Below are positions 1 to 64,000 of a DNA stretch of 64,000 bases, piece by piece; the stretch's first letter is position 1, and the number at the start of each line of letters is the position of its first letter. This stretch comes from Candidatus Saccharimonadales bacterium. GTDB lineage: Bacteria > Patescibacteriota > Saccharimonadia > QS-5-54-17. The notes beneath the pieces were generated by a model. That model did not search any database and was not told the origin of the DNA. It saw only the letters and a program-made list of their open reading frames with translations. Position numbers and translations under genes: made by a program. The stretch covers positions 599,633 through 663,632 of the forward strand of contig JBBDUI010000002.1 of assembly GCA_040903985.1 (NCBI GenBank), given 5' to 3'.

Positions 1-602
1 GCGGTTTGGGGGTCAATATCGTTTTGGGGATCGTATACGTTCCAGATGCGACAACCCTGTACGATTGAGTCCGAAGAGTACTGCTTAATACCATCGTGGT
101 AGCAATCATAGATATTACAGCCTACAGCAGCGAGTCGCGCATTAGCTGCGGTCCAGTAAATACCGTTCTCGCCCCCGCCGCCGGCACCTACGGCCTGCGA
201 ATGCTGACAGTACCAAGAGATGATTCGGTCGTTGCCGTTATCCCAGCCCGATCCTGCATGAAGGCGGAGCTCACGTTCAAATTTTAGACCCACAAACACT
301 ATCCGAGAACACCCCTCCATGGATAGTCTCTCATTGATAACCACGTTGCCTGGTGTTTCCGCCTTAAGAATCAACCAGTCGTCGTGGGTGGCATCGGCTA
401 GTAGACCGGCGCTATAGGTGCCGTTGGGTATGACTATAGTCTGTCCGCCGCTTTGATCAACGTAGGTTCTAAAATCGGGGCCCAGGTCGAGGGGCTCAGG
501 ATCTCCTGGTCCAGCACTCTGCTCCCACGCTACAGTAGAACCACTTTGAGCATTGACCCAACGGTTATTATCGGGATCGGCAAAGAAAGTATCTAAACTC
601 AT
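1..602 (-). CDS. Partial (C-terminus off window) right-handed beta-helix / pectate-lyase-fold protein, the downstream module of tail-fibre-like gene 599..1174. Its ATG at 602-600 overlaps the upstream TGA (ATGA).
   Basis: Manual translation of the minus strand gives MSLDTFFADPDNNRWVNAQSG...NGIYWTAANARLAAVGCNIYDCYHDGIKQYSSDSIVQGCRIWNVYD, with repeated beta-helix rungs of N-G-hydrophobic and Cys/His ladder residues. The ORF is absent from the track only because it runs off the window edge. Confidence 0.55.
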   Translation of the reverse strand, partial: MSLDTFFADPDNNRWVNAQSGSTVAWEQSAGPGDPEPLDLGPDFRTYVDQSGGQTIVIPNGTYSAGLLADATHDDWLILKAETPGNVVINERLSMEGCSRIVFVGLKFERELRLHAGSGWDNGNDRIISWYCQHSQAVGAGGGGENGIYWTAANARLAAVGCNIYDCYHDGIKQYSSDSIVQGCRIWNVYDPQNDIDPQT

Positions 603-1174
603 TCTGATGGTTTGACGAGACGGTCGCCAGAGTTAATATTAGCAGGAGTGGCGATTCCATTTTCGGGATCGGCCGGGTCTGAAGTATTAGATAGGCCAAC
701 GAAGACAATCGGATTGATTCCAGCTGACCTGGCCGGTGCGTCAGCAGACCAAACACCGGCTGCTGTCTCAATAATTGTAAGGCCCACCAAACTTGTTACT
801 CCGGCTCCGTTGTCAATTTCGGCTTTAGTGTAATAATCGGTGAGATCCGGCGTGGCCTTGAGGGTGTAGTTACCGTCCTCTGTTGTTGGAACCATGTCAT
901 CCGCTGCTTCAGTCGGGTCGGGTAGATTACCCTCACTACTTACGCCGCTCACCATATCATCTACGTACTGCTTAGTAGCGGCGTGAAGATCATTGGCGGG
1001 ATCGTCATTAAGGATGAGTGGGCCGGTTAAGGTGCCACCGTTGATGTCGAGTTTATTATCGATCTCAGCACCGCGTTTAAGTGTTCCATCGGAATTATGT
1101 TCAACGAGAAGATACTCGTTAAGGATATCTCCCCATACTCCTTGATCGGAACCTGGTATTGGTAGGCGCGCCAT
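599..1174 (-). CDS. Tail-fibre-like protein, N-terminal module only (191 aa): conserved leader plus collar motif.
   Basis: N-terminus MARLPIPGSDQGVWGDILNEYL is shared with 5 paralogs. GGTLTGPL...NDLHAATKQYVDD matches the phage tail-fibre / HylP-type collar motif. Confidence 0.7.
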   Translation of the reverse strand: MARLPIPGSDQGVWGDILNEYLLVEHNSDGTLKRGAEIDNKLDINGGTLTGPLILNDDPANDLHAATKQYVDDMVSGVSSEGNLPDPTEAADDMVPTTEDGNYTLKATPDLTDYYTKAEIDNGAGVTSLVGLTIIETAAGVWSADAPARSAGINPIVFVGLSNTSDPADPENGIATPANINSGDRLVKPSE

Positions 1175-1322
1175 AGGCAGTCTCCCCCGTGTTTATTTTC
1201 TAACTGCCTACGCTTATAGACACAAGTGAAGAGACGGGCTTAAGCTGTTGCATTTTAGCTTAATACTCATCTTCACTTTCTAATCTCACTCAGGCTTTAT
1301 GTATCCGATGAGTAAGGGCTTG

Positions 1323-1721
1323 TTAACCATCTAGGGGATCAACAAATCTAAGCTTAGTCCATTCACCAGTTGAGGGCTCATACGAGGCTAAATGTGCGAA
1401 GTAGATGGGCTGTTGCAGATGCTCTGGTATGAACTCTAGATCACCGTCTAGGGTTACCGCTAGGACGTGTTTAACTGTAGCTGCGCTAGGATCAAGGGTG
1501 AGGTTGTGCGTGGTAGCCATCGCGCTACATTTACCCTCTAGCTGATCACAAGTGGTAGCAGGAAGTAAGCTGTTTGATTGCTCAGCCATGAGCTGGCGGC
1601 ACGGGCGTAAGCCGGACAACTCTTGGATTATAACTGTTAGTGATCCATCAGTTACTTCGAAATCGCACCATGGGGTGGGGTGATTAGGATCGCGTCGAGA
1701 GACAATAGTCGAATCTATCAT
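1323..1721 (-). CDS. Hypothetical 132-aa protein whose start is coupled (TAATG overlap) to tail-fibre-like gene 1721..2458. Possibly a C-terminal receptor-binding or chaperone module.
   Basis: ORF with start/stop overlap to the upstream gene. I found no recognisable motif. Confidence 0.45.
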   Translation of the reverse strand: MIDSTIVSRRDPNHPTPWCDFEVTDGSLTVIIQELSGLRPCRQLMAEQSNSLLPATTCDQLEGKCSAMATTHNLTLDPSAATVKHVLAVTLDGDLEFIPEHLQQPIYFAHLASYEPSTGEWTKLRFVDPLDG

Positions 1722-2458
1722 TAGGTGCTCTCCATGGCGATAAGTGATTTACGAACGGCTGAAAAAGTATTATACGCACTGGCTCCAGTGGTAGAGCGAC
1801 TATAAACCTGAGCGAATGCCTGGTCTTGATTATTGGGATGCGCGGCTACTGTAACTACTGGGACTGTATTGAAGGCAGTGGTCCAGGTTACTGATTCGCT
1901 CTGAGCGGAACCGGCTGTAATTTTGGCTTCTATATGTGGTATGGGGGGTAAGTCAGCGTAAGCTAGGGCAGTCCCGGCGCCGTTGACTGTCGGCACTTGA
2001 CCCACTGTACCGATGGGGAGTCGGGTAGTGGTTGTGCCGTTGTGAGTTAAAAGATCACCTGATGTAGTAAGAGGAGTAGCACTCCCAAAAGCTACTCCGC
2101 CGCTTCCATCCGGTTGCAGTACTTTGCTAGCATCAACTTCCGTAGCGGCAAGTGACTCAATAACTAGCTCATCACTACCACCATTCTGGTGGCTAGCGGC
2201 ATGGGCACTAACCCCCAGGCTATCGACGTATCCTTTGGTAGCTGCATCACTATTATCGATAGGATTAGCTAGTCCAATGATGCGGTTACTACCTAAGTTA
2301 AGATTACCGCTCATAGTGCCACCACTTAGATTAAGTTTGGCATCTATATCACCCCCTCGCTTCAAGGTTCCGTCTGAGTCAAGCTCTACTTCAAGAAACT
2401 CATTGAGTATATGGCCCCAGGTTCCTTCATCGGCGCCCGGGATAGGTAATCGTGGCAT
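1721..2458 (-). CDS. Tail-fibre-like protein (245 aa) of the conserved-leader family.
   Basis: MPRLPIPGADEGTWGHILNEFLEVE leader. GGTMSGNLNL...DNSDAATKGYVDSL collar motif. Confidence 0.7.
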   Translation of the reverse strand: MPRLPIPGADEGTWGHILNEFLEVELDSDGTLKRGGDIDAKLNLSGGTMSGNLNLGSNRIIGLANPIDNSDAATKGYVDSLGVSAHAASHQNGGSDELVIESLAATEVDASKVLQPDGSGGVAFGSATPLTTSGDLLTHNGTTTTRLPIGTVGQVPTVNGAGTALAYADLPPIPHIEAKITAGSAQSESVTWTTAFNTVPVVTVAAHPNNQDQAFAQVYSRSTTGASAYNTFSAVRKSLIAMEST

Positions 2459-2729
2459 GGTGTGCTTGTATCCTTGTTTATTTCTTTGAAATACTCTTAA
2501 AAGAGGTGCAGCACACCTTAACTGTATCGCGGTTATGGTTTAGGGACAAGGGGGTGAACCTCCACCTGCCGGTAAAACTTATTTTTCTCGAGATACACCA
2601 AAGAGCTCTCAGCTGTTGCCCTTCGACATTGTTTACTTGCTGCAGGTGTCGGGTGTATATAGATGCAGAAAGCTTCAGTTACTGATCGATACAATGGTTC
2701 AACTAGGTATTACGGCGTAGAGGCCTGGC

Positions 2730-4232
2730 CTAATAGTGGCTAGCCTCTGGGGCTAGGAGCAGAGCCTCGGGCAGAGAATGTGGAAAAGTTATTGTAGATA
2801 GTTGTACGACACTTGTTGAGTAGGGTGTGAAGTACAGCTTGCCGTTAGGAGCTGCACACGCCCCTGAATTACTGATCCCAGAGCCGCTATAGATCTCCTC
2901 GACTTCTCCGGTAATCAAGTCACAAGCCACAAAGGCTGCCGGGACCGCGCTGCGATAGAAGTAGAGTCGTCCATCGTGCCCTAGCGCACCTGATCGGAAT
3001 ACCGCAGTTGTGGCGGGATGGACGAACTCTGCAGTCTGAGTCCACGGGTCAATACGAATATACCCCAGAGTCGCTGCAGTTGAAGAAGAGGGAAACAAAT
3101 ACACTGCACCATCAGGGCCAACACACCCGCCCACCCACTGACGGTTCGATTCCCCTTGAGCTCGGTCAAGCCCATAGTTTGTCTGCCAGGCTTCTTCAGT
3201 CTCGGGATCAATAACCAAGATGCCGTCCAGCGTATTTTGCAGACCATATGGAGCACAGTAGATCAACCCGTCAGGACCGAGCACTCCACCATGATATTTG
3301 AAGGACGCAGGCATATCTAGGCCCGGATCCCACCGCTTGGCGGTCCCTGCCACAGTGTCGATAATCAAGATATCGGTAGCGTTATACGGGATGCCCACAA
3401 TCTTGCCGGTAGCTGTTACTGCTGACCCATACCACTTGCCAGTGCCCGATAGGTCAAGGCCAAAGTTCTCAAGAGTAGCGGTGTTATCAGAAGGGTTAAT
3501 CACCAAGGAGAACTCACTGCTAGAGGGCATAGAGTAGACCTTGCCATCCAGGCCTAGTTGACCGCCCATCCATTTTGTGGAATCTGACATATCTAGTCCG
3601 AAATTTTCGAGAGTTGCCGTGTCGTTTGTCGAATCCACAACGATTACATTGTCGAAATTGCGAGGAAGCATATAGATCCGGCCATCAGGCGTAAGTACGC
3701 CACCACCCTCACATCGCTGACCAAAGGAGACCAAGCCTAGACCGTAGTCATTCATTGTAGCTACAGCAGAGGCTCCCTGTCGACGCAGGCCATGAACGTG
3801 TTGCTTCAGCAGGGAGACATAAGGCCCTTCATCTACCGTGGCAGAGAGAGGGGCCTTATCATCCAGTGCACTCTGGAGCCCGGAGACGGCGGCTATAGTA
3901 TGTACGCTACTGCCACTTGCATGATCGGAGAGTTCACTATCGGTGTAGCTCTCAGCTGTAGCTTCAGCTGCCGCTTGGGCCGCACCCACTAGACTGTCAA
4001 CGTAGGTCTTAGTTACGGCGTCTTGGGGGTCTTCTGGATCGGCTAGTCCGAGAATGCGGTTACTACTAAGTAATAACGGTCCAGTTAGAGTGCCGCCAGA
4101 TAAGCCAAGCTTACTGTCGATGTCACTACTGCGCTTTAGGCTACCGTCTGAATTCAGCTCGACACTCAAGAACTCGTTGAGAATATCACCCCAAACACCT
4201 TTATCCGAGCCAGGTATAGGTAGTCGAGCCAT
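2730..4232 (-). CDS. Tail-fibre-like protein (500 aa) with a C-terminal beta-propeller-like repeat domain.
   Basis: MARLPIPGSDKGVWGDILNEFL leader and GGTLTGPL...DAVTKTYVDSL collar. C-terminal half has about 6-7 repeats of approximately 47 aa with a G-x-L-x-P-D-G-x-I/V-Y-x-x-P pattern. Confidence 0.7.
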   Translation of the reverse strand: MARLPIPGSDKGVWGDILNEFLSVELNSDGSLKRSSDIDSKLGLSGGTLTGPLLLSSNRILGLADPEDPQDAVTKTYVDSLVGAAQAAAEATAESYTDSELSDHASGSSVHTIAAVSGLQSALDDKAPLSATVDEGPYVSLLKQHVHGLRRQGASAVATMNDYGLGLVSFGQRCEGGGVLTPDGRIYMLPRNFDNVIVVDSTNDTATLENFGLDMSDSTKWMGGQLGLDGKVYSMPSSSEFSLVINPSDNTATLENFGLDLSGTGKWYGSAVTATGKIVGIPYNATDILIIDTVAGTAKRWDPGLDMPASFKYHGGVLGPDGLIYCAPYGLQNTLDGILVIDPETEEAWQTNYGLDRAQGESNRQWVGGCVGPDGAVYLFPSSSTAATLGYIRIDPWTQTAEFVHPATTAVFRSGALGHDGRLYFYRSAVPAAFVACDLITGEVEEIYSGSGISNSGACAAPNGKLYFTPYSTSVVQLSTITFPHSLPEALLLAPEASHY

Positions 4233-4404
4233 AGTTTGTGTTGCCGCCCCTTGCTTGGACTAACTGCCACGTTATTTTATAATGTTTATGGTAGCTTAAA
4301 TCAGGTTTTAGGGCAAGGCGAAGTAAATCTCGGCCAGTAAAGCTCCCGTATTGTTATGTAGCAGAAGAAGCATTCACTGGGTCTGTTCTATATAACTACT
4401 GAGA

Positions 4405-4782
4405 TTAAGCACTCATGTTAAGCCGTTCTTTTACTTTAGTCACGATGTCTTCTAGCTCCCAATCGGCCTTGGTGAGATAGTCGGTTACACCTAGGTTTAA
4501 GAAATCCAGCACTTTATCACTAGTGTCAGAGTTGGTCAGCACCATGACTATGACTTTATCCCCATCGGGTAGCGCGCGCAGTTTTGTCAGCATCTCCTTG
4601 CCATCCATATTCGGCATGAGAATATCGAGTAATATAACGTCCGGTAGCCATGACTCAATGGTTGCAAGCGCTACCGCGCCGTCATCAGCGACTTTGACAA
4701 TAAACCCTTCATCTTCAAAGGTATCACTCAGTACATTGCGCAGCGATTTATTGTCTTCAACGATCAGTATTTTTTTATCCAT
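4405..4782 (-). CDS. Response regulator, receiver domain only (CheY-like).
   Basis: KILIVEDN...DVILLDILMP...DG receiver motifs. 125 aa. Sits immediately downstream of the kinase. Confidence 0.85.
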   Translation of the reverse strand: MDKKILIVEDNKSLRNVLSDTFEDEGFIVKVADDGAVALATIESWLPDVILLDILMPNMDGKEMLTKLRALPDGDKVIVMVLTNSDTSDKVLDFLNLGVTDYLTKADWELEDIVTKVKERLNMSA

Positions 4783-4784
4783 AG

Positions 4785-6566
4785 CTATTCCTCACTTGTT
4801 TTGGCCATTATATCATTATCCTGGTCTGGTATAGTGACTGAGAATTGGGTGCCTTTGCCAATCTTAGAGTCGAACCAGATCTCTCCGCCCAGCCGATCGA
4901 TAGCCGCTTTTGCAGTGTAGAGGCCCAGACCGGTGCCTTCTTCGCTACCAGTTACGGCATTTTTAGCGCGGAACAATTTAGTAAAGAGCTTCGACTGCTC
5001 ACCGGAAGGTATACCTATACCTGAATCCTCTATACTGATGACGGCACCACCTTTCAGATGCTCAGATTTACCAGAGTACGGTACTGAGGTTAGAGTGATC
5101 TCTCCGTCGGATGGGGTATATTTCACGGCGTTGGATATGAGGTTTTGCACTACCATCTCTAATAACCTCATATCCGATTTCAAGGCTAGTTTAGGTGCTA
5201 GCTTAGTAGTTACTTTTAGCGACTTCTCTTTAATTAGTGGCTGGAGATCATTGAGGGCTTCCTCGATGGCAGTGTTGGGATCGATAGTCTCAAGCTGCAG
5301 TTTAGCCGTTTTGAGCTCTAGGCGAGATACATTTAGGTAGTCACTAAGCAGGCCGGTGAGGCGAGCGCTATCTTCATGGATAGTTTCGAGGTAGCCGCGT
5401 TCTTTGGGCTTGAGATCAGTGCTTCTCAGTAATCGTTCGGTGTACCATTTAATCGCGCTTAAAGGTGTACGCAGCTGGTGGGAAGCTAGAGAGACGAACT
5501 CGTCTTTGGCCCGTGCGATAGCCTGTTCCTCGCTAATGTCGTGGAACACTTCAATCGCGCCAATGTGCTGATTATCTAGCACGATAGGTGTTGAGGTAAT
5601 AGCTACCGGCACCGGCTGGCCGTTGTAGTTGTGATAGTAGTAGGTGTCTTCATGTTCCGAGGTTTGAGTGGCCAGGGTTTTAAGCAGGGGTGTGTGTTTA
5701 GTCGGTATGACATGGCCCGTTTCATTATATAGACGGAACATCTCCGAGTAGCTTTTACCGATGAGGTTGCTTTCGTAGTAGTTAAACATCCGCTCCACTG
5801 TCGGATTGACCATAATAATACGTCCTTTAGAGTCGACAGCAATTACACCTTCGCCGATGCTTTGGAGCAGGGCAACGTCACGGGCTTTTTTACGCTCTAG
5901 AGTATCTAGGTTATTTTTCAATGATTCACTGATGATTTTACGCTGCCTGATCTCATCCTGCAGCTGGGTGTAGATATCGGCCAGTTGCTGTTCTCGCTCC
6001 TGGAAAAGGCTGGCCTTCTGGTCCAGGCTATCTTGGTAGAAGTAGAGGAAGCCGGCCACCAAGGAAACACTAAGTATCAACTGCTGGAATGTGCCGGCAT
6101 CGTAGGAGATAGTGAAGACTGCGATAGCGCCGATATCTACCGCCAGGAACATAGCCGCGAGGATTAAAACCAGAATTAACAGCCAGATACTGCCCCCCCT
6201 CTTACCCTTAAGGAAGGTCGCAACTACCGGGAAGATGAAGAACCAGAAGATAGTGCTATTACTTAACCCGCTAGAGAGAATAGAGGAGAGCACGACCGAC
6301 AGGCAGAGTAGTATGACTAGCGAAGAAGCTAGATCGTATGAGTAGCGTTTGAGGATCCAGAGACTCAGCCACAGGCCTAGTAGTACCAGACAGTTAAAGA
6401 CGGCCAGAGACAGGGCGTCGATAATGATAAAGTAGCCACTCTGACCGATTATCAGGGCGACTAGTAGCAGTACAAAGCGGTGCAGGAATTTCTCTTGATA
6501 AGCGGTATCTACCAGCTCGTTAACCGGCGTCTTGCGTTCTTTGCCTTCGTATTTCATATTAAGCAT
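4785..6566 (-). CDS. Sensor histidine kinase with N-terminal membrane domain and PAS domain.
   Basis: H-box ASHQLRTPLSAI. G-boxes GTGLGLYTAKAAIDRLGGEI. Multiple N-terminal TM helices. Confidence 0.85.
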   Translation of the reverse strand: MLNMKYEGKERKTPVNELVDTAYQEKFLHRFVLLLVALIIGQSGYFIIIDALSLAVFNCLVLLGLWLSLWILKRYSYDLASSLVILLCLSVVLSSILSSGLSNSTIFWFFIFPVVATFLKGKRGGSIWLLILVLILAAMFLAVDIGAIAVFTISYDAGTFQQLILSVSLVAGFLYFYQDSLDQKASLFQEREQQLADIYTQLQDEIRQRKIISESLKNNLDTLERKKARDVALLQSIGEGVIAVDSKGRIIMVNPTVERMFNYYESNLIGKSYSEMFRLYNETGHVIPTKHTPLLKTLATQTSEHEDTYYYHNYNGQPVPVAITSTPIVLDNQHIGAIEVFHDISEEQAIARAKDEFVSLASHQLRTPLSAIKWYTERLLRSTDLKPKERGYLETIHEDSARLTGLLSDYLNVSRLELKTAKLQLETIDPNTAIEEALNDLQPLIKEKSLKVTTKLAPKLALKSDMRLLEMVVQNLISNAVKYTPSDGEITLTSVPYSGKSEHLKGGAVISIEDSGIGIPSGEQSKLFTKLFRAKNAVTGSEEGTGLGLYTAKAAIDRLGGEIWFDSKIGKGTQFSVTIPDQDNDIMAKTSEE

Positions 6567-6694
6567 AATCGTTATCTACGATTGTAGCATGGGAAGTATC
6601 TTAACTTGCGTTAAACATCAGGGGAATCTACACTTTATGGGTGGTATAGTATGACGAGTTTCATGTAAGCTGGTAGTGCTTTCCATTATTTTGG

Positions 6695-6770
6695 GGCGAG
6701 ATAGCTCAGTTGGTAGAGCAGTGGCCTGAAGAGCCTCGTGTCCTCGGTTCGAATCCGAGTCTCGCCACCA
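6695..6770 (+). tRNA. tRNA-Phe (anticodon GAA).
   Basis: Manual cloverleaf fold. Acceptor GGCGAGA/TCTCGCC is perfect. D-arm GCTCAGTTGGTAGAGC. Anticodon loop CTGAAGA. T-arm CTCGG-TTCGAAT-CCGAG. CCA is encoded. There is one U-U mismatch in the anticodon stem. Confidence 0.75.
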
Positions 6771-6926
6771 TAAGTATGAACTGACCGAAGCGTCAGTTCA
6801 TACTTATGGATGACTAAAAGTCATGGATTCGAACCGAAACCCCGCCTTGGCGGGGCGGTACGCTGAAGCGATACAGCGCGCAGTTGCTCGCAGCGAGCAC
6901 TGTTGAGCGGAAATCGCGCAAGCGAT

Positions 6927-6945
6927 AATCCGAGTCTCGCCACCA
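6927..6945 (+). repeat. 19-bp exact direct repeat of the tRNA-Phe 3' end (AATCCGAGTCTCGCCACCA). An att-like duplicate or integration scar.
   Basis: Identical to 6752..6770. A perfect 14-bp-stem hairpin (6772..6808) lies between the two copies. Confidence 0.7.
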
Positions 6946-6961
6946 CGCCAGACTAAACCCA

Positions 6962-6993
6962 CAGCTTCCGCAAAAACAGCGGAAGCTGTTTTT
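6962..6993 (+). terminator. Rho-independent terminator-like hairpin: 10-bp stem CAGCTTCCGC/GCGGAAGCTG, then a T5 run.
   Basis: Perfect inverted repeat followed by TTTTT, read directly from the sequence. Confidence 0.55.
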
Positions 6994-7015
6994 GCTTCCA
7001 GCTTTCAGTTTGTCC

Positions 7016-7057
7016 TCCTCTTCCGATTAAAACGTTACTGTTTTAATCGGAAGAGGA
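7016..7057. repeat. Perfect 17-bp-stem inverted repeat (TCCTCTTCCGATTAAAA / TTTTAATCGGAAGAGGA).
   Basis: Read directly. No T-tract follows, so it is probably not a terminator. Confidence 0.6.
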
Positions 7058-7213
7058 CAAGGAGATACTTATGAATGACTGAAAATTATGGACTCGTATC
7101 TGAAGCCCCGCTATAGGCCGGGTGATTCTTTGGAGCGAGCCAGCGCGCAGATACTGTATTTAGCTTTTCGATCGACTTTACTTCTAATTATGATTTACAT
7201 ATATTGGCTATAA

Positions 7214-7822
7214 ATGACGTTTCAATACCGTTGGCCTTGGACCTATAAACTTTTTATTCCTCTTACTCAGCGGAAGCATGTGCTTGAAGCTTTCAAGCAG
7301 GCCGTGGGGGTTGACGTTACCGTTCTTGATGTTGCAGGTGGATTTGGCCATATGAGACGCGCCATGGATAGCTCTGTTATCTACCGAGGGATAGATATTA
7401 ATAAGACATTCATTGCCTATGCACAGAAGCGAGGCACAGACATGCGTTATGGTGATATCTTCTATCCTTCCGCGTATGAATCATCGGATGTCGTTGTCAT
7501 GTCGGACGTGCTACATCACATACCTCGTGATAAATGGCCGGATTTATTGCGCCTTACCCTTAGTAGCGCTCAGCAAAGACTTGTCATTCTGGAGCCGGCC
7601 TTCTTGGGCGTATCGAATCGTAATCGCATGTTCGGTCCTCTAGTGGACTGGTTATTTAAAAAGCTCGACAATGACGGCACTGGAGAAGTTGAGACCTGGT
7701 ATACGAAGGATGAGTACGTCGCTATGCTCGAAGGTGGGCTCGGGCTCAAAGAGGCTGATGAGTTTAGTTTTAGTTGCGAGGATGTATTCCCGTACCTTTT
7801 GATTACTTACAGTAGGAAATAA
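7214..7822 (+). CDS. Class I SAM-dependent methyltransferase.
   Basis: Motif I LDVAGGFG followed by acidic D (GIDIN). Post-I motif VVVMSDVLHH. Confidence 0.65.
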   Translation: MTFQYRWPWTYKLFIPLTQRKHVLEAFKQAVGVDVTVLDVAGGFGHMRRAMDSSVIYRGIDINKTFIAYAQKRGTDMRYGDIFYPSAYESSDVVVMSDVLHHIPRDKWPDLLRLTLSSAQQRLVILEPAFLGVSNRNRMFGPLVDWLFKKLDNDGTGEVETWYTKDEYVAMLEGGLGLKEADEFSFSCEDVFPYLLITYSRK

Positions 7823-7989
7823 TATGAGTGAATCTAACTTCGGCTGATACAGATATCCCGAACACTTACATCCAGATGAGCTTGTATCAGTTATCGTTCT
7901 GCCGTTGCAGAAGGGCAGATACTTTCAAGACCTTAAAAACAGGTCCGTTGCGTAAGGCGCGGTGATTTACTACAATTAATAGGCGTTAT

Positions 7990-8065
7990 GCGGGTGTAGC
8001 TCAGTTGATAGAGCGCGTCCTTGCCAAGGACGAGGCCACGAGTTTGAGTCTCGTCACCCGCACCA
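7990..8065 (+). tRNA. tRNA-Gly (anticodon GCC).
   Basis: Acceptor GCGGGTG/CACCCGC. Anticodon arm CGTCC-TTGCCAA-GGACG. T-arm ACGAG-TTTGAGT-CTCGT. CCA is encoded. Confidence 0.85.
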
Positions 8066-9580
8066 AAGTTGAGTTTTAGCGCCGTCAGGCGCTTTTTCTT
8101 TTTCCTCAATTACCAAGTTAAAAGGGTAATTCACGGTATATGACAAGTTTTTATCGTTCAGTTTAAGGTTAGAAACTAGGAATCCTAAGAGCTTGGAACG
8201 CTGCCCCTCATCTGCAAGCTGAAACAGCTCTGAAACTCGACTTACTAAATCTAACAGATATGAAGCGGTTACTAAGAAGTCCTTATTCCCTCTGGTTAGA
8301 ACATTTAGCCTATCATTGAGCTGTTGCTGTCTATTTGTTAATGTCTCTACAATTTTATCGTGTTGTTCTGGTGATATTTTTTCATCTACTAGTTTTTCAA
8401 ACCACATTTCAATTTTTTTGTCGATTGAATCATATTCCTCTCGAACTGATAGTAACGACTGTGAGTAATATTTTTGTTGGTCGTCGTGGTTATCTTTTAG
8501 TTCTTTAATAACTTTGTTTAATAGCTTTTCCGGAATATTTATCCTTTTTACAAGAGCTTCCATAGAGCCTAGTACGAGCGATTCTGCGGTGTTGGGGTTG
8601 CTACACTTAGAATTTGCACACTTGAGGTACACCCAACGTTTACACTGGAACGGGGAAATAGTACGACCACACTTACCGCAGCTTAGAATATCGCTAAAAT
8701 TGAAGTTTAGACTATCCCATTTGGTTTTCATTGATTTGCGCTTGTCTTTAATGAGCTGACACCTATTAAACAAGGCTCGGTCTATTAATGGTGCGTAATT
8801 ATGAGGGTAATCTTTTCCTTTCTGAGTCATCATTCCGTAATAAAACTTATTATTAATTATAGCTTCGACAGCCCCTTTGGATAGGGTAGTTTTACCAGTT
8901 TTACTGCTCGTAAAACCAGCTTTTGCTAATTCTTTAGCGATAAGGCTGTACGGCATTCCTATTGCCCTTAGCTCAAACGCTTTTACAATGTAATGCGCTC
9001 TTTGCTCATCGACCACAATATCTTTTAATGGCTTGTTGGGATTACTAGTAGGTATAGATATGTTTTGATATCCTATTGGCGCCCTGTGAACCCATATACC
9101 ATCATTTAACATCTGTTCAAAACGACGCTTTACATTGTCTCGGCTTGAATCGGAATAGTACTTAGCAAGCAGCATTCCTATACCAAGCCTGAATAAGTCT
9201 GTGGCTGGCGAACTAGATGATATGAATAAATTGTCTGATGGAAAATGTAGTTCTATTTTATCTTTTTCCACGAGCTGTCCCATTATTCTCACTTCTCTCT
9301 GTGAGGCGTCACGAGTAAAACGGTCTATTTTATCAAAGACAATTATCGCCTGTTCATTCAAAGACTGGATTTCATCTTCAATCAAAGAAGCGAATTTTTG
9401 CCTGGCGTCCTTGTAGGCACTTTCATCGAACTCATGGTATCGCCATTCTTTGTCTTTATAGTTCAAAGTTCTAGCATAGTTTTCAAGCCGTTGCTTCTGT
9501 GCGGGTAACGCTTTACGTTGCTGCACGTCCGATACCCTAGCGATTAATAGAATTGGTTTTTTATTGGTAGTAGCATTCAT
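8054..9580 (-). CDS. Large serine recombinase (integrase). Its stop codon overlaps the tRNA-Gly 3' end.
   Basis: N-terminal resolvase domain (ILLIARVSD catalytic Ser). Recombinase domain. C-terminal zinc ribbon CGKCGRTISPFQC...CANSKC. 508 aa. Confidence 0.85.
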   Translation of the reverse strand: MNATTNKKPILLIARVSDVQQRKALPAQKQRLENYARTLNYKDKEWRYHEFDESAYKDARQKFASLIEDEIQSLNEQAIIVFDKIDRFTRDASQREVRIMGQLVEKDKIELHFPSDNLFISSSSPATDLFRLGIGMLLAKYYSDSSRDNVKRRFEQMLNDGIWVHRAPIGYQNISIPTSNPNKPLKDIVVDEQRAHYIVKAFELRAIGMPYSLIAKELAKAGFTSSKTGKTTLSKGAVEAIINNKFYYGMMTQKGKDYPHNYAPLIDRALFNRCQLIKDKRKSMKTKWDSLNFNFSDILSCGKCGRTISPFQCKRWVYLKCANSKCSNPNTAESLVLGSMEALVKRINIPEKLLNKVIKELKDNHDDQQKYYSQSLLSVREEYDSIDKKIEMWFEKLVDEKISPEQHDKIVETLTNRQQQLNDRLNVLTRGNKDFLVTASYLLDLVSRVSELFQLADEGQRSKLLGFLVSNLKLNDKNLSYTVNYPFNLVIEEKEKAPDGAKTQLWCG

Positions 9581-9747
9581 GATTATATCCTTTACAAATA
9601 TATTATATTGTTATTTAGTAGTATTTTCTATCGTTTTAGCTTTAGCCTTTTGAGCTAGGTCTATTTGAATGAGTACATCTAGAAATCCTGCAAGGTTCTT
9701 TAAGTCTTTAGGAGTTTCTGTAGATGGATTGTTGGGTTGTTTGGGGG

Positions 9748-10275
9748 TTACCATTTGAAACCCCCGTAATGTGTCGAGAAAATATCCGCAATATTATTCT
9801 CAGTATTTTTTAATTTTGGTCTTTTTAGAACTTCATATTCTTTACTGGTCACTATTGAAGCAGGTACACTCCTCAATTTGTTCTGGTAATCTCCTTGTTT
9901 TCGAGGTAGCTGTGTACAAACTTTTTGGTGTTCGTACAGTTTTATGACACAAGGTATTAGGTCGTATGTGTTAGAAGTTCCTCGCTTATGTCTGCGTTTA
10001 ACGAACTGTTTTTCTTCCAGTTTTCTCAATCGTCTTTGAACGGTTGAATAACCTTTGTGAGAGAACTTGCATAGCCGAGTAATTGACGGGTATACCCGAC
10101 TATTGTGGCTGAACCAAAATGTTAGCAAGTGTATCAGTGTTAATGTCTCACCGTCTGTTAGCCCAAGATGACCCTGGCAAGCTAACAGTAAGTTTGGTAC
10201 CTGAGTGAAGTTAAACTCCTCTATTTCAGGTGACCATTTCTCTGAAAAACCGTATTCCTTGTTATTGGTTTTCAT
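9748..10275 (-). CDS. Winged-helix DNA-binding protein (replication-initiator or regulator-like), island-borne.
   Basis: FTQVPNLLLAC...LTDGETLTLIHLLTF...GYSTVQRRLRKLEEKQFVKR resembles wHTH replication or regulatory proteins of mobile elements. Confidence 0.4.
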   Translation of the reverse strand: MKTNNKEYGFSEKWSPEIEEFNFTQVPNLLLACQGHLGLTDGETLTLIHLLTFWFSHNSRVYPSITRLCKFSHKGYSTVQRRLRKLEEKQFVKRRHKRGTSNTYDLIPCVIKLYEHQKVCTQLPRKQGDYQNKLRSVPASIVTSKEYEVLKRPKLKNTENNIADIFSTHYGGFKW

Positions 10276-10425
10276 CGTATTTTCCTTTGCGATGAAGCCA
10301 GCCCAACGGAACGGTTGTTATTGGTGTTGGGTGGCTTCGTTGCCGTTCCAAACACCACTTTAGACATTAAAAAAGGAGCTGTAATAAAGCTCCTAAATTA
10401 CTCGATTTTAGTCGGTTTTAACTTC

Positions 10426-11283
10426 TTAGGTTGGTAATATTTCTCGGTTTGTTACGGTTTCGTCACGGTTAGATTTTAGCCATTTTTCGAACCACTCAAG
10501 TTGTTCTCCGCTTATCTCTTTCCAAGGGGTGAACCTTATTGTTTTCTGTGTAGTTCTTTCAAAAAATATCTTCTTTAACTCTCTATTGAAGTGGCAGTTT
10601 CTAACAAGTTCACTCAAATCGGTTTTCGTTTTACAGCCTTCAACTTTTTCTTGTATCTCGTGAATGCTTATCGGTCTATCATGATTTTTAAGAATATAAC
10701 GCATGAAGTTATACGGTGGGCTGTCGTATCTGAGTGGCTTGCCAAGTATTACATTTGCCCCTTCGATTAAATCAATACTTGCATACCTAAGTCCGACAGT
10801 TATTAAGTTATTTCGTAAATCAATAAAAATAATTTCTGACCTGTTTTTCTTGGTTTGGGTAGATTTATGTTTTTTATCAGTAAGGACGCTGTCGTGGTAC
10901 TGGTATTTTTCCAAATCTTTCTTTCTAGCTTTGTTTCTCACTGACTCAAAATTGTCCAGAATATTAACTTTATAATTTCTCAAAGACTTCATTTTTCCAA
11001 AAAGATAGTGATAGTCTACGTCAAGAATATCTGCCTTAAACGTTGGGTTGTTCAATGATATAGATCCATCATCTTCTAACTTTTTATTTGGCTTGGTGTA
11101 GGAGTACTTAATACATTCATAATCATCTTGTAATGCGTCTAGAATATATTTCTGGTCTTCAAGTCGTACACCCGCAACGTCCAAGTCCTCTGAGCTGAAA
11201 GATACCTTGTTACCCGATAATGATTCTTGCAGGAACCTATCAATCAGGTTGATTGCGATTAATATTTTTTCACGACCAGTCAT
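10426..11283 (-). CDS. Hypothetical protein (285 aa), island-borne. Possibly Abi-like.
   Basis: ORF only. AT-rich codon usage matches the island. No motif recognised. Confidence 0.35.
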   Translation of the reverse strand: MTGREKILIAINLIDRFLQESLSGNKVSFSSEDLDVAGVRLEDQKYILDALQDDYECIKYSYTKPNKKLEDDGSISLNNPTFKADILDVDYHYLFGKMKSLRNYKVNILDNFESVRNKARKKDLEKYQYHDSVLTDKKHKSTQTKKNRSEIIFIDLRNNLITVGLRYASIDLIEGANVILGKPLRYDSPPYNFMRYILKNHDRPISIHEIQEKVEGCKTKTDLSELVRNCHFNRELKKIFFERTTQKTIRFTPWKEISGEQLEWFEKWLKSNRDETVTNREILPT

Positions 11284-11349
11284 TAGTGTAAATTATACTC
11301 TATAATCCCATTCCTCACTGTTCCGCTCTTAGTTTTTGAATTTTTATTA

Positions 11350-11841
11350 CTAATGAAAACTAGTCGTGTAATGTACGAAAACCACTCGTTTGAGTGATGA
11401 GTTTGGGTGTCTGTCTGCAAAGTCTTCAACAGCTTTTTGAGCTATCATAATCACGTCTTCGTATGGATTGCCGTGTAAGCCTGAGCCTAACGCAGGAAAA
11501 GCCATGGACTCTACACCATAGTCATCTGCAAGTTCTAACGAAGTATAAAAGCACTTATAGAGTATCTTTGGCTCTTTACCTTTATGGTAGCCGTATATAG
11601 GCGCAACTGTGTGTATGACGTATTGAGCTGGTAAGTCGTAGGCTTCGGTAATCTTTGCTTCGCCATAATCACAGCCACCAAGTTCTTTACAGGCATTTGC
11701 TAGTTCGGGTCCTGCGATTGAATGGATTTTACTGTCTACACCACCGCCAGGAATGAGCTGAGTGTTGGCTGCATTCACGATAATATCTGCATGGAGTTTT
11801 GTTATATCCCAATTCATTTCTTCTAGTCTTAATGTACGCAT
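11350..11841 (-). CDS. Stand-alone macro domain protein (ADP-ribose binding or hydrolase).
   Basis: IVNAANTQLIPGGGVDSKIHSIAGPEL and GLHGNPYE motifs are canonical macro-domain signatures. Confidence 0.8.
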   Translation of the reverse strand: MRTLRLEEMNWDITKLHADIIVNAANTQLIPGGGVDSKIHSIAGPELANACKELGGCDYGEAKITEAYDLPAQYVIHTVAPIYGYHKGKEPKILYKCFYTSLELADDYGVESMAFPALGSGLHGNPYEDVIMIAQKAVEDFADRHPNSSLKRVVFVHYTTSFH

Positions 11842-11842
11842 T

Positions 11843-12085
11843 CTAGTATTCGTTCCTCATGGCATTAATAAAATCTAGTAATGCTGGTTTACGGTTCATG
11901 CCATATTTTTTGTTGAGTTCTTTAGTTTTGGCGATAGTTGCTTCGTTAATACGATATATTACTGGTTGAGCGAGCTGTTTGGCAGTTTCTCTATCTATTT
12001 CGCCCGTCCTATATTTGTGTTGAATAGTAGCGATATCAGCTCTGTTTTTGACTGCTTGCTCAATGTTCTTTTCCATACTTCGCAT
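11843..12085 (-). CDS. Small hypothetical protein (80 aa) ending 1 nt upstream of the macro gene start. Possible partner (toxin or regulator).
   Basis: ORF with 1-nt spacing to the macro gene. No motif. Confidence 0.35.
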   Translation of the reverse strand: MRSMEKNIEQAVKNRADIATIQHKYRTGEIDRETAKQLAQPVIYRINEATIAKTKELNKKYGMNRKPALLDFINAMRNEY

Positions 12086-12212
12086 TCTGTATAGAAAATT
12101 AGAGGAATGCGAGCCGTAAAGTAGCCTTTCTGAGCTATTCTCAGCCTCTCTACGCTGTGTTTAGTGCAGATTAATAACTATGGACTATAAACAGAGGTGT
12201 TTATAGCGTACA

Positions 12213-15200
12213 ATGTTGCATAATATGGCTAGTCTATTTGGTAAAAACAAACTTCGTGATATAGCGACAAAACTACAAACTTCTGACTTAGAAGATAAAA
12301 TTGCAATCGTTAAAACTTGGCACAATGATTATCACAAAGGTAGCTTAAAAGCAGATAAAGAAACTTCCCGCGAGCAAGCCTACAATCATGACTTTTTCAT
12401 AAAGATTTTAGGTTATAAAGAAAAACCTACAGTGCCGTATAGCTTTGAGCCAAAAGCTACTACTGATAAAGGTCAACTCCCTGACGCTGTTCTTAGCCAC
12501 ACTGACGTAACACAAGACATCAAGAATATTGCAGCTGTAGTGGAATTAAAGGGTGCAAGTATTGAGTTAGACAGACCACAACGGCGTGAGGGCAACATGA
12601 GTCCTGTGCAACAGGGGTTCAAGTACAAGACTCAGTATAGAAACTGTCCATTTGTGGTTGTCAGTAACTTTTGGGAGTTCAGGCTATACCACGACAATCA
12701 ACTTGATTATGAGCTATGGACACTCGATGACTTAGTTGACCCTGATGACGACTATCTCAAGTTCAAGACTTTCTACACACTTCTCCACAGTGATAACCTC
12801 ACAACACCAAAGGGAGCAAGCAAGACAGAGGGCTGGCTCAGTGATATACGTTATGAGCAGGAAGAAATCGGAAAGAAATTCTACAAGATGTACCGAGAAG
12901 CTCGTCTCGATCTGCTAAGAGACATTTACAGGCACAATCAAACTGTACGTTCAGATATTGATATGGGTATAGAAAAAGCCCAAAAGATTATTGACCGCAT
13001 AGTATTTGCCTGTTTCGCAGAGGACCGAGGCTTGCTTCCAGACAATACCTTGCAACGAGTTATTCAAGCTGCCGATAAGTCAGCGTTTGGTGGTTCGCTC
13101 TGGTCAACCTTCAAAGCGTTCTTTGAAGCAATTGATGTTGGTAGCGAAAAACTAGAAATACCAGACGGCTACAACGGTGGCTTATTTGCACATGATCCGA
13201 CTCTTAACGCCCTCAAAGTAAGTGATGAGCCACTACGAAAAGTAGCAAACATCAGTAACTACAACTTTGAGGAAGATTTAAGCGTTACGATTCTTGGCCA
13301 TATCTTTGAACAGTCTATTAGTGACCTAGAAGAAATCAAAAGCAAAGTCGAAGAAACTAAAAGCCTAGATTCTTTTCAGCAGTCACGAAGAAAAAAAGAC
13401 GGCATTTTCTATACTCCTGACTACATAGTGCGTTATATCGTTGATAATTCACTCGGTGCTTACTTGCGAGGTGAAGAAGAACGTCTAAAGTCTGAGTTTA
13501 AGCTCAAGGGCGACATTACAGACAAAAATTATGAAAAGAGAGAACGCCAAGCATACAGTAAGTATCAAGAATTTTTACAGAATGTAAAAGTCGTTGACCC
13601 TGCTTGTGGCTCAGGTGCATTTTTGGTTTATGTTTTTGATTATCTACTTGCAGAAAATAAACGTGTAGCAAGTATTCTCGGCAATAACTTGTTTAGTAGT
13701 GAGGATTACATAAAATCAATCCTACAGAACAATATTTATGGTGTTGACCTCAATGATGAATCGGTTGAGATTACTAAACTATCGCTTTGGCTTAAATCTG
13801 CTCAAAAAGGCAAAAAACTCACAACACTGGACAACAACATCAAATGTGGCAACAGTTTAATTGATGACTCGGAAGTTGCTGGCGATAAGGCGTTTGTGTG
13901 GGAAAAAGAATTTCCTGAAATCTTTGCCAAAGGTGGCTTTGATATAGTTGTCGGAAACCCCCCATGGGTGTTCACTCGTGAAGGTGGTTTTACGCAAGGC
14001 TCAAAAGATTTTATAAGTGCGTACATAGAAAATAAAAGCATTACTACTGAGTCCCGCGGTCTTAATATCCAAAAAGGCAAAATTAATCTATATGCAGTGT
14101 TTATCGCTAAGGGCTTAGACCTTCTTACGAAAGGCGGTGTACTTTCATACATTGTCCCGAATAGCATACTTCGAGCTACGCCTTATGAGGCGTTTCGAAA
14201 GTATTTACTCGATAACTTTGCCATTAAACAGATAGTTAATCTTGGAGCAGGTATATTCAGTGGAGTTACTGCTTCATCAGTCATATTGTCCATTGGAAGA
14301 AAAGAAGGCATATCTAGTAACTACGAAACAGAAATCATTATAGACATACAAAATCCAAATGAAAAATCTAGGCTAGAGCAAAATAACTTCTCGAACAACG
14401 CCAGTTACGTTTTTAACATACTCGCAAAAAAGGAAGAAGTAACGTTAACAACAAAAATACTATCAAATCATATCGTTCTAGGGAATATAGCAAAATTTAT
14501 TTCGCCAGGTATTGACGGTGATAAGTCTAAATATGTTAGTAAAGAACGGCTGAGTGATGATTATAAGCCATTATTATTTGGTAAATCATTCGGTAGGTAT
14601 ACGATCAATTTTGATAATAACTACATTCTCTATGACAGGTCAAAATTGAATAGGGCGAGAAAAGAAGAAATCTTCACATCAGACAAAATCATTATACAAA
14701 GAATAAGCGGCGGACTTAATCCTTTAAGATGTACGCTTGATGTAGAACAGTTCTATACGTTCAACTCAGTCAATAACGTCATACTTAAAGATGACAGTGG
14801 CGTTTCAGCTCATTATGTACTGGCGCTACTGAACTCAAGGCTGCTCAACTGGTACTATTCAACTAACTTCTCTAACAAATCAACTCTTACGGTAAATATA
14901 TCCAAGACTTTTCTTGAAAAGCTACCGATAGCAATAGGGTTAAAAGGTGAGCAGGACTCTTTAGAGAAATTGACCAAGAAAATACTTAGCTTATACAGTA
15001 AGCAAGACCAGGTTTTGACTCGTATAGAGAAAGTCATTTTGTCAGAATATCAAATAGAAAAATGGCCGACTAAACTCAATAAATGGTGGTTAATCGACTT
15101 TGCTACTTTCGTAAAAACACTCAAGATAACCCTCACGCTTTCACAAAAAGATGAATTGATGATACTTTACGAAAAATATCGCAAAGAGTTACTGGCGCTT

Positions 15201-15308
15201 GAGCAAGAAATCAAAAACACTGATTATGAAATCAACCAGTCTGTCTATTCACTGTACGGTTTAACAAATGAAGAAATTGAAATTATTGATAAGCAAACAA
15301 ATGAATAA
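12213..15308 (+). CDS. Type IIG/IIL single-chain restriction-modification enzyme (MmeI/Eco57I-like): N-terminal PD-(D/E)xK nuclease, gamma-class N6-adenine MTase, C-terminal TRD.
   Basis: N-terminal LPDAV...VVELKG (PD..ExK). MTase motif I VVDPACGSGAFLV and motif IV VVGNPPWVF. 1031 aa. Confidence 0.8.
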   Translation: MLHNMASLFGKNKLRDIATKLQTSDLEDKIAIVKTWHNDYHKGSLKADKETSREQAYNHDFFIKILGYKEKPTVPYSFEPKATTDKGQLPDAVLSHTDVTQDIKNIAAVVELKGASIELDRPQRREGNMSPVQQGFKYKTQYRNCPFVVVSNFWEFRLYHDNQLDYELWTLDDLVDPDDDYLKFKTFYTLLHSDNLTTPKGASKTEGWLSDIRYEQEEIGKKFYKMYREARLDLLRDIYRHNQTVRSDIDMGIEKAQKIIDRIVFACFAEDRGLLPDNTLQRVIQAADKSAFGGSLWSTFKAFFEAIDVGSEKLEIPDGYNGGLFAHDPTLNALKVSDEPLRKVANISNYNFEEDLSVTILGHIFEQSISDLEEIKSKVEETKSLDSFQQSRRKKDGIFYTPDYIVRYIVDNSLGAYLRGEEERLKSEFKLKGDITDKNYEKRERQAYSKYQEFLQNVKVVDPACGSGAFLVYVFDYLLAENKRVASILGNNLFSSEDYIKSILQNNIYGVDLNDESVEITKLSLWLKSAQKGKKLTTLDNNIKCGNSLIDDSEVAGDKAFVWEKEFPEIFAKGGFDIVVGNPPWVFTREGGFTQGSKDFISAYIENKSITTESRGLNIQKGKINLYAVFIAKGLDLLTKGGVLSYIVPNSILRATPYEAFRKYLLDNFAIKQIVNLGAGIFSGVTASSVILSIGRKEGISSNYETEIIIDIQNPNEKSRLEQNNFSNNASYVFNILAKKEEVTLTTKILSNHIVLGNIAKFISPGIDGDKSKYVSKERLSDDYKPLLFGKSFGRYTINFDNNYILYDRSKLNRARKEEIFTSDKIIIQRISGGLNPLRCTLDVEQFYTFNSVNNVILKDDSGVSAHYVLALLNSRLLNWYYSTNFSNKSTLTVNISKTFLEKLPIAIGLKGEQDSLEKLTKKILSLYSKQDQVLTRIEKVILSEYQIEKWPTKLNKWWLIDFATFVKTLKITLTLSQKDELMILYEKYRKELLALEQEIKNTDYEINQSVYSLYGLTNEEIEIIDKQTNE

Positions 15309-16023
15309 GGCCAACGATAACTTAAAAAACAATAAGCTAGACTGGACGGCTATAGTAACAAAAGCGAGCTTAGGCGCTGTCCCTATTGCAGGTAGTTTTT
15401 TAGCGGAGATTGTAGGAACGTTAATCCCTAATCAACGAATCGAAAGAATCGCTGAGTACGTTACAGAACTTAATAATAAGCTAGAGACTATCCCTGAACA
15501 TGTAGTAAAGAGATTAAGGAATAACGAAGAATTTATTGATTTAGTTGAGGAGAGTATTATTCGGGTCGCCCGCTCAATATCAGAAGAAAGACGCAAATAC
15601 ATTTTGAATATCGTTCAAAATGGTATTTCAGATGATGACTCAACTGTTAATAACGCAAAATATCTTTTGAGACTGTTATCAGAGATAAACGACAATGAAG
15701 TAATCTGGCTTCGTTATTTTCACGAGCGGACACTAAACGATAAGGCTCATTTTCAAGCATTGCACAAAAATATTCTTTCACCCGTACAAGTTGTACTAGG
15801 GTCTAGTAAAGAGGAACGCCAACGAGGGGCAGTTCAGGAAAGCTACAAAGAACATCTGGAACGACTTGGCTTAATTGAAAATAATATCAAAATGAACAAA
15901 GACCTTGGTGTGCCAGAATATGATACATTCACTAATAAGCCAAAGGTGTCATATACTCAGACCACAACATTGGGTAACATGCTCTTAGAGAAGATTGGTT
16001 TAATAAATAATGCAGCAAAATAG
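15301..16023 (+). CDS. Hypothetical protein (240 aa), translationally coupled to the RM gene (ATG 15301 overlaps RM stop 15306-15308).
   Basis: The track ORF 15268..16023 has an in-frame Met at 15301 that overlaps the RM stop. No motif recognised. Confidence 0.45.
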   Translation: MNKANDNLKNNKLDWTAIVTKASLGAVPIAGSFLAEIVGTLIPNQRIERIAEYVTELNNKLETIPEHVVKRLRNNEEFIDLVEESIIRVARSISEERRKYILNIVQNGISDDDSTVNNAKYLLRLLSEINDNEVIWLRYFHERTLNDKAHFQALHKNILSPVQVVLGSSKEERQRGAVQESYKEHLERLGLIENNIKMNKDLGVPEYDTFTNKPKVSYTQTTTLGNMLLEKIGLINNAAK

Positions 16024-16777
16024 TTTCAAACAAGTCGCATACGACATTCTAAAAGAAGCCGGTAACCCACTCCACAGTAAGGAGATTACTAAATTAGCAC
16101 TCCAACGAGGATTGCTAGTAACAGACGGCAAAACACCAGAGGCAACCATGAACGCTCAGCTAGTGGTTGATATTAATAAAAAAGGTATCAAATCAAAGTT
16201 TATCAAAACAGCCCCTTCAACATTTTATTTGAACGATAATTCTGAACCCATTGAAACAAAAGAAGAAATAGCAGAAGAAGCTAAAAAAGAAGCTGTCATC
16301 TCAAACGTATCATCAAAGCAGAAAGGCGATATTGCTGAGGCTAGAGTTGCCGAACTTATCACCCTCTACGGTGATAATGAGGTGTCTTGTTTCAAGCCAA
16401 TTTCCGATGACGAAGGAATTGACTTAATTGTAAAGCCTAAGGGGCAATTGAAATCACTGTATATTCAAATCAAGTCACGATTTGGCAGTAACCCAAGTGA
16501 AATATTCACCGCTACTGTCAAAGCCTCAGGGGTAGTAGAAAATTATTCAATGGTCTACTTGTTTTGCTACTTTGATACTTCAACTGGCGATATGTGGGAC
16601 TATGTATGGCTTGTCCCTGCACCAGACTTCAAACGGCTAGCGAACAATCTTCAAGGCGGTAGTTTGTATGGATTTGTAGCAGGTAGGAAAAAATCGGACA
16701 GTAATAAATGGGACCAGTATCTCATACACAAAACCGACTTATCGGAGTCAATAATTAATCAACTTTCAAGACTGTAG
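16010..16777 (+). CDS. HARE-HTH domain fused to a PD-(D/E)xK-type endonuclease domain (restriction-endonuclease-like).
   Basis: N-terminus FKQVAYDILKEAGNPLHSKEITKLALQRGL...KTPEATMNAQL matches the HARE-HTH pattern. C-terminus D-EGIDLIVKPK...IQIKSR is a D..E.D..K nuclease core. Confidence 0.55.
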   Translation: MQQNSFKQVAYDILKEAGNPLHSKEITKLALQRGLLVTDGKTPEATMNAQLVVDINKKGIKSKFIKTAPSTFYLNDNSEPIETKEEIAEEAKKEAVISNVSSKQKGDIAEARVAELITLYGDNEVSCFKPISDDEGIDLIVKPKGQLKSLYIQIKSRFGSNPSEIFTATVKASGVVENYSMVYLFCYFDTSTGDMWDYVWLVPAPDFKRLANNLQGGSLYGFVAGRKKSDSNKWDQYLIHKTDLSESIINQLSRL

Positions 16778-16788
16778 ATTTGTAAATT

Positions 16789-18261
16789 ATGTACCTGTCT
16801 AAATCTGACTTCCTAAAATATCAATGTTGTCCAAGTTATCTATGGCTATGGAAATACAAAAAAGAAGTCGTACCCGTAGATGATGAGGAAGCAATTAATC
16901 AGCGACTAGAACAAGGTAATGAAGTTGAGCGTTTTGCTCGTGGCTTATTTCCTAACGCTGTTCTGGTTGGTTCTTACGGTAAGAAGGCTCGTAACGAAAC
17001 CGAGAGGCTTGTAAGTAATGATGTGCAAGCAATATTCCAAGCTACTGTTTATACAGACAAAGAATTATTGGCAATGGCAGATATTATTGAATTTGATGAA
17101 GCCACGCAATCTTGGGATTTGTACGAAGTAAAATCTACCAACTCTGTTAAAAAAGAACATATATATGACCTTGCTTTTCAGCGAGTGGCATTTGAAGACG
17201 CTGGCTATAAAATTGGTAAGGTAATTGTCATTCATTTAGATAAAACTTACGTTCGCAAAACAGCAGTAGAGCCATCTGAACTTTTAACGCAAACCGATGT
17301 TACAGAAAAGGTTGAAAAAATACTACCAACAATACGGCAACAAGCCTATGACGCTATTGAAGTATTAAAACAAAACGATGAGCCAAAAAAGTGTAGTTGT
17401 AGACTTAAAACTCGTTCAGGACACTGCTCGACATTTAATTATCTTAATCCCGATATTCCTGAGTATTCTGTTTTTAATATTTCAAGAATAGGTGCTAAGA
17501 ATCTGGCAGTACTTGTAGATGGAGACATTCATAACGTACATGATGTACCAGAGGACATAAAACTTTCTATTGGTCAGAAAAATCAAGTACTGGTGGCTAG
17601 GAGTAAAGAGCCGATTATAAACAGGCCAGCTATTCAAGAATTGTTAAGCGAACTTGAATTTCCTCTTTATTTCCTAGACTACGAAACCGTTTCATCGGCC
17701 TTACCAATGTTTAATGGCTGTACACCATTCCAACAAATACCGTTCCAGTATTCTTTACACGTTCTGAGAGAGCCTGACGGCGAACTTGAGCATTATGAGT
17801 ATCTTGGGCGTGATAGCACCAATCCACCAATGCCAGAGCTACTCGCAAGCCTACAGAACAATATCGGAGATACAGGTAGCGTTATTGTTTGGTATAAAGT
17901 CTTTGAAACAGGACGCAACACAGAAATGGGTAAAGCATTCCCTGAATACGCGGAGTTCCTTGAGGGCATAAATAATAGAGTGTTTGATCTAATGGACATA
18001 TTCAGTAAACAGCATTATGTACACCACGATTTCAAAGGCAGTAGCTCAATCAAATATGTGTTACCAGTCCTTGTGCCTGAGTTCTCATACAAGGAAATGG
18101 ATATACAGAACGGATTAGTCGCTTCAATACGGTGGTATGACGCCGTTATGGGTGCAGTAGACGAAGAACAAGCCCAAAAGACTTACGAAGCACTCTTGAA
18201 GTACTGCTGTTTAGATACTTTGGCAATGGTTAAGATTTACGAATACTTAAAGAAACTATAA
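16789..18261 (+). CDS. Cas4-like / RecB-family PD-(D/E)xK nuclease with Fe-S cysteines, fused to a C-terminal domain of unknown function (DUF2779-like).
   Basis: N-terminal YQCCPSYLW. MADIIEFDE...LYEVKS (D..E.K). C-x-C-x8-C cluster CSCRLKTRSGHC. 490 aa. Confidence 0.55.
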   Translation: MYLSKSDFLKYQCCPSYLWLWKYKKEVVPVDDEEAINQRLEQGNEVERFARGLFPNAVLVGSYGKKARNETERLVSNDVQAIFQATVYTDKELLAMADIIEFDEATQSWDLYEVKSTNSVKKEHIYDLAFQRVAFEDAGYKIGKVIVIHLDKTYVRKTAVEPSELLTQTDVTEKVEKILPTIRQQAYDAIEVLKQNDEPKKCSCRLKTRSGHCSTFNYLNPDIPEYSVFNISRIGAKNLAVLVDGDIHNVHDVPEDIKLSIGQKNQVLVARSKEPIINRPAIQELLSELEFPLYFLDYETVSSALPMFNGCTPFQQIPFQYSLHVLREPDGELEHYEYLGRDSTNPPMPELLASLQNNIGDTGSVIVWYKVFETGRNTEMGKAFPEYAEFLEGINNRVFDLMDIFSKQHYVHHDFKGSSSIKYVLPVLVPEFSYKEMDIQNGLVASIRWYDAVMGAVDEEQAQKTYEALLKYCCLDTLAMVKIYEYLKKL

Positions 18262-18311
18262 GTTAAACGTAAGCAATATAGTTATCAACCAAACAACGAT
18301 ACAATAATCTT

Positions 18312-19787
18312 ATGGTTGCAAATCAACAAAAAGGAAAACAACTAATAACTCTCAATGAGCATATTGGTGTACCTGTAGAAAAACTTGAAGAACTGGGTAT
18401 CCTAAACGCAATAATCGGCATAGATACTAAATTATTCATTGACCCTAAGTTGATAAATGTTACTGATATACCTGAACTTGATAATGTTGTAGAGGACATT
18501 CGTGCCTATGTTCGTAAACTGATATCTGTAAATAATCAGGCAGCAAAATCCGAACGTATTAGACAGATTGCAATAAAGATGATTGCCATTGAAGAACCAA
18601 AAGGTCTATCAATCGGTTACGGAAACAGCAGGGATAGTGGTACTTCCATTTCAGAAAGTGTGGCAAGGAAATCACTGCAATCATTATCTGAAATGATTTC
18701 AATCGGTGTAGAAGACCTTGAAGTTATGGAAATGCTAGGACTGTTTATAAGCAGATTCGGAGCTGACAGCATTAGTGATTTAATATCACACATCATTTAT
18801 CCCCGACTTTGTGCGTATACCCAAAGAGTCTCAAAAGAACTTGGTATAAAGGTTAAGGTATTTGAAATAAACGAAGCAAAGTATAACCTACCTGCACACC
18901 CCAAAAAAGATACTCCGCTTATTTTTGTTCCATTAGTGATATTGAGCGAACTTCCATTGGCGACTAGTTGGGAAGAAATTGCAGTTGCCGCCCAGTTAAA
19001 CGAAAAATGCAGACAAGCCTTTAACGACTTAGTCGGAGCCGATATTGCAAATTACGCAAAAAAGATTAAGAAGAACCCAGCACTTGTTACTGGTTCAATT
19101 GAAGCAATGAAAACCCTTATAGCCATCTATGACGAAGCTGTTGTAAGACCATATGATAGACAAAAAGACCCCGCTGGATACGTTCGTCTAAGCAAATTCG
19201 CGGCACAACTTAACGACAAGCTGCAATCACCAAACACGGTTATTAAAAATACAAACGAAATGGTTGAGTTTATTGACGGACAAGTAATAGACCAGTTTCG
19301 TCGTAATATTGAAAAACTAGGAGCTAACACCTTGCTGTACCACCGAAAAGGTGAATCTCCTGATTATTTGAAGCCAGTCAGAGAAGACGCTGCACAGATT
19401 ATTTTCCATACAGCTGCTGACCACATCTGTCAAAATAACGACATTTTGGTAAGTAGGGAGCCAGCGGTTGGTAATGGTGCTGTGGATTTCACAATTGGTC
19501 AAGGTTCTAGCAATAAGGCGGTCGTTGAAATTAAAAAATCAAACAATAAGAACCTGATTGACGGATATAATTTACAATTACAAGAGTATGTGGAACGAGA
19601 GAAAGCGGCTATCGCATTCTATGTAGTTGTATTAGTAACTCAAGCAAGTGTGGATAACAAAGATTCACAGTTGAACGAACTTAAAAAAATGTATGCTTCT
19701 AAATTACGCAAAAAAGAACAATGCCCAAGATTAGTAATTATTAATGGTCTTGAACAATTAAGCCCAAGTAAGATGAGGAGCAATTAA
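18312..19787 (+). CDS. Hypothetical 491-aa protein with a C-terminal PD-(D/E)xK-like motif.
   Basis: GNGAVDFTIGQGSSNKAVVEIKKS (D-x13-E-x-K) near the C-terminus. The rest is unrecognised. Confidence 0.4.
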   Translation: MVANQQKGKQLITLNEHIGVPVEKLEELGILNAIIGIDTKLFIDPKLINVTDIPELDNVVEDIRAYVRKLISVNNQAAKSERIRQIAIKMIAIEEPKGLSIGYGNSRDSGTSISESVARKSLQSLSEMISIGVEDLEVMEMLGLFISRFGADSISDLISHIIYPRLCAYTQRVSKELGIKVKVFEINEAKYNLPAHPKKDTPLIFVPLVILSELPLATSWEEIAVAAQLNEKCRQAFNDLVGADIANYAKKIKKNPALVTGSIEAMKTLIAIYDEAVVRPYDRQKDPAGYVRLSKFAAQLNDKLQSPNTVIKNTNEMVEFIDGQVIDQFRRNIEKLGANTLLYHRKGESPDYLKPVREDAAQIIFHTAADHICQNNDILVSREPAVGNGAVDFTIGQGSSNKAVVEIKKSNNKNLIDGYNLQLQEYVEREKAAIAFYVVVLVTQASVDNKDSQLNELKKMYASKLRKKEQCPRLVIINGLEQLSPSKMRSN

Positions 19788-20039
19788 CTAAGTAATCAAA
19801 TCTGCCGACAGATTAAATTGCCTTACTAAATCCTGTAACTTATAATTGTCTACATTGCCTTGGTTAGCGGTTAGAAATACACCAGCTATCCGGCACCAAA
19901 TGCTTAATTATCAAACTATGAACAAACCCTGACTACTTTATTGAAGCTGAGTATGGACAATAACCCTAGACTGCACAGTTGCGCCATCAACCATAACCGC
20001 TGTAGAGTATGGATATAACAAACGGTAGTAAAACATTCT

Positions 20040-21407
20040 ATGCCCCGCCTACCAATCCCCGGATCAGACGAAGGAACATGGGGTGATATCCTCAACGAGT
20101 TCCTCAGCGTCGAACTAGCTAGTGATGGCTCTCTCAAACGCGGTACCGAGCTAACCCAGAAGCTCAACCGTAGTGGCGACACCATGGGCGGCAATCTCAG
20201 TCTTGGTGGAAACCGTATCATCGGGTTAGCCGACCCCACCAACGCTACTGATGCGGCTACTAAGAACTATGTAGATACAGCTGATATAGCATCCCACACC
20301 ACCACCCACCAATCCGGCGGAACTGACGAACTGAACGTCGATGGCCTCTCCGGTGAATTAGCCGACCCTCAAATACCGAAAGGCCACTCACTGGGTGGTA
20401 TAGAACACAGTGCTACCACCCTGGCTGCCCTCAACGCCAAGCTCAGTGACGCCACCCTTGATGATGCCAGTGCTACTCGTACCCCAACTGAGCACGGTAA
20501 TGAAGCCCATTCCGCTACCTTCATCACGGCTGCCGAAGCCCCTGTTCAGTCCGTCAACGGTAACACCGGTATTGTTTCACTCGATGCCAGTGATGTAGGA
20601 GCTGATCCCTCCGGTACCGCTACCACAGCTGTTACTGATCATGAGGCAGCAGCAGATGCACATTCAGCTACCAGCATTGAGTTCGATCCGACCGGCCTTT
20701 CATACACTACAGCGATAGATGTCCAACAAGCCATCACCGAGCATGATCAGGCGATTGGTGATGGTACGTCGGGGCCGCCGCAGGTAGACACGTTCACAGC
20801 GTCGGGGACATGGGTCAAGCCGACCGGAGCGAAGCTTGTCGTTGCTCATGTCGTTGCTGCCGGTGGGGGAGGATCAGAACAGGATGGGTTCGGCGACGGT
20901 GGCGGAGGTGGGGGCGGGTCGCTACTCATTGTTGTATCCGCTGATGAACTTGATGCGACCGAGATAGTCACGGTCGGCTCAGGAGGGGCTGGTGCAACGG
21001 CCGGTGCATCGGCGGGTAATGGTGGCAGCAGCGCTTTCGCAGGCTACAGTGTCACCGGCGGGGGAGGATCGCGTAACCCTACAGGAAACAGCAAAGGTGG
21101 CGGGCACGACGGAGGTGCCGGCAGCTCTGGTGGAGCCCCCGTCGGTGCAGCTTTTGGTGGTGGTGGGGGGGGCCGGAGTTCGGGCTCGGCAATCCCTGGG
21201 GCTGGTTCGGTCTACGGCGGCGGCGGCGGTAGTACAAATGGAGCAGCCGGTGGGCCTTCGACGTTCGCTGGTGCAGGTGGTGTTGGGTCGACTGGCAGCG
21301 GAACGGGCGGTGCGGGCGGCATTCCCGGCGGCGGCGGCGGCGGGTCGCTGACTGGAACGGGCGGAGCAGGTGCCCGTGGCGAGGTTCGTATTACAACCTA
21401 CTTCTGA
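20040..21407 (+). CDS. Tail-fibre-like protein (455 aa) with a C-terminal Gly-rich module.
   Basis: MPRLPIPGSDEGTWGDILNEFLSVE leader. GDTMGGNLSL...TNATDAATKNYVDT collar. FTASGTWVKPTGAKLVVAHVVAAGGGG followed by about 200 aa of Gly-rich sequence ending GGAGARGEVRITTYF. Confidence 0.7.
   Translation: MPRLPIPGSDEGTWGDILNEFLSVELASDGSLKRGTELTQKLNRSGDTMGGNLSLGGNRIIGLADPTNATDAATKNYVDTADIASHTTTHQSGGTDELNVDGLSGELADPQIPKGHSLGGIEHSATTLAALNAKLSDATLDDASATRTPTEHGNEAHSATFITAAEAPVQSVNGNTGIVSLDASDVGADPSGTATTAVTDHEAAADAHSATSIEFDPTGLSYTTAIDVQQAITEHDQAIGDGTSGPPQVDTFTASGTWVKPTGAKLVVAHVVAAGGGGSEQDGFGDGGGGGGGSLLIVVSADELDATEIVTVGSGGAGATAGASAGNGGSSAFAGYSVTGGGGSRNPTGNSKGGGHDGGAGSSGGAPVGAAFGGGGGGRSSGSAIPGAGSVYGGGGGSTNGAAGGPSTFAGAGGVGSTGSGTGGAGGIPGGGGGGSLTGTGGAGARGEVRITTYF
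21165..21172 (+). repeat. G8 homopolymeric tract inside the Gly-rich coding region of 20040..21407.
   Basis: Read directly (tggtGGGGGGGGcc). Confidence 0.8.
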
Positions 21408-21570
21408 TCGGGTTAGCATATGTGGTATGCGCAGTAATGATCGACAATGTCACCAGTCGTTCGCCTGTCCTCGAAATCGAATCTGGTATAAATAACGATA
21501 TTAATTTATTGCAAAACGATAAATAGTATGCAAGACTAGTCATAAGATAATTATAGAAAAGGTGCAATAG

Positions 21571-22032
21571 ATGAATCGAGGATCAACCATATTCTTAAGA
21601 CTAGTTATTCTTACAATCGGACTAGTAGTCCTGGCACTTTGTGTCTACGGGATTCCACAAGCACTTATGTCGGACGTTGGCGGGTATAGATTAATCCTAC
21701 TCGGTATGTATGTACCGGCTATTCCGTTTTTTATCGCTTTATACCAAGGGTTTAAGCTGCTAGATTATATCGATAAAAATCAAACTTTCTCGAACTCATC
21801 GACTAAAGTCCTAGGGAATATAAAGTACTGCGGGATTGTAATTAGCGGGCTATATGTACTGGGCATGCCGTATGTTCTCATCGTCGCTGAGCGAGATGAC
21901 GCTCCGGGAGTAGTACTAATCGGGCTTATCATTATTGGTGCTTCCCTCGTCATTGCCGCCGCAGCTGGCCTATTCCAGCGCTTACTTCAGAATGCTATCG
22001 ATATAAAGTCTGAAAACGACCTGACGGTCTAG
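21571..22032 (+). CDS. DUF2975-like polytopic membrane protein (YoaS-like).
   Basis: 4 TM helices. Adjacent to a YozG-like XRE regulator, as in the Bacillus yoaS-yozG pair. Confidence 0.45.
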   Translation: MNRGSTIFLRLVILTIGLVVLALCVYGIPQALMSDVGGYRLILLGMYVPAIPFFIALYQGFKLLDYIDKNQTFSNSSTKVLGNIKYCGIVISGLYVLGMPYVLIVAERDDAPGVVLIGLIIIGASLVIAAAAGLFQRLLQNAIDIKSENDLTV

Positions 22033-22038
22033 GAGTAG

Positions 22039-22266
22039 ATGATGGCGATAATCATTAACATCGATGTCATGCTCGCAAAGCGTAAGATGAGCGTGACGGA
22101 ACTAGCGGAGAAGGTAGGCATCACTCTGGCGAATATCTCTATTTTAAAGAATGGCAAGGCAAAAGCGGTGCGGCTGTCGACCTTGGAGGCAATTTGTGAA
22201 GCGCTTGGATGCCAACCGGGAGATATACTAGAGTATCGCAATAATGAAACGAAAGAAGAGGCTTAA
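22039..22266 (+). CDS. XRE-family HTH transcriptional regulator (YozG-like, 75 aa).
   Basis: MSVTELAEKVGITLANISILKNGKAKAVRLSTLEAICEALGCQPGDILEY is a Cro/C1-type HTH. Confidence 0.75.
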   Translation: MMAIIINIDVMLAKRKMSVTELAEKVGITLANISILKNGKAKAVRLSTLEAICEALGCQPGDILEYRNNETKEEA

Positions 22267-22268
22267 TA

Positions 22269-22574
22269 ATGGAGAATAATACCCAAGTTATAGGAAAGAG
22301 AAACATAATCCGTATCGTGCTGGGAACTGCACTCATCCTGCTCATTCCGCTTATCGCGATGCAATTCACTGATGAAGTAGACTGGAAGCTATTTGATTTC
22401 GTTATTATCGGCATACTGCTGCTTGGTACTGGATTCACCTATGAATTGCTAGCGAGCAAGATGAAAGCTCCGGCTCAGCGAGCGATGCTCGCGCTTGTGC
22501 TCGTAACACTGCTCTTTCTAATCTGGGCAGAGCTGGCTGTCGGTATCTTTGGCTCACCATTTGCGGGGTCGTAG
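22269..22574 (+). CDS. Small membrane protein (101 aa).
   Basis: Three predicted TM helices. ORF only. Confidence 0.45.
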   Translation: MENNTQVIGKRNIIRIVLGTALILLIPLIAMQFTDEVDWKLFDFVIIGILLLGTGFTYELLASKMKAPAQRAMLALVLVTLLFLIWAELAVGIFGSPFAGS

Positions 22575-22842
22575 AAGTAGGAAAATCTCGTTAGTGAATG
22601 GATCTTTAACGTCTAATGAAGTGATTAGCTGGATATTTGGCGTGGTATTCGCGGTAATCGGGGTACTGAATTTGATATTGGTGCATGTTGTGCCGGGAGT
22701 CTTTTATCTCTTTTTATCCCTCATATATTTTCCGGCGAAAAGTATTTTTGCAGGAATAAAATTCAATAATCGTATTCCACTAAGAGTCAAAATTATAATC
22801 GGACTGATGGTTCTCTGGGGGACTTTAGCTGTGGGGAGCTGA
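22549..22842 (+). CDS. Small membrane protein (97 aa).
   Basis: TM helices. ORF only. Confidence 0.4.
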   Translation: MAHHLRGRRSRKISLVNGSLTSNEVISWIFGVVFAVIGVLNLILVHVVPGVFYLFLSLIYFPAKSIFAGIKFNNRIPLRVKIIIGLMVLWGTLAVGS

Positions 22843-23001
22843 CAGAGATGTTTGGTCTATAATTCTGCACAGTTTAGCATCTCGCCTAAGCTAAATGGGT
22901 AGACATCATCTACTCATCGGCCTATAACTATAGCTATAAGGTCTCTAACTGGCCATAAAGCTTTTCATAAAGTAACAATTCAATAATCAAGGAGATTCAC
23001 C

Positions 23002-23643
23002 ATGGCACTACTGACTAAATCATACCCGGCTCGACTAGATATCGACTACCCTAAAGAACTGGACCGTTTTACTACTTTCGTCCGTATCTTGTGGGCAATT
23101 CCGATTGTAGTAATTCTTTTATTGCTCACTGCGACCGGTGACGAAACTATAGTTAATGAGGCCGGTAAAGAGGTAGCGACTAGTAGCGGCGGCATCGTAA
23201 GCGGCTTGTTCGTAGCGACTGCGCTCATGATTTTGTTTAGGCAGCGTTATCCCCGCTGGTGGTTTAACTTCGCTCTAGAGCTCAACCGTTTCAGCACGCG
23301 AGTAGGTGCGTACCTACTTTTGCTTACCGATAGCTACCCGTCTACCGTCGATAAACAATCTGTCCAGCTCGATCTTGACTATCCTAACGTCAAGAAGAAG
23401 CTGAACCGGTGGTTGCCATTAGTGAAGTGGCTATTAGCCCTACCGCACTACATAGTATTGATCGTGCTGGCAGTGGGCGTGGTATTAGCCACCATCGTGG
23501 CTTGGTTTGCCATTCTCTTTACAGGTCGTTATCCGCGAGCGCTGTTTGACTATGTGGTTGGAGTAATTCGCTGGGCGTGGCGAGTTGATGCTTACGCCTT
23601 TCTCCTAGTTACGGATGAATATCCACCCTTCCGTCTGTCTTAG
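23002..23643 (+). CDS. DUF4389-like membrane protein.
   Basis: Two-fold internal repeat, each half having TM helices (ILWAIPIVVILLLL / LLALPHYIVLIVLAV). Confidence 0.45.
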   Translation: MALLTKSYPARLDIDYPKELDRFTTFVRILWAIPIVVILLLLTATGDETIVNEAGKEVATSSGGIVSGLFVATALMILFRQRYPRWWFNFALELNRFSTRVGAYLLLLTDSYPSTVDKQSVQLDLDYPNVKKKLNRWLPLVKWLLALPHYIVLIVLAVGVVLATIVAWFAILFTGRYPRALFDYVVGVIRWAWRVDAYAFLLVTDEYPPFRLS

Positions 23644-23753
23644 GCTACTGCTCGTATAGTCTAGTTCGACACTTCAAGGAGATAGTCTCAGGCATGCTTA
23701 TTTATAGTGTAGTAGTTAGATAAACTAGGCTGAGAGCCAGTTTTATACTACGC

Positions 23754-24296
23754 TTGTGCTTGACGAATAGCGCGCCTAGGTTCTTAATCTCAGTTATGAC
23801 ACATCCAGATACTTCTAGGTCAATCGAGTCGGTAACAGCTGTAAGCGCAGAATCATTTCATCCGCACTTAAGCGCCGAAGAAACAGTACTTGAAGTTGCT
23901 GAACTAAACTTATCTTACCTACAGCCGGATTATGAGTTGCTCTTTAGTAGTGAGCTTTCTGATGGAAACCACCTGTACTACATGCGTGTTTTGTCTATTA
24001 GTGAAGGCGGTAATCCCAGAGTGGTGCTAAGAGAAGTGCGAGATAATCGTTCACCTTCAGGCCTATGTGCAATTCTACCCCAGGATACTTTGGATATAGC
24101 GTTAGTGATGGGTGGGTGTGAACGCATCGATCCAGGATGGGGAGCGGCTGAGGGCGTAGAGTCAGGCTGGTTGAGAGTGGGGATGCGAGCTTGGTATCTC
24201 AAGCCTATGCTTATAGATTCCGTGACACAGGACTTTTTGAAAGTAGAAGAGGCTGCTTCACCGCCGATTCAGAGAATAGCGTTTGTAGAAAACTAG
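23754..24296 (+). CDS. Hypothetical protein (180 aa).
   Basis: ORF only. Confidence 0.35.
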   Translation: MCLTNSAPRFLISVMTHPDTSRSIESVTAVSAESFHPHLSAEETVLEVAELNLSYLQPDYELLFSSELSDGNHLYYMRVLSISEGGNPRVVLREVRDNRSPSGLCAILPQDTLDIALVMGGCERIDPGWGAAEGVESGWLRVGMRAWYLKPMLIDSVTQDFLKVEEAASPPIQRIAFVEN

Positions 24297-24300
24297 CTAA

Positions 24301-24386
24301 TGGTGCCCGGGGTGGGACTCGAACCCACATGCCGGTTAGGCACGAAATTTTAAGTTTCGCGTGTAAACCAATTCCACCACCCGGGC
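24301..24386 (-). tRNA. tRNA-Leu (anticodon UAA), long variable arm.
   Basis: Reverse complement gives acceptor GCCCGGG/CCCGGGC, anticodon arm CGAAA-CTTAAAA-TTTCG, a long variable arm, T-arm GGGTTCGAGTCCC, and CCA. Confidence 0.8.
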
Positions 24387-24504
24387 ATATGAAATTACAC
24401 TCAGGCAAAACGTTACTGTTCTGCCTGATTAAGGAAGGATAGCGAAAAGTTGGAGCAATGAAAAGTGTACTTAGCATCGCGTAAACTGATAGCTTATCCT
24501 AACG

Positions 24505-24578
24505 TGGAGGCGCGTACCGGATTTGCACCGGTGTACAGGGTTTTGCAGACCCTTGCCTAACTCCTCGGCCAACGCGCC
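24505..24578 (-). tRNA. tRNA-Cys (anticodon GCA).
   Basis: Reverse complement gives acceptor GGCGCGT/ACGCGCC, anticodon arm AGGGT-CTGCAAA-ACCCT, T-arm CCGGT-GCAAATC-ACCGG, and CCA. Confidence 0.8.
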
Positions 24579-24688
24579 GTAGCTGACGGCTACTTAATGG
24601 TATATCAATCTATACACGAGCGCCAACCAGAGCTGGATATGGGGACTTACAGATGCTATAATATGGCCAAACTAAGAGGTATAAAATC

Positions 24689-25237
24689 ATGTGGATCGCT
24701 ATCACGATTATCGCCGTTGTACTGGTCGCTATAGTATTTATTTATAACAGTCTGGTACGGGCTAATGTGCGGACTGAAGAGGCGTGGAGCGATATCACTG
24801 TGCAGCTCAAACGCCGTCTAGACCTCATCCCTAACCTGGTTAACACCGTTAAAGGCTATGCCTCGCATGAGAAAGAGGTCTTTGAGAAGGTGACTCAAGC
24901 TCGGGCGCAAGCGCTTAACGCTAGTGGCGTAAAAGAGACCGCTGAAGCTGAGAATCAGTTCGAGGGAGCCCTGAAGAGTCTATTTGCCGTCGCTGAAGCC
25001 TATCCGGACCTTAAGGCTAGTGATAACTTCCGTGAGTTACAGACTGAGCTGGTCGACACTGAGAATAAGATTCAGGCCGCCCGTCGTTTCTACAACGGTG
25101 CAGTACGTGATCTCAATATTAAGACTCAGGTGTTCCCGACCAATTTAATCGCTGGTATGTTGGGCTTTACGGAGAAGGAATTCTTCGAAGTTGAAGACAT
25201 GGCCACCGTCCGTGAGCCGGTCGACGTCCAGTTCTAA
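24689..25237 (+). CDS. lemA: LemA family protein.
   Basis: N-terminal TM helix, then the conserved LemA region ([25 protein letters not shown]...). Confidence 0.8.
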
Positions 25238-25274
25238 TTAGAGTAGTTAATTAATACTAAAGAGGTGTGACTAG

Positions 25275-26168
25275 GTGTATTCCGCAGTCCGAAAAAACAA
25301 ACTGAAGACCGTACTTATCATCTTCGCCTTTGTGCTACTGATGAGTGCGCTGGGATGGGTAATCTCCGTTACTCTTGATACCCCGGGTTTCTTTATCCCG
25401 ATGTTGATTTTCGCCATTACTTACGCTGGGATTAGTTACTTCGCTAGTGCGAAGATGGCGATCGCTATGACTGGGGCCAAACCGGTAACAGCTCAGGAGG
25501 CTCCCCGCCTGTATAAGATAGTAGAGAACTTAAGCATTAGTGCCGGTATGCCGATGCCTAAGATTTATATCGTTAACGACCCGGCCCCCAATGCCTTTGC
25601 CACCGGGCGAGATCCGGAGCACGGCGTGGTAGCTGCTACGACTGGCATCCTCGATATATTAGACGATAGCGAGCTTGAAGGAGTGATGGCCCATGAGCTC
25701 AGTCATGTCCAGAACTATGACATTCGGGTCACTAGTATCGTTATCGCTCTCGTGACGATTATCGCTTTCGTTAGTGATTGGTTACTGAGAATCGGAATGT
25801 TCGGCGGTCTTGGCGATCGAGACTCGCGGGCGGGGGGAGTAATGCTGCTGGTCAGTATCGTAGCGGCCATCATCGCACCCTTAATCGCGATGATGCTGCA
25901 GCTGGCCGTCTCCCGGAAGCGAGAATTTCTCGCAGACGCGTCAGGAGCGTTAATGACCCGCTATCCGGAAGGACTAGCTAGCGCTTTGCAGAAGATTGAA
26001 AGTTCGGCTCGACCTATGCGTAAGGCCAACAACGCTACGGCTCACCTCTTTCTGGCCAATCCTTTCGGCCGGGAAAAGCGCGGCCAGTTCGTACGTAAGT
26101 TATTCAGTACTCACCCACCGACGGCCGATCGTGTGGCTCAGCTGAATCAAATGGGAACTGAGCTTTGA
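25275..26168 (+). CDS. htpX: Zinc metalloprotease HtpX (M48 family).
   Basis: HELSHV zinc motif. TM helices. PTADRV C-terminal motif. Confidence 0.85.
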   Translation: MYSAVRKNKLKTVLIIFAFVLLMSALGWVISVTLDTPGFFIPMLIFAITYAGISYFASAKMAIAMTGAKPVTAQEAPRLYKIVENLSISAGMPMPKIYIVNDPAPNAFATGRDPEHGVVAATTGILDILDDSELEGVMAHELSHVQNYDIRVTSIVIALVTIIAFVSDWLLRIGMFGGLGDRDSRAGGVMLLVSIVAAIIAPLIAMMLQLAVSRKREFLADASGALMTRYPEGLASALQKIESSARPMRKANNATAHLFLANPFGREKRGQFVRKLFSTHPPTADRVAQLNQMGTEL

Positions 26169-26932
26169 CAGCGCAGGCAGCGACTCGCCCTTTACCAACG
26201 GCCCGCCGACTGGCAAGAGTCGGTTTTGCGCGCTGGCGCTCGCTTATAACTTCACTTACCTTAGTCGCTTTGGTGGCGGTAGCTGTCGATTTCTTTATCG
26301 TTACTTCGTCCGATACAGCTACGTTTGCCGGCGAGATCTGGTTCGCCATTATCATGAGTGTACTTATCTGGCGTATTGCTAAAACTACAGATAAGCAGCA
26401 ACCAAATTTACGCCAGACATTCTATAGTGGTTCACGCGATTTCATCAAACAACTCTTAGTGCTACTAGTTTGGATACTCTACCTTATACCGTTCGCAGTC
26501 GGTGGGTTGTTTGTGGAGCAGGTGATGCGCTATCAGTTTGGCGCCTCAACACCGGAGCAGGTAGTAGCTAGCGTAGTCTGGTTCTTACTAGCCAGTCTAA
26601 GCCTATACTGGCTACTGCGTTCTTGGTTAGCACCGCTTTACGTGGCAGATAAGAGTCCGGTTGCAGCAATCAAGGCCGCCTGGGGCTTCAGCCGCAAACG
26701 TTTGTGGTGGCTGGCTCGCAGTGTGGGATTGGCCGTACTGATTGCTACAGTTCCATTAATCCTCGCTGTAGTACTACTCTATGTGCCGGCTTTAAATAAT
26801 GATTGGATGGTACTTGTCATCAATCTGCTGACGCGGTTTATACTAATCGCCTTCTCGCTAGCCTACTTGATAGCTGTAACTTATGAGATCAAACGACATG
26901 GCCCTCCAGTCCAACCAAAACGAAAAAGATAA
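26165..26932 (+). CDS. Polytopic membrane protein, hypothetical.
   Basis: About 6 TM helices. Start/stop coupled to htpX (ATGA). Confidence 0.45.
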   Translation: MTAQAATRPLPTARRLARVGFARWRSLITSLTLVALVAVAVDFFIVTSSDTATFAGEIWFAIIMSVLIWRIAKTTDKQQPNLRQTFYSGSRDFIKQLLVLLVWILYLIPFAVGGLFVEQVMRYQFGASTPEQVVASVVWFLLASLSLYWLLRSWLAPLYVADKSPVAAIKAAWGFSRKRLWWLARSVGLAVLIATVPLILAVVLLYVPALNNDWMVLVINLLTRFILIAFSLAYLIAVTYEIKRHGPPVQPKRKR

Positions 26933-28937
26933 GGCTAAAGCCCGCATAGTCAAACTCCGGCAGTTGATCGATGAGTACCGCCACGAATACCACGTGAATG
27001 ATCGTTCGATCATGAGCGAGGCGGCGGCCGATAGTCTCAAACACGAACTCACCGAGTTGGAAGAGCGTTATCCAGACCTGGTCACCATGGATTCACCGAC
27101 GCAGCGCGTGGCCGGCACGCCACTGCCACAGTTTAGTTCTGTAGCACACCGCTGGCCCATGCTGAGCTTAAATGATGTCTTCGATGCTAGTGAGCTAGAG
27201 TCATGGCAGCAGCGGGTAGAAAAGCTACTACCGGGAGAGAAGACAACCTATTTCATCGATCTCAAAATGGACGGTCTGGCCTGTTCACTAGTTTATGAGT
27301 ATGGACTGTTAGTGCGAGCGGTGACACGAGGTGATGGCAAGAACGGTGAAGATGTCACTCAGAATGCACGGACGATTAATTCAGTACCATTGCGTCTGCG
27401 AGAGGATGCTAGTAGACACCTGCTGCAGGGCTACACTGAGGTACGGGGTGAGATCGTTATGTATAAAGCCGACTTCGAGCAGTTAAATCGGGTGCGTGCA
27501 GTAGAAGGCCAGGCGTTGTTTGCTAATCCGCGCAATCTAGCGGCTGGAACTATGCGCCAGCTGGATGCCACGCTTGTAGCAGCGCGACCGTTACAGTTTC
27601 ATGCTTACGATTTACTGCGAGAGGATATGGACGATGTTCCGACTAGCGCAGCTAGTTATGAGTATTTACGTGAATTGGGCTTCAACGTTAATACTCAGGC
27701 TCAGCCAGCCAGTAATATAGCTGCGTTGCTCGAGTTTGCTGAACAGTGGCAGGAGAAGCGTCTCGATCTACCTTTCCATACTGATGGGTTAGTGATTAAA
27801 GTGAATGACCGCGAACAGTTCGATCGATTAGGTGTGGTGGGCAAGGCGCCACGGGGTGCCGTAGCTTATAAGTATCCGGCTGAGCAGGCTACTACGGTAG
27901 TGAAAGATATCGTCATCAGTATAGGTCGGACCGGTGCGGCGACGCCGGTGGCTGTTTTTGATCCCGTCGTAGTGGCCGGTACCACGGTGCAACATGCTAG
28001 TTTGCATAATGCTGATGAGATCGCCCGCAAAGATGTTCGTATAGGAGATACGGTAATCATCTATAAGGCCGGTGATATCATTCCTCAGGTCGAGCGTGTG
28101 CTGCCTGAGCTGCGACCAAATGGGACTAAGGCCTTTGATTTTTCCGCTGCACTAGCTCGTCAACACCCCGATTTAGAGTTTGAGCGACCAAGCGGTGAGG
28201 TGGTGACGCGAGTCAAAGGAGCTACCGGTCCGCTACTACTTAAACGAGCGCTTCGTCATTTCGCGAGTAAAGGGGCACTGGATATCGATGGTCTGGGCGA
28301 GAAGAATGCCATAGCCCTGGTAGATGCCGGTTTAATACAAGACTTAGCCGATGTGTACACGTTGGATAAGGAGAAGTTACTGGAGCTGGAGCGATTTGCT
28401 GAAATCTCAGCCGAGAAATTAGTCCAGGCGGTTAACCGAGCTAAACGGCCAGCGTTGCACCGTTTTATCTATGCTCTAGGCATTCGTCATGTCGGTGCGC
28501 AGACGGCGATCGATCTGGCTAATCACTTCGGCTCATTAGAGCGCTTGTCTCAAGCTACGCTGGACGATCTAAGTGCAGTTGATGGAGTGGGTCAGGTGGT
28601 AGCTGAGTCGATCGTGGGATGGTTTGGTGATGCGGATAATTTGAGCATGTTGGAGAAGTTTAAACAGTTGAATGTGGAGCCAGTGCAGGCATTAACTGCC
28701 GGAGGCTCCTTAGAGGGTAAGACTTTTGTTATCACTGGTAGCTTAGGGGAGATGAGCCGGGAAGAGGCGGCAGAGCGGATTCGTGCACTTGGAGGTAAGG
28801 TTACCGCTAGTGTATCGGCACAGACCAGTTATTTGGTGGCAGGAGAGAAGCCAGGGTCTAGTAAGGTCAAGCAGGCCGAAGATCATGGTACGGAACAGAT
28901 AGATGAGCAGGGATTACTAGAATTGCTCAAAGATTAG
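26883..28937 (+). CDS. ligA: NAD-dependent DNA ligase LigA.
   Basis: Adenylation KMDGLA motif. OB, Zn, HhH and C-terminal BRCT domains (FVITGSL...). 684 aa. Confidence 0.9.
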   Translation: MRSNDMALQSNQNEKDKAKARIVKLRQLIDEYRHEYHVNDRSIMSEAAADSLKHELTELEERYPDLVTMDSPTQRVAGTPLPQFSSVAHRWPMLSLNDVFDASELESWQQRVEKLLPGEKTTYFIDLKMDGLACSLVYEYGLLVRAVTRGDGKNGEDVTQNARTINSVPLRLREDASRHLLQGYTEVRGEIVMYKADFEQLNRVRAVEGQALFANPRNLAAGTMRQLDATLVAARPLQFHAYDLLREDMDDVPTSAASYEYLRELGFNVNTQAQPASNIAALLEFAEQWQEKRLDLPFHTDGLVIKVNDREQFDRLGVVGKAPRGAVAYKYPAEQATTVVKDIVISIGRTGAATPVAVFDPVVVAGTTVQHASLHNADEIARKDVRIGDTVIIYKAGDIIPQVERVLPELRPNGTKAFDFSAALARQHPDLEFERPSGEVVTRVKGATGPLLLKRALRHFASKGALDIDGLGEKNAIALVDAGLIQDLADVYTLDKEKLLELERFAEISAEKLVQAVNRAKRPALHRFIYALGIRHVGAQTAIDLANHFGSLERLSQATLDDLSAVDGVGQVVAESIVGWFGDADNLSMLEKFKQLNVEPVQALTAGGSLEGKTFVITGSLGEMSREEAAERIRALGGKVTASVSAQTSYLVAGEKPGSSKVKQAEDHGTEQIDEQGLLELLKD

Positions 28938-28996
28938 ATAGTTCGTATACTATACATTGTCTCCATAGCGATATGGCTAAAAGCATTACTTTTCAA

Positions 28997-29073
28997 GGGG
29001 CATTAGCTCAGTTGGCTAGAGCGCTTCGCTGGCAGTGAAGAGGTCGTCGGTTCGAATCCGACATGCTCCACCA
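28997..29073 (+). tRNA. tRNA-Ala (anticodon GGC) with the G3:U70 identity pair.
   Basis: Acceptor GGGGCAT/ATGCTCC with G3-U70 wobble. Anticodon loop CTGGCAG. T-arm GTCGG-TTCGAAT-CCGAC. CCA. Confidence 0.75.
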
Positions 29074-29229
29074 AGAAAAGAGTCTCGGCGTCAGCCGGGG
29101 CTTTTTTCTTGGAATAAATATGATGAGAACCGACCAGACCGCCGCCGTGGCGGGCCGGTGCGATAGAGAAGGAATCAATTCTATTACGAACCTATCATCC
29201 AAAGGCTATACGAATGGTACACTATACCT

Positions 29230-30504
29230 ATGCGAAAAATTTTACGGAATCTCGTTTTACAGCGCCTCGAAGCGTACGTAGAAAAACTACTAGGTAAGCA
29301 CCAGCCTAAAGTAATCGCTATTACGGGTAGTGTGGGCAAGACCTCGACGAAACAGGCCATCGCTCAGGTGCTTAGCTATAAATTCAGTGTGCTAGCTCAT
29401 GAGGGTAACTACAATACCGAGTTTGGTCTACCTTTGAGTTTGTTCGAGCTGGAGCCACCCGAGCGAACTACCGACGTCATTGGCTGGCTGAGAGTGTTTA
29501 AAACTATGCGCCAGACTATAGCGAATGACGACTATCCTTACGATGTGGTAGTGCTAGAAATGGGCGCCGATCGTCCGGGTGATATCAAACGCTTTATGAG
29601 CTATATCCGCCCCGACATCGGAGTAGTAACAGCCGTAGCTAAGGTCCATCTTGAGGAGTTTAAGTCGATTGAGGCGATACTGCGTGAGAAATGGCTGCTA
29701 GCCGAGACGAGTAAGCAGGTTTTTTACAATCATGATGACGAACGACTGCGAGACCATGGCGAGGCACAGTCGCATATGTACGGTTATGGGTTGAGCCCAG
29801 CTACTTACTGGATGGATCTGCAGCAGTTTGACGGGGAGAAAGGCTGGGGCGGCGATCTCTTCTTTGGTGACGAGGGGCTGCCATTGAGAGTTCCTGTCAT
29901 AGCGCGCCAGGCGGTCTATAGTTTGGTCGCAGCAGCAGCTGTAGCTCATAAGCTGGGTGTCGGTAAACGCGATATCATCGAGCAGTTAGCACAATTCCAG
30001 CAGCCGAAAGGCCGGATGCGTGTGCTGCAGGGTAAGAATGGCAGCATCATCCTAGATGACTCATATAATGCTAGCCCATATTCCGGAGTGGCTGCTCTCG
30101 ATGCACTGAGTCAGTTTACGGGACGCAAGCTGGCAATACTGGGCACGATGAATGAACTGGGTGAGTATGAGGCCGCTGGGCATAGATTGGTTGGCCGACA
30201 CTGTGGTTTTTTGGATAGGCTGATGACTATCGGGCAGCCAGCTAATGAACATCTGGTAGAGGCAGCTGAGAAAGCTGGAGTGGAGAGCGACAAGATACAG
30301 ACCTTCGCTAGTCCACAAGCTGCTGGAGAGGCTATGGTTAGCGAATTGCAGTCAGGAGATGTCGTCTTGGTTAAAGGCTCACAGAATGGCGTCTTCGCCG
30401 AAGAGGCAGTTAAACTACTACTAGCTGATCCGAAGGACGCAGATCAGCTCGTGCGACAAAGCCAGGGCTGGTTAGATAAAAAGCGAGAGCAGTTTAGAGT
30501 ATAA
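29230..30504 (+). CDS. murF: UDP-MurNAc-tripeptide--D-Ala-D-Ala ligase MurF (Mur ligase family).
   Basis: P-loop ITGSVGKTSTK. Mur ligase middle and C-terminal domain pattern. 424 aa. Confidence 0.7.
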   Translation: MRKILRNLVLQRLEAYVEKLLGKHQPKVIAITGSVGKTSTKQAIAQVLSYKFSVLAHEGNYNTEFGLPLSLFELEPPERTTDVIGWLRVFKTMRQTIANDDYPYDVVVLEMGADRPGDIKRFMSYIRPDIGVVTAVAKVHLEEFKSIEAILREKWLLAETSKQVFYNHDDERLRDHGEAQSHMYGYGLSPATYWMDLQQFDGEKGWGGDLFFGDEGLPLRVPVIARQAVYSLVAAAAVAHKLGVGKRDIIEQLAQFQQPKGRMRVLQGKNGSIILDDSYNASPYSGVAALDALSQFTGRKLAILGTMNELGEYEAAGHRLVGRHCGFLDRLMTIGQPANEHLVEAAEKAGVESDKIQTFASPQAAGEAMVSELQSGDVVLVKGSQNGVFAEEAVKLLLADPKDADQLVRQSQGWLDKKREQFRV

Positions 30505-30511
30505 TAGCTAC

Positions 30512-31258
30512 ATGTTTGCCCCTATAATAAAAAAACTCAGAACAATCCAGCAGAACGGGCTTACCACTTCGGTAATACAGCTGGGACGGAAAGCACCCGC
30601 GGCGGAGTTAGAACGGGTGCAGAATGCCATCCGTCAGGAGCTAGAGTGGATGAGTGGATTTGAACCTTACAATAATAATGAAGATATCGATCGGGCGGTA
30701 GCCGACGGTGAGTTGGTGCCAGTGACAGAGGATGATAATTTGCGTCCCGTCATGCGCTACCGGAATCCGGAGTTGATCCGAGACTATCCTCCCTACTTAA
30801 GGCAAAAGCCTTACCAATTACTACAGATCATCGGCCAACGCTGGCGTGATTTGATGCGAGAGAGGGGTCTCTCGGAGGATATAAAACTGGCGGTCTCGAT
30901 GCTAACGTGCACCAAGGAGTACCAGCAGAAGTTAATTCAGGGGGGCAAGCTGGCAGTAGACAAAGGACCGCATAGCTGCGGATTCGCCTTTGACATAGAC
31001 GGTTGCGGGTATTATCTCGGCGACACGCCCATCAATCCGCGCCCTGATAAGCAGTCGGCTTACACTCAGGCCTTTGCTTCCGCTGGCTCGAGAGTGGTAC
31101 CTTTTGGTAGTTACGAGCAGTACGATCGACAGGTTCACCTGTTATTGGATCAGGTACTGGACAGTCTGGCTTCCGAAGGTTTGATTCATTTCATACTAGA
31201 ATATCCTGACAGCAACAACAGCTCCTACCATATATGTACCAATCCCGAGACTCCATAG
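30512..31258 (+). CDS. Hypothetical protein, possibly a LAS/M15-like peptidase.
   Basis: HSCGFAFDID resembles the H-x-x-G-x-A-x-D zinc motif of M15 D-Ala-D-Ala peptidases. The match is weak. Confidence 0.3.
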   Translation: MFAPIIKKLRTIQQNGLTTSVIQLGRKAPAAELERVQNAIRQELEWMSGFEPYNNNEDIDRAVADGELVPVTEDDNLRPVMRYRNPELIRDYPPYLRQKPYQLLQIIGQRWRDLMRERGLSEDIKLAVSMLTCTKEYQQKLIQGGKLAVDKGPHSCGFAFDIDGCGYYLGDTPINPRPDKQSAYTQAFASAGSRVVPFGSYEQYDRQVHLLLDQVLDSLASEGLIHFILEYPDSNNSSYHICTNPETP

Positions 31259-31390
31259 TATAGTCTGTGCATTCGACGCCTTTAAGGGTGGGGCGCCTGT
31301 TAGACAACGTCTGAGCCGTCGTAGAGAGCCTTATAGATTCGCTAATTCCCCCTAACAGACCGGGTTCTATCTGATATAATCAGCTTTGTT

Positions 31391-33844
31391 ATGAAACTTT
31401 ATGATCCAAAGTCGATTGAAACCAAATGGCAGGCCGTCTGGACGGATACTGGGATATATAGGACCGATTCGAACCCTAAGAAGCCTTACTACTACAACTT
31501 AACTATGTTTCCCTACCCTTCCGGGGATCTACATACCGGTCACTGGTACGCCCTAACTGCACCGGATGTGCTGGCTCGTTATCAGCGTCGTCAGGGAAAG
31601 AATGTACTGTTTCCGATGGGTTGGGATGCTTTCGGTCTGCCGGCGGAAAATGCCGCCCTTAAACGTAATATCCCTCCCGCCGAGTGGACACGGAGTAACA
31701 TCGCCAGTATGAAGGTACAGCTGGCCCGGATGGGGGCTAGCTTTGATTGGGACAAGGAACTTTCAACGGCCAGTCCAGAGTATTATCGGTGGACTCAGAG
31801 GCTATTTTTGCTCTTGCATGAAAAAGGTCTGGCTTACCGAAAAGAAGGTTTACAGAACTGGTGTCCTTCCTGCCAGACGGTACTGGCTAATGAACAGGTA
31901 GTCGGGGATGATCATCACTGTGAACGCTGCGGTACGCCGGTTATTAAGAAAGAGTTAGAGCAGTGGTTTTTCAAAATCACTGACTATGCTGATCGTTTGC
32001 TGGAAGATCTAAATGAAATCGACTGGCCAGAGAAAGTAAAGACGATGCAGGTTAATTGGATCGGCCGTAGTGAAGGGGCTAAGATTAGTTTTGCAGTGGC
32101 AGACTCATCAGAAGTAGTTGAAGTATATACTACCCGTCCTGATACCCTGTTCGGGGCTACTTATATGGTGTTAGCTCCAGAACACCCGCTAGTTGATACG
32201 CTGATGAGTCAGGAGCAGGCTAAGGCAGTAGTGCAGTATCAAACACAGGCTGCTCGCCTGAGTAATGTTGACCGGATGAGTGAAGGGGAGAAGACAGGTG
32301 TCTTTACTGGAGCTTACGCCATCAATCCGGTGAATGAGGCGAGGATTCCGATCTGGATTGCCGACTACGTATTAATGGATTACGGGACGGGAGCGATCAT
32401 GGCCGTTCCGGCTCATGATGAGCGAGACTATCAGTTCGCCACTAAGTTTGAGTTACCGATCGTGCAGGTGGTAGAACCTACAGGCGAGGCCACCGCCCTG
32501 CCTTTTAGCGGTGAAGGACAGCTAATTAACTCCAGTGTGTATGACGGTATGGTAAGTAATGAGGCACGAATAGCCATCACGAAAGCTCTGCAGCGGGACG
32601 GTACCGGCAAAGCCACGACTCAATATAAGCTGCGCGACTGGCTGATATCCCGTCAGCGCTACTGGGGTGCACCGATTCCGATTATCTATTGCGATAAGTG
32701 TGGTACAGTGCCGGTTCCAGAAGATCAGCTGCCGGTGTTACTACCTGAGGATGTAGAGTTTGAGCCGACCGGTAAATCGCCGCTAGTTGCCCGGGAGGAC
32801 TTCGTTAGCACTAACTGCCCAAAGTGTGATGCCCCGGCTCGGCGTGAGGTCGATACTATAGATACTTTTGTCGATTCGTCCTGGTACTATTTGCGTTATC
32901 CTAATCCCCATTATACCGAGGGTATGTTTGACCCAGAAGAGGTTAGTGAGTGGCTACCGGTAGACCACTACATGGGCGGTATCGAGCACGCTATTTTGCA
33001 CCTGCTCTATTCGCGCTTTATCACAAAAGTTTTATACGACCATGCCGGTTTAGAGTTCAGCGAACCGTTTAAGAAGCTAAGCAATCAGGGAATGATCCTC
33101 GGTCCTGACGGTCAGAAGATGAGTAAGTCGCGCGGTAACGTCATCAGTCCGGACGAGGTAATCGATTCTGGCTACGGGGCCGATGCTTTTCGAACTCATA
33201 TGCTCTTCATCGGTCCCTGGACTGATGGTGGGCCATTTACAACGGAAGGGCTCGCCGGTACCTACCGTTTCATCAATCGCATCTGGCGACTAGTAGGAGA
33301 ATACCAAGATGGTGAAGCTACCGATAAGGTTGACAACCAGAGCGAGCTTGAGACAGCTCTCATAACTCATACCCACCGCACCATAGCTAAAGTTAGTAAT
33401 GATATCGAGAACATGAGTTTTAACACAGCCATTGCTGCGCTCATGGAGTTTACTAACTACCTTTATAAACAGAAAGAAGTTTTTCAACCAACGACTGATA
33501 ATACCGTCTGGAAGGATGCGATAGAGGCATTACTACTCTTACTGGCACCTTTTGCTCCTCATGTATGCGAGGAGCTGTGGTCTGAGCTGGGGGGTGCGGA
33601 GAGTATTCATATTGCAGGGTGGCCGGTCTGGAATGAGGAGTACCTTACCGAGGAGATGGTAACTATCGTAGTGCAGATTGACGGTAAAGTCCGGGCGCAA
33701 ATTAGTGCGCCCGCCGGGCTCGATCAAACAGAGACAGAGGAGCTCGCTCGTCAGGATGCGAAGATTTCAAAGCAGCTCGAAGATGTGACGGTGAGTAAAG
33801 TTATCGTTGTGTCCGATCGACTGATAAACTTCGTGATCGGCTAG
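31391..33844 (+). CDS. leuS: Leucyl-tRNA synthetase.
   Basis: HIGH-type motif HTGHWY. KMSKS (QKMSKSRGN). Editing domain. 817 aa. Confidence 0.9.
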   Translation: MKLYDPKSIETKWQAVWTDTGIYRTDSNPKKPYYYNLTMFPYPSGDLHTGHWYALTAPDVLARYQRRQGKNVLFPMGWDAFGLPAENAALKRNIPPAEWTRSNIASMKVQLARMGASFDWDKELSTASPEYYRWTQRLFLLLHEKGLAYRKEGLQNWCPSCQTVLANEQVVGDDHHCERCGTPVIKKELEQWFFKITDYADRLLEDLNEIDWPEKVKTMQVNWIGRSEGAKISFAVADSSEVVEVYTTRPDTLFGATYMVLAPEHPLVDTLMSQEQAKAVVQYQTQAARLSNVDRMSEGEKTGVFTGAYAINPVNEARIPIWIADYVLMDYGTGAIMAVPAHDERDYQFATKFELPIVQVVEPTGEATALPFSGEGQLINSSVYDGMVSNEARIAITKALQRDGTGKATTQYKLRDWLISRQRYWGAPIPIIYCDKCGTVPVPEDQLPVLLPEDVEFEPTGKSPLVAREDFVSTNCPKCDAPARREVDTIDTFVDSSWYYLRYPNPHYTEGMFDPEEVSEWLPVDHYMGGIEHAILHLLYSRFITKVLYDHAGLEFSEPFKKLSNQGMILGPDGQKMSKSRGNVISPDEVIDSGYGADAFRTHMLFIGPWTDGGPFTTEGLAGTYRFINRIWRLVGEYQDGEATDKVDNQSELETALITHTHRTIAKVSNDIENMSFNTAIAALMEFTNYLYKQKEVFQPTTDNTVWKDAIEALLLLLAPFAPHVCEELWSELGGAESIHIAGWPVWNEEYLTEEMVTIVVQIDGKVRAQISAPAGLDQTETEELARQDAKISKQLEDVTVSKVIVVSDRLINFVIG

Positions 33845-33902
33845 GATGCCCAAGACTACAGAGAAGGATCAGTTAACATTACCTTCCAAGGAGCGACGTA
33901 GT

Positions 33903-34541
33903 ATGTCTCACCGCTTGGCAGCTGGCAGTTTGCTGCTCACCCTCGCCTGTACGAGCGAGACAGCTGAAGTATCCTCGCAGTCGCTCGAGCAGTCTGAACA
34001 GCTAGTGCAGCAGTCTGAGCGTGCTGAAGCTCTAGGACAGAAAGCCGTCACTGAGCTTAGAGATAAGATTAGAGGTGGTGTAGAGGTTGATTTCGAGTTA
34101 GCCCTGGATCAGTGTGTTTTTTGGCCCGATATTGAAGGTTTTTATCTGGTTGTCTACAATCCGATCATCTATCGTTACCAGGAAGACGGTGAGATATTGG
34201 AGTTCTTTCCCTTTATACCCCCAACCCCGAATACAGAGATACTAACAGTCATGAATGGACCCTATCGTTATGGCCTGACTGATGAGGACCATGGCTTTAA
34301 GGTAGTGGTCGACGATATCGGATCGGCCGATGATGCTATCATGTTTACTCTTGAATATAGCGAGATCTTAAGCTTGGGGCAGGGCGACAAACAAGAGATG
34401 TTCACTCCAGCCTGGGCTTATACAAGCGATGAGGTGCCAATTATCGAGACTCATATCGTAGCTGAGAGTGATATAGAACGAGCTATGCGAGATATCTGTG
34501 GACTAGAACCGGTCATAGATGATGGGACTTCAACTACCTAG
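33903..34541 (+). CDS. Putative lipoprotein (lipobox LTLAC). The track ORF starts at 33846, but the internal Met at 33903 gives a signal peptide.
   Basis: MSHRLAAGSLLLTLAC lipobox with acidic mature region. Confidence 0.45.
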   Translation: MSHRLAAGSLLLTLACTSETAEVSSQSLEQSEQLVQQSERAEALGQKAVTELRDKIRGGVEVDFELALDQCVFWPDIEGFYLVVYNPIIYRYQEDGEILEFFPFIPPTPNTEILTVMNGPYRYGLTDEDHGFKVVVDDIGSADDAIMFTLEYSEILSLGQGDKQEMFTPAWAYTSDEVPIIETHIVAESDIERAMRDICGLEPVIDDGTSTT

Positions 34542-34623
34542 GCTTGCAACTTCGCTTGTTATGGCGGGTGGTCTTCGTTATACTTTTATGTAAAGTATAA
34601 ATTAAAGCATGACAGGAGTCGGC

Positions 34624-34756
34624 AATGGGAATGCCCAAGAAGCGCCGCAGCCCACGCAAGCAAGGCCTGCACCGTTCACATTTGGTGCGACAGCTCGCCG
34701 AGCGGGTTAATAAGCGGTCACCGGTAAAGGTGAAATTAGGAAACAAGCAGTCGTAA
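34624..34756 (+). CDS. rpmF: Ribosomal protein bL32 (about 43 aa). Not in the ORF track because it is under 60 aa. Coordinates are approximate to within 1 nt: my hand count and the track frame disagree by 1 nt in this stretch.
   Basis: Manual translation gives M(GM)PKKRRSPRKQGLHRSH..., matching the bL32 N-terminal PKKRTSKSRRDxRRSH pattern. Confidence 0.5.
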
Positions 34757-34781
34757 ATTTAAAGTACGGGTACATTAAAAC

Positions 34782-35231
34782 ATGGCTTCAAATCGGCACC
34801 TTGGCAGGATAGTAGCACTTCAGAGTTTGTATGAATACGATTTTCGGGTAGACGAAAAGCCCGATATTGATGCCATAACTCAGCGCAATCTAGATCAGTA
34901 CGATGGTGTGATCGACGACACTGAGTTTGTCTATGATATGACGCGGTCGGTTTTAGTCGAGCAAGAGCGAATTGATGCCATCATCCAGCCAGCTGCACCA
35001 GAGTGGCCGATCGCTCAAATCGCCCGGATCGACAAGATTGTGCTTAGGATGGCAGTATATGAGCTGGTCGTGCAGCAGAAGATCCCGCCGAAAGTAGCCA
35101 TTAACGAGGCTGTCGAACTCGGCAAACGATTCGGCGGTGACAGCTCATCAAAATTTATTAACGGAGTATTAGGAACTATTTATCGTGAACAAATCGAAAC
35201 CAAATCAGACCAACCAACAGCAGCCGAGTAA
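34782..35231 (+). CDS. nusB: Transcription antitermination factor NusB-like.
   Basis: [13 protein letters not shown]... NusB fold pattern. 149 aa. Position upstream of rnc/rpsP. Confidence 0.65.
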
Positions 35232-35772
35232 GCCGCAGAATTCATCAAACGGAAGTAATCAACCTCGTTCTGGCTCACGGCCACGCGGTCATAAGCCGAA
35301 ACTGAATAAATTTCGGCAGATTCGTCAGCGTATTCGCAAGACCGTACCGGAAGAGACGGCGGGTGGAGTGGTATTTCGGCGCACTGAGCGAGGGATCGAA
35401 ATACTAATGATCCAGGATGCCAAGGACCGTTGGACCATCCCCAAAGGACATGTCGAGCCAGGTGAGCGGATTGAAGAAACAGCGGTGCGGGAGATTGAAG
35501 AAGAGACTGGATTGGGTGATCTACGTATTCTCGATCGACTAGGTAAGATCGATTTTCGTTATCGCAAACAAGACAAACTTATCTTGATGACGACGCATAT
35601 TTTCCTGATTCATGCCTTTAAGAACACAGAGGATTACGTACCGGAAGAGAACGAGGGGATTAAGGACGTCGAGTGGTTCCCAGCTAATAAAGCACTTGAT
35701 CTTATCGAGTACGACGACATCGGTAAGCTATTTCTAATCGCCCTAAAGAAGATACGCCATGCCGGATATTAA
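35185..35772 (+). CDS. Nudix hydrolase (GTG start).
   Basis: Nudix box [23 protein letters not shown]. Confidence 0.75.
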
Positions 35773-36451
35773 AGATTTACAAGCTGTTATCGGGGTGACG
35801 TTCACTCAGGTGGATTTGTATGAAACGGCCTTAACCCATCGCTCTTACCTGAACGAGAAGGGTAGATCCCAAGTAGAGCATAACGAGCGGATGGAGTTTC
35901 TCGGTGATGCCGTGCTGGAGTTGGTAGTCACCGAATACCTCTATCGTAACTATCAAGAGCCAGAAGGTATCTTAACTAACTGGCGCAGCGCGTTGGTTAA
36001 GACCGAGTCGCTTAGTAGCGTAGCTGAGACTTTAGAGATCGAGCAGTGGCTGCGGCTGAGTCGGGGTGAACGGAAGGGCAGTCGTCGAGCCCGACGGCAG
36101 ATTCTCGCCAACACCATAGAGGCTATTATCGGTGCTATTTATCTCGATCAGGGCTATGGACCGGCTCAGCTATTCATTACTAACAACATTATCTCTACCC
36201 TGCCAAAGATCCTGGCTGAGGGTAGTTGGCAGGATAGTAAGACAAAGTATCAGGAATTAGTGCAGGAGCGAGAAGGACACACGCCGGAATATGAAGTGAT
36301 ATCCGAAACTGGACCAGATCACGATAAGCGGTTTACGGTTGGAGTTTATGTCGACGGCCAATTACGGGGGCAGGGAGACGGCACTAGTAAGCAGATCGCC
36401 CAGCAGGAAGCAGCGACCGCGGCGTTAGCCGAAGTCGAAGTGTCTGAGTAA
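35759..36451 (+). CDS. rnc: Ribonuclease III.
   Basis: ERMEFLGDAVLELVVTEYLY RNase III signature. C-terminal dsRBD. Confidence 0.85.
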   Translation: MPDIKDLQAVIGVTFTQVDLYETALTHRSYLNEKGRSQVEHNERMEFLGDAVLELVVTEYLYRNYQEPEGILTNWRSALVKTESLSSVAETLEIEQWLRLSRGERKGSRRARRQILANTIEAIIGAIYLDQGYGPAQLFITNNIISTLPKILAEGSWQDSKTKYQELVQEREGHTPEYEVISETGPDHDKRFTVGVYVDGQLRGQGDGTSKQIAQQEAATAALAEVEVSE

Positions 36452-36480
36452 TTGACACCTGTGCTTCAGATGGGTACAAT
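36452..36480 (+). promoter_or_regulatory. Consensus sigma70-type promoter (TTGACA-17 bp-TACAAT) upstream of rpsP, followed by a leader hairpin (36519..36548) and T-run.
   Basis: Read directly. Perfect -35 and -10 hexamers with 17-bp spacer. Confidence 0.55.
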
Positions 36481-36564
36481 AGAGCAGGTTGTGATAAGAA
36501 ATTATGATATTTCACACTTATCCGCTCTCAAAATCAGAGCGGATTTTAATTCTGAAGAGGTGAC

Positions 36565-37035
36565 ATGCTAACAATTAGACTTGCCCGTACCGGTCGTAAG
36601 AAGCTCGCTCACTATCGTGTAGTAGCGGCCGATTCGCGCCGCGCGGCTACCGGGAAGTTTGTCGCTCAACTCGGTCATTATAATCCACACTCTAAAGAGC
36701 TGGTCCTCGATGAGGCTCTCACTCAACACTACCTTGATAAGGGGGCTCAACCTTCCAGTCGAGTGGTGCGTTTACTGCAGAATAACAAGGGCGTGAAACT
36801 ACCTGAGTGGGCTCTGAAGAATCTGGTGGTTAAAGCCGAACAGGCCAAAGTCGAGCCCGAAGTTGAAGCGGCTGAGACTACTCCGGCTGAAACCACTGAA
36901 GCTACAACTGAGCCGGAAACAGAAGTCGAGTCCACAGCTGAGACTACGGAGCCTGATAAGGCCGCATCAGAAGAAGATGCCGCCAGTGAGGCGGCTGAGC
37001 CGGAAGCCTCTACTGACGACAGTAAAAAAGAGTAG
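36565..37035 (+). CDS. rpsP: Ribosomal protein bS16 with an acidic C-terminal extension.
   Basis: MLTIRLARTGRKKLAHYRVVAADSRR is the canonical bS16 N-terminus. Confidence 0.9.
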   Translation: MLTIRLARTGRKKLAHYRVVAADSRRAATGKFVAQLGHYNPHSKELVLDEALTQHYLDKGAQPSSRVVRLLQNNKGVKLPEWALKNLVVKAEQAKVEPEVEAAETTPAETTEATTEPETEVESTAETTEPDKAASEEDAASEAAEPEASTDDSKKE

Positions 37036-37131
37036 CCTTTTCGCCCGTAAAAAGGCTGAGATCACCGCTTGAACCGGCGGCCTGACCATATGCTATGATG
37101 AGATGAGTTAAGTAAGCAGGAGATTCCGGGT

Positions 37132-37572
37132 ATGGCAGACACTATAGATCAACAGTTTATCGAGTATATAGCTAAAACTCTCGTCGAAAACGAAGACGCC
37201 GTTCGGGTGGAGCGCACTATTGATGAGCGGGGTGTACTACTTCAGCTCCATGTAGCGCCGGAAGATCTTGGCCGAGTTATTGGCCGGGCTGGTAGTACGG
37301 CTAAGAGTATGCGTACGCTTCTGCGGGCGTTAAGTGTGAAAAACGATGCTCGTTATAACTTAAAGATTGTTGATTCGGGCGATCCAGTTGCTAGCGTGAG
37401 TGACGATGCGGTAAGCCATGATGATGTAGATGCAACTCCGCCGGCTGAGCCGGTAGCCACGGATGAACCGATGGATATTCCAGACCATTCTGAAGAAAGC
37501 GACGCCGAAAGTGATAGCCTAAGTCGCAGCCGCCGGGAAATCGCTGATTTGACCGACGACCTCGATATTTAG
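37132..37572 (+). CDS. KH-domain RNA-binding protein (YlqC-like) with an acidic tail.
   Basis: VIGRAGSTAKSMRTL contains the KH GxxG loop. Conserved position between rpsP and trmD. Confidence 0.75.
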   Translation: MADTIDQQFIEYIAKTLVENEDAVRVERTIDERGVLLQLHVAPEDLGRVIGRAGSTAKSMRTLLRALSVKNDARYNLKIVDSGDPVASVSDDAVSHDDVDATPPAEPVATDEPMDIPDHSEESDAESDSLSRSRREIADLTDDLDI

Positions 37573-37580
37573 GATACCTA

Positions 37581-38225
37581 ATGAAGATAAGTATAGTTAC
37601 CCTTTTCCCTGACATGTTTGCCGGGCCATTTGCGATGAGTATGTTAGCTAAGGCGCAGGAGAAGGGGCTAGCGGAGATAGAGTTGATCGACCTGCGAGAT
37701 TTCGGCATCGGACCGCGACGGCAGGTCGATGATATACCGTATGGTGGCGGTGACGGTATGGTACTGCGTCCAGAGCCACTGTTTGCTGCGGTTGAATCGG
37801 TCAGAACATCTGAGAGCACAGTCATCTTATTGAGTCCACAAGGTGATACTCTGCGGCAGGAGCTGGTCCAAGACTTCAGTCAGTTGCCCCATTTGATCTT
37901 ACTTTGCGGCCACTACGAAGGATTTGACGAACGTATCCGCACGCTGGCCGATCATCAGATATCGATCGGTGATTATGTGTTGACGGGTGGCGAGTTACCG
38001 GCAATGGTTCTAACCGATGCTGTAGTGCGACTTATCCCCGGAGTGCTCGGGGGTGAGCGCTCGGCGCTCGATGAATCTTTTAGTGACGGCGTAACGTTAG
38101 AGCATCCGCACTATACACGGCCAGAAGAGTTTCGCGGTATGTCTGTGCCGGATGTGCTCCTCAGCGGTCACCACCAAAAGATCGATGATTGGCGTAAGCA
38201 AAAGAGTCGACGCAAGAACAGTTAG
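37581..38225 (+). CDS. trmD: tRNA (guanine37-N1)-methyltransferase TrmD.
   Basis: MKISIVTLFPDMF N-terminus. SPOUT knot motifs. 214 aa. Confidence 0.9.
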   Translation: MKISIVTLFPDMFAGPFAMSMLAKAQEKGLAEIELIDLRDFGIGPRRQVDDIPYGGGDGMVLRPEPLFAAVESVRTSESTVILLSPQGDTLRQELVQDFSQLPHLILLCGHYEGFDERIRTLADHQISIGDYVLTGGELPAMVLTDAVVRLIPGVLGGERSALDESFSDGVTLEHPHYTRPEEFRGMSVPDVLLSGHHQKIDDWRKQKSRRKNS

Positions 38226-38275
38226 CTTAAACACCGTATAATTAGTGGGGATAGTCGAAGTTAGGAGGCTTCAGA

Positions 38276-39016
38276 ATGAGTGAAGATTCAGAGAGCCGTT
38301 TATCTCACCCGGCCGCAGCCGGAAAAAAGCTAGAGCTGGAGCTCAGCGCACGGATAGCCGATCATGCCGCCAGAGCCGCCAGCTTGTTGGCACGGTTAGA
38401 GGCACCGGAGGAGCTACTGGATGGAGTTCGGGGGCAGGCCGAGCTAGGGGTGATTAGTGAGCAGAATAGAAGTAGTTATAATTTTCGACGCTACTACGCT
38501 CTTTTCGCTGAACCATTAGCTGAGGTTAGCTTAACTTTAGAGGATATAGATAGGGAGTGGCTGAGCCAGCTACTCTTGAACTGGTTCGGGGTTGATCAAG
38601 TGGTCCGTCAGGCCGCACAACGGCACATCGGAGCGCAGCTTTCTTCGGTAGCGAGCTATACAGACTGGCAGGATAAGATCGTCAAGCCACGTCTAGACCG
38701 TATCCCGACGGACTTACTACCTACGCAAGCCCGGGGGCAGACCCAGTTCGAGTCGGCGTACTATAGCCATATCAGAGTGGCCGCCTATGCGGCCGGAATC
38801 GGCCTCAGTTTTTTACGCTATGAGCTAGGCGATCAGTATCCGACCACTACTGTCGATAACATCCAGGATATTCAACTGCGTAAATATCTAGAGCGTGTGT
38901 CCGATAAGGACTTGCAGCAACAGGCAAATGCATTAACAGAACACCAGGCTAGTGCGTTTGCCTTTGACGATGTCTTTATTATCGATACGCACCGACAGTA
39001 CGTTGAGCAGGAGTGA
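38276..39016 (+). CDS. Hypothetical protein (246 aa) at the position where rimM/rplS usually follow trmD.
   Basis: ORF only. No motif. Confidence 0.35.
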   Translation: MSEDSESRLSHPAAAGKKLELELSARIADHAARAASLLARLEAPEELLDGVRGQAELGVISEQNRSSYNFRRYYALFAEPLAEVSLTLEDIDREWLSQLLLNWFGVDQVVRQAAQRHIGAQLSSVASYTDWQDKIVKPRLDRIPTDLLPTQARGQTQFESAYYSHIRVAAYAAGIGLSFLRYELGDQYPTTTVDNIQDIQLRKYLERVSDKDLQQQANALTEHQASAFAFDDVFIIDTHRQYVEQE

Positions 39017-39047
39017 TATACTAAAACGAAAGATAATCGGAGGGGAC

Positions 39048-39446
39048 ATGAAACGTTTACTTATGAAATTAGCGACTCCAGTCCAGGCTCACTGTGACTT
39101 AGCCTGTGGAGTATACGATCCAGCCCAGGCTAGAGTAGAAGCCGAATCGGTCAAGGCGATTCAGGAGAAATATCAAGCTTCAGATGATGCGACATTTAAG
39201 CAGCGCTGCGTACTGATAAAAGAAGAGCGGGCCCAATTAGTGAAGGAGCACCTCTGGGTACTGTGGACCGACTATTTTAAGCCGGAGCATCTAGAGGTGT
39301 ATCCAGATCTGCACGATCTGTTTTGGCGAGCGACTAAGCAGGCTGGAGAGTGCAAGAAATCGACCGACCCAGCTACCGGGCAGAAGTTACTTGATCTTGT
39401 GGCAGAAGTTGAGTCTGTCTTTACCGCTACCAAACAGCAGCAGTAA
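39048..39446 (+). CDS. sodN: Nickel superoxide dismutase precursor (14-aa propeptide, then the HCDLACGVYDP Ni-hook).
   Basis: The mature sequence HCDLACGVYDPAQARVEAESVKAIQEKY...VLWTDYFKPEHLEVYPDLH aligns nearly residue-for-residue with Streptomyces NiSOD. RBS GGAGGGG precedes ATG 39048. Confidence 0.85.
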   Translation: MKRLLMKLATPVQAHCDLACGVYDPAQARVEAESVKAIQEKYQASDDATFKQRCVLIKEERAQLVKEHLWVLWTDYFKPEHLEVYPDLHDLFWRATKQAGECKKSTDPATGQKLLDLVAEVESVFTATKQQQ

Positions 39447-39449
39447 CCT

Positions 39450-39740
39450 ATGTTTGGTTGGCCTTGGCTTAAGCTCTACCGGGTGGAAGGAGAGTCAATG
39501 TCCCCTACTCTTCGCCCCGGAGTTCTGTTCCTAGGCTCTGGGCTGATTACTGCGAAAGCTGGTCATATAGTTGTTATCAAGCGTAAACCTCTGAGCATTA
39601 AGCGAATAAAATCACTCGACACCGATGGAGTATGGGTAGAAGGTGACAATAAATCAGCCAGTACCGATAGCCGAATTTACGGCCCGGTAAAGAGAGAACA
39701 GATAGAGGCTATAATTTTTTTTCGGGTAGTAAGTAGGTGA
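39450..39740 (+). CDS. sodX: NiSOD maturation protease SodX (S26 signal-peptidase-like).
   Basis: GESMSPTL (signal peptidase I Ser motif) and STDSR. Sits immediately downstream of sodN. Confidence 0.7.
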   Translation: MFGWPWLKLYRVEGESMSPTLRPGVLFLGSGLITAKAGHIVVIKRKPLSIKRIKSLDTDGVWVEGDNKSASTDSRIYGPVKREQIEAIIFFRVVSR

Positions 39741-40003
39741 AAGTTAAATTAAAAATTATAATCTATGCAAGGTATCTAGACGTACGCCTTATTAGGCGCG
39801 GGCGTGTAGTATAGTTTGACCATAAAACGGATATAACTCAGATATTCTGTAAACTGTACTTGGTCCATTAGCTAAGTGAGGGTGTAGTTGTTTGCACCCC
39901 TTAACCATAAATGGTAAAATTGAGATATTGTAATCAATCGTTACCACGGAGGCTAATCTGCCTATTATGAACAGTAATTTATTTCTGAGCATAAGGTTAA
40001 CTT

Positions 40004-40987
40004 ATGTCTAGACTTCCTATTCCCGGCTCTGACGATGGAGTCTGGGGAGACATTCTAAACGAATACCTCCAGCACGAGCATAACGAGGATGGTACGCATA
40101 AAACAGTTCCTGTTTCCAGGGGCGGTACCGGTGCTATCAACGCTTCTGCCGCTAGAACAAACTTGGATGCTGCAGCTAGCGATCATAACCACGATGTCGA
40201 TTACGAAGTCGCCGGAGCAGTCTCTACTCATGCTTCCGAGGTTACAAGTGTGCATGGTATCGCTGACACCTCAGTGCTTGAAACTACTACCGGTGCTCAA
40301 GGTAAGGTGGATACCCATGCCTCCGATACAACAAGTGTCCACGGCATAGCCGATACTTCGGTCCTCGAGACTTCAGCCGGTGCTCAAGCAAAAATTGATG
40401 CACACACCGAGGCAAGTGATCCTCACTCTAATTACTTAGATACGACTCGCCATGAGGCTTTAGACCACTCCTCTGTACTTGCTACAGCCGCCTTATCAGA
40501 CCTCGGATCACTGGATGCCGGTTCGAGCAGAATCACAAATATAATCGACCCATCCAGCCCTCAGGACGCCGCAACAAAAGATTATGTAGATACCAATATT
40601 CCTTCAGCATTAAATGACTTGTCTGATGTTGATACTTCGGGCGGATCCGAGGGCGACTCTCTTACTCAGCAGGCTGATGGAACGTTTGCACCGCAGCAAA
40701 ACACGCACCCTACAAGCCTTCGCCCGCATACCTCAACGCTAGGCCCAGTGGCGTACAGGATGTCGAGAACCGGAAAGGATGAAAACGGTATTTTCACTAC
40801 GGTTAACTGGCATCGTCCTGACGACACCCTTGCCGTTCAGTCGGTACTGTCGGGTGGAACAACACCAACCTATACTGCTCGAACAGTTACGGAATATGCA
40901 GCAAATGGTGTCGATGTGTTGGAAACCACGACCTACACGCTTTCTTACGATGGTGACGGTGATCTTATTGCGGAGATATTCGCATGA
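40004..40987 (+). CDS. Tail-fibre-like protein (327 aa) with internal tandem approximately 27-aa repeats.
   Basis: MSRLPIPGSDDGVWGDILNEYL leader. Repeats TSVHGIADTSVLETTTGAQGKVDTHASDT appear twice. ATKDYVDT collar motif. Confidence 0.7.
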   Translation: MSRLPIPGSDDGVWGDILNEYLQHEHNEDGTHKTVPVSRGGTGAINASAARTNLDAAASDHNHDVDYEVAGAVSTHASEVTSVHGIADTSVLETTTGAQGKVDTHASDTTSVHGIADTSVLETSAGAQAKIDAHTEASDPHSNYLDTTRHEALDHSSVLATAALSDLGSLDAGSSRITNIIDPSSPQDAATKDYVDTNIPSALNDLSDVDTSGGSEGDSLTQQADGTFAPQQNTHPTSLRPHTSTLGPVAYRMSRTGKDENGIFTTVNWHRPDDTLAVQSVLSGGTTPTYTARTVTEYAANGVDVLETTTYTLSYDGDGDLIAEIFA

Positions 40988-41646
40988 TTAGTATGCTCGA
41001 CGCACATGGCATCGTTGGCGGCGGAGGTAATGCAGAGAAAGTTCTAATGAGTCAGGCATTTACTGTATCTGGACAGTTCGTCGTACCTAGCGGAGTTACT
41101 GAGATATTAATCTCTGCTATTGGCGCTGGCGGGGGTGGCGGGTATGCCCATAATGGAGGATATGGCTGGTCGATGCGAGGCGGCGGCGGAGGTAGTGGTT
41201 ACTACTTTCCAAAGACTCGATACACCGTTACGCCAGGTATCACTCTGACGGTTACTATTGGCTCGGGCGGGGCAGGCCAATCTAGTGGAAATTCTTCCCC
41301 TGGCCCCGGTGGTAGTACTGTAGTTTCTGGCACGGGAGTATCAATTACTGCTGGCGGAGGAGCAGCGGGTAATGGTGCTGCTGAAGGCAATCCTGGGTCT
41401 GGCACAGGTTCTAGTCACTTTTGGCGGGGTGGGGCGGCTGGACGTGCAGGCTACGTTCAGAACGGCAGTGGTTCTGGTGCAGGCGGAGGTCCGTTAGGTG
41501 GAGCGAGTAAGACGTCGGGAGGCTCGGGCAATGCTGGTGGAGTAGGATCCGGTGGAAGCGGTGGGCATAACTCAACAGGTAGCGGGAGTGTCTACGCTGG
41601 TGGAGCAGGAGGTCGTGGAGAAGTCTTGATTGAGTGGTACGAATAA
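40984..41646 (+). CDS. Gly-rich tail-fibre C-terminal module encoded as a separate ATGA-coupled gene (220 aa).
   Basis: FTVSGQFVVPSGVTEILISAIGAGGGGG...GGAGGRGEVLIEWYE is homologous to the C-terminal half of 20040..21407. Confidence 0.6.
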   Translation: MISMLDAHGIVGGGGNAEKVLMSQAFTVSGQFVVPSGVTEILISAIGAGGGGGYAHNGGYGWSMRGGGGGSGYYFPKTRYTVTPGITLTVTIGSGGAGQSSGNSSPGPGGSTVVSGTGVSITAGGGAAGNGAAEGNPGSGTGSSHFWRGGAAGRAGYVQNGSGSGAGGGPLGGASKTSGGSGNAGGVGSGGSGGHNSTGSGSVYAGGAGGRGEVLIEWYE

Positions 41647-41742
41647 GAGAAGACTACAAACTAAGACATGAGCAGCCTATACAGCAAGCGGACATTAATA
41701 ACTGGCTAATTCAGTAATAATTTGTTAAAACTTATATAGTGT

Positions 41743-41817
41743 TGGCGCGTGGCCAAATGGTAAGGCACCTGGTTCTGGTCCAGGGGATTCTAGGTTCGAG
41801 TCCTAGCGCGCCAGCCA
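41743..41817 (+). tRNA. tRNA-Gln (anticodon CUG).
   Basis: Acceptor TGGCGCG/CGCGCCA (U1-A72). Anticodon arm CCTGG-TTCTGGT-CCAGG. T-arm CTAGG-TTCGAGT-CCTAG. Discriminator G plus CCA. Confidence 0.8.
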
Positions 41818-41875
41818 AGCATAAGCATTATGCACTCCTCTATCATGAGAAGCATGTTGTTGGTATAGTTACTGC

Positions 41876-42403
41876 ATGAATTTGATATTTATTTATGGTC
41901 CGCCTGCATCTGGGAAGCTAACCGTAGCAAAAGAGCTGTCAAAACTAACGGGCTATCCAGTATTTCATAATCATTTGACTCGCGACCTTGTACGGAGCCT
42001 ATATCCAGGCAAAGTAGATGATCATTATGACCTTGTAGATACTTTGCGTGAAGAGGTGATGAAGCATTGCACTATCCATGGTACAAATCTAATTTTTACA
42101 ATGGTGTATGATGGCCCAGAAGACGATGAGGTAGTAGCAAGGCGAGTTAATACAGTTATTGAGAATGGAGGAAGCGTACTCTTTGTCGAATTAACTGCTC
42201 CACACGATATTTTGCTTGAGCGAGTCTCCAATGAGTCTCGTAAGCAACATAAAAAGATTGAAGACCGCGAATTACTGGCGTCATTGCTCAATACAAAAGC
42301 CTACTCATCCGTTCCATACGGCAATATCTTAAAGATCGATACATCTATCATGAGCCCGCAACAAGCAGCAAAAGAAATTGCTAGTCACCACAAACTCACC
42401 TAA
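41876..42403 (+). CDS. P-loop kinase / AAA-type NTPase (zeta-toxin or chloramphenicol-phosphotransferase-like fold).
   Basis: Walker A IYGPPASGKLT. 175 aa. Confidence 0.55.
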   Translation: MNLIFIYGPPASGKLTVAKELSKLTGYPVFHNHLTRDLVRSLYPGKVDDHYDLVDTLREEVMKHCTIHGTNLIFTMVYDGPEDDEVVARRVNTVIENGGSVLFVELTAPHDILLERVSNESRKQHKKIEDRELLASLLNTKAYSSVPYGNILKIDTSIMSPQQAAKEIASHHKLT

Positions 42404-42652
42404 TTTTTAGTTAGAACAGTAACTATGGTTACGATAGCGTCTGCTACGTCCCTTCTAGTTTAATAATTTAGGAAATAAGTGATCGTATGGTCGAAATCGT
42501 TGCTGGATTAACCTTGTCTGGCAAGGTTCGAAAATCGGACCACAAGCCCAGCCATAAGAAAGTAGCTACATACTTGAAGCTACTTTCTTATGGCTGGGGT
42601 GTGTACACCACAGAGTCTACTAGGTTATGATACCGGTATAAACAAAGTCACT

Positions 42653-43339
42653 ATGTCAGAAACTAACTCACGTCATCAGTCAGCTCAGCATTTTGAGCTA
42701 CACCATGAGGATAATGGTGAGGCTATTGTCTGTATGTCGCATGATAACGAATGCTCGGTTTTAGCGCAGATTGCCGCCGAGTATTCCGATGTTGAGGAAG
42801 AGTTTTTAGCAACTTCAGTAGAGCAGGCTCTGTCTGCTATCGATAATTACATGGAGGGACGGGCGAGCGAGGTATTTCAGGGACTACATATAGTTCTAGG
42901 GGAGGATCTGACTTCGGGTGGTGCGGAAGCGTTACCCGCAGAAAATCGAGTTTTGCTTAATGGTAGAAAGCTATCGATGAGCATAGCTGACATGCGCAAT
43001 ACTCTCGATTCGTATAGTGACGATGAACTGACGGGTGGAAGTATAGATGAGCACGATCCTAGTGGAGCACTGCAGTACACATTAGTACATGAGATGGGGC
43101 ACATATTAGATGAGAGAACTTTGACCGGTGAATCCCGCCATCGAGTAGATGCGGGTGAAAGTCCCACAGCGTATGGCCGTGTACCTGATGAGTGGCATGA
43201 TGAGAAGGATCATGAAGCATTTGCTGAAGGGTTTGCGCACCTAGTTTTCGGAATACCGGTCAGCTCTGTCTTAGAAACTGCCGTCGCGGAAACTATAGAG
43301 TCGCGGCTAGATGAGGTTGACGCCGCTAAGACTCAGTAA
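42653..43339 (+). CDS. Putative HExxH zinc metallopeptidase (start moved to internal Met 42653).
   Basis: TLVHEMGHILDE HExxH motif. Confidence 0.45.
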   Translation: MSETNSRHQSAQHFELHHEDNGEAIVCMSHDNECSVLAQIAAEYSDVEEEFLATSVEQALSAIDNYMEGRASEVFQGLHIVLGEDLTSGGAEALPAENRVLLNGRKLSMSIADMRNTLDSYSDDELTGGSIDEHDPSGALQYTLVHEMGHILDERTLTGESRHRVDAGESPTAYGRVPDEWHDEKDHEAFAEGFAHLVFGIPVSSVLETAVAETIESRLDEVDAAKTQ

Positions 43340-43562
43340 AAGACTGTTTTCTTTTCTGGGTAAGCTTAACATATCTATATATGGAGTAGCTTAGAGTTGC
43401 CACTACGACAACCATTATCAGCCAACCGCCACCAGTAGTCGGCAGGGAGTCCGGTAGAGTAATACCACCCGATTCGGTAGTCTCATTGTACTCTTGTGCC
43501 CCATAGGTGCTGGTGCCATACTGGGAAATCATACGAAGTGCTAAAAGTGTTATCTGATCCAT
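43326..43562 (-). CDS. Small (78 aa) LPxTG-type sortase substrate-like protein.
   Basis: C-terminal LPTTGG, then a hydrophobic stretch WLIMVVVVATLSYSI and a basic tail KLTQKRK. Confidence 0.45.
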   Translation of the reverse strand: MDQITLLALRMISQYGTSTYGAQEYNETTESGGITLPDSLPTTGGGWLIMVVVVATLSYSIYRYVKLTQKRKQSFTES

Positions 43563-43651
43563 ATTTATTTTCTACCCTGTACCGTTGTTACTTGAAGGTT
43601 ATTGTATTAAACTTATGTTAGCATAGCAACTAAGAACAAGCGAGGGATAAA

Positions 43652-43828
43652 GTGCCAGGATTAGGATTAACAGAATTACTAGTAATATTAGGTATATTGA
43701 TGCTACTTTTCGGCTCTAAGAAGTTGCCGGAATTAGCGAAGAGCATAGGAAGCTCAGTCCAAGAACTACGCAAGGGAGTGAGTACGGAGCCTAAGAGCGA
43801 CGACTCTAAAGACGATACGACTCTATAG
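43652..43828 (+). CDS. tatA: Twin-arginine translocase subunit TatA/E (58 aa, GTG start).
   Basis: Manual translation gives PGLGLTELLVILGILMLLFGSKKLPELAKSIG, the canonical TatA TM plus FG-KKLP hinge. RBS GAGGGA upstream. Confidence 0.7.
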   Translation: MPGLGLTELLVILGILMLLFGSKKLPELAKSIGSSVQELRKGVSTEPKSDDSKDDTTL

Positions 43829-43853
43829 CTCTACCTAAAGATAAAAGGAGAGT

Positions 43854-44936
43854 ATGGGTATGAGTAGTGGGACATACCAACAGACGTTACTTGACCATCT
43901 AGTTGAGCTACGTCAGCGTCTGTTTTGGGTGGCATTGACGTTAGTATTCGCATCTGCAGCGGGTTATTTGATATTGGATCAGATAATAGATGTATTGATG
44001 AGTCCTCTGGCCACTGACCAGCCGCTAATTTACACCTCTCCGGCCGGTGGATTGGAGTTTCTGTTTAAGATCTGCTTATTTTTTGGCTTTTTACTGACAA
44101 TACCGGTCCTGCTGTACCACATAATTAAGTTTATCGAGCCGATGATATTTAAGCAGTCGGTGCGCTCACTGATCACTTTGATCAGTGTTTCTATTATACT
44201 GATGGTCCTGGGGGCCAGTTTCGCCTATTTCGTCAGCCTACCGGCGGCGCTGCACTTTCTAACCGGTTTTAATACTGATCAACTACAGGCGTTGCTTTCG
44301 ACGAATGAATACCTATCATTTGTCATGATTTACGTCGCCGGTTTCGCCCTGATATTCCAGCTGCCGTTGCTGATGATATTTATCAATCGAATTAACCCAC
44401 TACAGCCACAGAAGTTATGGTCGACTATGCGTTATGTGATAGTTATCAGTTTTATCGTAGCCGCTATTATCACCCCTACACCGGATCCTATGAACCAGGC
44501 CCTAATGGCTGGTCCAATTATAATTATGTATATCATCGGTGTTGGCGCTGTCTGGTTGATTAATCGGAGTAAGGCAGTGTCGGTTACTGACCCTGATATT
44601 GACCCCAGTTATTTCGACAATCTAACTGAGACGGCTAGTGAATTAAGACCGGAGACTCCGGTAATCGGTCCAAGCCTTTGCGGTGCTAACTCTACTTCAG
44701 TAATAGATTATTCTCAGGCTAACGCTGAGTTACGAACCGAGACATCTAACTTACTTGATTTGACGAGCCGACCCCGAGCGAAACTTCAAGCAGCAGAAAC
44801 TGTTGTGGACTTACCCCTGGTAGTGCCGGGCGCTCCTCTTGCCCCGCATATTGCAGATAGTGATTCTGGGCCAACTGTAAAACCGCCACTCCGACCGCGA
44901 ATAGGGTCGTCTCACGTGCTTGATCCGCGCAGCTAG
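43854..44936 (+). CDS. tatC: Twin-arginine translocase TatC with a roughly 110-aa C-terminal extension.
   Basis: HLVELRQRLFWVAL N-terminus. 6 TM helices. 360 aa against a typical 250. Confidence 0.8.
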   Translation: MGMSSGTYQQTLLDHLVELRQRLFWVALTLVFASAAGYLILDQIIDVLMSPLATDQPLIYTSPAGGLEFLFKICLFFGFLLTIPVLLYHIIKFIEPMIFKQSVRSLITLISVSIILMVLGASFAYFVSLPAALHFLTGFNTDQLQALLSTNEYLSFVMIYVAGFALIFQLPLLMIFINRINPLQPQKLWSTMRYVIVISFIVAAIITPTPDPMNQALMAGPIIIMYIIGVGAVWLINRSKAVSVTDPDIDPSYFDNLTETASELRPETPVIGPSLCGANSTSVIDYSQANAELRTETSNLLDLTSRPRAKLQAAETVVDLPLVVPGAPLAPHIADSDSGPTVKPPLRPRIGSSHVLDPRS

Positions 44937-45021
44937 CTTGACAGCGCCTGCCAGACTAGTATTATAAGAATAAGCGTAAAGCAAAATTGAAGCAAAATAA
45001 AAAACTAAAAAGGAAACAACA

Positions 45022-45219
45022 ATGAATTCCAACGACACCAAACAAGCTATTACTAATATAGTTAACACTCCGATGGATCGAAAACAGTTCCTGACCTATG
45101 TCGGCGCCGGCGCAGTAGCGGTATCGGGCATTAATGCCGGACTTAAGCTATTTAGTGGCAACAAAAGAGGTATAGGTACTGTAACTAGTGGTTACGGCGG
45201 TAGCGCTTACGGCGCCTAG
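45022..45219 (+). CDS. Small protein (65 aa) with a Tat-like RK-QFL signal region, directly downstream of tatAC.
   Basis: DRKQFLTYVGAGAVAVSGINA resembles a degenerate twin-arginine motif plus h-region. Confidence 0.3.
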   Translation: MNSNDTKQAITNIVNTPMDRKQFLTYVGAGAVAVSGINAGLKLFSGNKRGIGTVTSGYGGSAYGA

Positions 45220-45628
45220 TCGTAGCAGATTGTTCTACGTTTTACGAAACAAGCGTAAACATAGCGAGGGTAGAAATTAAAGATTTACCTGGCGTTAAGA
45301 CTCTTATATGTTATTAGCTTAGAGAATTAAAATTACAATTTGGTTTATCTTACCTTCCAGCACTAAGCGAAAAATTGCTATAAAGGCTTCAGCTTGAAGT
45401 AGCGGCATACTTTAGTACTTATGCTAGAATGTGGTGCGTAATGAAAGGTTGATGAAGTGATAGTTGCTGATATACACAAACTTGCAGCGATTACTCTTGA
45501 AATTAAAATTGATTTGGCCAGGATTACTGCAAATGTTATCAGTATCAGCTGGGTTTCTCGTACTACTGCAGCTAGCCTCACCATGAGAGATGAGGCAGCA
45601 TTTTTTATACACAGAGTGAGAGTCTGTA

Positions 45629-47155
45629 ATGGCAGTTATTGATACCTCAACCGTATCTACCGCCACAGCTTACAGCAATCAGCGTAAGGTTGATCGATGT
45701 CAGAATGGTGTACTTTGGTCGTTCTTTAATAATGGTTCTGGAGTAGTTGAACCTTGGTATTCAGAAGATGATGGGGTTACTTGGACGAACGGAGGCGCTA
45801 ATTTCTCTACCAACAACGCTTCATATACTCCTAATTTCTCAGTATTCATTGATTTAGATGATTATTGCCATGTTGTGTATAAGAACGGTAACTCTGGGTA
45901 TATTGAATATCGACGAGGAACACCAAACGCTGGACGCACTGCCTGGACTTGGACGAGTGCACATGAAGTTTTTGGTCATGCATCCTTCAACTATCCCGAT
46001 CTTGTCGCTCACCGGGAGGGGAGTGGCTGGGCTGTTCATCTAGCGGCGGGGTACGTAACTACAGGCTATGCCCAGATGTACGGCCACCGTTTCGATATTG
46101 ACTCAGGGGGAACTATTACTCCGGTATCATTGGGTGTCATAACGAATAACTATAATAGTGGTGTACAGCTCTTTCCTTCCATCGATTTTAATCATACTGG
46201 TGACGGGAAAACTGTGGCTGGGAGCACTCCACATATTTATATGGCTTGGTCGGCTGGAGCCACCGGCACTGGTAATGGTGTTCGGTTCAAGAAAGCTACC
46301 TATTCCGGTGGCTCATGGACGTGGGGCACTGAACGGGAGATTGATTCAACTAGGTACTTCCCATTCTCTAATAGAAATGCAGTATGCTTATTTGACGGCA
46401 CAAGGGTTATTATTGCTGGTCACGTGTATGATGCTAGCGGTAATGATGATATCGTACTATATGAACGTGATGTAGCAGACACTACTACAACTACTCGTAT
46501 TTTATTAGATAATGCTAATTCTAATCAATGGCATTTGGTCGGCTCATATACCTATGACGGTGAAGGCAATGTGTATTATTTTGGAGTAAATAACGGTGAA
46601 TTAATCTACCGTAAGTGGGTTAGAGCTACTACCACATTTGAAGCAGAAGTTATTATTGACAGCACTAATATAAGTAATAGTGCGGCTTGGGTATCAACGA
46701 AACGCGGCCACTCTAGCAACCGTATCGAGTACATCTACACCGATGGCGTTTCATCCCCATATAATATTACTTACGGTTCAATCCTACTTAACACTGCGCC
46801 CACTACCCCAACTATTCTTACACCGATAGTAAATGAGCGAGTTCACCATAACAGTATAGACTTCTCCTGGAGCTTTAACGATCCTGACGGCGGAGACTCT
46901 CAAAGTGCCTATGCCCTTCGGCGACAGCTCGATGGTGGGAGTGAAGAGTGGTGGGATGGTAGCACTTGGGTGGGTAGCGAGGTATTTGTCTCAACTGCTA
47001 GTACTACAGTGTCTATTCATTCCGACACTTTCGAGTCTGGTACCTATAGTTGGAGTGTGGTTACCCAGGATCAGGCCGGTGCAACTTCCGGCTACTCAAT
47101 ACCTCAGAACCTTAAGATTATTCGCTTTGAGCGGTGGGGAGCGGTACAGATATGA
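45629..47155 (+). CDS. BNR/Asp-box (sialidase-like beta-propeller) protein with a conserved C-terminal Ig/FN3-like domain ending FERWGAVQI.
   Basis: Asp-box YSEDDGVTWTNG. The C-terminal 110 aa are paralogous to the C-terminus of 47218..48195. Confidence 0.55.
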   Translation: MAVIDTSTVSTATAYSNQRKVDRCQNGVLWSFFNNGSGVVEPWYSEDDGVTWTNGGANFSTNNASYTPNFSVFIDLDDYCHVVYKNGNSGYIEYRRGTPNAGRTAWTWTSAHEVFGHASFNYPDLVAHREGSGWAVHLAAGYVTTGYAQMYGHRFDIDSGGTITPVSLGVITNNYNSGVQLFPSIDFNHTGDGKTVAGSTPHIYMAWSAGATGTGNGVRFKKATYSGGSWTWGTEREIDSTRYFPFSNRNAVCLFDGTRVIIAGHVYDASGNDDIVLYERDVADTTTTTRILLDNANSNQWHLVGSYTYDGEGNVYYFGVNNGELIYRKWVRATTTFEAEVIIDSTNISNSAAWVSTKRGHSSNRIEYIYTDGVSSPYNITYGSILLNTAPTTPTILTPIVNERVHHNSIDFSWSFNDPDGGDSQSAYALRRQLDGGSEEWWDGSTWVGSEVFVSTASTTVSIHSDTFESGTYSWSVVTQDQAGATSGYSIPQNLKIIRFERWGAVQI

Positions 47156-47217
47156 TACTAATCGTTCATTATCACCGTAGAATAAGTATTGATTATGTGA
47201 GAAAAGAGATACAGTAA

Positions 47218-48195
47218 ATGTCAGCACCCTCTTTCGTAAACTCAGCTTACTATAATAGCGGTGGCGGTTTGAATGCCACGGTCAATAAGCCTACCGGTAC
47301 TGGCTCGGGACACCTAATGCTCGCTTTTATTCATACCGGGGGTGACAACCCGACTAGCATAACTGCTCCGTCTGGCTGGTCGACACTACAAAGTCATTTC
47401 GCTCAGTACGTAGGATTTGCGTGCTTCTATAGGTGGGCAGGATCATCAGAACCTTCATCCTATCAGTTTAGTTGGAATAGCAACGGATGGGGTGTAGGCG
47501 GAATCCTGACCTTCTCTTCGGTCGGCTCTATCGGTAGTAGTGCAAAAAATTATACTTCTGGTACGACAGTTAGTGTCAGTGCGCCCTCACTTGCGATGAA
47601 TGCTAATTCGGTACTTGTAGCTGGATTTGGATTTAAGGGTAATGGATCGGTCTCTTCACCTTCCGGTATGACAGAGAGAATCGATGCGCCCCACACAAAT
47701 AACAACTACCCGACTACGCTAGGGGCATCTACGCAAGATTACCTTTCAGCGGCTTCCTCAGGGGCAAAGACAGCGACAATATCCGCATCATCAGACAGAA
47801 GCGCGGCTGTATCGGTAGAGTTACTAGGCACCAACTCTAACCCAGACACACCAACTCTTCTTACCCCGGCTGACAATCTTCGACAGCAGGGCGGGAATGT
47901 AGACTTTAGTTGGTCTCATTCTGATCCAGATGGCAACCCACAAGCCGCCTATGCTCTTCGTCGTCAAAAGATTGGTGATAGCTATGAGTGGTGGAATGGG
48001 TCTAATTGGGTTGCTACTCAAACATTTGTTAGCTCATCTACAGGGTCGGCCACTATTGATGCATCAACGTTTGAGAGAGGTGTGTATACATGGAGCGTTG
48101 CCACTCGTGACAGCATGAATGCTACTAGTGCATATTCTTCGCAGCGGACATTAGAAGTCATTAAGTTTGAACGGTGGGGAGCGGTACAGATTTAA
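47218..48195 (+). CDS. Paralog of 45629..47155: different N-terminal domain, same C-terminal domain (ends FERWGAVQI).
   Basis: Shared C-terminal block FSWSxxDPDG...AYALRRQ...WW.GS.WV...FVS...FE.G.Y.WSV.T.D...YS..Q.L..I.FERWGAVQI. Confidence 0.55.
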   Translation: MSAPSFVNSAYYNSGGGLNATVNKPTGTGSGHLMLAFIHTGGDNPTSITAPSGWSTLQSHFAQYVGFACFYRWAGSSEPSSYQFSWNSNGWGVGGILTFSSVGSIGSSAKNYTSGTTVSVSAPSLAMNANSVLVAGFGFKGNGSVSSPSGMTERIDAPHTNNNYPTTLGASTQDYLSAASSGAKTATISASSDRSAAVSVELLGTNSNPDTPTLLTPADNLRQQGGNVDFSWSHSDPDGNPQAAYALRRQKIGDSYEWWNGSNWVATQTFVSSSTGSATIDASTFERGVYTWSVATRDSMNATSAYSSQRTLEVIKFERWGAVQI

Positions 48196-48318
48196 GGTAC
48201 TTATCTGTTGTTTGTGTTGGTTATACATAGTAAAATAGACGCAAGCGTGAAGACCTACATATTCTTCTGGTAGTGCGCTCCAATAATATTTACTAAAAAC
48301 TAAAAGCAAGGGATAGAG

Positions 48319-49608
48319 ATGCCACGTTTACCGATACCGGGTTCTGATGAAGGAACATGGGGTGACCTCCTCAATGAGTTTCTTGAGGTAGAACATAGTG
48401 CTGACGGTACTCTAAAACTCACCGATACTATAGCTAGTAAATATGTGAAGCCCACTTCCGGTATTCCGAAGTCAGATCTAGCCGCCCCGGTTCAGTCTTC
48501 ACTTGATGCGGCCGATGCCGCAGCGGCACAATCGGCTTTGGATGATCATGTTAACGACACTTCGGCCGCCCATGCTGCTTCAGCTGTTTCATTTGCGCCA
48601 GCTGGTGCTATCTCGGCTACTACGGTGCAGGCGGCTATTGAAGAAGTGGCAACGGAAGCAGGCTCTTCGATCACTTTATCTGATGCTAGCCCTTCAGCCC
48701 TAGCAGCGGCCGCAGCTGCTGGTGTGTCAAATGAGATATCTCGCCATGACCATGTCCATCCCGATACCGGTTTAGCTACTGAGACGGCTCTCGATAGCCA
48801 TACTACTGCTACCACTGGCGTGCATGGTATTGCGGATACATCAGTACTTGAGACTAGTACCGGTGCTCAGACTAAAGTTGACGCCCATGCTGGAGACACT
48901 ACCGCCGTGCACGGTATTGCCGATACTTCAGTATTAGAGACGACCACTGGAGCACAGGCTAAGGTAGACGTACATACTGGAGACGGCGTTGATGCCCATG
49001 CTGCTACAGCTATCTCTTATGATAATACGGCCTCAAGTCTAACTGCTACTGACAGCCAAGCGGCTATCGATGAGTTAGTAACTACGTTATCCAGCACTCA
49101 ATTAGCCGACCTCGCCGATGTGGTTGAGACTGCTGCAAGCGATGGGCAGGTTTTAACCTTTGACACCACCAACGGTTGGCAGCCAGAGACTCCAGCAGTC
49201 GGGATAACCAGTCATAGCGGCTTAAGCGATCTTGGAGCTGATGATCATCTCCAGTACCAGATCGCCGATATAGCGCAGTTTGCTAGGGAGGGCACTCTAT
49301 CGGTGGCTAGTGGACGTGGCCGCTACCGTTTTCCTTATACTGCTACTATCTTGGGTGTCTCAGCCGCCGTCGATACGGCGCCGGTTGGATCCGGGATAAC
49401 GATCGATGTGAACAAGAACGGCACCACTATCTACACCACTCAGGGCAACCGTCCTAGTGTAAGTGATGGAACTAACGATGCTGCTGAGACTACACCGGAT
49501 GTCACTGCCGTGGCTAGTGGTGATCATTTAACAGTAGATATCGATACGGTTGGCTCATCTACTCCGGGAGCGGATTTGACGGTTTTCGTCCGTTATGCAC
49601 GAGCCTAA
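48319..49608 (+). CDS. Tail-fibre-like protein (429 aa) of the conserved-leader family.
   Basis: MPRLPIPGSDEGTWGDLLNEFLEVE leader. The same approximately 27-aa repeats (TTGVHGIADTSVLETSTGAQTKVDAH) as in 40004..40987. Confidence 0.7.
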   Translation: MPRLPIPGSDEGTWGDLLNEFLEVEHSADGTLKLTDTIASKYVKPTSGIPKSDLAAPVQSSLDAADAAAAQSALDDHVNDTSAAHAASAVSFAPAGAISATTVQAAIEEVATEAGSSITLSDASPSALAAAAAAGVSNEISRHDHVHPDTGLATETALDSHTTATTGVHGIADTSVLETSTGAQTKVDAHAGDTTAVHGIADTSVLETTTGAQAKVDVHTGDGVDAHAATAISYDNTASSLTATDSQAAIDELVTTLSSTQLADLADVVETAASDGQVLTFDTTNGWQPETPAVGITSHSGLSDLGADDHLQYQIADIAQFAREGTLSVASGRGRYRFPYTATILGVSAAVDTAPVGSGITIDVNKNGTTIYTTQGNRPSVSDGTNDAAETTPDVTAVASGDHLTVDIDTVGSSTPGADLTVFVRYARA

Positions 49609-49617
49609 AGCTAGCGC

Positions 49618-51138
49618 CTAACGCGGCACAAATTGGAGGTGACGGGATTCACTCCCGAAAATGAGCGGTTGCAGTGCTTTTTGAGTAGTAACGTTAATCT
49701 GCTCGACGCTTTGGTTGGGCCAATACCAGTTGGGGTTGCTGCGCACGATGAAGCTCACTACACCCCCGCCTTGGAGGAAAAGCAGGATCGTTAGGGTGGC
49801 TAGGGCGATTTTGAGCTTGGGTTTAGCGGTGAATATTGGCGTCATAGCGTGGCCGAAAATAATGATGACGGCTGGGATAATTAACAGTAAATAACGGCCG
49901 TTAAGGGCTGATATACGACCCAGGCTACTGTAGCCAGCATAGCTTTGGTACCACAATATTAGGATGTAGCTTATTATTATGGCAGCTAGAAAGCCGAGGA
50001 AAGGTTTAGTGCGAAAGATCTGGCGAGGCCGTCTTAACACAGAGAGTAGGCCGAAGCTAAATATGGCTACAGCTGAGAGAGCCGGTAGCGGGAGGGGTGG
50101 GAAGTTGTGGTAGCGGTCGGCAGCTAGGTCACCGTTAATCATGAAGAAAAGGCGGTACCACATCCCACTGAGCCATGTACCGATGTGGGTTTGGGGCGAG
50201 GGTTCAAAGTTTGGGTCTGCCGTTTGTCGGTAGCCAGCGTTCCGCTCATAGGGGCCAAACTCCAGACACTGTTCCACACTGATAACCTGATCACAATCAG
50301 GCACTAGCGTGTGGTAGCGGAGGAGATTCAGACCGAAACGCTCAAAGCATAAGAGACCACCGATAAGTAGCATGATAGGGAGTATAACCTTCAGTGGTCG
50401 TGCGATTCGGTGCCAACTTCTGCGGATTAGAGCGATGGTTGATCGCAGTGAATAGGAACGAAAAGTTAAGTAGGTATAGAGCAAGATGAAGCCGACGCCA
50501 CCGAGAAGAATCGGCAGTACGGCGTACTTAACGATAGAGGCAAAGAGGGCGACTATACCGATAATGAGCAGTTGCTGCAGGGGCAGCTGGTGCGCTTTTA
50601 GAGTACTTAAGGCGGAGTGAGAGACAAGCAGTAGCCAAGCGATGAGCAGCATCAGGCCGTTGTCGTAATTAATATGGGCGGCTAGCATAGGCACAATAGG
50701 GATTAAGGTAAAGAGCAGCAGACCGACATGGGTGAGAGCGTGAGATAGACCGGTAAGGGTAAATATCTTCCGATACAGCACGATCGTATAGGCGAAGATA
50801 CCGACATTGATCAGTCGTAGTGTGATTATCTGGACGGTTGGGGATTCACTAAAGAGGGTGATTATACGGAAGGGAAAACTAAGCAGGTAGTTATAGAAGT
50901 AGGAGGGCTCACGGGTGACTGAGTTAAGGTTGTAGCCCTCCGGATGTTCACCTAAGAAGGGTAGCCATTGTTCGGAGTAGACGCGGATGAAATTAAAGTG
51001 GTAGGCTTCATCAAAGGCCATGGGATAGCGAGCCGAGAAGACAAACCACAAGGCTTGGACGAGGAAAAGAGCTAGGATGAACCAAAAGAATTTCGGTGCA
51101 GCTATGATACTGTAGGCCCGAGAGTAGACTCTATTCAT
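49618..51138 (-). CDS. Polytopic membrane protein, GT-C-type glycosyltransferase-like (PMT/ArnT-like).
   Basis: More than 10 TM helices. N-terminal periplasmic-loop acidic motif (AFDEAYHF). Confidence 0.45.
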   Translation of the reverse strand: MNRVYSRAYSIIAAPKFFWFILALFLVQALWFVFSARYPMAFDEAYHFNFIRVYSEQWLPFLGEHPEGYNLNSVTREPSYFYNYLLSFPFRIITLFSESPTVQIITLRLINVGIFAYTIVLYRKIFTLTGLSHALTHVGLLLFTLIPIVPMLAAHINYDNGLMLLIAWLLLVSHSALSTLKAHQLPLQQLLIIGIVALFASIVKYAVLPILLGGVGFILLYTYLTFRSYSLRSTIALIRRSWHRIARPLKVILPIMLLIGGLLCFERFGLNLLRYHTLVPDCDQVISVEQCLEFGPYERNAGYRQTADPNFEPSPQTHIGTWLSGMWYRLFFMINGDLAADRYHNFPPLPLPALSAVAIFSFGLLSVLRRPRQIFRTKPFLGFLAAIIISYILILWYQSYAGYSSLGRISALNGRYLLLIIPAVIIIFGHAMTPIFTAKPKLKIALATLTILLFLQGGGVVSFIVRSNPNWYWPNQSVEQINVTTQKALQPLIFGSESRHLQFVPR

Positions 51139-51196
51139 TTATCTCATTGTACAGATTGAGCGTGATTTCGCCCAGCTGTACTGCTATGATTAGTCT

Positions 51197-51508
51197 ATGA
51201 GCCTAGAAAAGCACCCTTATCGTACGCCAGTGATTCTCACAATTATTACGATTGCTCTAGGTGCTAGCTTCTATCACTTTTTTGAGCAGTTCTCCTGGGT
51301 GGATGCCTACTACTTCACGGTCGGTACGATGTTTACTGTCGGCTATGGCGATCTAGCACCTAGCACCGACCTGGGGAAGATATTCACGACTTTCTACATG
51401 TTTATCGGTGTCGGCATTATCGGTGGCTTTATCCGAGCTATCTTTCACCACCGTCTAGAGAACTCGAAGATTACCTATTTACATCGTAACGACGAGTCTG
51501 GACAGTAG
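51197..51508 (+). CDS. Minimal 2-TM potassium channel (103 aa).
   Basis: K+ selectivity filter TVGYGD between two TM helices. Confidence 0.7.
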   Translation: MSLEKHPYRTPVILTIITIALGASFYHFFEQFSWVDAYYFTVGTMFTVGYGDLAPSTDLGKIFTTFYMFIGVGIIGGFIRAIFHHRLENSKITYLHRNDESGQ

Positions 51509-51517
51509 CCAAAGGAG

Positions 51518-53101
51518 CTAGTTAAGACTAGTTGCTTGGGGTCTGCGCCGCCGAGAGATGAGGCTGCGGATATCGTAGCGCCATTCCCAGACACCATAGC
51601 CAGCGGCTAAGAGTACAACTACCCCGGCCACCCACCAGGAAAGTGGCGTACCTGTTGATTCGACTTTTATATCTTTAACGCCAGCTATAGTGCCGTCATT
51701 GGGAGCTCCGACTCGGCGACAGCGATTAGTCTCCGGATTACGCTCTTGATCGGGTCCGCACGGCACCAGTTCAGAGGTAGCGGCTGCAATCTTTCGACAG
51801 CGATTAGTGTCTGGGTTGCGCTCTCTACCGGGACCGCAATCGGCTAGCTCTGAGGTAGTAGGAGCGATATTACGACAGCGGTTGGTCTCCGGATTGCGCT
51901 CCCGTCCCGGTTCACAAGGGATTAAACTGGAGGTCGCAGTTACTACATTTCTACAACGGTTAGTCTCCGGATTTCGACTTTGTCCTTCTGGGCAAGGGCG
52001 GAGTGGTAATATCTCATTTAGTGCATTCGGTGTCGGAGTATATGTTAGTGCCCAGTCATCTCCATCCAGCCAAGCCCAGGCTGCATCGTCCGGCATGGCA
52101 GCCGGATAGCTGGCACTGTATAGCTCGTCCGTATCGGAATTAAGTAGAAATACCGTACCGCCAGAAGAAATAGTAAGCCAGACGTCGGTTTCGTAATCGT
52201 AGAAGGCGCGGTAGCTCCCCGGTGACAGTGTAATATCGTTGAACCAATAGATATTATCGTTGTGGGTGCTTTGGAGTCCGCAGCCCGCTAGATCAATAAT
52301 GTCCGTGGTGGGGTTATAAATTTCTATGAACTGCCGGCCGGTCGCTGCCCCTTCCGGATTAGCGAAGATCTCCGATATTACGACTTCTTCACAGGGTGAG
52401 TCGGAGCTACTCCCTGTATCAGTCTCTTCATCGTCCTCAATTTCGTCCTGGGCCGTCGTGCAGGCCTGCTTGAGGCCGGGCTGCGGGGTTTCACTAACAT
52501 GGAAATCGTGTGAATTATCTCGAGTATCGACTATATCGTCTCCATTAAAACAGCGATGGATCGACTGACCAGCTGCTGGTGGAGGGGCTGGAGCTCCGAG
52601 GTAATATTCCGGCATACCATAACCTACCATATCGACAACAGCAGCGGACTCATCTAATAGCTGTAGAGTACCGTCGTTATAATTAAGCCCTAAAGTCGAC
52701 CCGAGCGTGATAAAAAAGTCCGCCTCAGCCAAGTAGCTCTCTCGACTGACGATAAAGTACTCACCCGGCTCTATCTCATAGTGTAGTTCAAGCGCAGGGT
52801 CGTCGTTAAATTCGGCGATGAACCGACTGCTACTACCACTTTTATTAGTGAACTTAAGCCGCCAACCGTCTAGCGATACTGTCATCTCACTTGCGTTGTA
52901 CAGTTCGACAAATTCATCCGTACCAACTGAGCCGCCAGCATTATTCACGCCACGAGTTTGTAAGCCGCTAATTAATACGACGGGATCCTCAGGCAGCGGA
53001 TCGGTGACGTCTTCACTGGCATAAATCTGGTTATTCACTGGCATAAGCCCCAGCGTTAAGACAGCAAATATAGGCAGTATAAGTTTCCCCATAAACTTCA
53101 C
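51518..53101 (-). CDS. Secreted, membrane-anchored protein with two lamin-tail domains (LTD) and about 3.5 Cys-containing 26-aa tandem repeats.
   Basis: Signal peptide. LTD signatures DEFVELYNAS...LDGWRL and RQFIEIYNPT...LAGCGL. Repeats CxPGRERNPETNRCR. C-terminal TM. Confidence 0.6.
   Translation of the reverse strand: MKFMGKLILPIFAVLTLGLMPVNNQIYASEDVTDPLPEDPVVLISGLQTRGVNNAGGSVGTDEFVELYNASEMTVSLDGWRLKFTNKSGSSSRFIAEFNDDPALELHYEIEPGEYFIVSRESYLAEADFFITLGSTLGLNYNDGTLQLLDESAAVVDMVGYGMPEYYLGAPAPPPAAGQSIHRCFNGDDIVDTRDNSHDFHVSETPQPGLKQACTTAQDEIEDDEETDTGSSSDSPCEEVVISEIFANPEGAATGRQFIEIYNPTTDIIDLAGCGLQSTHNDNIYWFNDITLSPGSYRAFYDYETDVWLTISSGGTVFLLNSDTDELYSASYPAAMPDDAAWAWLDGDDWALTYTPTPNALNEILPLRPCPEGQSRNPETNRCRNVVTATSSLIPCEPGRERNPETNRCRNIAPTTSELADCGPGRERNPDTNRCRKIAAATSELVPCGPDQERNPETNRCRRVGAPNDGTIAGVKDIKVESTGTPLSWWVAGVVVLLAAGYGVWEWRYDIRSLISRRRRPQATSLN
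51717..51995. repeat. About 3.5 copies of an imperfect 78-bp tandem repeat inside CDS 51518..53101.
   Basis: Unit starts at 51717, 51795 and 51873 (cgacagcgattagtctccgg...). Confidence 0.75.
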
Positions 53102-53168
53102 AGCGTAATCTACTCTTTTTAATCTACCTGCTTACTTTTAGCGTATGGCACCGTTAAGAACTGGGTCA

Positions 53169-53214
53169 AATAATCTTCAAAAAGTGTCCGATCGGACACT
53201 TTTTGAAGATTATT
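53169..53214. promoter_or_regulatory. Perfect 46-bp palindrome (AATAATCTTCAAAAAGTGTCCGA|TCGGACACTTTTTGAAGATTATT). A half-site copy lies at 53702..53729, upstream of the same gene.
   Basis: Read directly and verified base-by-base. The palindrome overlaps the stop of 53213..53689. A 26-nt half-site recurs in its promoter region. Confidence 0.7.
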
Positions 53215-53689
53215 ATTGCAAGATCCGAGCTACAAATATGCGGACGTATTTTTCTAAGTCAGAGGCCCTACACTCCTGCTTCAAATATTGGCCATAGCGG
53301 TAGCGCGACACCCAGACACTTTTCTGTACTTGTTCGAATCCAAGCTCGCGGAGTAAAGTGCGGATGAAGCGTCGTTTATGCCGGTCCGTCTCCGGAATGT
53401 CGAACGCCACTACCAAGTAGCGGCCGTCTTTAAGCTTAGCTGGTTCACCTGCTTGCAGCTGACGCCGTCCTTCTTTGGTAAGTGACGGTCTGCGCTGCAA
53501 GTCGAGCTCTATCAGTCCTGATTTTACCGAGCGGTAGTAAGCCGACTGTAAGGTCTTTTTCTTGTATTTCGAGTGTTTTTCCAGTTCATTAAAGAACTTA
53601 TTGGGTGTGAAAGACAACAGAAGATTAGGCCGTGTATACGGGATTAAAGCTTTGAGTATATAAGCCGTGCTGGGGCTTAAGCGCTTCAT
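53213..53689 (-). CDS. Small basic protein with a Cas2/VapD-like or PaaX-like C-terminal pattern. Likely a DNA-binding regulator.
   Basis: YLVVAFDIPETDRHKRRFIRTLLRELGFEQVQKSVWVS resembles the Cas2/PaaX_C beta-alpha-beta core. Flanked by the palindrome and its half-site. Confidence 0.35.
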   Translation of the reverse strand: MKRLSPSTAYILKALIPYTRPNLLLSFTPNKFFNELEKHSKYKKKTLQSAYYRSVKSGLIELDLQRRPSLTKEGRRQLQAGEPAKLKDGRYLVVAFDIPETDRHKRRFIRTLLRELGFEQVQKSVWVSRYRYGQYLKQECRASDLEKYVRIFVARILQ

Positions 53690-53755
53690 ACTTTATTATC
53701 TTCAAAAAGTGTCCGATCGGTCAAATTCTGCAAATGAATTACCTAGTTAGAAGGG

Positions 53756-55228
53756 TTACACTATAGGGTTGTAGCGACGGAAGTTATGTTTGGTCACCCG
53801 CCAGAGGTAGACCATGAGTAGTGTGATTAGGACGTAGCTAATCGCTACAGCTGTGACGGAAAAGTTTAGTTCGCTAGTGGCATAGGGTGATAGGGCTAGC
53901 CAGTCGGTTACGGTCGTCATGCCGAGGAGTAAGGCGTAGGCCGGAGCACCAAAGATAGAGGCTAGAGAGGGAAGGAAGGCCGCTCCGAGACCGCTGAGTA
54001 GGGTCAGTCCCATTGTAATTGGGATGAAGGGTAGGAGTAGGAGGTTAGCCAGTAGTGCGAGTGGTGAATACTGGCCGAAGACGAGGGCTACGACAGGAAA
54101 GGTTGTAATCTGGGCTGCAATTGTGCCGACAGCTATATGGCGAACGGCTCCAGGTTCTTTGTCCGAACCCCAGAAGAAGTCGTGCAATAAAGGTGCTAGG
54201 ATGATTACGCCGGTAAAAGCGGTGAAAGAGAGGAACCAGCCGATGTCACCCCAGATAACCGCCGGATCGATCAAGACAGTTGTGGCTGCAACAGATAGTA
54301 GTAATACTATCGGGTGAATCTGTCGGCCATAGTACCAAGCTAGTAAACTTAAACTGGCTACGAGAGAAGCACGTACCATCGAGGTACTAAAGCCGGTTAG
54401 CAAAAGGAAGCTAGCGATCACCGTGAGGCTAAAGAAAGTGGTTAGGTATTTTGAGATCGGCCGGAGTAGTTTATGAAAGTAGCGGGTCACAATCGTGAGA
54501 TGAAAACCACTAGCTACGACGATATGGGCCAGTCCAAGTAGTCGTAGCTGCTGGCTTATATCACCCGGCAGTAGTCCCCGCTGCCCGGTTAAGTAACTGA
54601 CACCGAGCAGGGACTGTGGTTCGGGAATAGCTAGCCGGACATAGTCGGTGAATCGATCTCGGACACGCCGCGCAATATCTCCAGGGCTAGGCCTGATAGC
54701 TTCAATTAGAGTGGCGCGGAAGAGGGTGGCGGACATCGAACCGAAACCAGGCTCGAGCTGACCCTTGAGCTGAATGTGATCACCGCGCTTGAGTTCTATT
54801 TGGGTCATGGTGCTTGTCCAGACCTCACCTGGGAGCCGGCGGCCGTCGATAGTTATGTGGTTGAGACGGAGCTGGAGCTCGCCGCGACTACTGTAGGTGG
54901 TGTCATCGGCTATATGTCCACTGAGATGAACCATCTGGCCAAAGTAAGGTTCATACTTAGCTAGACGACTATCTGCTACAGAGCCGGAGTATAGACCGAG
55001 AATGAGGCCACTAATGAATGCGCCGATAACTAACCACCGCTGGCGCCCTAGCAACAGTGGTAATAGTAGAGCTATCACCACTAAGAGCCAGCGACTGTCC
55101 GTAAAAGTATAGTCGGTTAGCACTGGAATTAATGCCGTCCCAGCTAGGATGCCGGCCGCTAGGCCCGTTAGATGCCATGAAAAGTGCAGGGGCTTATTGA
55201 GTAGAGTGCTTAATTCAACCTGCCGCAT
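53756..55228 (-). CDS. comEC: ComEC/Rec2 DNA-uptake channel protein (competence domain, no beta-lactamase domain).
   Basis: N-terminal DUF4131-like region followed by a ComEC polytopic membrane domain. 490 aa. Confidence 0.7.
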   Translation of the reverse strand: MRQVELSTLLNKPLHFSWHLTGLAAGILAGTALIPVLTDYTFTDSRWLLVVIALLLPLLLGRQRWLVIGAFISGLILGLYSGSVADSRLAKYEPYFGQMVHLSGHIADDTTYSSRGELQLRLNHITIDGRRLPGEVWTSTMTQIELKRGDHIQLKGQLEPGFGSMSATLFRATLIEAIRPSPGDIARRVRDRFTDYVRLAIPEPQSLLGVSYLTGQRGLLPGDISQQLRLLGLAHIVVASGFHLTIVTRYFHKLLRPISKYLTTFFSLTVIASFLLLTGFSTSMVRASLVASLSLLAWYYGRQIHPIVLLLSVAATTVLIDPAVIWGDIGWFLSFTAFTGVIILAPLLHDFFWGSDKEPGAVRHIAVGTIAAQITTFPVVALVFGQYSPLALLANLLLLPFIPITMGLTLLSGLGAAFLPSLASIFGAPAYALLLGMTTVTDWLALSPYATSELNFSVTAVAISYVLITLLMVYLWRVTKHNFRRYNPIV

Positions 55229-55973
55229 CTATCGGTTCTTCGATTGGTAGTACCTGGAGCGGGCAGGTGTTAAGTACGCGCCGCATCGCAGCTAGTTCAG
55301 TTCGAGTGATCCAGAGTAGATACTTTAGCTTGATGGCAGTTTGACGGGCTACGTAACGGCAGCGATAGTTTGGGTGCGGCAGCCAATGGGCGGCATCGGC
55401 ATCACCTTTATCCATATTAGCTTCTGCTGAGGTAGCGATTAAGTTTAGGGGGTCGTTGTAAAAGGTGTGACGCTCGGCCGCGCTTAGGTCCTGGGCTCCC
55501 TTGCGCCAGGCATCAGAAACGGCGACGATATGGTCGATGTGTACCGTATCGGTCTGATTACCGTAGATGAACCCGACTTCAGTCTCGGTATAAGGGTCAG
55601 GATTAAGTGTACCGGCTAGAACCTGGCAATTATCAGCATCTAAGATAATATTTCTCAGATCACGCTGAAGAATACGGTTACGCATATCGCAGCCGTCGAC
55701 TATGGCCCAGCCTGGGCTGAACCGTTCCCGACTGTAGCCGTGACGCGAGAGAGGGTCGGCTACAGGTAGGGTTTGGAGCGCATCACTGGCTAGCTGGTAG
55801 GGTGTATCAGGATCAAGCGGTAACTCGGATGCGGGTGCATTCTCACCGCTAGAGAACCAGTCAAGCGAGTTGAGATTTGTAAGGCTAATGTAGATGAGTA
55901 GCAGTAGCATGAGCAGTGCAACGGCTGAGAAACGCCGGCGTCGGGCAATGTAGGTGGATTGATCATCGTTCAT
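55215..55973 (-). CDS. Membrane-anchored extracellular His-Me finger (HNH/DUF1524-type) nuclease.
   Basis: N-terminal TM. DHIVAVSDAWRKGA...NDPLNLIATSAEANMDKGD matches the DUF1524 HNH motif. Coupled to comEC. Confidence 0.55.
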   Translation of the reverse strand: MNDDQSTYIARRRRFSAVALLMLLLLIYISLTNLNSLDWFSSGENAPASELPLDPDTPYQLASDALQTLPVADPLSRHGYSRERFSPGWAIVDGCDMRNRILQRDLRNIILDADNCQVLAGTLNPDPYTETEVGFIYGNQTDTVHIDHIVAVSDAWRKGAQDLSAAERHTFYNDPLNLIATSAEANMDKGDADAAHWLPHPNYRCRYVARQTAIKLKYLLWITRTELAAMRRVLNTCPLQVLPIEEPIDAAG

Positions 55974-56051
55974 AATGAGCGATCGTACTCGTTAGCTACC
56001 TTACTAATATTATGGAGTACTAGGTAACTATAATTCAAATTGAGCGGCCAT

Positions 56052-56816
56052 CTAGTAGGTAGAAGCCGGTGGTAGATCGAAGAACTCTTCCAGAGTTGGG
56101 TTGTCTTGTCGGTGTAGCTCTCTTGCTAGTTCAGTCCCAACGTAGCGGAAGTGCCATGGCTCGTAGCTGTAGCCGGTAATGTCGGCCATCCCTTCACGGT
56201 AGCGGAGGATGAAGCCGTACTCATGGGCGTGAGCAGCTAGCCACTGACCTTCGGCGGTTTCATCGAAACAAGCTTCGATGAAACATTCGCCATCACGACG
56301 GACAAAATCGACGGCTAGGCCGCTCTGATGCTCGCTGTGGCCGGGACGAGCACTGAAAGTGTCGGCCGCTGTCTGGCCTTCGCGTTCGACATATAGATTA
56401 TAGATGCCACTTTGGTAACTAGCGGAGCGGTAAGCACTACCGAGGGCGAGTTGAAGTCCCTCGCTGGTAGCGCTGGCTACCAGAGCTTTGAGGTGATCTG
56501 TAATCCGGCTGTCGACCTGCATGTTTTCTGCGTCACTTGGGCCGTAGAGTGGGATATCGGGTGTGGTGAGGTGAGGGACATAGCTTTCCGGTAGAGGGCG
56601 CTGTTTGTTGACGATGAACCAGAGGCTACCTGGTTCATCGAGTGAGTAAAGTTCACGGTCAAACGCTGCACTCTCGGCGTCTGGATTATTAGGGTCAGAG
56701 TTCGGAGAAGCTGCGCGCTCGACGAAGTACCAGCTTACAAGTCCAAGTAGGACAATTAGTCCGATGACTAAAGGAAAATGCGATCTGGTTTTTGTTTGTT
56801 TGATTGGTGGGCGCAT
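56052..56816 (-). CDS. D-alanyl-D-alanine carboxypeptidase (VanY/M15B family), membrane-anchored.
   Basis: SAYRSASYQ and GHSEHQSGLAVD zinc-binding motifs. N-terminal TM. Confidence 0.75.
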   Translation of the reverse strand: MRPPIKQTKTRSHFPLVIGLIVLLGLVSWYFVERAASPNSDPNNPDAESAAFDRELYSLDEPGSLWFIVNKQRPLPESYVPHLTTPDIPLYGPSDAENMQVDSRITDHLKALVASATSEGLQLALGSAYRSASYQSGIYNLYVEREGQTAADTFSARPGHSEHQSGLAVDFVRRDGECFIEACFDETAEGQWLAAHAHEYGFILRYREGMADITGYSYEPWHFRYVGTELARELHRQDNPTLEEFFDLPPASTY

Positions 56817-57050
56817 GGAGTTAGATTATAGGGGATTGAAGCCAGCCTGCAAGCGGTGTGTAGTTGACATAATAGAGAGAAATATGTATAAAAAGTAAGT
56901 CTATACTTGATATAGTGCTGCTTGAAATAGAGTTAAGGTGAGTGAAATTTGAAGAGGGTTGAGTGGTTTTGGGCTTAAAGTCACCCAACCCTCTTCAAAT
57001 TAGGAGGGTTAGTCGATCCTAGGTGAAAATCTAGGGAGAGGATATCGATC

Positions 57051-57605
57051 ATGCCCATCACTGATCTCGCTACCAATCCCTTCTGGCTGCTGTTCTATAG
57101 CACCGGTCAGCTGGCAGGTGTCATCGCTATCGCCCTGGTGGTCGTATTCCTGCGCGCCCTATGGGTGAAGAGGAAGGTCACGCTTCTGTCCGTCAGCTAC
57201 CTTGGTGCCGCCGGCGTCATGGGCCTCGCTACCTACGAGCTGTCCGCGTTCAGGATGCGATCACCGCTCGGGCCTATCCCAGGAGTAGCAGTCTTACTGC
57301 TGATCCTGTTGGTCGTGCTTGGCGGCAGACTCGTGCACGAGTCTGTGAACCAACAGCTGATCGGGTTGATGGTGACCTTCTTCATGGTGCTGGTTACTGC
57401 CGCCATGCTGGCTGAGCTACTGCCTGTAGGTATGGGCTCGGTGGCATTGGCCAACCTGCTGCTGTGGTTGGCGCTTCTGTTGGGGCTTGCGACGCTCTTG
57501 GTCCACTTCCGGCAACGACAGAGTCGAGACTCCCAGATCGCTCCTCGCAGTGGGTCACATCGGCGCGACACCTCTGGCTCCCGGATCGTCGATCAGTCGG
57601 CCTGA
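57051..57605 (+). CDS. Polytopic membrane protein encoded in an anomalously high-GC (about 60%) segment.
   Basis: 4-5 TM helices. Composition clearly differs from the flanks. Followed by a 14-bp-stem hairpin at 57615..57663. Confidence 0.45.
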   Translation: MPITDLATNPFWLLFYSTGQLAGVIAIALVVVFLRALWVKRKVTLLSVSYLGAAGVMGLATYELSAFRMRSPLGPIPGVAVLLLILLVVLGGRLVHESVNQQLIGLMVTFFMVLVTAAMLAELLPVGMGSVALANLLLWLALLLGLATLLVHFRQRQSRDSQIAPRSGSHRRDTSGSRIVDQSA

Positions 57606-57795
57606 GACCCTCGCTAGTGCGGACGAGACGGCTCTTTGAGTCTGTACTCGTCCGCACTAGCGGAACTACTTAAGTTACATAACCTTATTTTTTATGCTTA
57701 CTTCTTTATAACTAATTTATTACGCTTAAGCTGGACTGACTCAGCGTTCTTTGCTATATTTCAGCCTAGTTTCAATAACAAAAAGAGTCCGTCTT

Positions 57796-58287
57796 ATGAA
57801 TCGACCGAGTCAGAGCACACAGATTATCGGCATTATCCTTATTCTCATGACGGTGGTGGTCTTAGCAGTGGTGGGCTGGATGTGGCTTGAGGCGGCCGAG
57901 TCTAGTCGTCAAGTCGATAACACTCCCAGCGAGAATACTACCTTAGCTACCGAGTACACGTCAGAGTCTGGGGTGAAGGTTCGGGTGACTGCCCCGGAGA
58001 GTGGGGTAGTAGTATCCTCCCCGCTAGTAGTCCGAGGCGAAGTTCCAGGTAACTGGTCGTTTGAAGCCAGTTTTCCAGTGCGATTGCTGGATGAGGAGGG
58101 CGTTGAATTGGCAACCGCTATCGCGACTTTGGAAGATGACTGGATGACGGAAGAGCTAGTATCTTTTAGTGCTGAGCTGGAATTTGATGCACCTGAGAGC
58201 GAGCGCGGTACCCTGGTACTTGAGAAGAGTAATCCGAGCGGTTTGGCTGCCCAAGCCGATAAAGTCACACTGCCGCTGCGTTTCTAG
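57796..58287 (+). CDS. Secreted or membrane-anchored hypothetical protein (start at Met 57796).
   Basis: N-terminal TM/signal IIGIILILMTVVVLAVVGW. Confidence 0.45.
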   Translation: MNRPSQSTQIIGIILILMTVVVLAVVGWMWLEAAESSRQVDNTPSENTTLATEYTSESGVKVRVTAPESGVVVSSPLVVRGEVPGNWSFEASFPVRLLDEEGVELATAIATLEDDWMTEELVSFSAELEFDAPESERGTLVLEKSNPSGLAAQADKVTLPLRF

Positions 58288-59030
58288 CTTGCTGCTCCGG
58301 CTGAACTCGGTTTAGTCTGTTCGATAATCTTAATGATCTCATCGAAATCATCGGTTAAGGTATAGAGCTGAGTGTCGTTCTCTCCGATGGTTTGATTTTG
58401 TTTTTGCAGAGTGGTTTCGATGTAATCTAGTAGCGGCTGCCAAAAACTACTACCCACCAGAATGATAGGAATCGGTTTAATCTTTCCAGTCTGCTTCAAA
58501 GTTAAAATTTCGAAGAATTCGTCCATAGTACCGAATCCGCCCGGGAAGTAAACGTAGGCTCGGGCAGCGAAGGCGAGGGCGACTTTACGACTGAAAAAGT
58601 AGTAGAAGTCGCTGGAGTGAGTGACGAATTCATTTGTCACTTGTTCGTAAGGCAGCTCTATCGTCATACCGACCGAGTCGCCGTTAACATCGTGTGCCCC
58701 ACGGTTAGCGGCCTCCATAATACCGCGACCACCACCACTGACTATAGTGATGCCTAGCTCTTGAGCGATTCGCTTAGCTAGGTGACGTGCTTGCTGATAG
58801 TACTCGTTATGCTCGTCGAAACGGGCCGAGCCGAAGAAAGATACGGTATTGGGGTGGTTCTGGATGATGCGAAAGCCGCTTTCAAAGTCAGAGTGGATCC
58901 GTTTCATACGGATACGAATGTCATCGTTGCTGAGTGCCCGAATCTCACGATCCTCACGTTCGGCTACGGTGCGAAGGGAGGAGTGGCGCCGGCTACTGGG
59001 CTGGAAAATCTGTTTGAGTTTTTTCTTCAT
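58284..59030 (-). CDS. LOG family protein (cytokinin riboside 5'-monophosphate phosphoribohydrolase-like / TIGR00730).
   Basis: GGGxGxMEAxNRGA and PGGFGTMDE(F)FE motifs. Confidence 0.8.
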   Translation of the reverse strand: MKKKLKQIFQPSSRRHSSLRTVAEREDREIRALSNDDIRIRMKRIHSDFESGFRIIQNHPNTVSFFGSARFDEHNEYYQQARHLAKRIAQELGITIVSGGGRGIMEAANRGAHDVNGDSVGMTIELPYEQVTNEFVTHSSDFYYFFSRKVALAFAARAYVYFPGGFGTMDEFFEILTLKQTGKIKPIPIILVGSSFWQPLLDYIETTLQKQNQTIGENDTQLYTLTDDFDEIIKIIEQTKPSSAGAAS

Positions 59031-59160
59031 ATCTATTTTTTACACTTTAGGTTAGCTAGCGTTATGGTAGCAGATTACCGTCCTAAGATAAAAGAGTCTT
59101 TTCTCGCTTCAATAACTTGAATGCGTTAATATGGGGTGAGAAGTAAACATAAGCAGAAAA

Positions 59161-61704
59161 GTGAACTCATCCGTGAAGGCCTATTACCAACAGTCTACTA
59201 CTGAGCTCTATGAGCAGCTTAAGACCGGCGAGCATGGGCTCAGCAGCGCTGAGGCTACCGCACGGCTAGCTGAGTACGGTCCTAATACTATTCAGGTAGA
59301 GACGGAATCGCTCTGGCATAAGCTCAGCGAACCGTTTCGGAGTGTCTTCATGTTGATCTTAGCGATTGCAGCCGGAGCCAGTCTTGCGACTAATGAGCAG
59401 CTCGATGCGGTGATAATTTTTGCCATTATCGTGATATCGGTCGTAATCTACTACTTACAGCGGTTCTCGGCCGATCGGGTATTGCGAGCACTGGAGCAGA
59501 CTGACCGTCAGCTGATTAAGGTTTTCCGCGACGGAGTCGAGCATGAACTGCCGGTAGAGCAGTTGGTGCCCGGGGATGTGGTCGAGCTACATGAAGGAGA
59601 GAAAGTGCCGGCCGATGCGCGCTTAGTCACAGCCGATAACGTTCGGAGTGATGAGGCGCTACTCACCGGCGAATCGGCACCGGTCGCAAAAGTCATCCAG
59701 CCAGCCCGGGCGAAAAAACAGGTGTACGATCAGACCAATATGTTGTTTCGCGGTGCCTTCATAGTTTCTGGGACGGCTGTGGCAGTAGTAGTAGCCACTG
59801 GAAACGCTACAGAGTTCGGCCAAATCGCAGCCCTCTCTCGGCGTACCGACTTAACTAGTCCGGTTCGGGCTAAAATCGACCGGCTTATTTCGCAAATAGT
59901 CGGTGTAGTAGCCCTGATATCTCTGGGTGTATTTGGGCTGGGTTTTTATCGAGGGCTAGATCTGGCTGAGTCGATTCGTCTAGTACTAACCTTATCGGTT
60001 GCGGTGATTCCAGAGGGGCTACCGATCGCTATCTCGGTCATTCTAGTGCTTGGTATGCGGCGAATGGCCAAACAACAGGCGTTAGTCCGGAGTATGAGTG
60101 CCATTGAGAATATCGGCAGCATTACTACGATTGCTACCGATAAAACTGGTACTCTAACTCAGAACAAGCTATCGATCCAAGATGTCTGGTTGCCGAGTGA
60201 ACCGCTTGAGTTACGTCAGGTGGCGGAGGCTGTCTATTTGTCGGTTAATCAGGGCAAAGGGGAGTTGTTTGATCCCTTGGATAGTGCCCTAATGGCGTTT
60301 GCGACTTCCTACCATGTCTCCAGCGTTACCGGACATGATCTGGTGTCTAGCCTGACTTTTGAGCAGGAACAGGCGATGAGTGGTAATGTCTGGCAAGATG
60401 CTAAAGGGTATGAGACTTATGTCAAAGGTGCACCGGAACGCATAGTGGCCGCTAGTTCTCTAAGTGACAAACGCCGCCAGGCAATCGAGGAGCGCCTGCA
60501 CGCCCTCACGGCAAAAGGTTATCGAGTGATTGCCTTAGCCCGTATCCATCGGGGTAAGGAAGTGCCTCAGACATTAACGGCCGTCCGCGAAGAGGGGCTA
60601 GAGTTTCTCGCTTTAATTGCGGTAGCTGATGAGTTAAGAGCCGAAGCTAAACAATCGGTGCTGGATGCCCAAGCAGCTGGGGTGAATGTTCGTATGGTTA
60701 CCGGTGACCATGCGGAGACAGCTTTTGCGATCGGGAAAGAGCTCGGCCTAGTCGAACAACGCAGCCAGGTGTTTGACTGTACCGCTATTGACCAGCTGTC
60801 CGAATCGGAGCTGAAAGAGAAGGTAAATAATGCCCAGGTCTTCGCTCGGGTGCTACCGGAGTATAAACATCGTATTCTCAGCATTCTAAAGACGAGCCAG
60901 ATCGTAGCTATGACTGGTGATGGCGTTAATGACGTACCGGCCCTAACCAATTCTCATATCGGTATCGCCATGGGTAGTGGTTCGCAGATAGCCAAGGAGG
61001 CTGGTGATATCGTGCTCTTAGACGACAATTTTAGCAGTATTACAGCGGCGCTGAGGCAAGGGCGCGTTATATTCGACAACATTCGGCGCATGCTCTACTA
61101 CCTGCTATCTAGTAATCTGGGTGAGGTTCTAACGGTTGTAGCGGCCTTAGTGGTAGGTCTACCGTTACCGCTGCTGCCGGTGCAGATACTTTGGATTAAC
61201 TTAGCTACCGATACGTCAATGGTAATTCCGCTGGGTTTGGAGCCGGCTGAGTATGATGTGATGAGTCGTCCACCGCGTCCACCTAAGCAGCCGATTTTTA
61301 CAAAAGCTATGATCTCAAGGATGGCTCTAGCCGGGGTAACGATGGCTATCGTTGCAATTGCATTCTTCCAGTATCATTTACAGACCGAGAGCGCTGACTA
61401 TGCGCGCACGGTCGTGTTTAATATCTTAATCGTGATCCAGCTGGCCCACGCCTTTAATGCTCGGAGTGAGTGGCAGTCAGTTTTCGCGCGCCTAGGAGTG
61501 ATGAACTTTAAATTTTATGTCGGACTCATACTGACTGTCGGCCTGCACGTTCTCTCTCTGCGTGGACCGCTAGGGCCGATTCTGCATCTTGAGCTGATTA
61601 CACTAGAAGATATTATTATTAGCGGTGGGGTGGCTCTGACCGCTATATTAGCCGTAAGCGAACTACATAAGTTCATTGGACGCCGTTATTTTCAGCGGAA
61701 CTAG
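59161..61704 (+). CDS. P-type cation-transporting ATPase (type IIA/IIIB-like, Ca2+/Mg2+).
   Basis: DKTGTLT phosphorylation site. TGDGVNDVPAL hinge. 10 TM helices. 847 aa. Confidence 0.9.
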   Translation: MNSSVKAYYQQSTTELYEQLKTGEHGLSSAEATARLAEYGPNTIQVETESLWHKLSEPFRSVFMLILAIAAGASLATNEQLDAVIIFAIIVISVVIYYLQRFSADRVLRALEQTDRQLIKVFRDGVEHELPVEQLVPGDVVELHEGEKVPADARLVTADNVRSDEALLTGESAPVAKVIQPARAKKQVYDQTNMLFRGAFIVSGTAVAVVVATGNATEFGQIAALSRRTDLTSPVRAKIDRLISQIVGVVALISLGVFGLGFYRGLDLAESIRLVLTLSVAVIPEGLPIAISVILVLGMRRMAKQQALVRSMSAIENIGSITTIATDKTGTLTQNKLSIQDVWLPSEPLELRQVAEAVYLSVNQGKGELFDPLDSALMAFATSYHVSSVTGHDLVSSLTFEQEQAMSGNVWQDAKGYETYVKGAPERIVAASSLSDKRRQAIEERLHALTAKGYRVIALARIHRGKEVPQTLTAVREEGLEFLALIAVADELRAEAKQSVLDAQAAGVNVRMVTGDHAETAFAIGKELGLVEQRSQVFDCTAIDQLSESELKEKVNNAQVFARVLPEYKHRILSILKTSQIVAMTGDGVNDVPALTNSHIGIAMGSGSQIAKEAGDIVLLDDNFSSITAALRQGRVIFDNIRRMLYYLLSSNLGEVLTVVAALVVGLPLPLLPVQILWINLATDTSMVIPLGLEPAEYDVMSRPPRPPKQPIFTKAMISRMALAGVTMAIVAIAFFQYHLQTESADYARTVVFNILIVIQLAHAFNARSEWQSVFARLGVMNFKFYVGLILTVGLHVLSLRGPLGPILHLELITLEDIIISGGVALTAILAVSELHKFIGRRYFQRN

Positions 61705-61761
61705 TAGTTGACTGCGTAAACCATAAGCATATAATTAAGACCAGTTTAACTGGTAGTAGAG

Positions 61762-62478
61762 ATGAACAAGATCGCTATAGTATCAACAGTAGTCGGAGCG
61801 TTATTTGTTACGACCGTGACTTTTTCTACCGTAACCGCTCAGGCTCAGCTAATCGATAGAGCAGCTGAGTCGTCTGAAGCGCTTCAGCAAGAAGTCGACC
61901 GGCGAGCTCAACAGACCCCACTGCAGAGGGGTAATTTGGCACCAGATACACCAGTAACCTCAGAAGACGAATCACCTGCGACCACCCCGATGCGCACAAC
62001 TCAAACGGACGCGCGTGATAATCGATCAAGCTGCACCAACAGGGCCACCGCAGTTAATACTATCGCTGAACGATTTGTGCGCTTAAGTGAACGCCAGCTT
62101 TTAGTGATAGGCACGATCGTTGAGCGAGTGGATGGTTACTACAGAGAAAGTGGTCTAGAGGCGGATGGTTACGCTGACTACTTGGCTGCCAACCAAGAGC
62201 GACGGGTACAGCTGGAGACAGCGATCGCACAGATTACTGCCACTCAAACAGAGCTAGCCTGCCCTGAGGCTGCTCTGCGTGAGCAGCTAAGGGATTTACG
62301 TGTTCAGCTGCAAACAGTTGTGACCCGGGTAGGTGAATACCGACGTACAGCCCGGGAGCTAGTAGTGGTGGTGCGAACGGCTGCTCAAGCCGCCGCCACT
62401 GAAGGCGAGACCGAAGGAGAGAATGATTCCGCTCCGGAGGAGCCAGTTATCAATGCCACGGACAGCCCGGATGCGTAA
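61762..62478 (+). CDS. Secreted hypothetical protein with signal peptide.
   Basis: N-terminal IAIVSTVVGALFVTTVTFSTVTAQA signal. Coiled-coil-like remainder. Confidence 0.4.
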   Translation: MNKIAIVSTVVGALFVTTVTFSTVTAQAQLIDRAAESSEALQQEVDRRAQQTPLQRGNLAPDTPVTSEDESPATTPMRTTQTDARDNRSSCTNRATAVNTIAERFVRLSERQLLVIGTIVERVDGYYRESGLEADGYADYLAANQERRVQLETAIAQITATQTELACPEAALREQLRDLRVQLQTVVTRVGEYRRTARELVVVVRTAAQAAATEGETEGENDSAPEEPVINATDSPDA

Positions 62479-62758
62479 GTATCGTCTTACCCCGATTGAG
62501 CTGTTTCTTATCGCGGCTACCGTTTTTGTGGTTGGGTTTGTCGGTTATGCGGTCTACCAGACCCAGCAGATTGCCGAACAGCCGCTAGAAGAGACGGAGA
62601 TAGCCCCCCGCGATGATGCGGCCGATCGCGTCCCGGATGCGCCAGAGGTAGAGTCGGCACAAGATCTCGATGCTGCCGTTCAAACTTTAGACGAGATCGA
62701 TCCAGAGGCCGGCCTAGAGGAGGATAGCGAGTTAGAATCTCAAGCCAGCGAACTCTAA
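62423..62758 (+). CDS. Small single-TM protein with an acidic C-terminus. The real start is probably an internal Met.
   Basis: TM FLIAATVFVVGFVGYAVY. Overlaps the previous ORF by 56 nt. Confidence 0.35.
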   Translation: MIPLRRSQLSMPRTARMRKYRLTPIELFLIAATVFVVGFVGYAVYQTQQIAEQPLEETEIAPRDDAADRVPDAPEVESAQDLDAAVQTLDEIDPEAGLEEDSELESQASEL

Positions 62759-62839
62759 GTTCTAAGTTTGCCGCCAGCTAGAAAACTCCCGCGAAATTAT
62801 TCCGTGGGAGTTTTACGTCTGTAGTTAGAGTTGGTTGTC

Positions 62840-63094
62840 CTAGCGCCGGAGAGCGCGAACGATAGCTAGGAGGATCACCGCACCGACTGTGGCGACAATT
62901 AGCCTACCGATAATATTAGCATCTACCTCGAAACCGAGTGCCTCAAAGACGATACTGCCGATAAAACTACCGATAATACCAACGATAACGTTCATTACTA
63001 AGCCCTGTTGGGCGGCCGTTTTCATGATCAGTGAGGCTAGCCATCCGGCTAGACCACCGACAATTAAGGTCATGATAATTACAGGTCCATCCAT
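62840..63094 (-). CDS. GlsB/YeaQ/YmgE family stress-response membrane protein.
   Basis: MTLIVGGLAGWLASLIMK...IVGIIGSFIGS family signature. 84 aa. Confidence 0.75.
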   Translation of the reverse strand: MDGPVIIMTLIVGGLAGWLASLIMKTAAQQGLVMNVIVGIIGSFIGSIVFEALGFEVDANIIGRLIVATVGAVILLAIVRALRR

Positions 63095-63165
63095 AGTGAT
63101 TTTCTCCTTAGCTTTATAAACCCCACAATTATAGCATTGAGATCCGTTGCAATTAAGTTTTGTTT

Positions 63166-63206
63166 ATAGAAAAACCGCCCGAGGCTTTGATGGCCACTGG
63201 GCGGTT
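63166..63206 (-). terminator. Rho-independent terminator downstream of 63229..63927 (stem AACCGCCC/GGGCGGTT, then T-run on the minus strand).
   Basis: Read directly. Confidence 0.55.
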
Positions 63207-63228
63207 CTCTAAAGTGCTAGCGCGCAGG

Positions 63229-63927
63229 TTACTTGCGGCGCGGAGACTTTTCGCTACGTGTGTAGGCTCGCTCGATGATTCGAGCGGCGGTGTCGCGTCC
63301 ACCGAGTCCGAAAGCGAGAGCGAGTCCTAACATTACACCGGCTACGATAACCGTAATGTTAGCGGTTAGGATGGTAGTGTCGAAGCCAAGCTGGTCGACG
63401 GCCATCAGTGAACCGAATGCTACTAGTGAGTAGAATGCTACAGTGGCAATCGGTGAGGCGAAGTCGACACTCATGCGGGCTAGTCCAACCGCAACGGCGT
63501 CCCGTACTAAGCGCGCACCAGCTACGGTCACAGTCAATACGATAGCGGCAGCTAGAACGTTAGGCAGGTAGTTTAGTAGCTCGCGGATCACATCGCGCAT
63601 GGCGTTCAGTTCGAGCACATCAGCGGCAGTGAGGGCGAAGATGACGATTACTACCCAGAAGACTACTCGAGCGGCTAGGCCTACCCAGTCAGCTTCAAGA
63701 CCGGTAGTTCTAAGCGTTTGAGCTACAGTTTTGTTAGTCTTTAGTTTGTTAATTCCAATAAATTCGAGCACCTTCTTAGTTAGGCTTTCTGCTAGCTTAG
63801 CCACTAGCGCACCTAAGATAATAAGTAGGATCGCTCCTAGCAACTTCGGCATGAATGTGCCGATTGATTGCCAGAATTCGTTGGCTGAATCCGTAACGAG
63901 ATCGGTGAAGTTTTGTACTTCCTGCAT
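63229..63927 (-). CDS. Mechanosensitive-channel-family membrane protein with two 'conserved TM helix' repeats.
   Basis: Two copies of the TM_helix repeat pattern (LPKLLGAILLIILGALVAKL / LPNVLAAAIVLTVTVAGARL). Confidence 0.5.
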   Translation of the reverse strand: MQEVQNFTDLVTDSANEFWQSIGTFMPKLLGAILLIILGALVAKLAESLTKKVLEFIGINKLKTNKTVAQTLRTTGLEADWVGLAARVVFWVVIVIFALTAADVLELNAMRDVIRELLNYLPNVLAAAIVLTVTVAGARLVRDAVAVGLARMSVDFASPIATVAFYSLVAFGSLMAVDQLGFDTTILTANITVIVAGVMLGLALAFGLGGRDTAARIIERAYTRSEKSPRRK

Positions 63928-64000
63928 CGTTTCCTCCTAATGTTTAATTTACAACGATATAAACATAGTATACCCAATCAAATTCGATTGTGCAAACGCA

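Follow-up and report, generated by a model that had tools for sequence, protein, structure and literature searches.

How a reduced Saccharimonadales chromosome comes to carry three adjacent genes assembled from the parts of phage tail tips, and whether they still serve the cell, is the question raised by a locus in the 64-kb stretch of DNA analysed here (the window). To our knowledge, apart from type IV pili and a handful of adhesins, little is known of host recognition by ultrasmall episymbionts (CPR/Patescibacteria); the receptor-binding proteins of phages, by contrast, are well-studied tools for bacterial surface recognition. An intact, multi-copy, modular set of phage-type receptor-binding proteins in such a chromosome, adjoining an accessory Tat system in a gene order common to distant relatives, is a concrete and testable candidate for host recognition. 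Tail-fibre-like proteins are not mentioned in two papers on Saccharibacteria adhesion (PMC10633639, PMC11880426). Our preferred reading, held with moderate confidence, is that the chromosome carries, as genes A, B and C, a copy of a siphophage tail-tip module (minor tail protein plus fibre), that this copy works as a modular glycan-recognition complex, and that it is probably maintained for some function of the cell lineage.

The initial annotation described an operon-like array of three co-directional, closely spaced genes without signal peptides, and these observations stand. The genes are separated by gaps of 62 nt (A to B) and 123 nt (B to C). A promoter and terminator scan of the locus gave counts at the level of shuffled sequence and was uninformative on operon structure. 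None of the products has an N-terminal hydrophobic segment, with 15-aa Kyte-Doolittle maxima below 0.75, compared with 2.3 in the secreted LTD protein encoded next door. Neither NCBIfam nor PADLOC searches matched A, B, C or their neighbours, which gives no support for placing them in any described defence system or named family, and sequence searches of the PDB returned nothing for A or C, and only chance Ig matches for B.

Table 1. Features of the A-B-C locus and the adjoining Tat genes, in window coordinates.
Feature	Position	Strand	Description
TatA	43652..43828	+	58 aa, GTG start; context
TatC	43854..44936	+	PF00902, 1.3e-53; context, conserved neighbour
Small Tat-type-signal protein	45022..45219	+	65 aa; MDRKQFLTYVG followed by hydrophobic stretch, ends SGYGGSAYGA; conserved neighbour of the A-B-C set
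Gene A	45629..47155	+	508 aa; seven-bladed beta-propeller head, FN3 domain, FERWGAVQI tail
Beta-propeller of A	45629..46789	+	A residues 1-387; seven blades
Asp-box of A	45761..45784	+	SEDDGVTW, A residues 45-52; single, from pattern scan
FN3/Ig-like domain of A	46790..47125	+	A residues 388-499; common to B
Nonapeptide of A	47126..47152	+	FERWGAVQI; C-terminal end of A
Gene B	47218..48195	+	325 aa; minor-tail-protein-like N-terminal domain, FN3 domain, FERWGAVQI
FN3/Ig-like domain of B	47833..48165	+	B residues 206-316; common to A
Nonapeptide of B	48166..48192	+	FERWGAVQI; C-terminal end of B; same as direct repeat D5
Gene C	48319..49608	+	429 aa; leader, repeat-bearing shaft and C-terminal knob; tail-fibre-like
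Leader of C	48319..48423	+	C residues 1-35, MPRLPIPGSDEGTWGDLLNEFLEVEHSADGTLK
Knob domain of C	49279..49605	+	C residues 321-429

The modularity of the set is clearest in what A and B have in common. Their alignment is confined to the C-terminal 121 and 120 residues (66/121 identical, 55%; E=2e-41), the N-terminal regions being unrelated, and both proteins end in the same nonapeptide. The two can thus be described, much as initially proposed, as different heads on one common C-terminal module. Scanned alone, the domain of A matched Pfam PF25788 (Ig_Rha78A_N) at 30.8 bits, above the curated gathering cut-off of 27.4 bits; the copy in B reached 13.7 bits only, and many homologues of A carry the match in precomputed annotation. 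The shared domain is therefore an FN3/Ig domain of the Rha78A-N type, a generic rather than a distinctive fold. In the GH78 alpha-L-rhamnosidases this is an N-terminal Ig-like domain, whereas here there is no GH78 catalytic domain, and the domain in A is C-terminal and followed by a conserved nine-residue tail that lies outside the Pfam family. The last ten residues of A have a pLDDT of 53 in a model otherwise above 90, which suggests the tail is not packed on the FN3 domain.

The conservation of this tail is not explained by recent exchange between the two genes. Across the shared domain A and B are 57% identical in DNA, and use the same codon at only 34 of the 66 conserved residues, which argues against recent duplication or gene conversion of the module. 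The 27-nt coding sequences of the tails are identical at 25 positions, but this does not come down to recent gene conversion alone: in other paralogues and in phage homologues the peptide is preserved under a different choice of codons. The ending is also rare. Just nine representatives among 1.84 billion proteins terminate in this way, all nine having F-E-R-W-G and the terminal I, on heads that are propellers, glycine-rich, B-like or of another type. Some are in phages, and four are encoded in this one genome, at two loci, the second (L007) being a diverged cluster 150 kb away that retains the same tail. A back-translated FERWG[AV]VxI-stop pattern found only phage contig L016 in IMG/VR; its two matches in JGI metagenomes were fortuitous, one falling inside a dehydrogenase-like ORF and the other in the wrong frame. 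A role as a cellular secretion or export signal was rejected, as phage-encoded virion proteins bear the same tail; these copies instead argue that it serves assembly in the cytoplasm.

Both heads, and the fibre, have relatives in phage tails. The N-terminal domain of B, modelled with low confidence (pLDDT 65), belongs with phage minor tail proteins: residues 17-206 match phrog_553 (E=3.6e-7), and tblastn matched a Mycobacterium prophage and gp22 of Rhodococcus phage Shagrat. The latter is a minor tail protein encoded immediately after the tape measure gene, and the domain is 41% identical to part of it. The model of A (pLDDT 93.9), a propeller plus an Ig-like domain, has its best structural matches in GH145 (5mum), a PL42 L-Rha-alpha-1,4-GlcA lyase (7esk), a PL25 ulvan lyase (5uam) and PLL/BP39L lectins; among viral structures it resembles gp424-427 of Bacillus phage G and a minor tail protein from a Mycobacterium phage. 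By these predicted folds the carbohydrate-binding or -degrading role first suggested is plausible for A, whose head may bind or cleave a glycan, such as a cell-surface polysaccharide. The modelled likeness to GH145, PL42 and PL25 enzymes is one of fold only, set beside family invariants that include D75, D77, D78, H81, R96, H189, R332 and R359; S71 is likewise invariant, and none of the invariant residues of the family has been lost from A.

Gene C is tail-fibre-like, with homologues in phage tail modules. Its knob is 53% identical (E=5e-42) to a 154-aa protein of L016, residues 328-424 match phrog_27064 (E=4.5e-14), and a further match is to a structural protein from the virion of a Rhodobacteraceae phage; a profile of the knob found nothing in the PDB. 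Several of the 243 homologues of C carry DUF5907 or Mtd_N, and C itself contains two copies of the repeat HGIADTSVLETxTGAQxKVDxH, as well as Ala-rich segments. Its leader, MPRLPIPGSDEGTWGDLLNEFL, aligns with conserved copies in other CPR genomes and in Streptomyces phage BRock, where gp186, the only copy in a cultured phage, lies within a tRNA array, away from the tail module.

These relationships extend to gene order. Genes of the A type occur in at least 15 phage contigs. Among the loci that carry them are 13 in IMG/VR, and the contigs L001, L016, L027 and L032 also encode portal, capsid, tape-measure or lysis functions; no homologue of A was detectable in 50,697 deposited phage genomes. Phage contig L016 has homologues of A, of the N-terminal domain of B and of the C knob side by side at the far end of its tail block, which reads: tape measure, Dit-like, Tal-like, a 189-aa ORF, the knob protein, a B-like gene (34% to the N-terminal domain of B), an A-like gene ending in FERWGAVFI, and a 108-aa ORF, followed by an amidase-type, lysin-like gene on the minus strand. 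The fibre gene does appear to belong with the set, as one adjoins an A-type gene in the window and in three other loci, twice with a C-type knob (L016, L011) and once of Mtd_N type (L002). The set resembles the minor tail and receptor-binding accessory proteins of siphophages of Actinobacteria, with relatives in the same position before the lysis genes (L016, L027), the same building blocks (FN3 and glycine-rich domains, beta-propellers and the B-type domain of Shagrat gp22), and the same lack of signal peptides.

The polarity of A and B is nevertheless unusual. Receptor-binding proteins usually have an N-terminal anchor and a C-terminal receptor-binding tip, whereas here the constant part is C-terminal and the head variable. 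Phage systems with multiple receptor-binding proteins, such as the tail-fibre genes of L001, which all start MRKEFAG, follow the same logic of tandem genes with interchangeable specificity modules on a conserved attachment segment, but place that segment at the other terminus. In A and B, a propeller head and a head of a type also found in actinophage minor tail proteins are each carried on the same constant unit of FN3 domain and exposed nonapeptide, and we suggest that this unit would act as an assembly or attachment element, plugging interchangeable heads into one common partner. That partner would most likely be the co-encoded fibre, contacted at the C-terminal knob and not at the leader, or alternatively another FERWG protein. 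The docking onto the leader that was originally envisaged is not upheld: FERWG proteins occur without a leader gene at the second cluster of this genome (L007) and at phage loci L016 and L027, and the leader loci L026 and L028 of other genomes lack the shared domain. A generic fold showing no specific co-occurrence with leader genes is the outcome that the initial annotation had itself named as refuting such docking. The absence of an adjacent fibre gene at L007 counts against our preferred reading. Together the FN3 domain and FERWG tail appear to make up a tail-tip assembly module of phages that is so far uncharacterised, and its inverted polarity bears on how phage host range is understood and engineered.

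The most direct alternative, that A and B are both glycosidases of the sialidase (BNR) type, carry a generic Ig domain and neighbour a fibre gene by coincidence, is highly improbable, and largely refuted already. It began from the Asp-box of A, which is genuine: the motif fits S-x-D-x-G-x-T-W, with S45, D47, G49 and W52 nearly invariant across 48 homologues, and when a profile of these homologues was compared with the PDB, sialidases matched marginally (E 0.004-1) and solely at positions 24-73 of the profile, around the motif. Yet the pattern scan found no second Asp-box in A and none in B or C, and B has no propeller, such that the description of two BNR/Asp-box proteins is wrong for B. GH33 sialidases have six-bladed propellers, typically three to five Asp-boxes and a FRIP motif; A resembles them in its one motif, but has seven blades, no 'RIP' in its sequence, no Pfam BNR or sialidase match at E<=0.1, and best folds outside GH33. 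Nor does coincidence sit well with a fibre gene beside A-type genes in four contexts. A more serious alternative, although still an unlikely one, is that the tail genes are the functionless remnant or cargo of a former prophage, left after the rest was deleted, in which case the finding would be ordinary. Outside Saccharimonadales, every close relative of A lies in a phage-like contig, export signals are lacking, a tRNA-Gln gene lies 3.8 kb upstream, and the GC3 of A, B and C (0.39-0.41, against 0.48-0.58 in housekeeping genes) points to a foreign origin compatible with such a remnant. However, unlike actinophage tail genes, these are in a bacterial chromosome, flanked by housekeeping genes on both sides, and the locus lacks the marks of a prophage or tailocin: there was no capsid, portal or terminase gene in the window (Pfam context within 10 kb and window-wide), nor any sheath, tube or baseplate gene, no integrase at the locus, and no att-like repeat, including around the tRNA-Gln gene. 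These negatives come from the ~85 kb covered of the 747-kb contig, beyond which a phage or tailocin structural cluster may lie. A serine-recombinase island at 8-20 kb of the window contains defence genes only. Dead genes are usually lost from reduced genomes, yet in this strongly reduced one all three ORFs are full length, A keeps its invariant residues, the tail peptide is conserved between paralogues so diverged in DNA, a second same-tail cluster exists, and other CPR genomes share the neighbourhood. The intact genes, the diverged paralogues at a second locus and the gene order common to distant CPR genomes therefore suggest that the set is probably retained by the cell, rather than merely decaying.

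If so, the cell may have kept the set for its own surface, as it lies beside a Tat export system and not in a prophage. The lack of signal peptides means that an extracellular role requires an unproven export route, and an extension compatible with our preferred reading would supply one: the small twin-arginine protein, exported by TatAC, would be a membrane anchor or carrier, and the signal-less, pre-folded C, with heads A and B, would surface by hitch-hiking on or docking to it, attaching the epibiont to glycans of its host bacterium. We regard this domesticated, Tat-linked surface fibre as tentative and rather doubtful. We know of no precedent for a fibre hitch-hiking via Tat. Nonetheless, three CPR genomes that are deeply diverged from one another have the order TatA, TatC, small twin-arginine protein and one or more leader-fibre genes with a head gene: it is seen in the window, in L035 and, differently arranged, in L026/L028, and the other TatC proteins are 40% and 37% identical to that of the window. 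Furthermore, the leader family is found on large CPR chromosomal contigs, with six leader ORFs, all intact, in the 64 kb of the window in a 0.75-Mb genome, and Tat is reported to be rare in Saccharibacteria (PMC6031116). Set against this, the order comes from three lineages only, reached through homologues of C and thus subject to biased ascertainment; the density of leader genes in the window makes some adjacency expected by chance; and no Tat gene was found up to 8 kb from a further leader locus (P0148). The motif in the window is also RK rather than RR. The broadest version, that soil Saccharimonadia carry a conserved accessory cassette of TatA, TatC, a small twin-arginine anchor ending GYGxSxYG, a leader-type fibre and interchangeable heads, which here would be A and B linked by the FN3-FERWGAVQI unit, and in which phage receptor-binding hardware was domesticated as a Tat-exported or -anchored attachment organelle that sets the choice of host bacterium, is speculative and, in our judgement, unlikely.

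The small protein itself has homologues in the same position at L035 (E=9e-11) and L026 (E=1e-8), 36% identical. Relative to the consensus S/T-R-R-x-F-L-K, the window has D-R-K-Q-F-L-T followed by a hydrophobic stretch, and L026 has S-R-K-E-F-L-R, while L035 has a true twin arginine in the canonical D-R-R-E-F-I-K; the fibre at L035 is 67% identical to C in the leader and 50% in the knob.

Three adjacent, co-directional genes of the window, A, B and C, can be assigned with high confidence, in ancestry and architecture, to a module of the phage tail tip in which the heads are interchangeable and the FN3-plus-tail unit is constant, and their retention for a cellular function is favoured. Phage receptor-binding modules are already known as a kind of system; what is new here is the inverted module polarity, the rare tail, and the Tat-linked chromosomal setting in CPR bacteria. 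The genes are separated by gaps of 62 nt (A-B) and 123 nt (B-C). A and B align only over their last 121 and 120 residues (55% identity, E=2e-41), their N-terminal parts being unrelated, and both end in the nonapeptide FERWGAVQI (the FERWG tail), bearing out the common C-terminal domain described in the initial annotation. At the DNA level this shared domain is 57% identical between the two genes, with the same codon at 34 of the 66 residues conserved between them, and the tail-coding DNA is identical at 25 of 27 nt, having been detected as direct repeat D5 in the repeat search. The reported lack of signal peptides also held, as none of the three proteins has an N-terminal hydrophobic segment. 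Immediately upstream of A is a 409-nt non-coding gap without an Rfam match, and farther upstream lies a sigma-70-like promoter match (11/12), ahead of a 65-aa ORF.

Features of the window and of the comparison loci
Locus	Feature	Position	Strand	Description
Window	Gene A	45629..47155	+	ORF, 508 aa
Window	Gene B	47218..48195	+	ORF, 325 aa
Window	Gene C	48319..49608	+	ORF, 429 aa
Window	Gap upstream of A	45220..45628		non-coding
Window	Promoter match	44938..44965		sigma-70-like
Window	Tat part	43652..45219		TatA, TatC, small putative twin-arginine protein
L035	Tat part	8408..9926		TatA, TatC, small protein
L026	Tat/small-protein sites	6118..6315, 14169..15338
L028	Tat/small-protein sites	1..354, 16430..17218
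Window	LPTTG protein	43326..43562	-	small protein
L026	LPTTG protein counterpart	6325..6546		73 aa
L016	Genes 1-3			tape measure; Dit-like with FN3 domains; Tal-like
L016	Genes 4-5			189-aa ORF; 154-aa protein 53% identical to C's knob (E=5e-42)
L016	Genes 6-7			B-like (34% to B's N-terminal domain); A-like, ending GGFERWGAVFI
L016	Genes 8-9	 	gene 9: -	108-aa ORF; amidase-type (lysin-like) gene, assigned from sequence

The AlphaFold model of A, built on 48 homologues (pLDDT 93.9), has 29 strands in an all-beta domain (residues 1-387), followed by an Ig-like sandwich (residues 388-499). Its final ten residues drop to a pLDDT of 53, hence the tail is not packed onto the Ig-like domain. Among predicted viral structures, A matched Bacillus phage G proteins that likewise join a propeller to an Ig domain, together with a minor tail protein from a Mycobacterium phage. 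The description of A and B as two BNR/Asp-box proteins fits A only in its single Asp-box (SEDDGVTW, residues 45-52), and does not fit B, as a pattern scan found no Asp-box in either B or C. A was rejected as a sialidase, having seven blades, one Asp-box, no FRIP motif and no Pfam BNR match; its profile found marginal matches in the PDB, restricted to the Asp-box. The family comprises 236 matches, every one annotated as hypothetical, across which D75, D77, D78, H81, R96, H189, R332 and R359 are invariant. Judged from sequence conservation, this Asp/His/Arg set fits a candidate catalytic, metal or sugar site. A is predicted to recognise glycans.

The N-terminal 205 residues of B match PHROG 553 (minor tail protein), as well as part of Rhodococcus phage Shagrat gp22, a minor tail protein encoded after the tape measure gene. 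The predicted model of B (pLDDT 65) had structural matches to FN3 domains only. The shared domain is an FN3/Ig domain of the Rha78A-N type, with A's copy, scanned alone, scoring 30.8 bits against a cut-off of 27.4. Searching 1.84 billion proteins with its profile gave 666 representatives at E<=1e-3, frequently with multiple copies within one protein, hence neither the fold nor the domain subfamily is unique. Many B-like and A-type proteins end mid-FN3, right after ...WxHNDPDGDxQxxYxxRxR (e.g. the homologues P0012, P0027, P0032 and P0054), including those at L016 7365..8156, L007 6295..6996 and L032 10001..11314. In L016 and L007, the next ORF begins at or overlaps this stop and opens with a new complete FN3 domain; in L032, the overlapping ORF opens with another propeller. 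Possible explanations of these stops are a recombination scar at conserved DNA, splitting or frameshifting of the gene, and a half-domain that is itself functional.

C begins with a leader (residues 1-35), continues into a shaft that has Ala-rich stretches and contains the repeat HGIADTSVLETxTGAQxKVDxH twice, and ends in a knob of 109 residues (residues 321-429) that matches phrog_27064 and a Rhodobacteraceae phage virion structural protein. The leader, MPRLPIPGSDEGTWGDLLNEFL, is 58% identical to the N-terminus of a collagen-repeat protein of Streptomyces phage BRock, and is found in five further window ORFs (40004, 20040, 2730..4232(-), 1721..2458(-) and 599..1174(-)). Across the regions containing these five genes (599..4232 (-), 20040..21407 and 40004..41646), two have a partner gene directly after them: the Gly_rich_2 protein gene at 40984..41646 starts within the end of 40004..40987, and 1323..1721 (-) adjoins 1721..2458 (-). 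Sulfatases, DUF4082 proteins or BNR-like proteins take the partner's place in other genomes. Cultured-phage copies of the leader are limited to BRock and four related Streptomyces phages. In BRock, gp186 (L033 5791..6738) carries the leader and sits in a tRNA array, outside the tail module; since its annotated start overlaps a tRNA-Lys gene, and the leader starts 70 codons downstream, the deposited start is probably wrong.

The most informative of the compared loci is L016, a 39.6-kb viral contig in which all three genes have counterparts grouped at the distal end of the phage's tail genes. Two more loci have a fibre gene immediately before an A-type gene: in L011 the fibre has the same knob as C, and in L002, another Saccharimonadales MAG, it is of the Mtd_N type. 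In further phage contigs, A-type genes accompany portal, protease, capsid and tailspike genes (L001), form two tandem propeller genes in a contig with portal and tape measure genes (L032), or come last before an amidase and glucosaminidase lysis cassette (L027). They occur at 13 IMG/VR loci, mostly of 59-69% GC. Across 185,579 species, represented by one genome each, only five loci were found, scattered over five different phyla, a patchiness expected of phage-borne genes.

The FERWG tail is rare. The search for such endings elsewhere, proposed in the initial annotation, found nine F-E-R-W-G-x-x-x-I representatives among the 1.84 billion proteins, some phage-borne, with F, E, R, W, G and I invariant. 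Their N-terminal heads fall into at least four types (propeller, glycine-rich, B-like and 'GFTP'). This genome holds four: A, B, and the 1001-aa propeller and 333-aa glycine-rich proteins of a second cluster (L007), about 150 kb away and without a leader gene. The peptide has been kept in different genes through differing codons, and is also borne by virion proteins of phages, whose assembly is cytoplasmic. Together with the unpacked tail of the monomer model, these facts point to a candidate assembly or docking peptide, and are fitted more poorly by a secretion signal or a gene-conversion artefact. The suggested docking to the leader was not supported, as among the compared loci the leader was absent from all other FERWG loci, and the shared domain from leader loci elsewhere. 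Rather, the recurrent partner is a fibre gene, twice one bearing C's knob, and docking would be via the tail, with the fibre as partner. Similar short tails are found on other heads (TFQGWGIPIN, GWGIPIGIS and GFGPIPLG; L035 10968..14444, P0024 and P0098), and the candidate docking peptide may be one of a broader class of C-terminal tails with the pattern W/F-G-x-x-x-I.

The window lies on a contig of 739-747 kb in the Candidatus Saccharimonadales MAG GCA_040876815.1, with the set surrounded by genes for RNase III, S16, TrmD, Ni-SOD, tRNA-Gln, TatA and TatC, a potassium channel, an LTD protein, ComEC and VanY. Across the 64-kb window the setting is not that of a prophage: no capsid, portal or terminase genes were found, nor did the repeat search find att-like repeats, and the sole mobile element is a low-GC island at 8-20 kb. 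A, B and C have GC3 values of 0.39-0.41, lower than the 0.48-0.58 of housekeeping genes, hence a foreign origin is likely. The set may act on a virion-like particle or at the cell surface, or may have no function; cellular retention is favoured because the ORFs are intact although the genome is reduced, the paralogues have diverged, the synteny is conserved, and 64 kb hold six leader genes.

For C-type fibres, such retention is further supported by a recurrent neighbourhood. The order TatA, TatC, small putative twin-arginine protein and leader-fibre gene is found in the window and, unexpectedly, again in L035, a 323-kb contig. Identity to the window's proteins is 40% for TatC and 36% (E=9e-11) for the small protein (MDRREFIK, ending VGYGTSSYGG), and the fibre is 67% identical to C in the leader and 50% in the knob. 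This fibre gene is followed by a 1158-aa DUF4082 protein ending GWGIPIN, then by housekeeping genes. In another Patescibacteria MAG (L026 and L028), a 65-aa SRKEFL...GYGSSVYGR protein accompanies TatA-TatC and leader genes, though the layout differs, with the small proteins at the cluster's upstream end, TatA-TatC at its downstream end, and a head gene, encoding a sulfatase or BNR-like protein, after every leader gene. The three CPR genomes with Tat and the small protein are deeply diverged (TatC 37-40% identical), and Tat is reported to be exceptional in Saccharibacteria (PMC6031116). Read from gene order, this linkage hints at how the fibres might reach the surface but does not prove it.

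Several further features of the window were observed. The island (8000..20000; GC 0.36-0.40, against about 0.50) adjoins a tRNA-Gly and encodes a serine recombinase, DnaD/HTH, a Macro-domain protein, an MmeI-type restriction-modification enzyme, Abi-alpha, a HARE-HTH/PD-(D/E)XK protein and a DUF2779 protein, and resembles an integrated island of defence genes. At 40004..49608, the genes related to the fibre and those beside them have a GC3 of 0.37-0.43, TatC being intermediate (0.48), and the opposite outlier is 57051..57605 (0.74). The secreted LTD protein (51518..53101, minus strand) contains four 78-nt tandem repeats (51717..51976) that encode a unit with Cys (C.PG.ERNPETNRCR); a membrane segment lies C-terminal to them. 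The small Tat-linked proteins (65-72 aa) combine a putative Tat-type signal with a C-terminal GYGxSxYG, and lie beside leader-family fibre genes in three CPR genomes. In another small window protein, QYGTSTYG near the N-terminus precedes a sortase-type LPTTG motif, after which come a membrane segment and a basic tail; it has a counterpart in L026 (GYGCQAYG ... LANTG, TM and KKSK). As the YGxSxYG motif is common to both, the LPTTG and Tat-signal proteins may form a pair of matching peptides anchored in the envelope.

Follow-up and report, generated by a model that had tools for sequence, protein, structure and literature searches.

A mini-PaaX protein of Saccharibacteria bracketed by cognate palindromes: a candidate autorepressor in a gene unit that has inverted in place

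In REPtrons, a RAYT/TnpA-REP transposase gene is flanked by its own cognate REP palindromes, and the gene is single-copy and vertically inherited. The transposases have the HUH/Y1 (IS200/IS605-type) fold, and the REP copies number in the hundreds. Regulators of the Lrp/AsnC (feast/famine) type are typically autoregulated. PaaX of E. coli binds the inverted repeat TGATTC-N27-GAATCA (39 bp) at Px, and it represses itself by occluding RNA polymerase (PMC9493321).

Here we analyze a gene from a Candidatus Saccharimonadales metagenome-assembled genome (MAG) that can be compared with each of these systems. The window is the whole stretch of DNA that was analyzed, 64,000 nucleotides long, and all coordinates are positions within it. 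The features of interest are the following.

53213..53689, minus strand: gene for a 158-aa two-domain protein, with an N-terminal winged helix (approximately residues 1-80 to 1-85) and a C-terminal PaaX_M/Cas2-like domain (residues 88-155)
53169..53214, no strand: downstream site, a perfect 46-bp palindrome with arms AATAATCTTCAAAAAGTGTCCGA and TCGGACACTTTTTGAAGATTATT, centre CGATCG
53695..53740, no strand: upstream site, an exact 23-nt arm plus a decayed second arm, centre CGATCG at 53714-53719
53695..53724, minus strand: predicted sigma-70-type promoter of the gene, -35 TTGACC at 53724..53719, 18-nt spacer, -10 GATAAT at 53700..53695
53169..53164 and 53145..53140: putative promoter of the next gene, read from the sequence, TTGACC at the former position, 18-nt spacer, TACGCT at the latter; its -35 abuts the downstream palindrome
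53164..53171, no strand: 8-mer GGTCAAAT (ATTTGACC on the gene strand), directly outside the downstream palindrome

The protein is a two-domain "mini-PaaX", neither a true PaaX nor a Cas2. Its residues 88-155 match the Pfam family PF20803 (PaaX_M, "PaaX central Cas2-like domain") with E=2.4e-16, 60 bits against a cut-off of 24, and paralogues match the same family at 1e-15 to 1e-23. The match to PF09827 (CRISPR_Cas2) is just above threshold (E 8.9e-6, 26.2 bits against a cut-off of 23.8). The first-pass annotation had likened the C-terminal part to Cas2 and to the C-domain of PaaX; the Cas2/PaaX likeness stands, by Pfam, TIGR01573 and Foldseek alike, but the part of PaaX that it resembles is the middle domain and not the C-domain. 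The Pfam family for the N-terminal region of PaaX, PF07848, does not match the window protein, and a distant member of the family (P0104) reaches only E=0.036. The AF2 model (pLDDT 86.7) has a winged helix-turn-helix (wHTH) followed by a ferredoxin-like beta-alpha-beta-beta-alpha-beta domain. Among solved structures, the best Foldseek match is E. coli PaaX (8a39), over the whole chain, and it is followed by Rv0674, by Cas2 chains on the C-domain and by MarR-type wHTH proteins on the N-domain. Sequence comparison of the lone protein with the PDB returned no match, and a profile search returned Cas2 and MarR fragments only. The helical C-terminal effector (phenylacetyl-CoA) domain of PaaX is missing: there is no Pfam match to it, and the chain stops at residue 158, straight after the Cas2-like domain.

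Within the family alignment the motif FDIPE...R...Q.SVW is invariant, including D97 and E100. When the matched Cas2 chains are aligned, D97 (the Asp of FDIPE) coincides with the Asp of their YDV/FDL strand motif, the metal-binding catalytic residue of Cas2. Several of the Cas2 and VapD homologues among the fold matches were deposited as endoribonucleases.

In GenBank, the window protein is named "CRISPR-associated endonuclease Cas2". That name is explained by the NCBIfam cas2 model TIGR01573, which scores 26.4 bits, slightly over its cut-off of 24.5, and it is a threshold-level misannotation. A genuine CRISPR-associated Cas2 would have in its favor this score, the similarly marginal PF09827 score, the weak Cas2 matches that are all that the PADLOC defence-system models report, and the NCBI name itself. 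Against it, the PaaX_M match is far stronger (60 bits), an 85-residue wHTH precedes the domain in a chain of 158 aa, as opposed to the roughly 90-110 aa of a stand-alone Cas2, there is no CRISPR-like array in the 64-kb window, and no cas genes are found among the neighbors within 3 kb. The neighbors in the window are VanY, GmrSD_C, ComEC, an LTD protein and an ion channel (Ion_trans_2); those at related loci are of a housekeeping kind, such as aspS, ndk, xerC/D, parAB and a rhodanese-domain gene. The stronger PaaX_M match, the fused wHTH and the lack of CRISPR context rule out a genuine Cas2 for practical purposes. There are no paa catabolic genes near the window gene, and no adjacent invertase.

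The gene lies between two copies of one palindromic element. The perfect 46-bp palindrome that the first-pass annotation had reported over the 3′ end of the gene is confirmed at 53169..53214, with an overlap of 2 nt, both within the stop codon (53213-53215) of the minus-strand reading frame. In the 64-kb window, no other palindrome exceeds 10 perfectly paired positions in each arm. Its arm ATCTTCAAAAAGTGTCCGATCGG occurs exactly three times in the window, twice within the palindrome and once at 53698..53720, and it had no match in 100 shuffles. The third copy lies 9 nt 5′ of the ATG of the gene; a copy by the promoter had been noted before, and it is real, but it is an exact copy of 23 nt at this position and not one of 26 nt at 53704..53729. 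No further copies of the arm are present in the window even allowing 7 mismatches in 23. Upstream and downstream sites are similar in register over 41 nt at 83% identity (53695-53735), which identifies the upstream element as a palindrome with a decayed distal arm.

As RNA, the downstream palindrome folds into a hairpin of 21-23 bp with a centroid energy of -29 kcal/mol (z = -6.0), while folding finds no hairpin at the upstream site of the window (z = +0.8). One upstream arm is intact at 23 of 23 positions and yet there is no hairpin, which favors recognition of sequence over structure at that site. The inner stem of the downstream site is GTGTCC/GGACAC followed by TTTTT, so that its core reads A-run, GTGTCC-GATC-GGACAC, T-run. 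Evaluated as an intrinsic terminator, the downstream site has the strong hairpin and the T run, but the terminator consensus scan did not call it, and at sites of the type found at the related locus L004 the runs come in the wrong order. No known RNA families were found at the palindrome sites or in the aspS leader.

The predicted promoter, TTGACC-18-GATAAT, matches the consensus at 10 of 12 positions in a promoter scan, and it sits within the upstream site: the -35 box is part of the decayed arm, and the CGATCG centre starts the spacer. Its -10 stops 5 nt before the ATG, and no Shine-Dalgarno sequence precedes that codon. Together these suggest a leaderless mRNA with a predicted transcription start. 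The promoter is kept in L003, the locus of an orthologue. The 8-mer at 53164..53171 is repeated at 53719-53726, on the inner edge of the upstream site, and both copies are kept as TTTGACC in L003. The pair may be either a direct repeat resembling a target-site duplication or two independent -35 boxes. The window and L003 alike have ATTTGACC on either side of the unit, a -35 function could account for each copy, and loci L111 and L113, whose empty sites are described below, have diverged too far to place the junction exactly.

To compare this layout across the family, we collected 105 homologues of about 160 aa and 80 metagenome loci, and the site frequencies below are counted on 71-72 non-redundant loci. 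Clustered at 50% identity, the family numbers 84 clusters with a limit of E<=1e-30 and about 3,700 with E<=1e-10, and it occurs mainly in Saccharibacteria and other Patescibacteria. The searchable literature contains no description of it, nor of PaaX together with either a Cas2-like protein or Patescibacteria.

The layout is conserved. At 57 of 71 loci a CGRYCG hexamer is found within 100 nt upstream of the gene, against 9.6% expected from its density in the flanks, and at 59 of 72 one is found within 60 nt downstream, against 5.7% expected; 50 of 71 loci have one on both sides. The hexamers are mostly CGATCG, then CGGCCG, and most of them are the centres of palindromes of 20-52 bp. The arms differ in almost every locus, but the palindromic symmetry is kept, and between the orthologues of the window and L003 the arm changes are compensated. 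Outside the central 12 nt, the upstream and downstream sites of the same locus are 68% identical, compared with 39% for non-cognate pairs (p=1.6e-12). As an example, L045 has two paralogues, each bracketed by its own type of palindrome. Distant members (30-38% identity) are likewise bracketed.

The sites also keep fixed distances from the start and the stop codon. In 39 of 59 loci, 25-33 nt separate the start codon from the centre of the site upstream of it. A -10-like hexamer is found 4-10 nt before the start in 48 of these 59 and a Shine-Dalgarno-like sequence in 9, and a strict TTG -35 at 16-19 nt in only 14. At L004 the upstream site falls in a divergent intergenic region, and therefore it cannot be the terminator of a neighbor; sites of this type have the T-run before the stem and the A-run after it. 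Mismatches in the arms lean toward G:T on the sense strand at downstream sites (14:6), with no bias at upstream sites (14:13). The centres of paired sites are 517-675 bp apart, and DNA looping was rejected as these spacings show no preference for whole helical turns. Cognate copies of the palindrome are almost nil in the approximately 360 kb of flanks.

These observations are best accounted for by an autorepressor whose second cognate site also serves as a terminator hairpin, a reading to which we assign a probability of about 0.5. The protein would be a mini-PaaX, a winged helix plus a Cas2-like dimerization domain without the effector domain, and its dimer would bind long palindromes that have CGATCG at the centre. 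As the upstream site covers the predicted leaderless promoter from -35 to -10, bound protein would exclude RNA polymerase, resulting in autorepression. The perfect palindrome downstream would be the second cognate site, and, given its strong hairpin flanked by A and T runs, the transcript hairpin probably also terminates or insulates transcription before the promoter of the next gene. For this reading we have the PF20803 match (E=2.4e-16), the AF2 model of a wHTH plus a ferredoxin-like domain with 8a39 as the best Foldseek match, the enrichment of CGRYCG sites (57/71 upstream, 59/72 downstream), their cognate pairing (p=1.6e-12) with paralogue-specific pairs at L045, the promoter geometry (centre 25-33 nt from the start in 39/59 loci, -10-like hexamer in 48/59), and the downstream hairpin (z = -6) with its G:T lean (14:6). 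The sizes and positions of the sites fit PaaX-like autorepression. An operator had been one of the two initial proposals for this locus, and the comparison supports it by analogy with PaaX: a cognate palindrome lies in the promoter region at 57 of 71 loci, mostly centred 25-33 nt ahead of the start, though in the window it is the promoter that carries the half-site and the 3′ end that carries the perfect palindrome.

The unit has also changed orientation between conserved neighbors. We clustered the flanking genes in order to find recurrent neighbors on either side and in either orientation, and all orientation comparisons are between lineages. Where its neighbors are a CBS-domain gene and aspS, the family gene has one orientation in 7 loci and the opposite orientation in 5. 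Two of these loci, L063 and L060, differ in the orientation of the gene, yet they group as sisters whether the tree is that of the family protein, of the CBS-domain protein or of AspRS, which implies at least two flips in this context. A blastn comparison of the pair aligns the flanks in reverse and the 534-bp gene segment forward, and the alignments overlap inside the palindrome. In a second context, with a rhodanese-domain gene on one side and an ABC transporter gene on the other, L008 and L004 have the gene opposite to L016 and L005; there only the flanks could be aligned. Altogether, these alignments and trees indicate that the unit was inverted in place at least three times between conserved neighbors, with breakpoints resolved to the palindromes for the L063/L060 pair. 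One further candidate, an in-place inversion next to parAB, was rejected since the far-side neighbor is not common and only the orientation relative to parAB differs.

The sites come in three forms, T-run/A-run palindromes, A-run/T-run palindromes and T-run/T-run hybrids (aCa′, bCb′, aCb′), and exchange at the centre of the site would interconvert them. At L016 the outer halves of the two sites form a perfect 24-bp inverted repeat split by the cassette. Under the autorepressor reading, the repeated flips would be a side effect of recombination between the paired sites, which is possible since each of them is an inverted repeat in itself.

Absence and relocation are seen as well. In the window the gap between ComEC and the LTD gene is 663 nt; at L111 and L113, whose ComEC proteins are 50-54% identical, it is 47 and 57 nt, and this gap contains neither a palindrome nor a family gene. 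The family tree places the window and L003 next to the clade of the rhodanese/ABC context, which implies that the unit has moved at least once. Relocation must be rare, since the family tree tracks those of the neighbors and contexts are clade-specific. Two family proteins found on 24 and 19 contigs always have identical neighbors. Thus, the other initial proposal, a mini mobile unit, is partly supported by the in-place inversions, with breakpoints in the palindromes for L063/L060, and by the empty ComEC-LTD junction in two relatives, but within a species the unit is fixed in place.

Solo copies of the palindrome exist elsewhere. A search of a collection of other genomes for the exact 18-mer CAAAAAGTGTCCGATCGG returned 26 stretches; 16 are from Patescibacteria (Saccharibacteria, Uhrbacteria, Gribaldobacteria), compared with about 0.35 expected by our own estimate. 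Only 2 of the 16 Patescibacteria loci adjoin a family gene. The solo copies are intergenic, mostly 17-70 nt after a stop codon and not in promoters: between ruvC and ruvA, between WecG and gltX, between CARDB and a zeta toxin, after an MscS-like gene, and upstream of a comFC-like gene. The solo copy that separates convergent recG and radA is a 54-bp perfect palindrome. (L007 was considered as the empty-site partner of this one and rejected, having recG beside a family gene but no radA.) Patescibacteria genomes with solo copies have 1-3 of them, and one MAG has 3 copies on 3 contigs. For two MAGs, a solo copy and the sites on either side of the family gene of the same genome are cognate (L086 with L091; L094 with L109). 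A low-copy dispersed component of the palindrome therefore exists in the phylum, and in the window there is none beyond the flanks of the gene. The suspicion that the arm might be a generic repeat thus finds nothing in the window, where no other arm lies within 7/23 mismatches, and finds partial substance in other Patescibacteria, where the identical 18-mer stands at solo intergenic sites.

Some observations sit poorly with the autorepressor. Arms that vary and yet remain palindromic look more like selection on a hairpin or cruciform than on a fixed sequence read by a protein, and by inspection the residues of the recognition helix show no clear covariation with the class of site. A regulator whose sole sites in 64 kb flank its own gene has no obvious target, the solo copies elsewhere fall mostly 17-70 nt past stop codons, and a strict TTG -35 is present in only 14 of 59 loci. 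In addition, a pure dimerization domain would not need the invariant Asp of the Cas2 motif. The autorepressor reading leaves unexplained the fast symmetric divergence of the arms, the conserved Asp, the absence of other targets in 64 kb and the solo copies at 3′ ends, and this keeps two other readings alive, one acting on DNA and one on RNA. The first is a REPtron-like or recombination module, in which the palindromes are a low-copy family of hairpins or cruciforms that the wHTH-Cas2-like protein cleaves or strand-exchanges by means of its conserved Asp/Glu, maintaining, inverting, excising or dispersing them. We consider it unlikely. Such a module would make sense of a gene bracketed by cognate palindromes with paralogues having their own families, of an identical 18-mer at 16 Patescibacteria loci (about 0.35 expected, 2 beside a family gene), most often just after stop codons or between convergent genes, and of a genome with 3 solo copies on 3 contigs. 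It would also make sense of the at least three in-place inversions with the L063/L060 breakpoints inside the sites, of the site types aCa′, bCb′ and aCb′ expected from exchange at the centre, of the 24-bp outer inverted repeat split by the cassette at L016, of the loss of the cassette and both palindromes from the ComEC-LTD junction at L111 and L113, and of the invariance of E100 and of D97, which aligns with the Asp of the Cas2 motif. But the protein has no recombinase or HUH fold, and no strand-transfer activity is known for Cas2. The copy number is very low (0 elsewhere in the 64 kb, almost 0 in the approximately 360 kb of flanks), within species the unit keeps its place (the same neighbors on 24 and 19 contigs), the family tree follows those of the neighbors so that relocation is rare, and IMG/VR has no relatives of the protein among its viral contigs. 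Inverted repeats of 30-50 bp invert without a dedicated enzyme, which weakens the case from inversion. In its most explicit form the proposal would turn the Patescibacteria wHTH-Cas2-like proteins into a new enzyme class associated with palindromes, a functional counterpart of RAYT/REP on a Cas2 fold that cuts or exchanges DNA at the CGRYCG centre, inverts, excises and occasionally relocates its own cassette, and seeds solo palindromes after genes; that we find distinctly unlikely.

At the level of RNA, the Cas2-like (RRM-like) domain might bind or cut the palindrome hairpin in its own transcript, at the 3′ end and, where transcribed, at the 5′ end, and thereby set mRNA stability or translation. 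The very stable hairpin of the downstream site, the compensated arm changes between the window and L003, the weak sense-strand G:T excess downstream (14:6) and the several Cas2/VapD fold matches deposited as endoribonucleases all point this way; the upstream sites do not, as they show no strand bias (14:13), the one in the window cannot fold, and the predicted leaderless start would leave it untranscribed. The N-terminal domain, moreover, is a winged helix of the DNA type, and on balance we regard control through RNA as improbable. A further possibility is that of ordinary transcription signals, a bidirectional intrinsic terminator downstream and a symmetric promoter upstream, with no specific tie to the encoded protein. 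The core of the downstream site in the window (A-run/GTGTCC-GATC-GGACAC/T-run) has the classical shape of a bidirectional terminator, and solo copies lie after stop codons and between convergent recG and radA. What makes unrelated signals unlikely is the cognate pairing: the upstream and downstream sites of a locus resemble each other (p=1.6e-12), and paralogues have different pairs. The enrichment is tied to the gene family (57/71 and 59/72 loci), L004-type sites, with T before and A after the stem, are not terminator-shaped, upstream sites are found in divergent intergenic regions, and the terminator scan gave no call. Taking all this together, we judge ordinary signals very improbable, and the autorepressor remains the reading that we prefer.

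The identification of this family has consequences for annotation. As it is automatically annotated as Cas2, counts of "orphan Cas2" in Patescibacteria genomes are inflated. Few regulators are known in Saccharibacteria and Patescibacteria, and the promoter-operator, gene and second site proposed here make a concrete module with a predicted DNA motif. Given the inversions and the solo palindromes, a Cas2-like domain might work on palindromic DNA also outside of CRISPR, which, if true, bears on the origin of Cas2; and if the palindrome-enzyme reading were true, the Cas2-like domain would gain an enzymatic role on DNA hairpins outside of CRISPR.

Among described systems, the closest are PaaX of E. 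coli and Pseudomonas (PDB 8a39, 3l09) and the PaaX-like Rv0674 (3kfw), the best structural matches, in which a winged helix is likewise followed by a PF20803 domain. PaaX covers its own promoter with a spaced inverted repeat of about 39 bp, and here the promoters are covered by palindromes of 30-52 bp to which binding is predicted. The window protein differs in being half the size (158 vs. 305-316 aa), and in having neither the C-terminal effector domain, nor the Pfam signature of the PaaX N-terminus, nor paa genes nearby; its unit has a second cognate site past the stop codon, and it keeps the Asp of the Cas2 motif. With CRISPR Cas2 and VapD, the C-domain shares the ferredoxin-like fold and the motifs of a hydrophobic strand with Asp and of Q-S-V-F/W, but in the window protein a DNA-binding domain precedes it in the same chain, and neither cas1 nor other CRISPR context appears among the neighbors. 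REPtrons offer a gene bracketed by inverted cognate palindromes, palindrome families specific to each paralogue, and solo copies in intergenic 3′ positions, all of which have a counterpart here; the fold of the window protein, however, is unrelated to HUH/Y1, the copies are a handful, and the upstream copy is the predicted promoter of the gene.

Invertons and lox/dif-type sites with symmetric spacers are comparable in their inverted repeats, their 6-bp palindromic centre, and a segment found in both orientations between the same neighbors. Unlike them, the unit has no dedicated invertase adjacent (a XerC/D-like neighbor is found in one clade only), both orientations are seen between lineages only, and, because the promoter travels with the gene, flipping would not switch the gene off. 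Regulators of the Lrp/AsnC type, among the weaker fold matches, have a similar size (about 150-160 aa) and the same succession of a winged helix and a beta-alpha-beta-beta-alpha-beta domain, but the C-domain of the window protein scores as PaaX_M/Cas2, with no AsnC-type Pfam match, and the TM-scores are only 0.25-0.28. Placed among these systems, and read as an autorepressor, the locus is a PaaX/Lrp-style autoregulator in a conserved, palindrome-bracketed, invertible gene unit of an understudied phylum.

Palindromes of the family that brackets mini-PaaX genes lie noticeably often near genes for DNA repair or DNA uptake, as seen in the window and at the comparison loci L090/L105, L095, L110 and L004. 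The neighbours are recG, radA, ruvC/ruvA, a comFC-like gene, uvrC/uvrA and comEC. This pattern of site neighbours fits either a repair/competence regulon or chance in small genomes, and there are too few cases to tell them apart.

In the window, the genes on the two sides of the mini-PaaX gene are:

51518-53101, minus strand: LTD-domain protein gene, the downstream neighbour of mini-PaaX
53756-55973: GmrSD_C (DUF1524-type nuclease) gene and ComEC, the GmrSD_C gene overlapping the ComEC start

The GmrSD_C/ComEC pair is kept in all three relatives examined (L111, L112 and L113), and it is possible that the DNA nuclease and the DNA-uptake channel are functionally linked. On the other side, the window LTD-domain protein carries a Cys-containing motif (C.PG.ERNPETNRCR) in about four tandem copies, and TRF reports a tandem repeat inside its gene (51717-51901, period 78 nt, 2.4 copies). 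In L113, a relative without the cassette, the LTD gene is followed about 1 kb further on by a TIR_2-domain gene (7563-8357).

At L045 (1199-3490), a XerC/D-like tyrosine recombinase gene has a mini-PaaX gene on either side. These two genes are paralogues, and each carries a palindrome type of its own; the order ndk, family gene, xerC/D is found again in L021, L042 and L047. At L120, a distant family member is followed 380 nt downstream by a perfect 54-bp palindrome (3434-3487), which has the core CCCACGGCCGTGGG in common with the palindrome at the stop codon of that gene. The DNA between gene and 54-bp palindrome is AT-rich, with a run of short TTTAGA/TTGAGT-like repeats and no called gene.

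In the sister taxa L063 (1570-1710) and L060 (1290-1440), the palindrome is separated from aspS by a conserved leader, about 150 nt long. This leader has its own promoter, TTGAAG-17-TAAAAT, and matches none of the Rfam families.

About 55 nt are identical at the contig starts of L085 (1-55) and L097 (1-57), whose MAGs are placed in two lineages, Saccharibacteria and Gribaldobacteria; the identity stops exactly at the half-site CCCCGATCGGACACTTTTTG, beyond which the sequences differ. This common stretch could be the edge of a shared element, or else an assembly or binning artefact. Several short-read contigs break inside family palindromes (the end of L002, the starts of L117 and L119, and the end of L090 and start of L105); either long palindromes have this effect on the assembler, or the breaks hint that orientation varies within the population.
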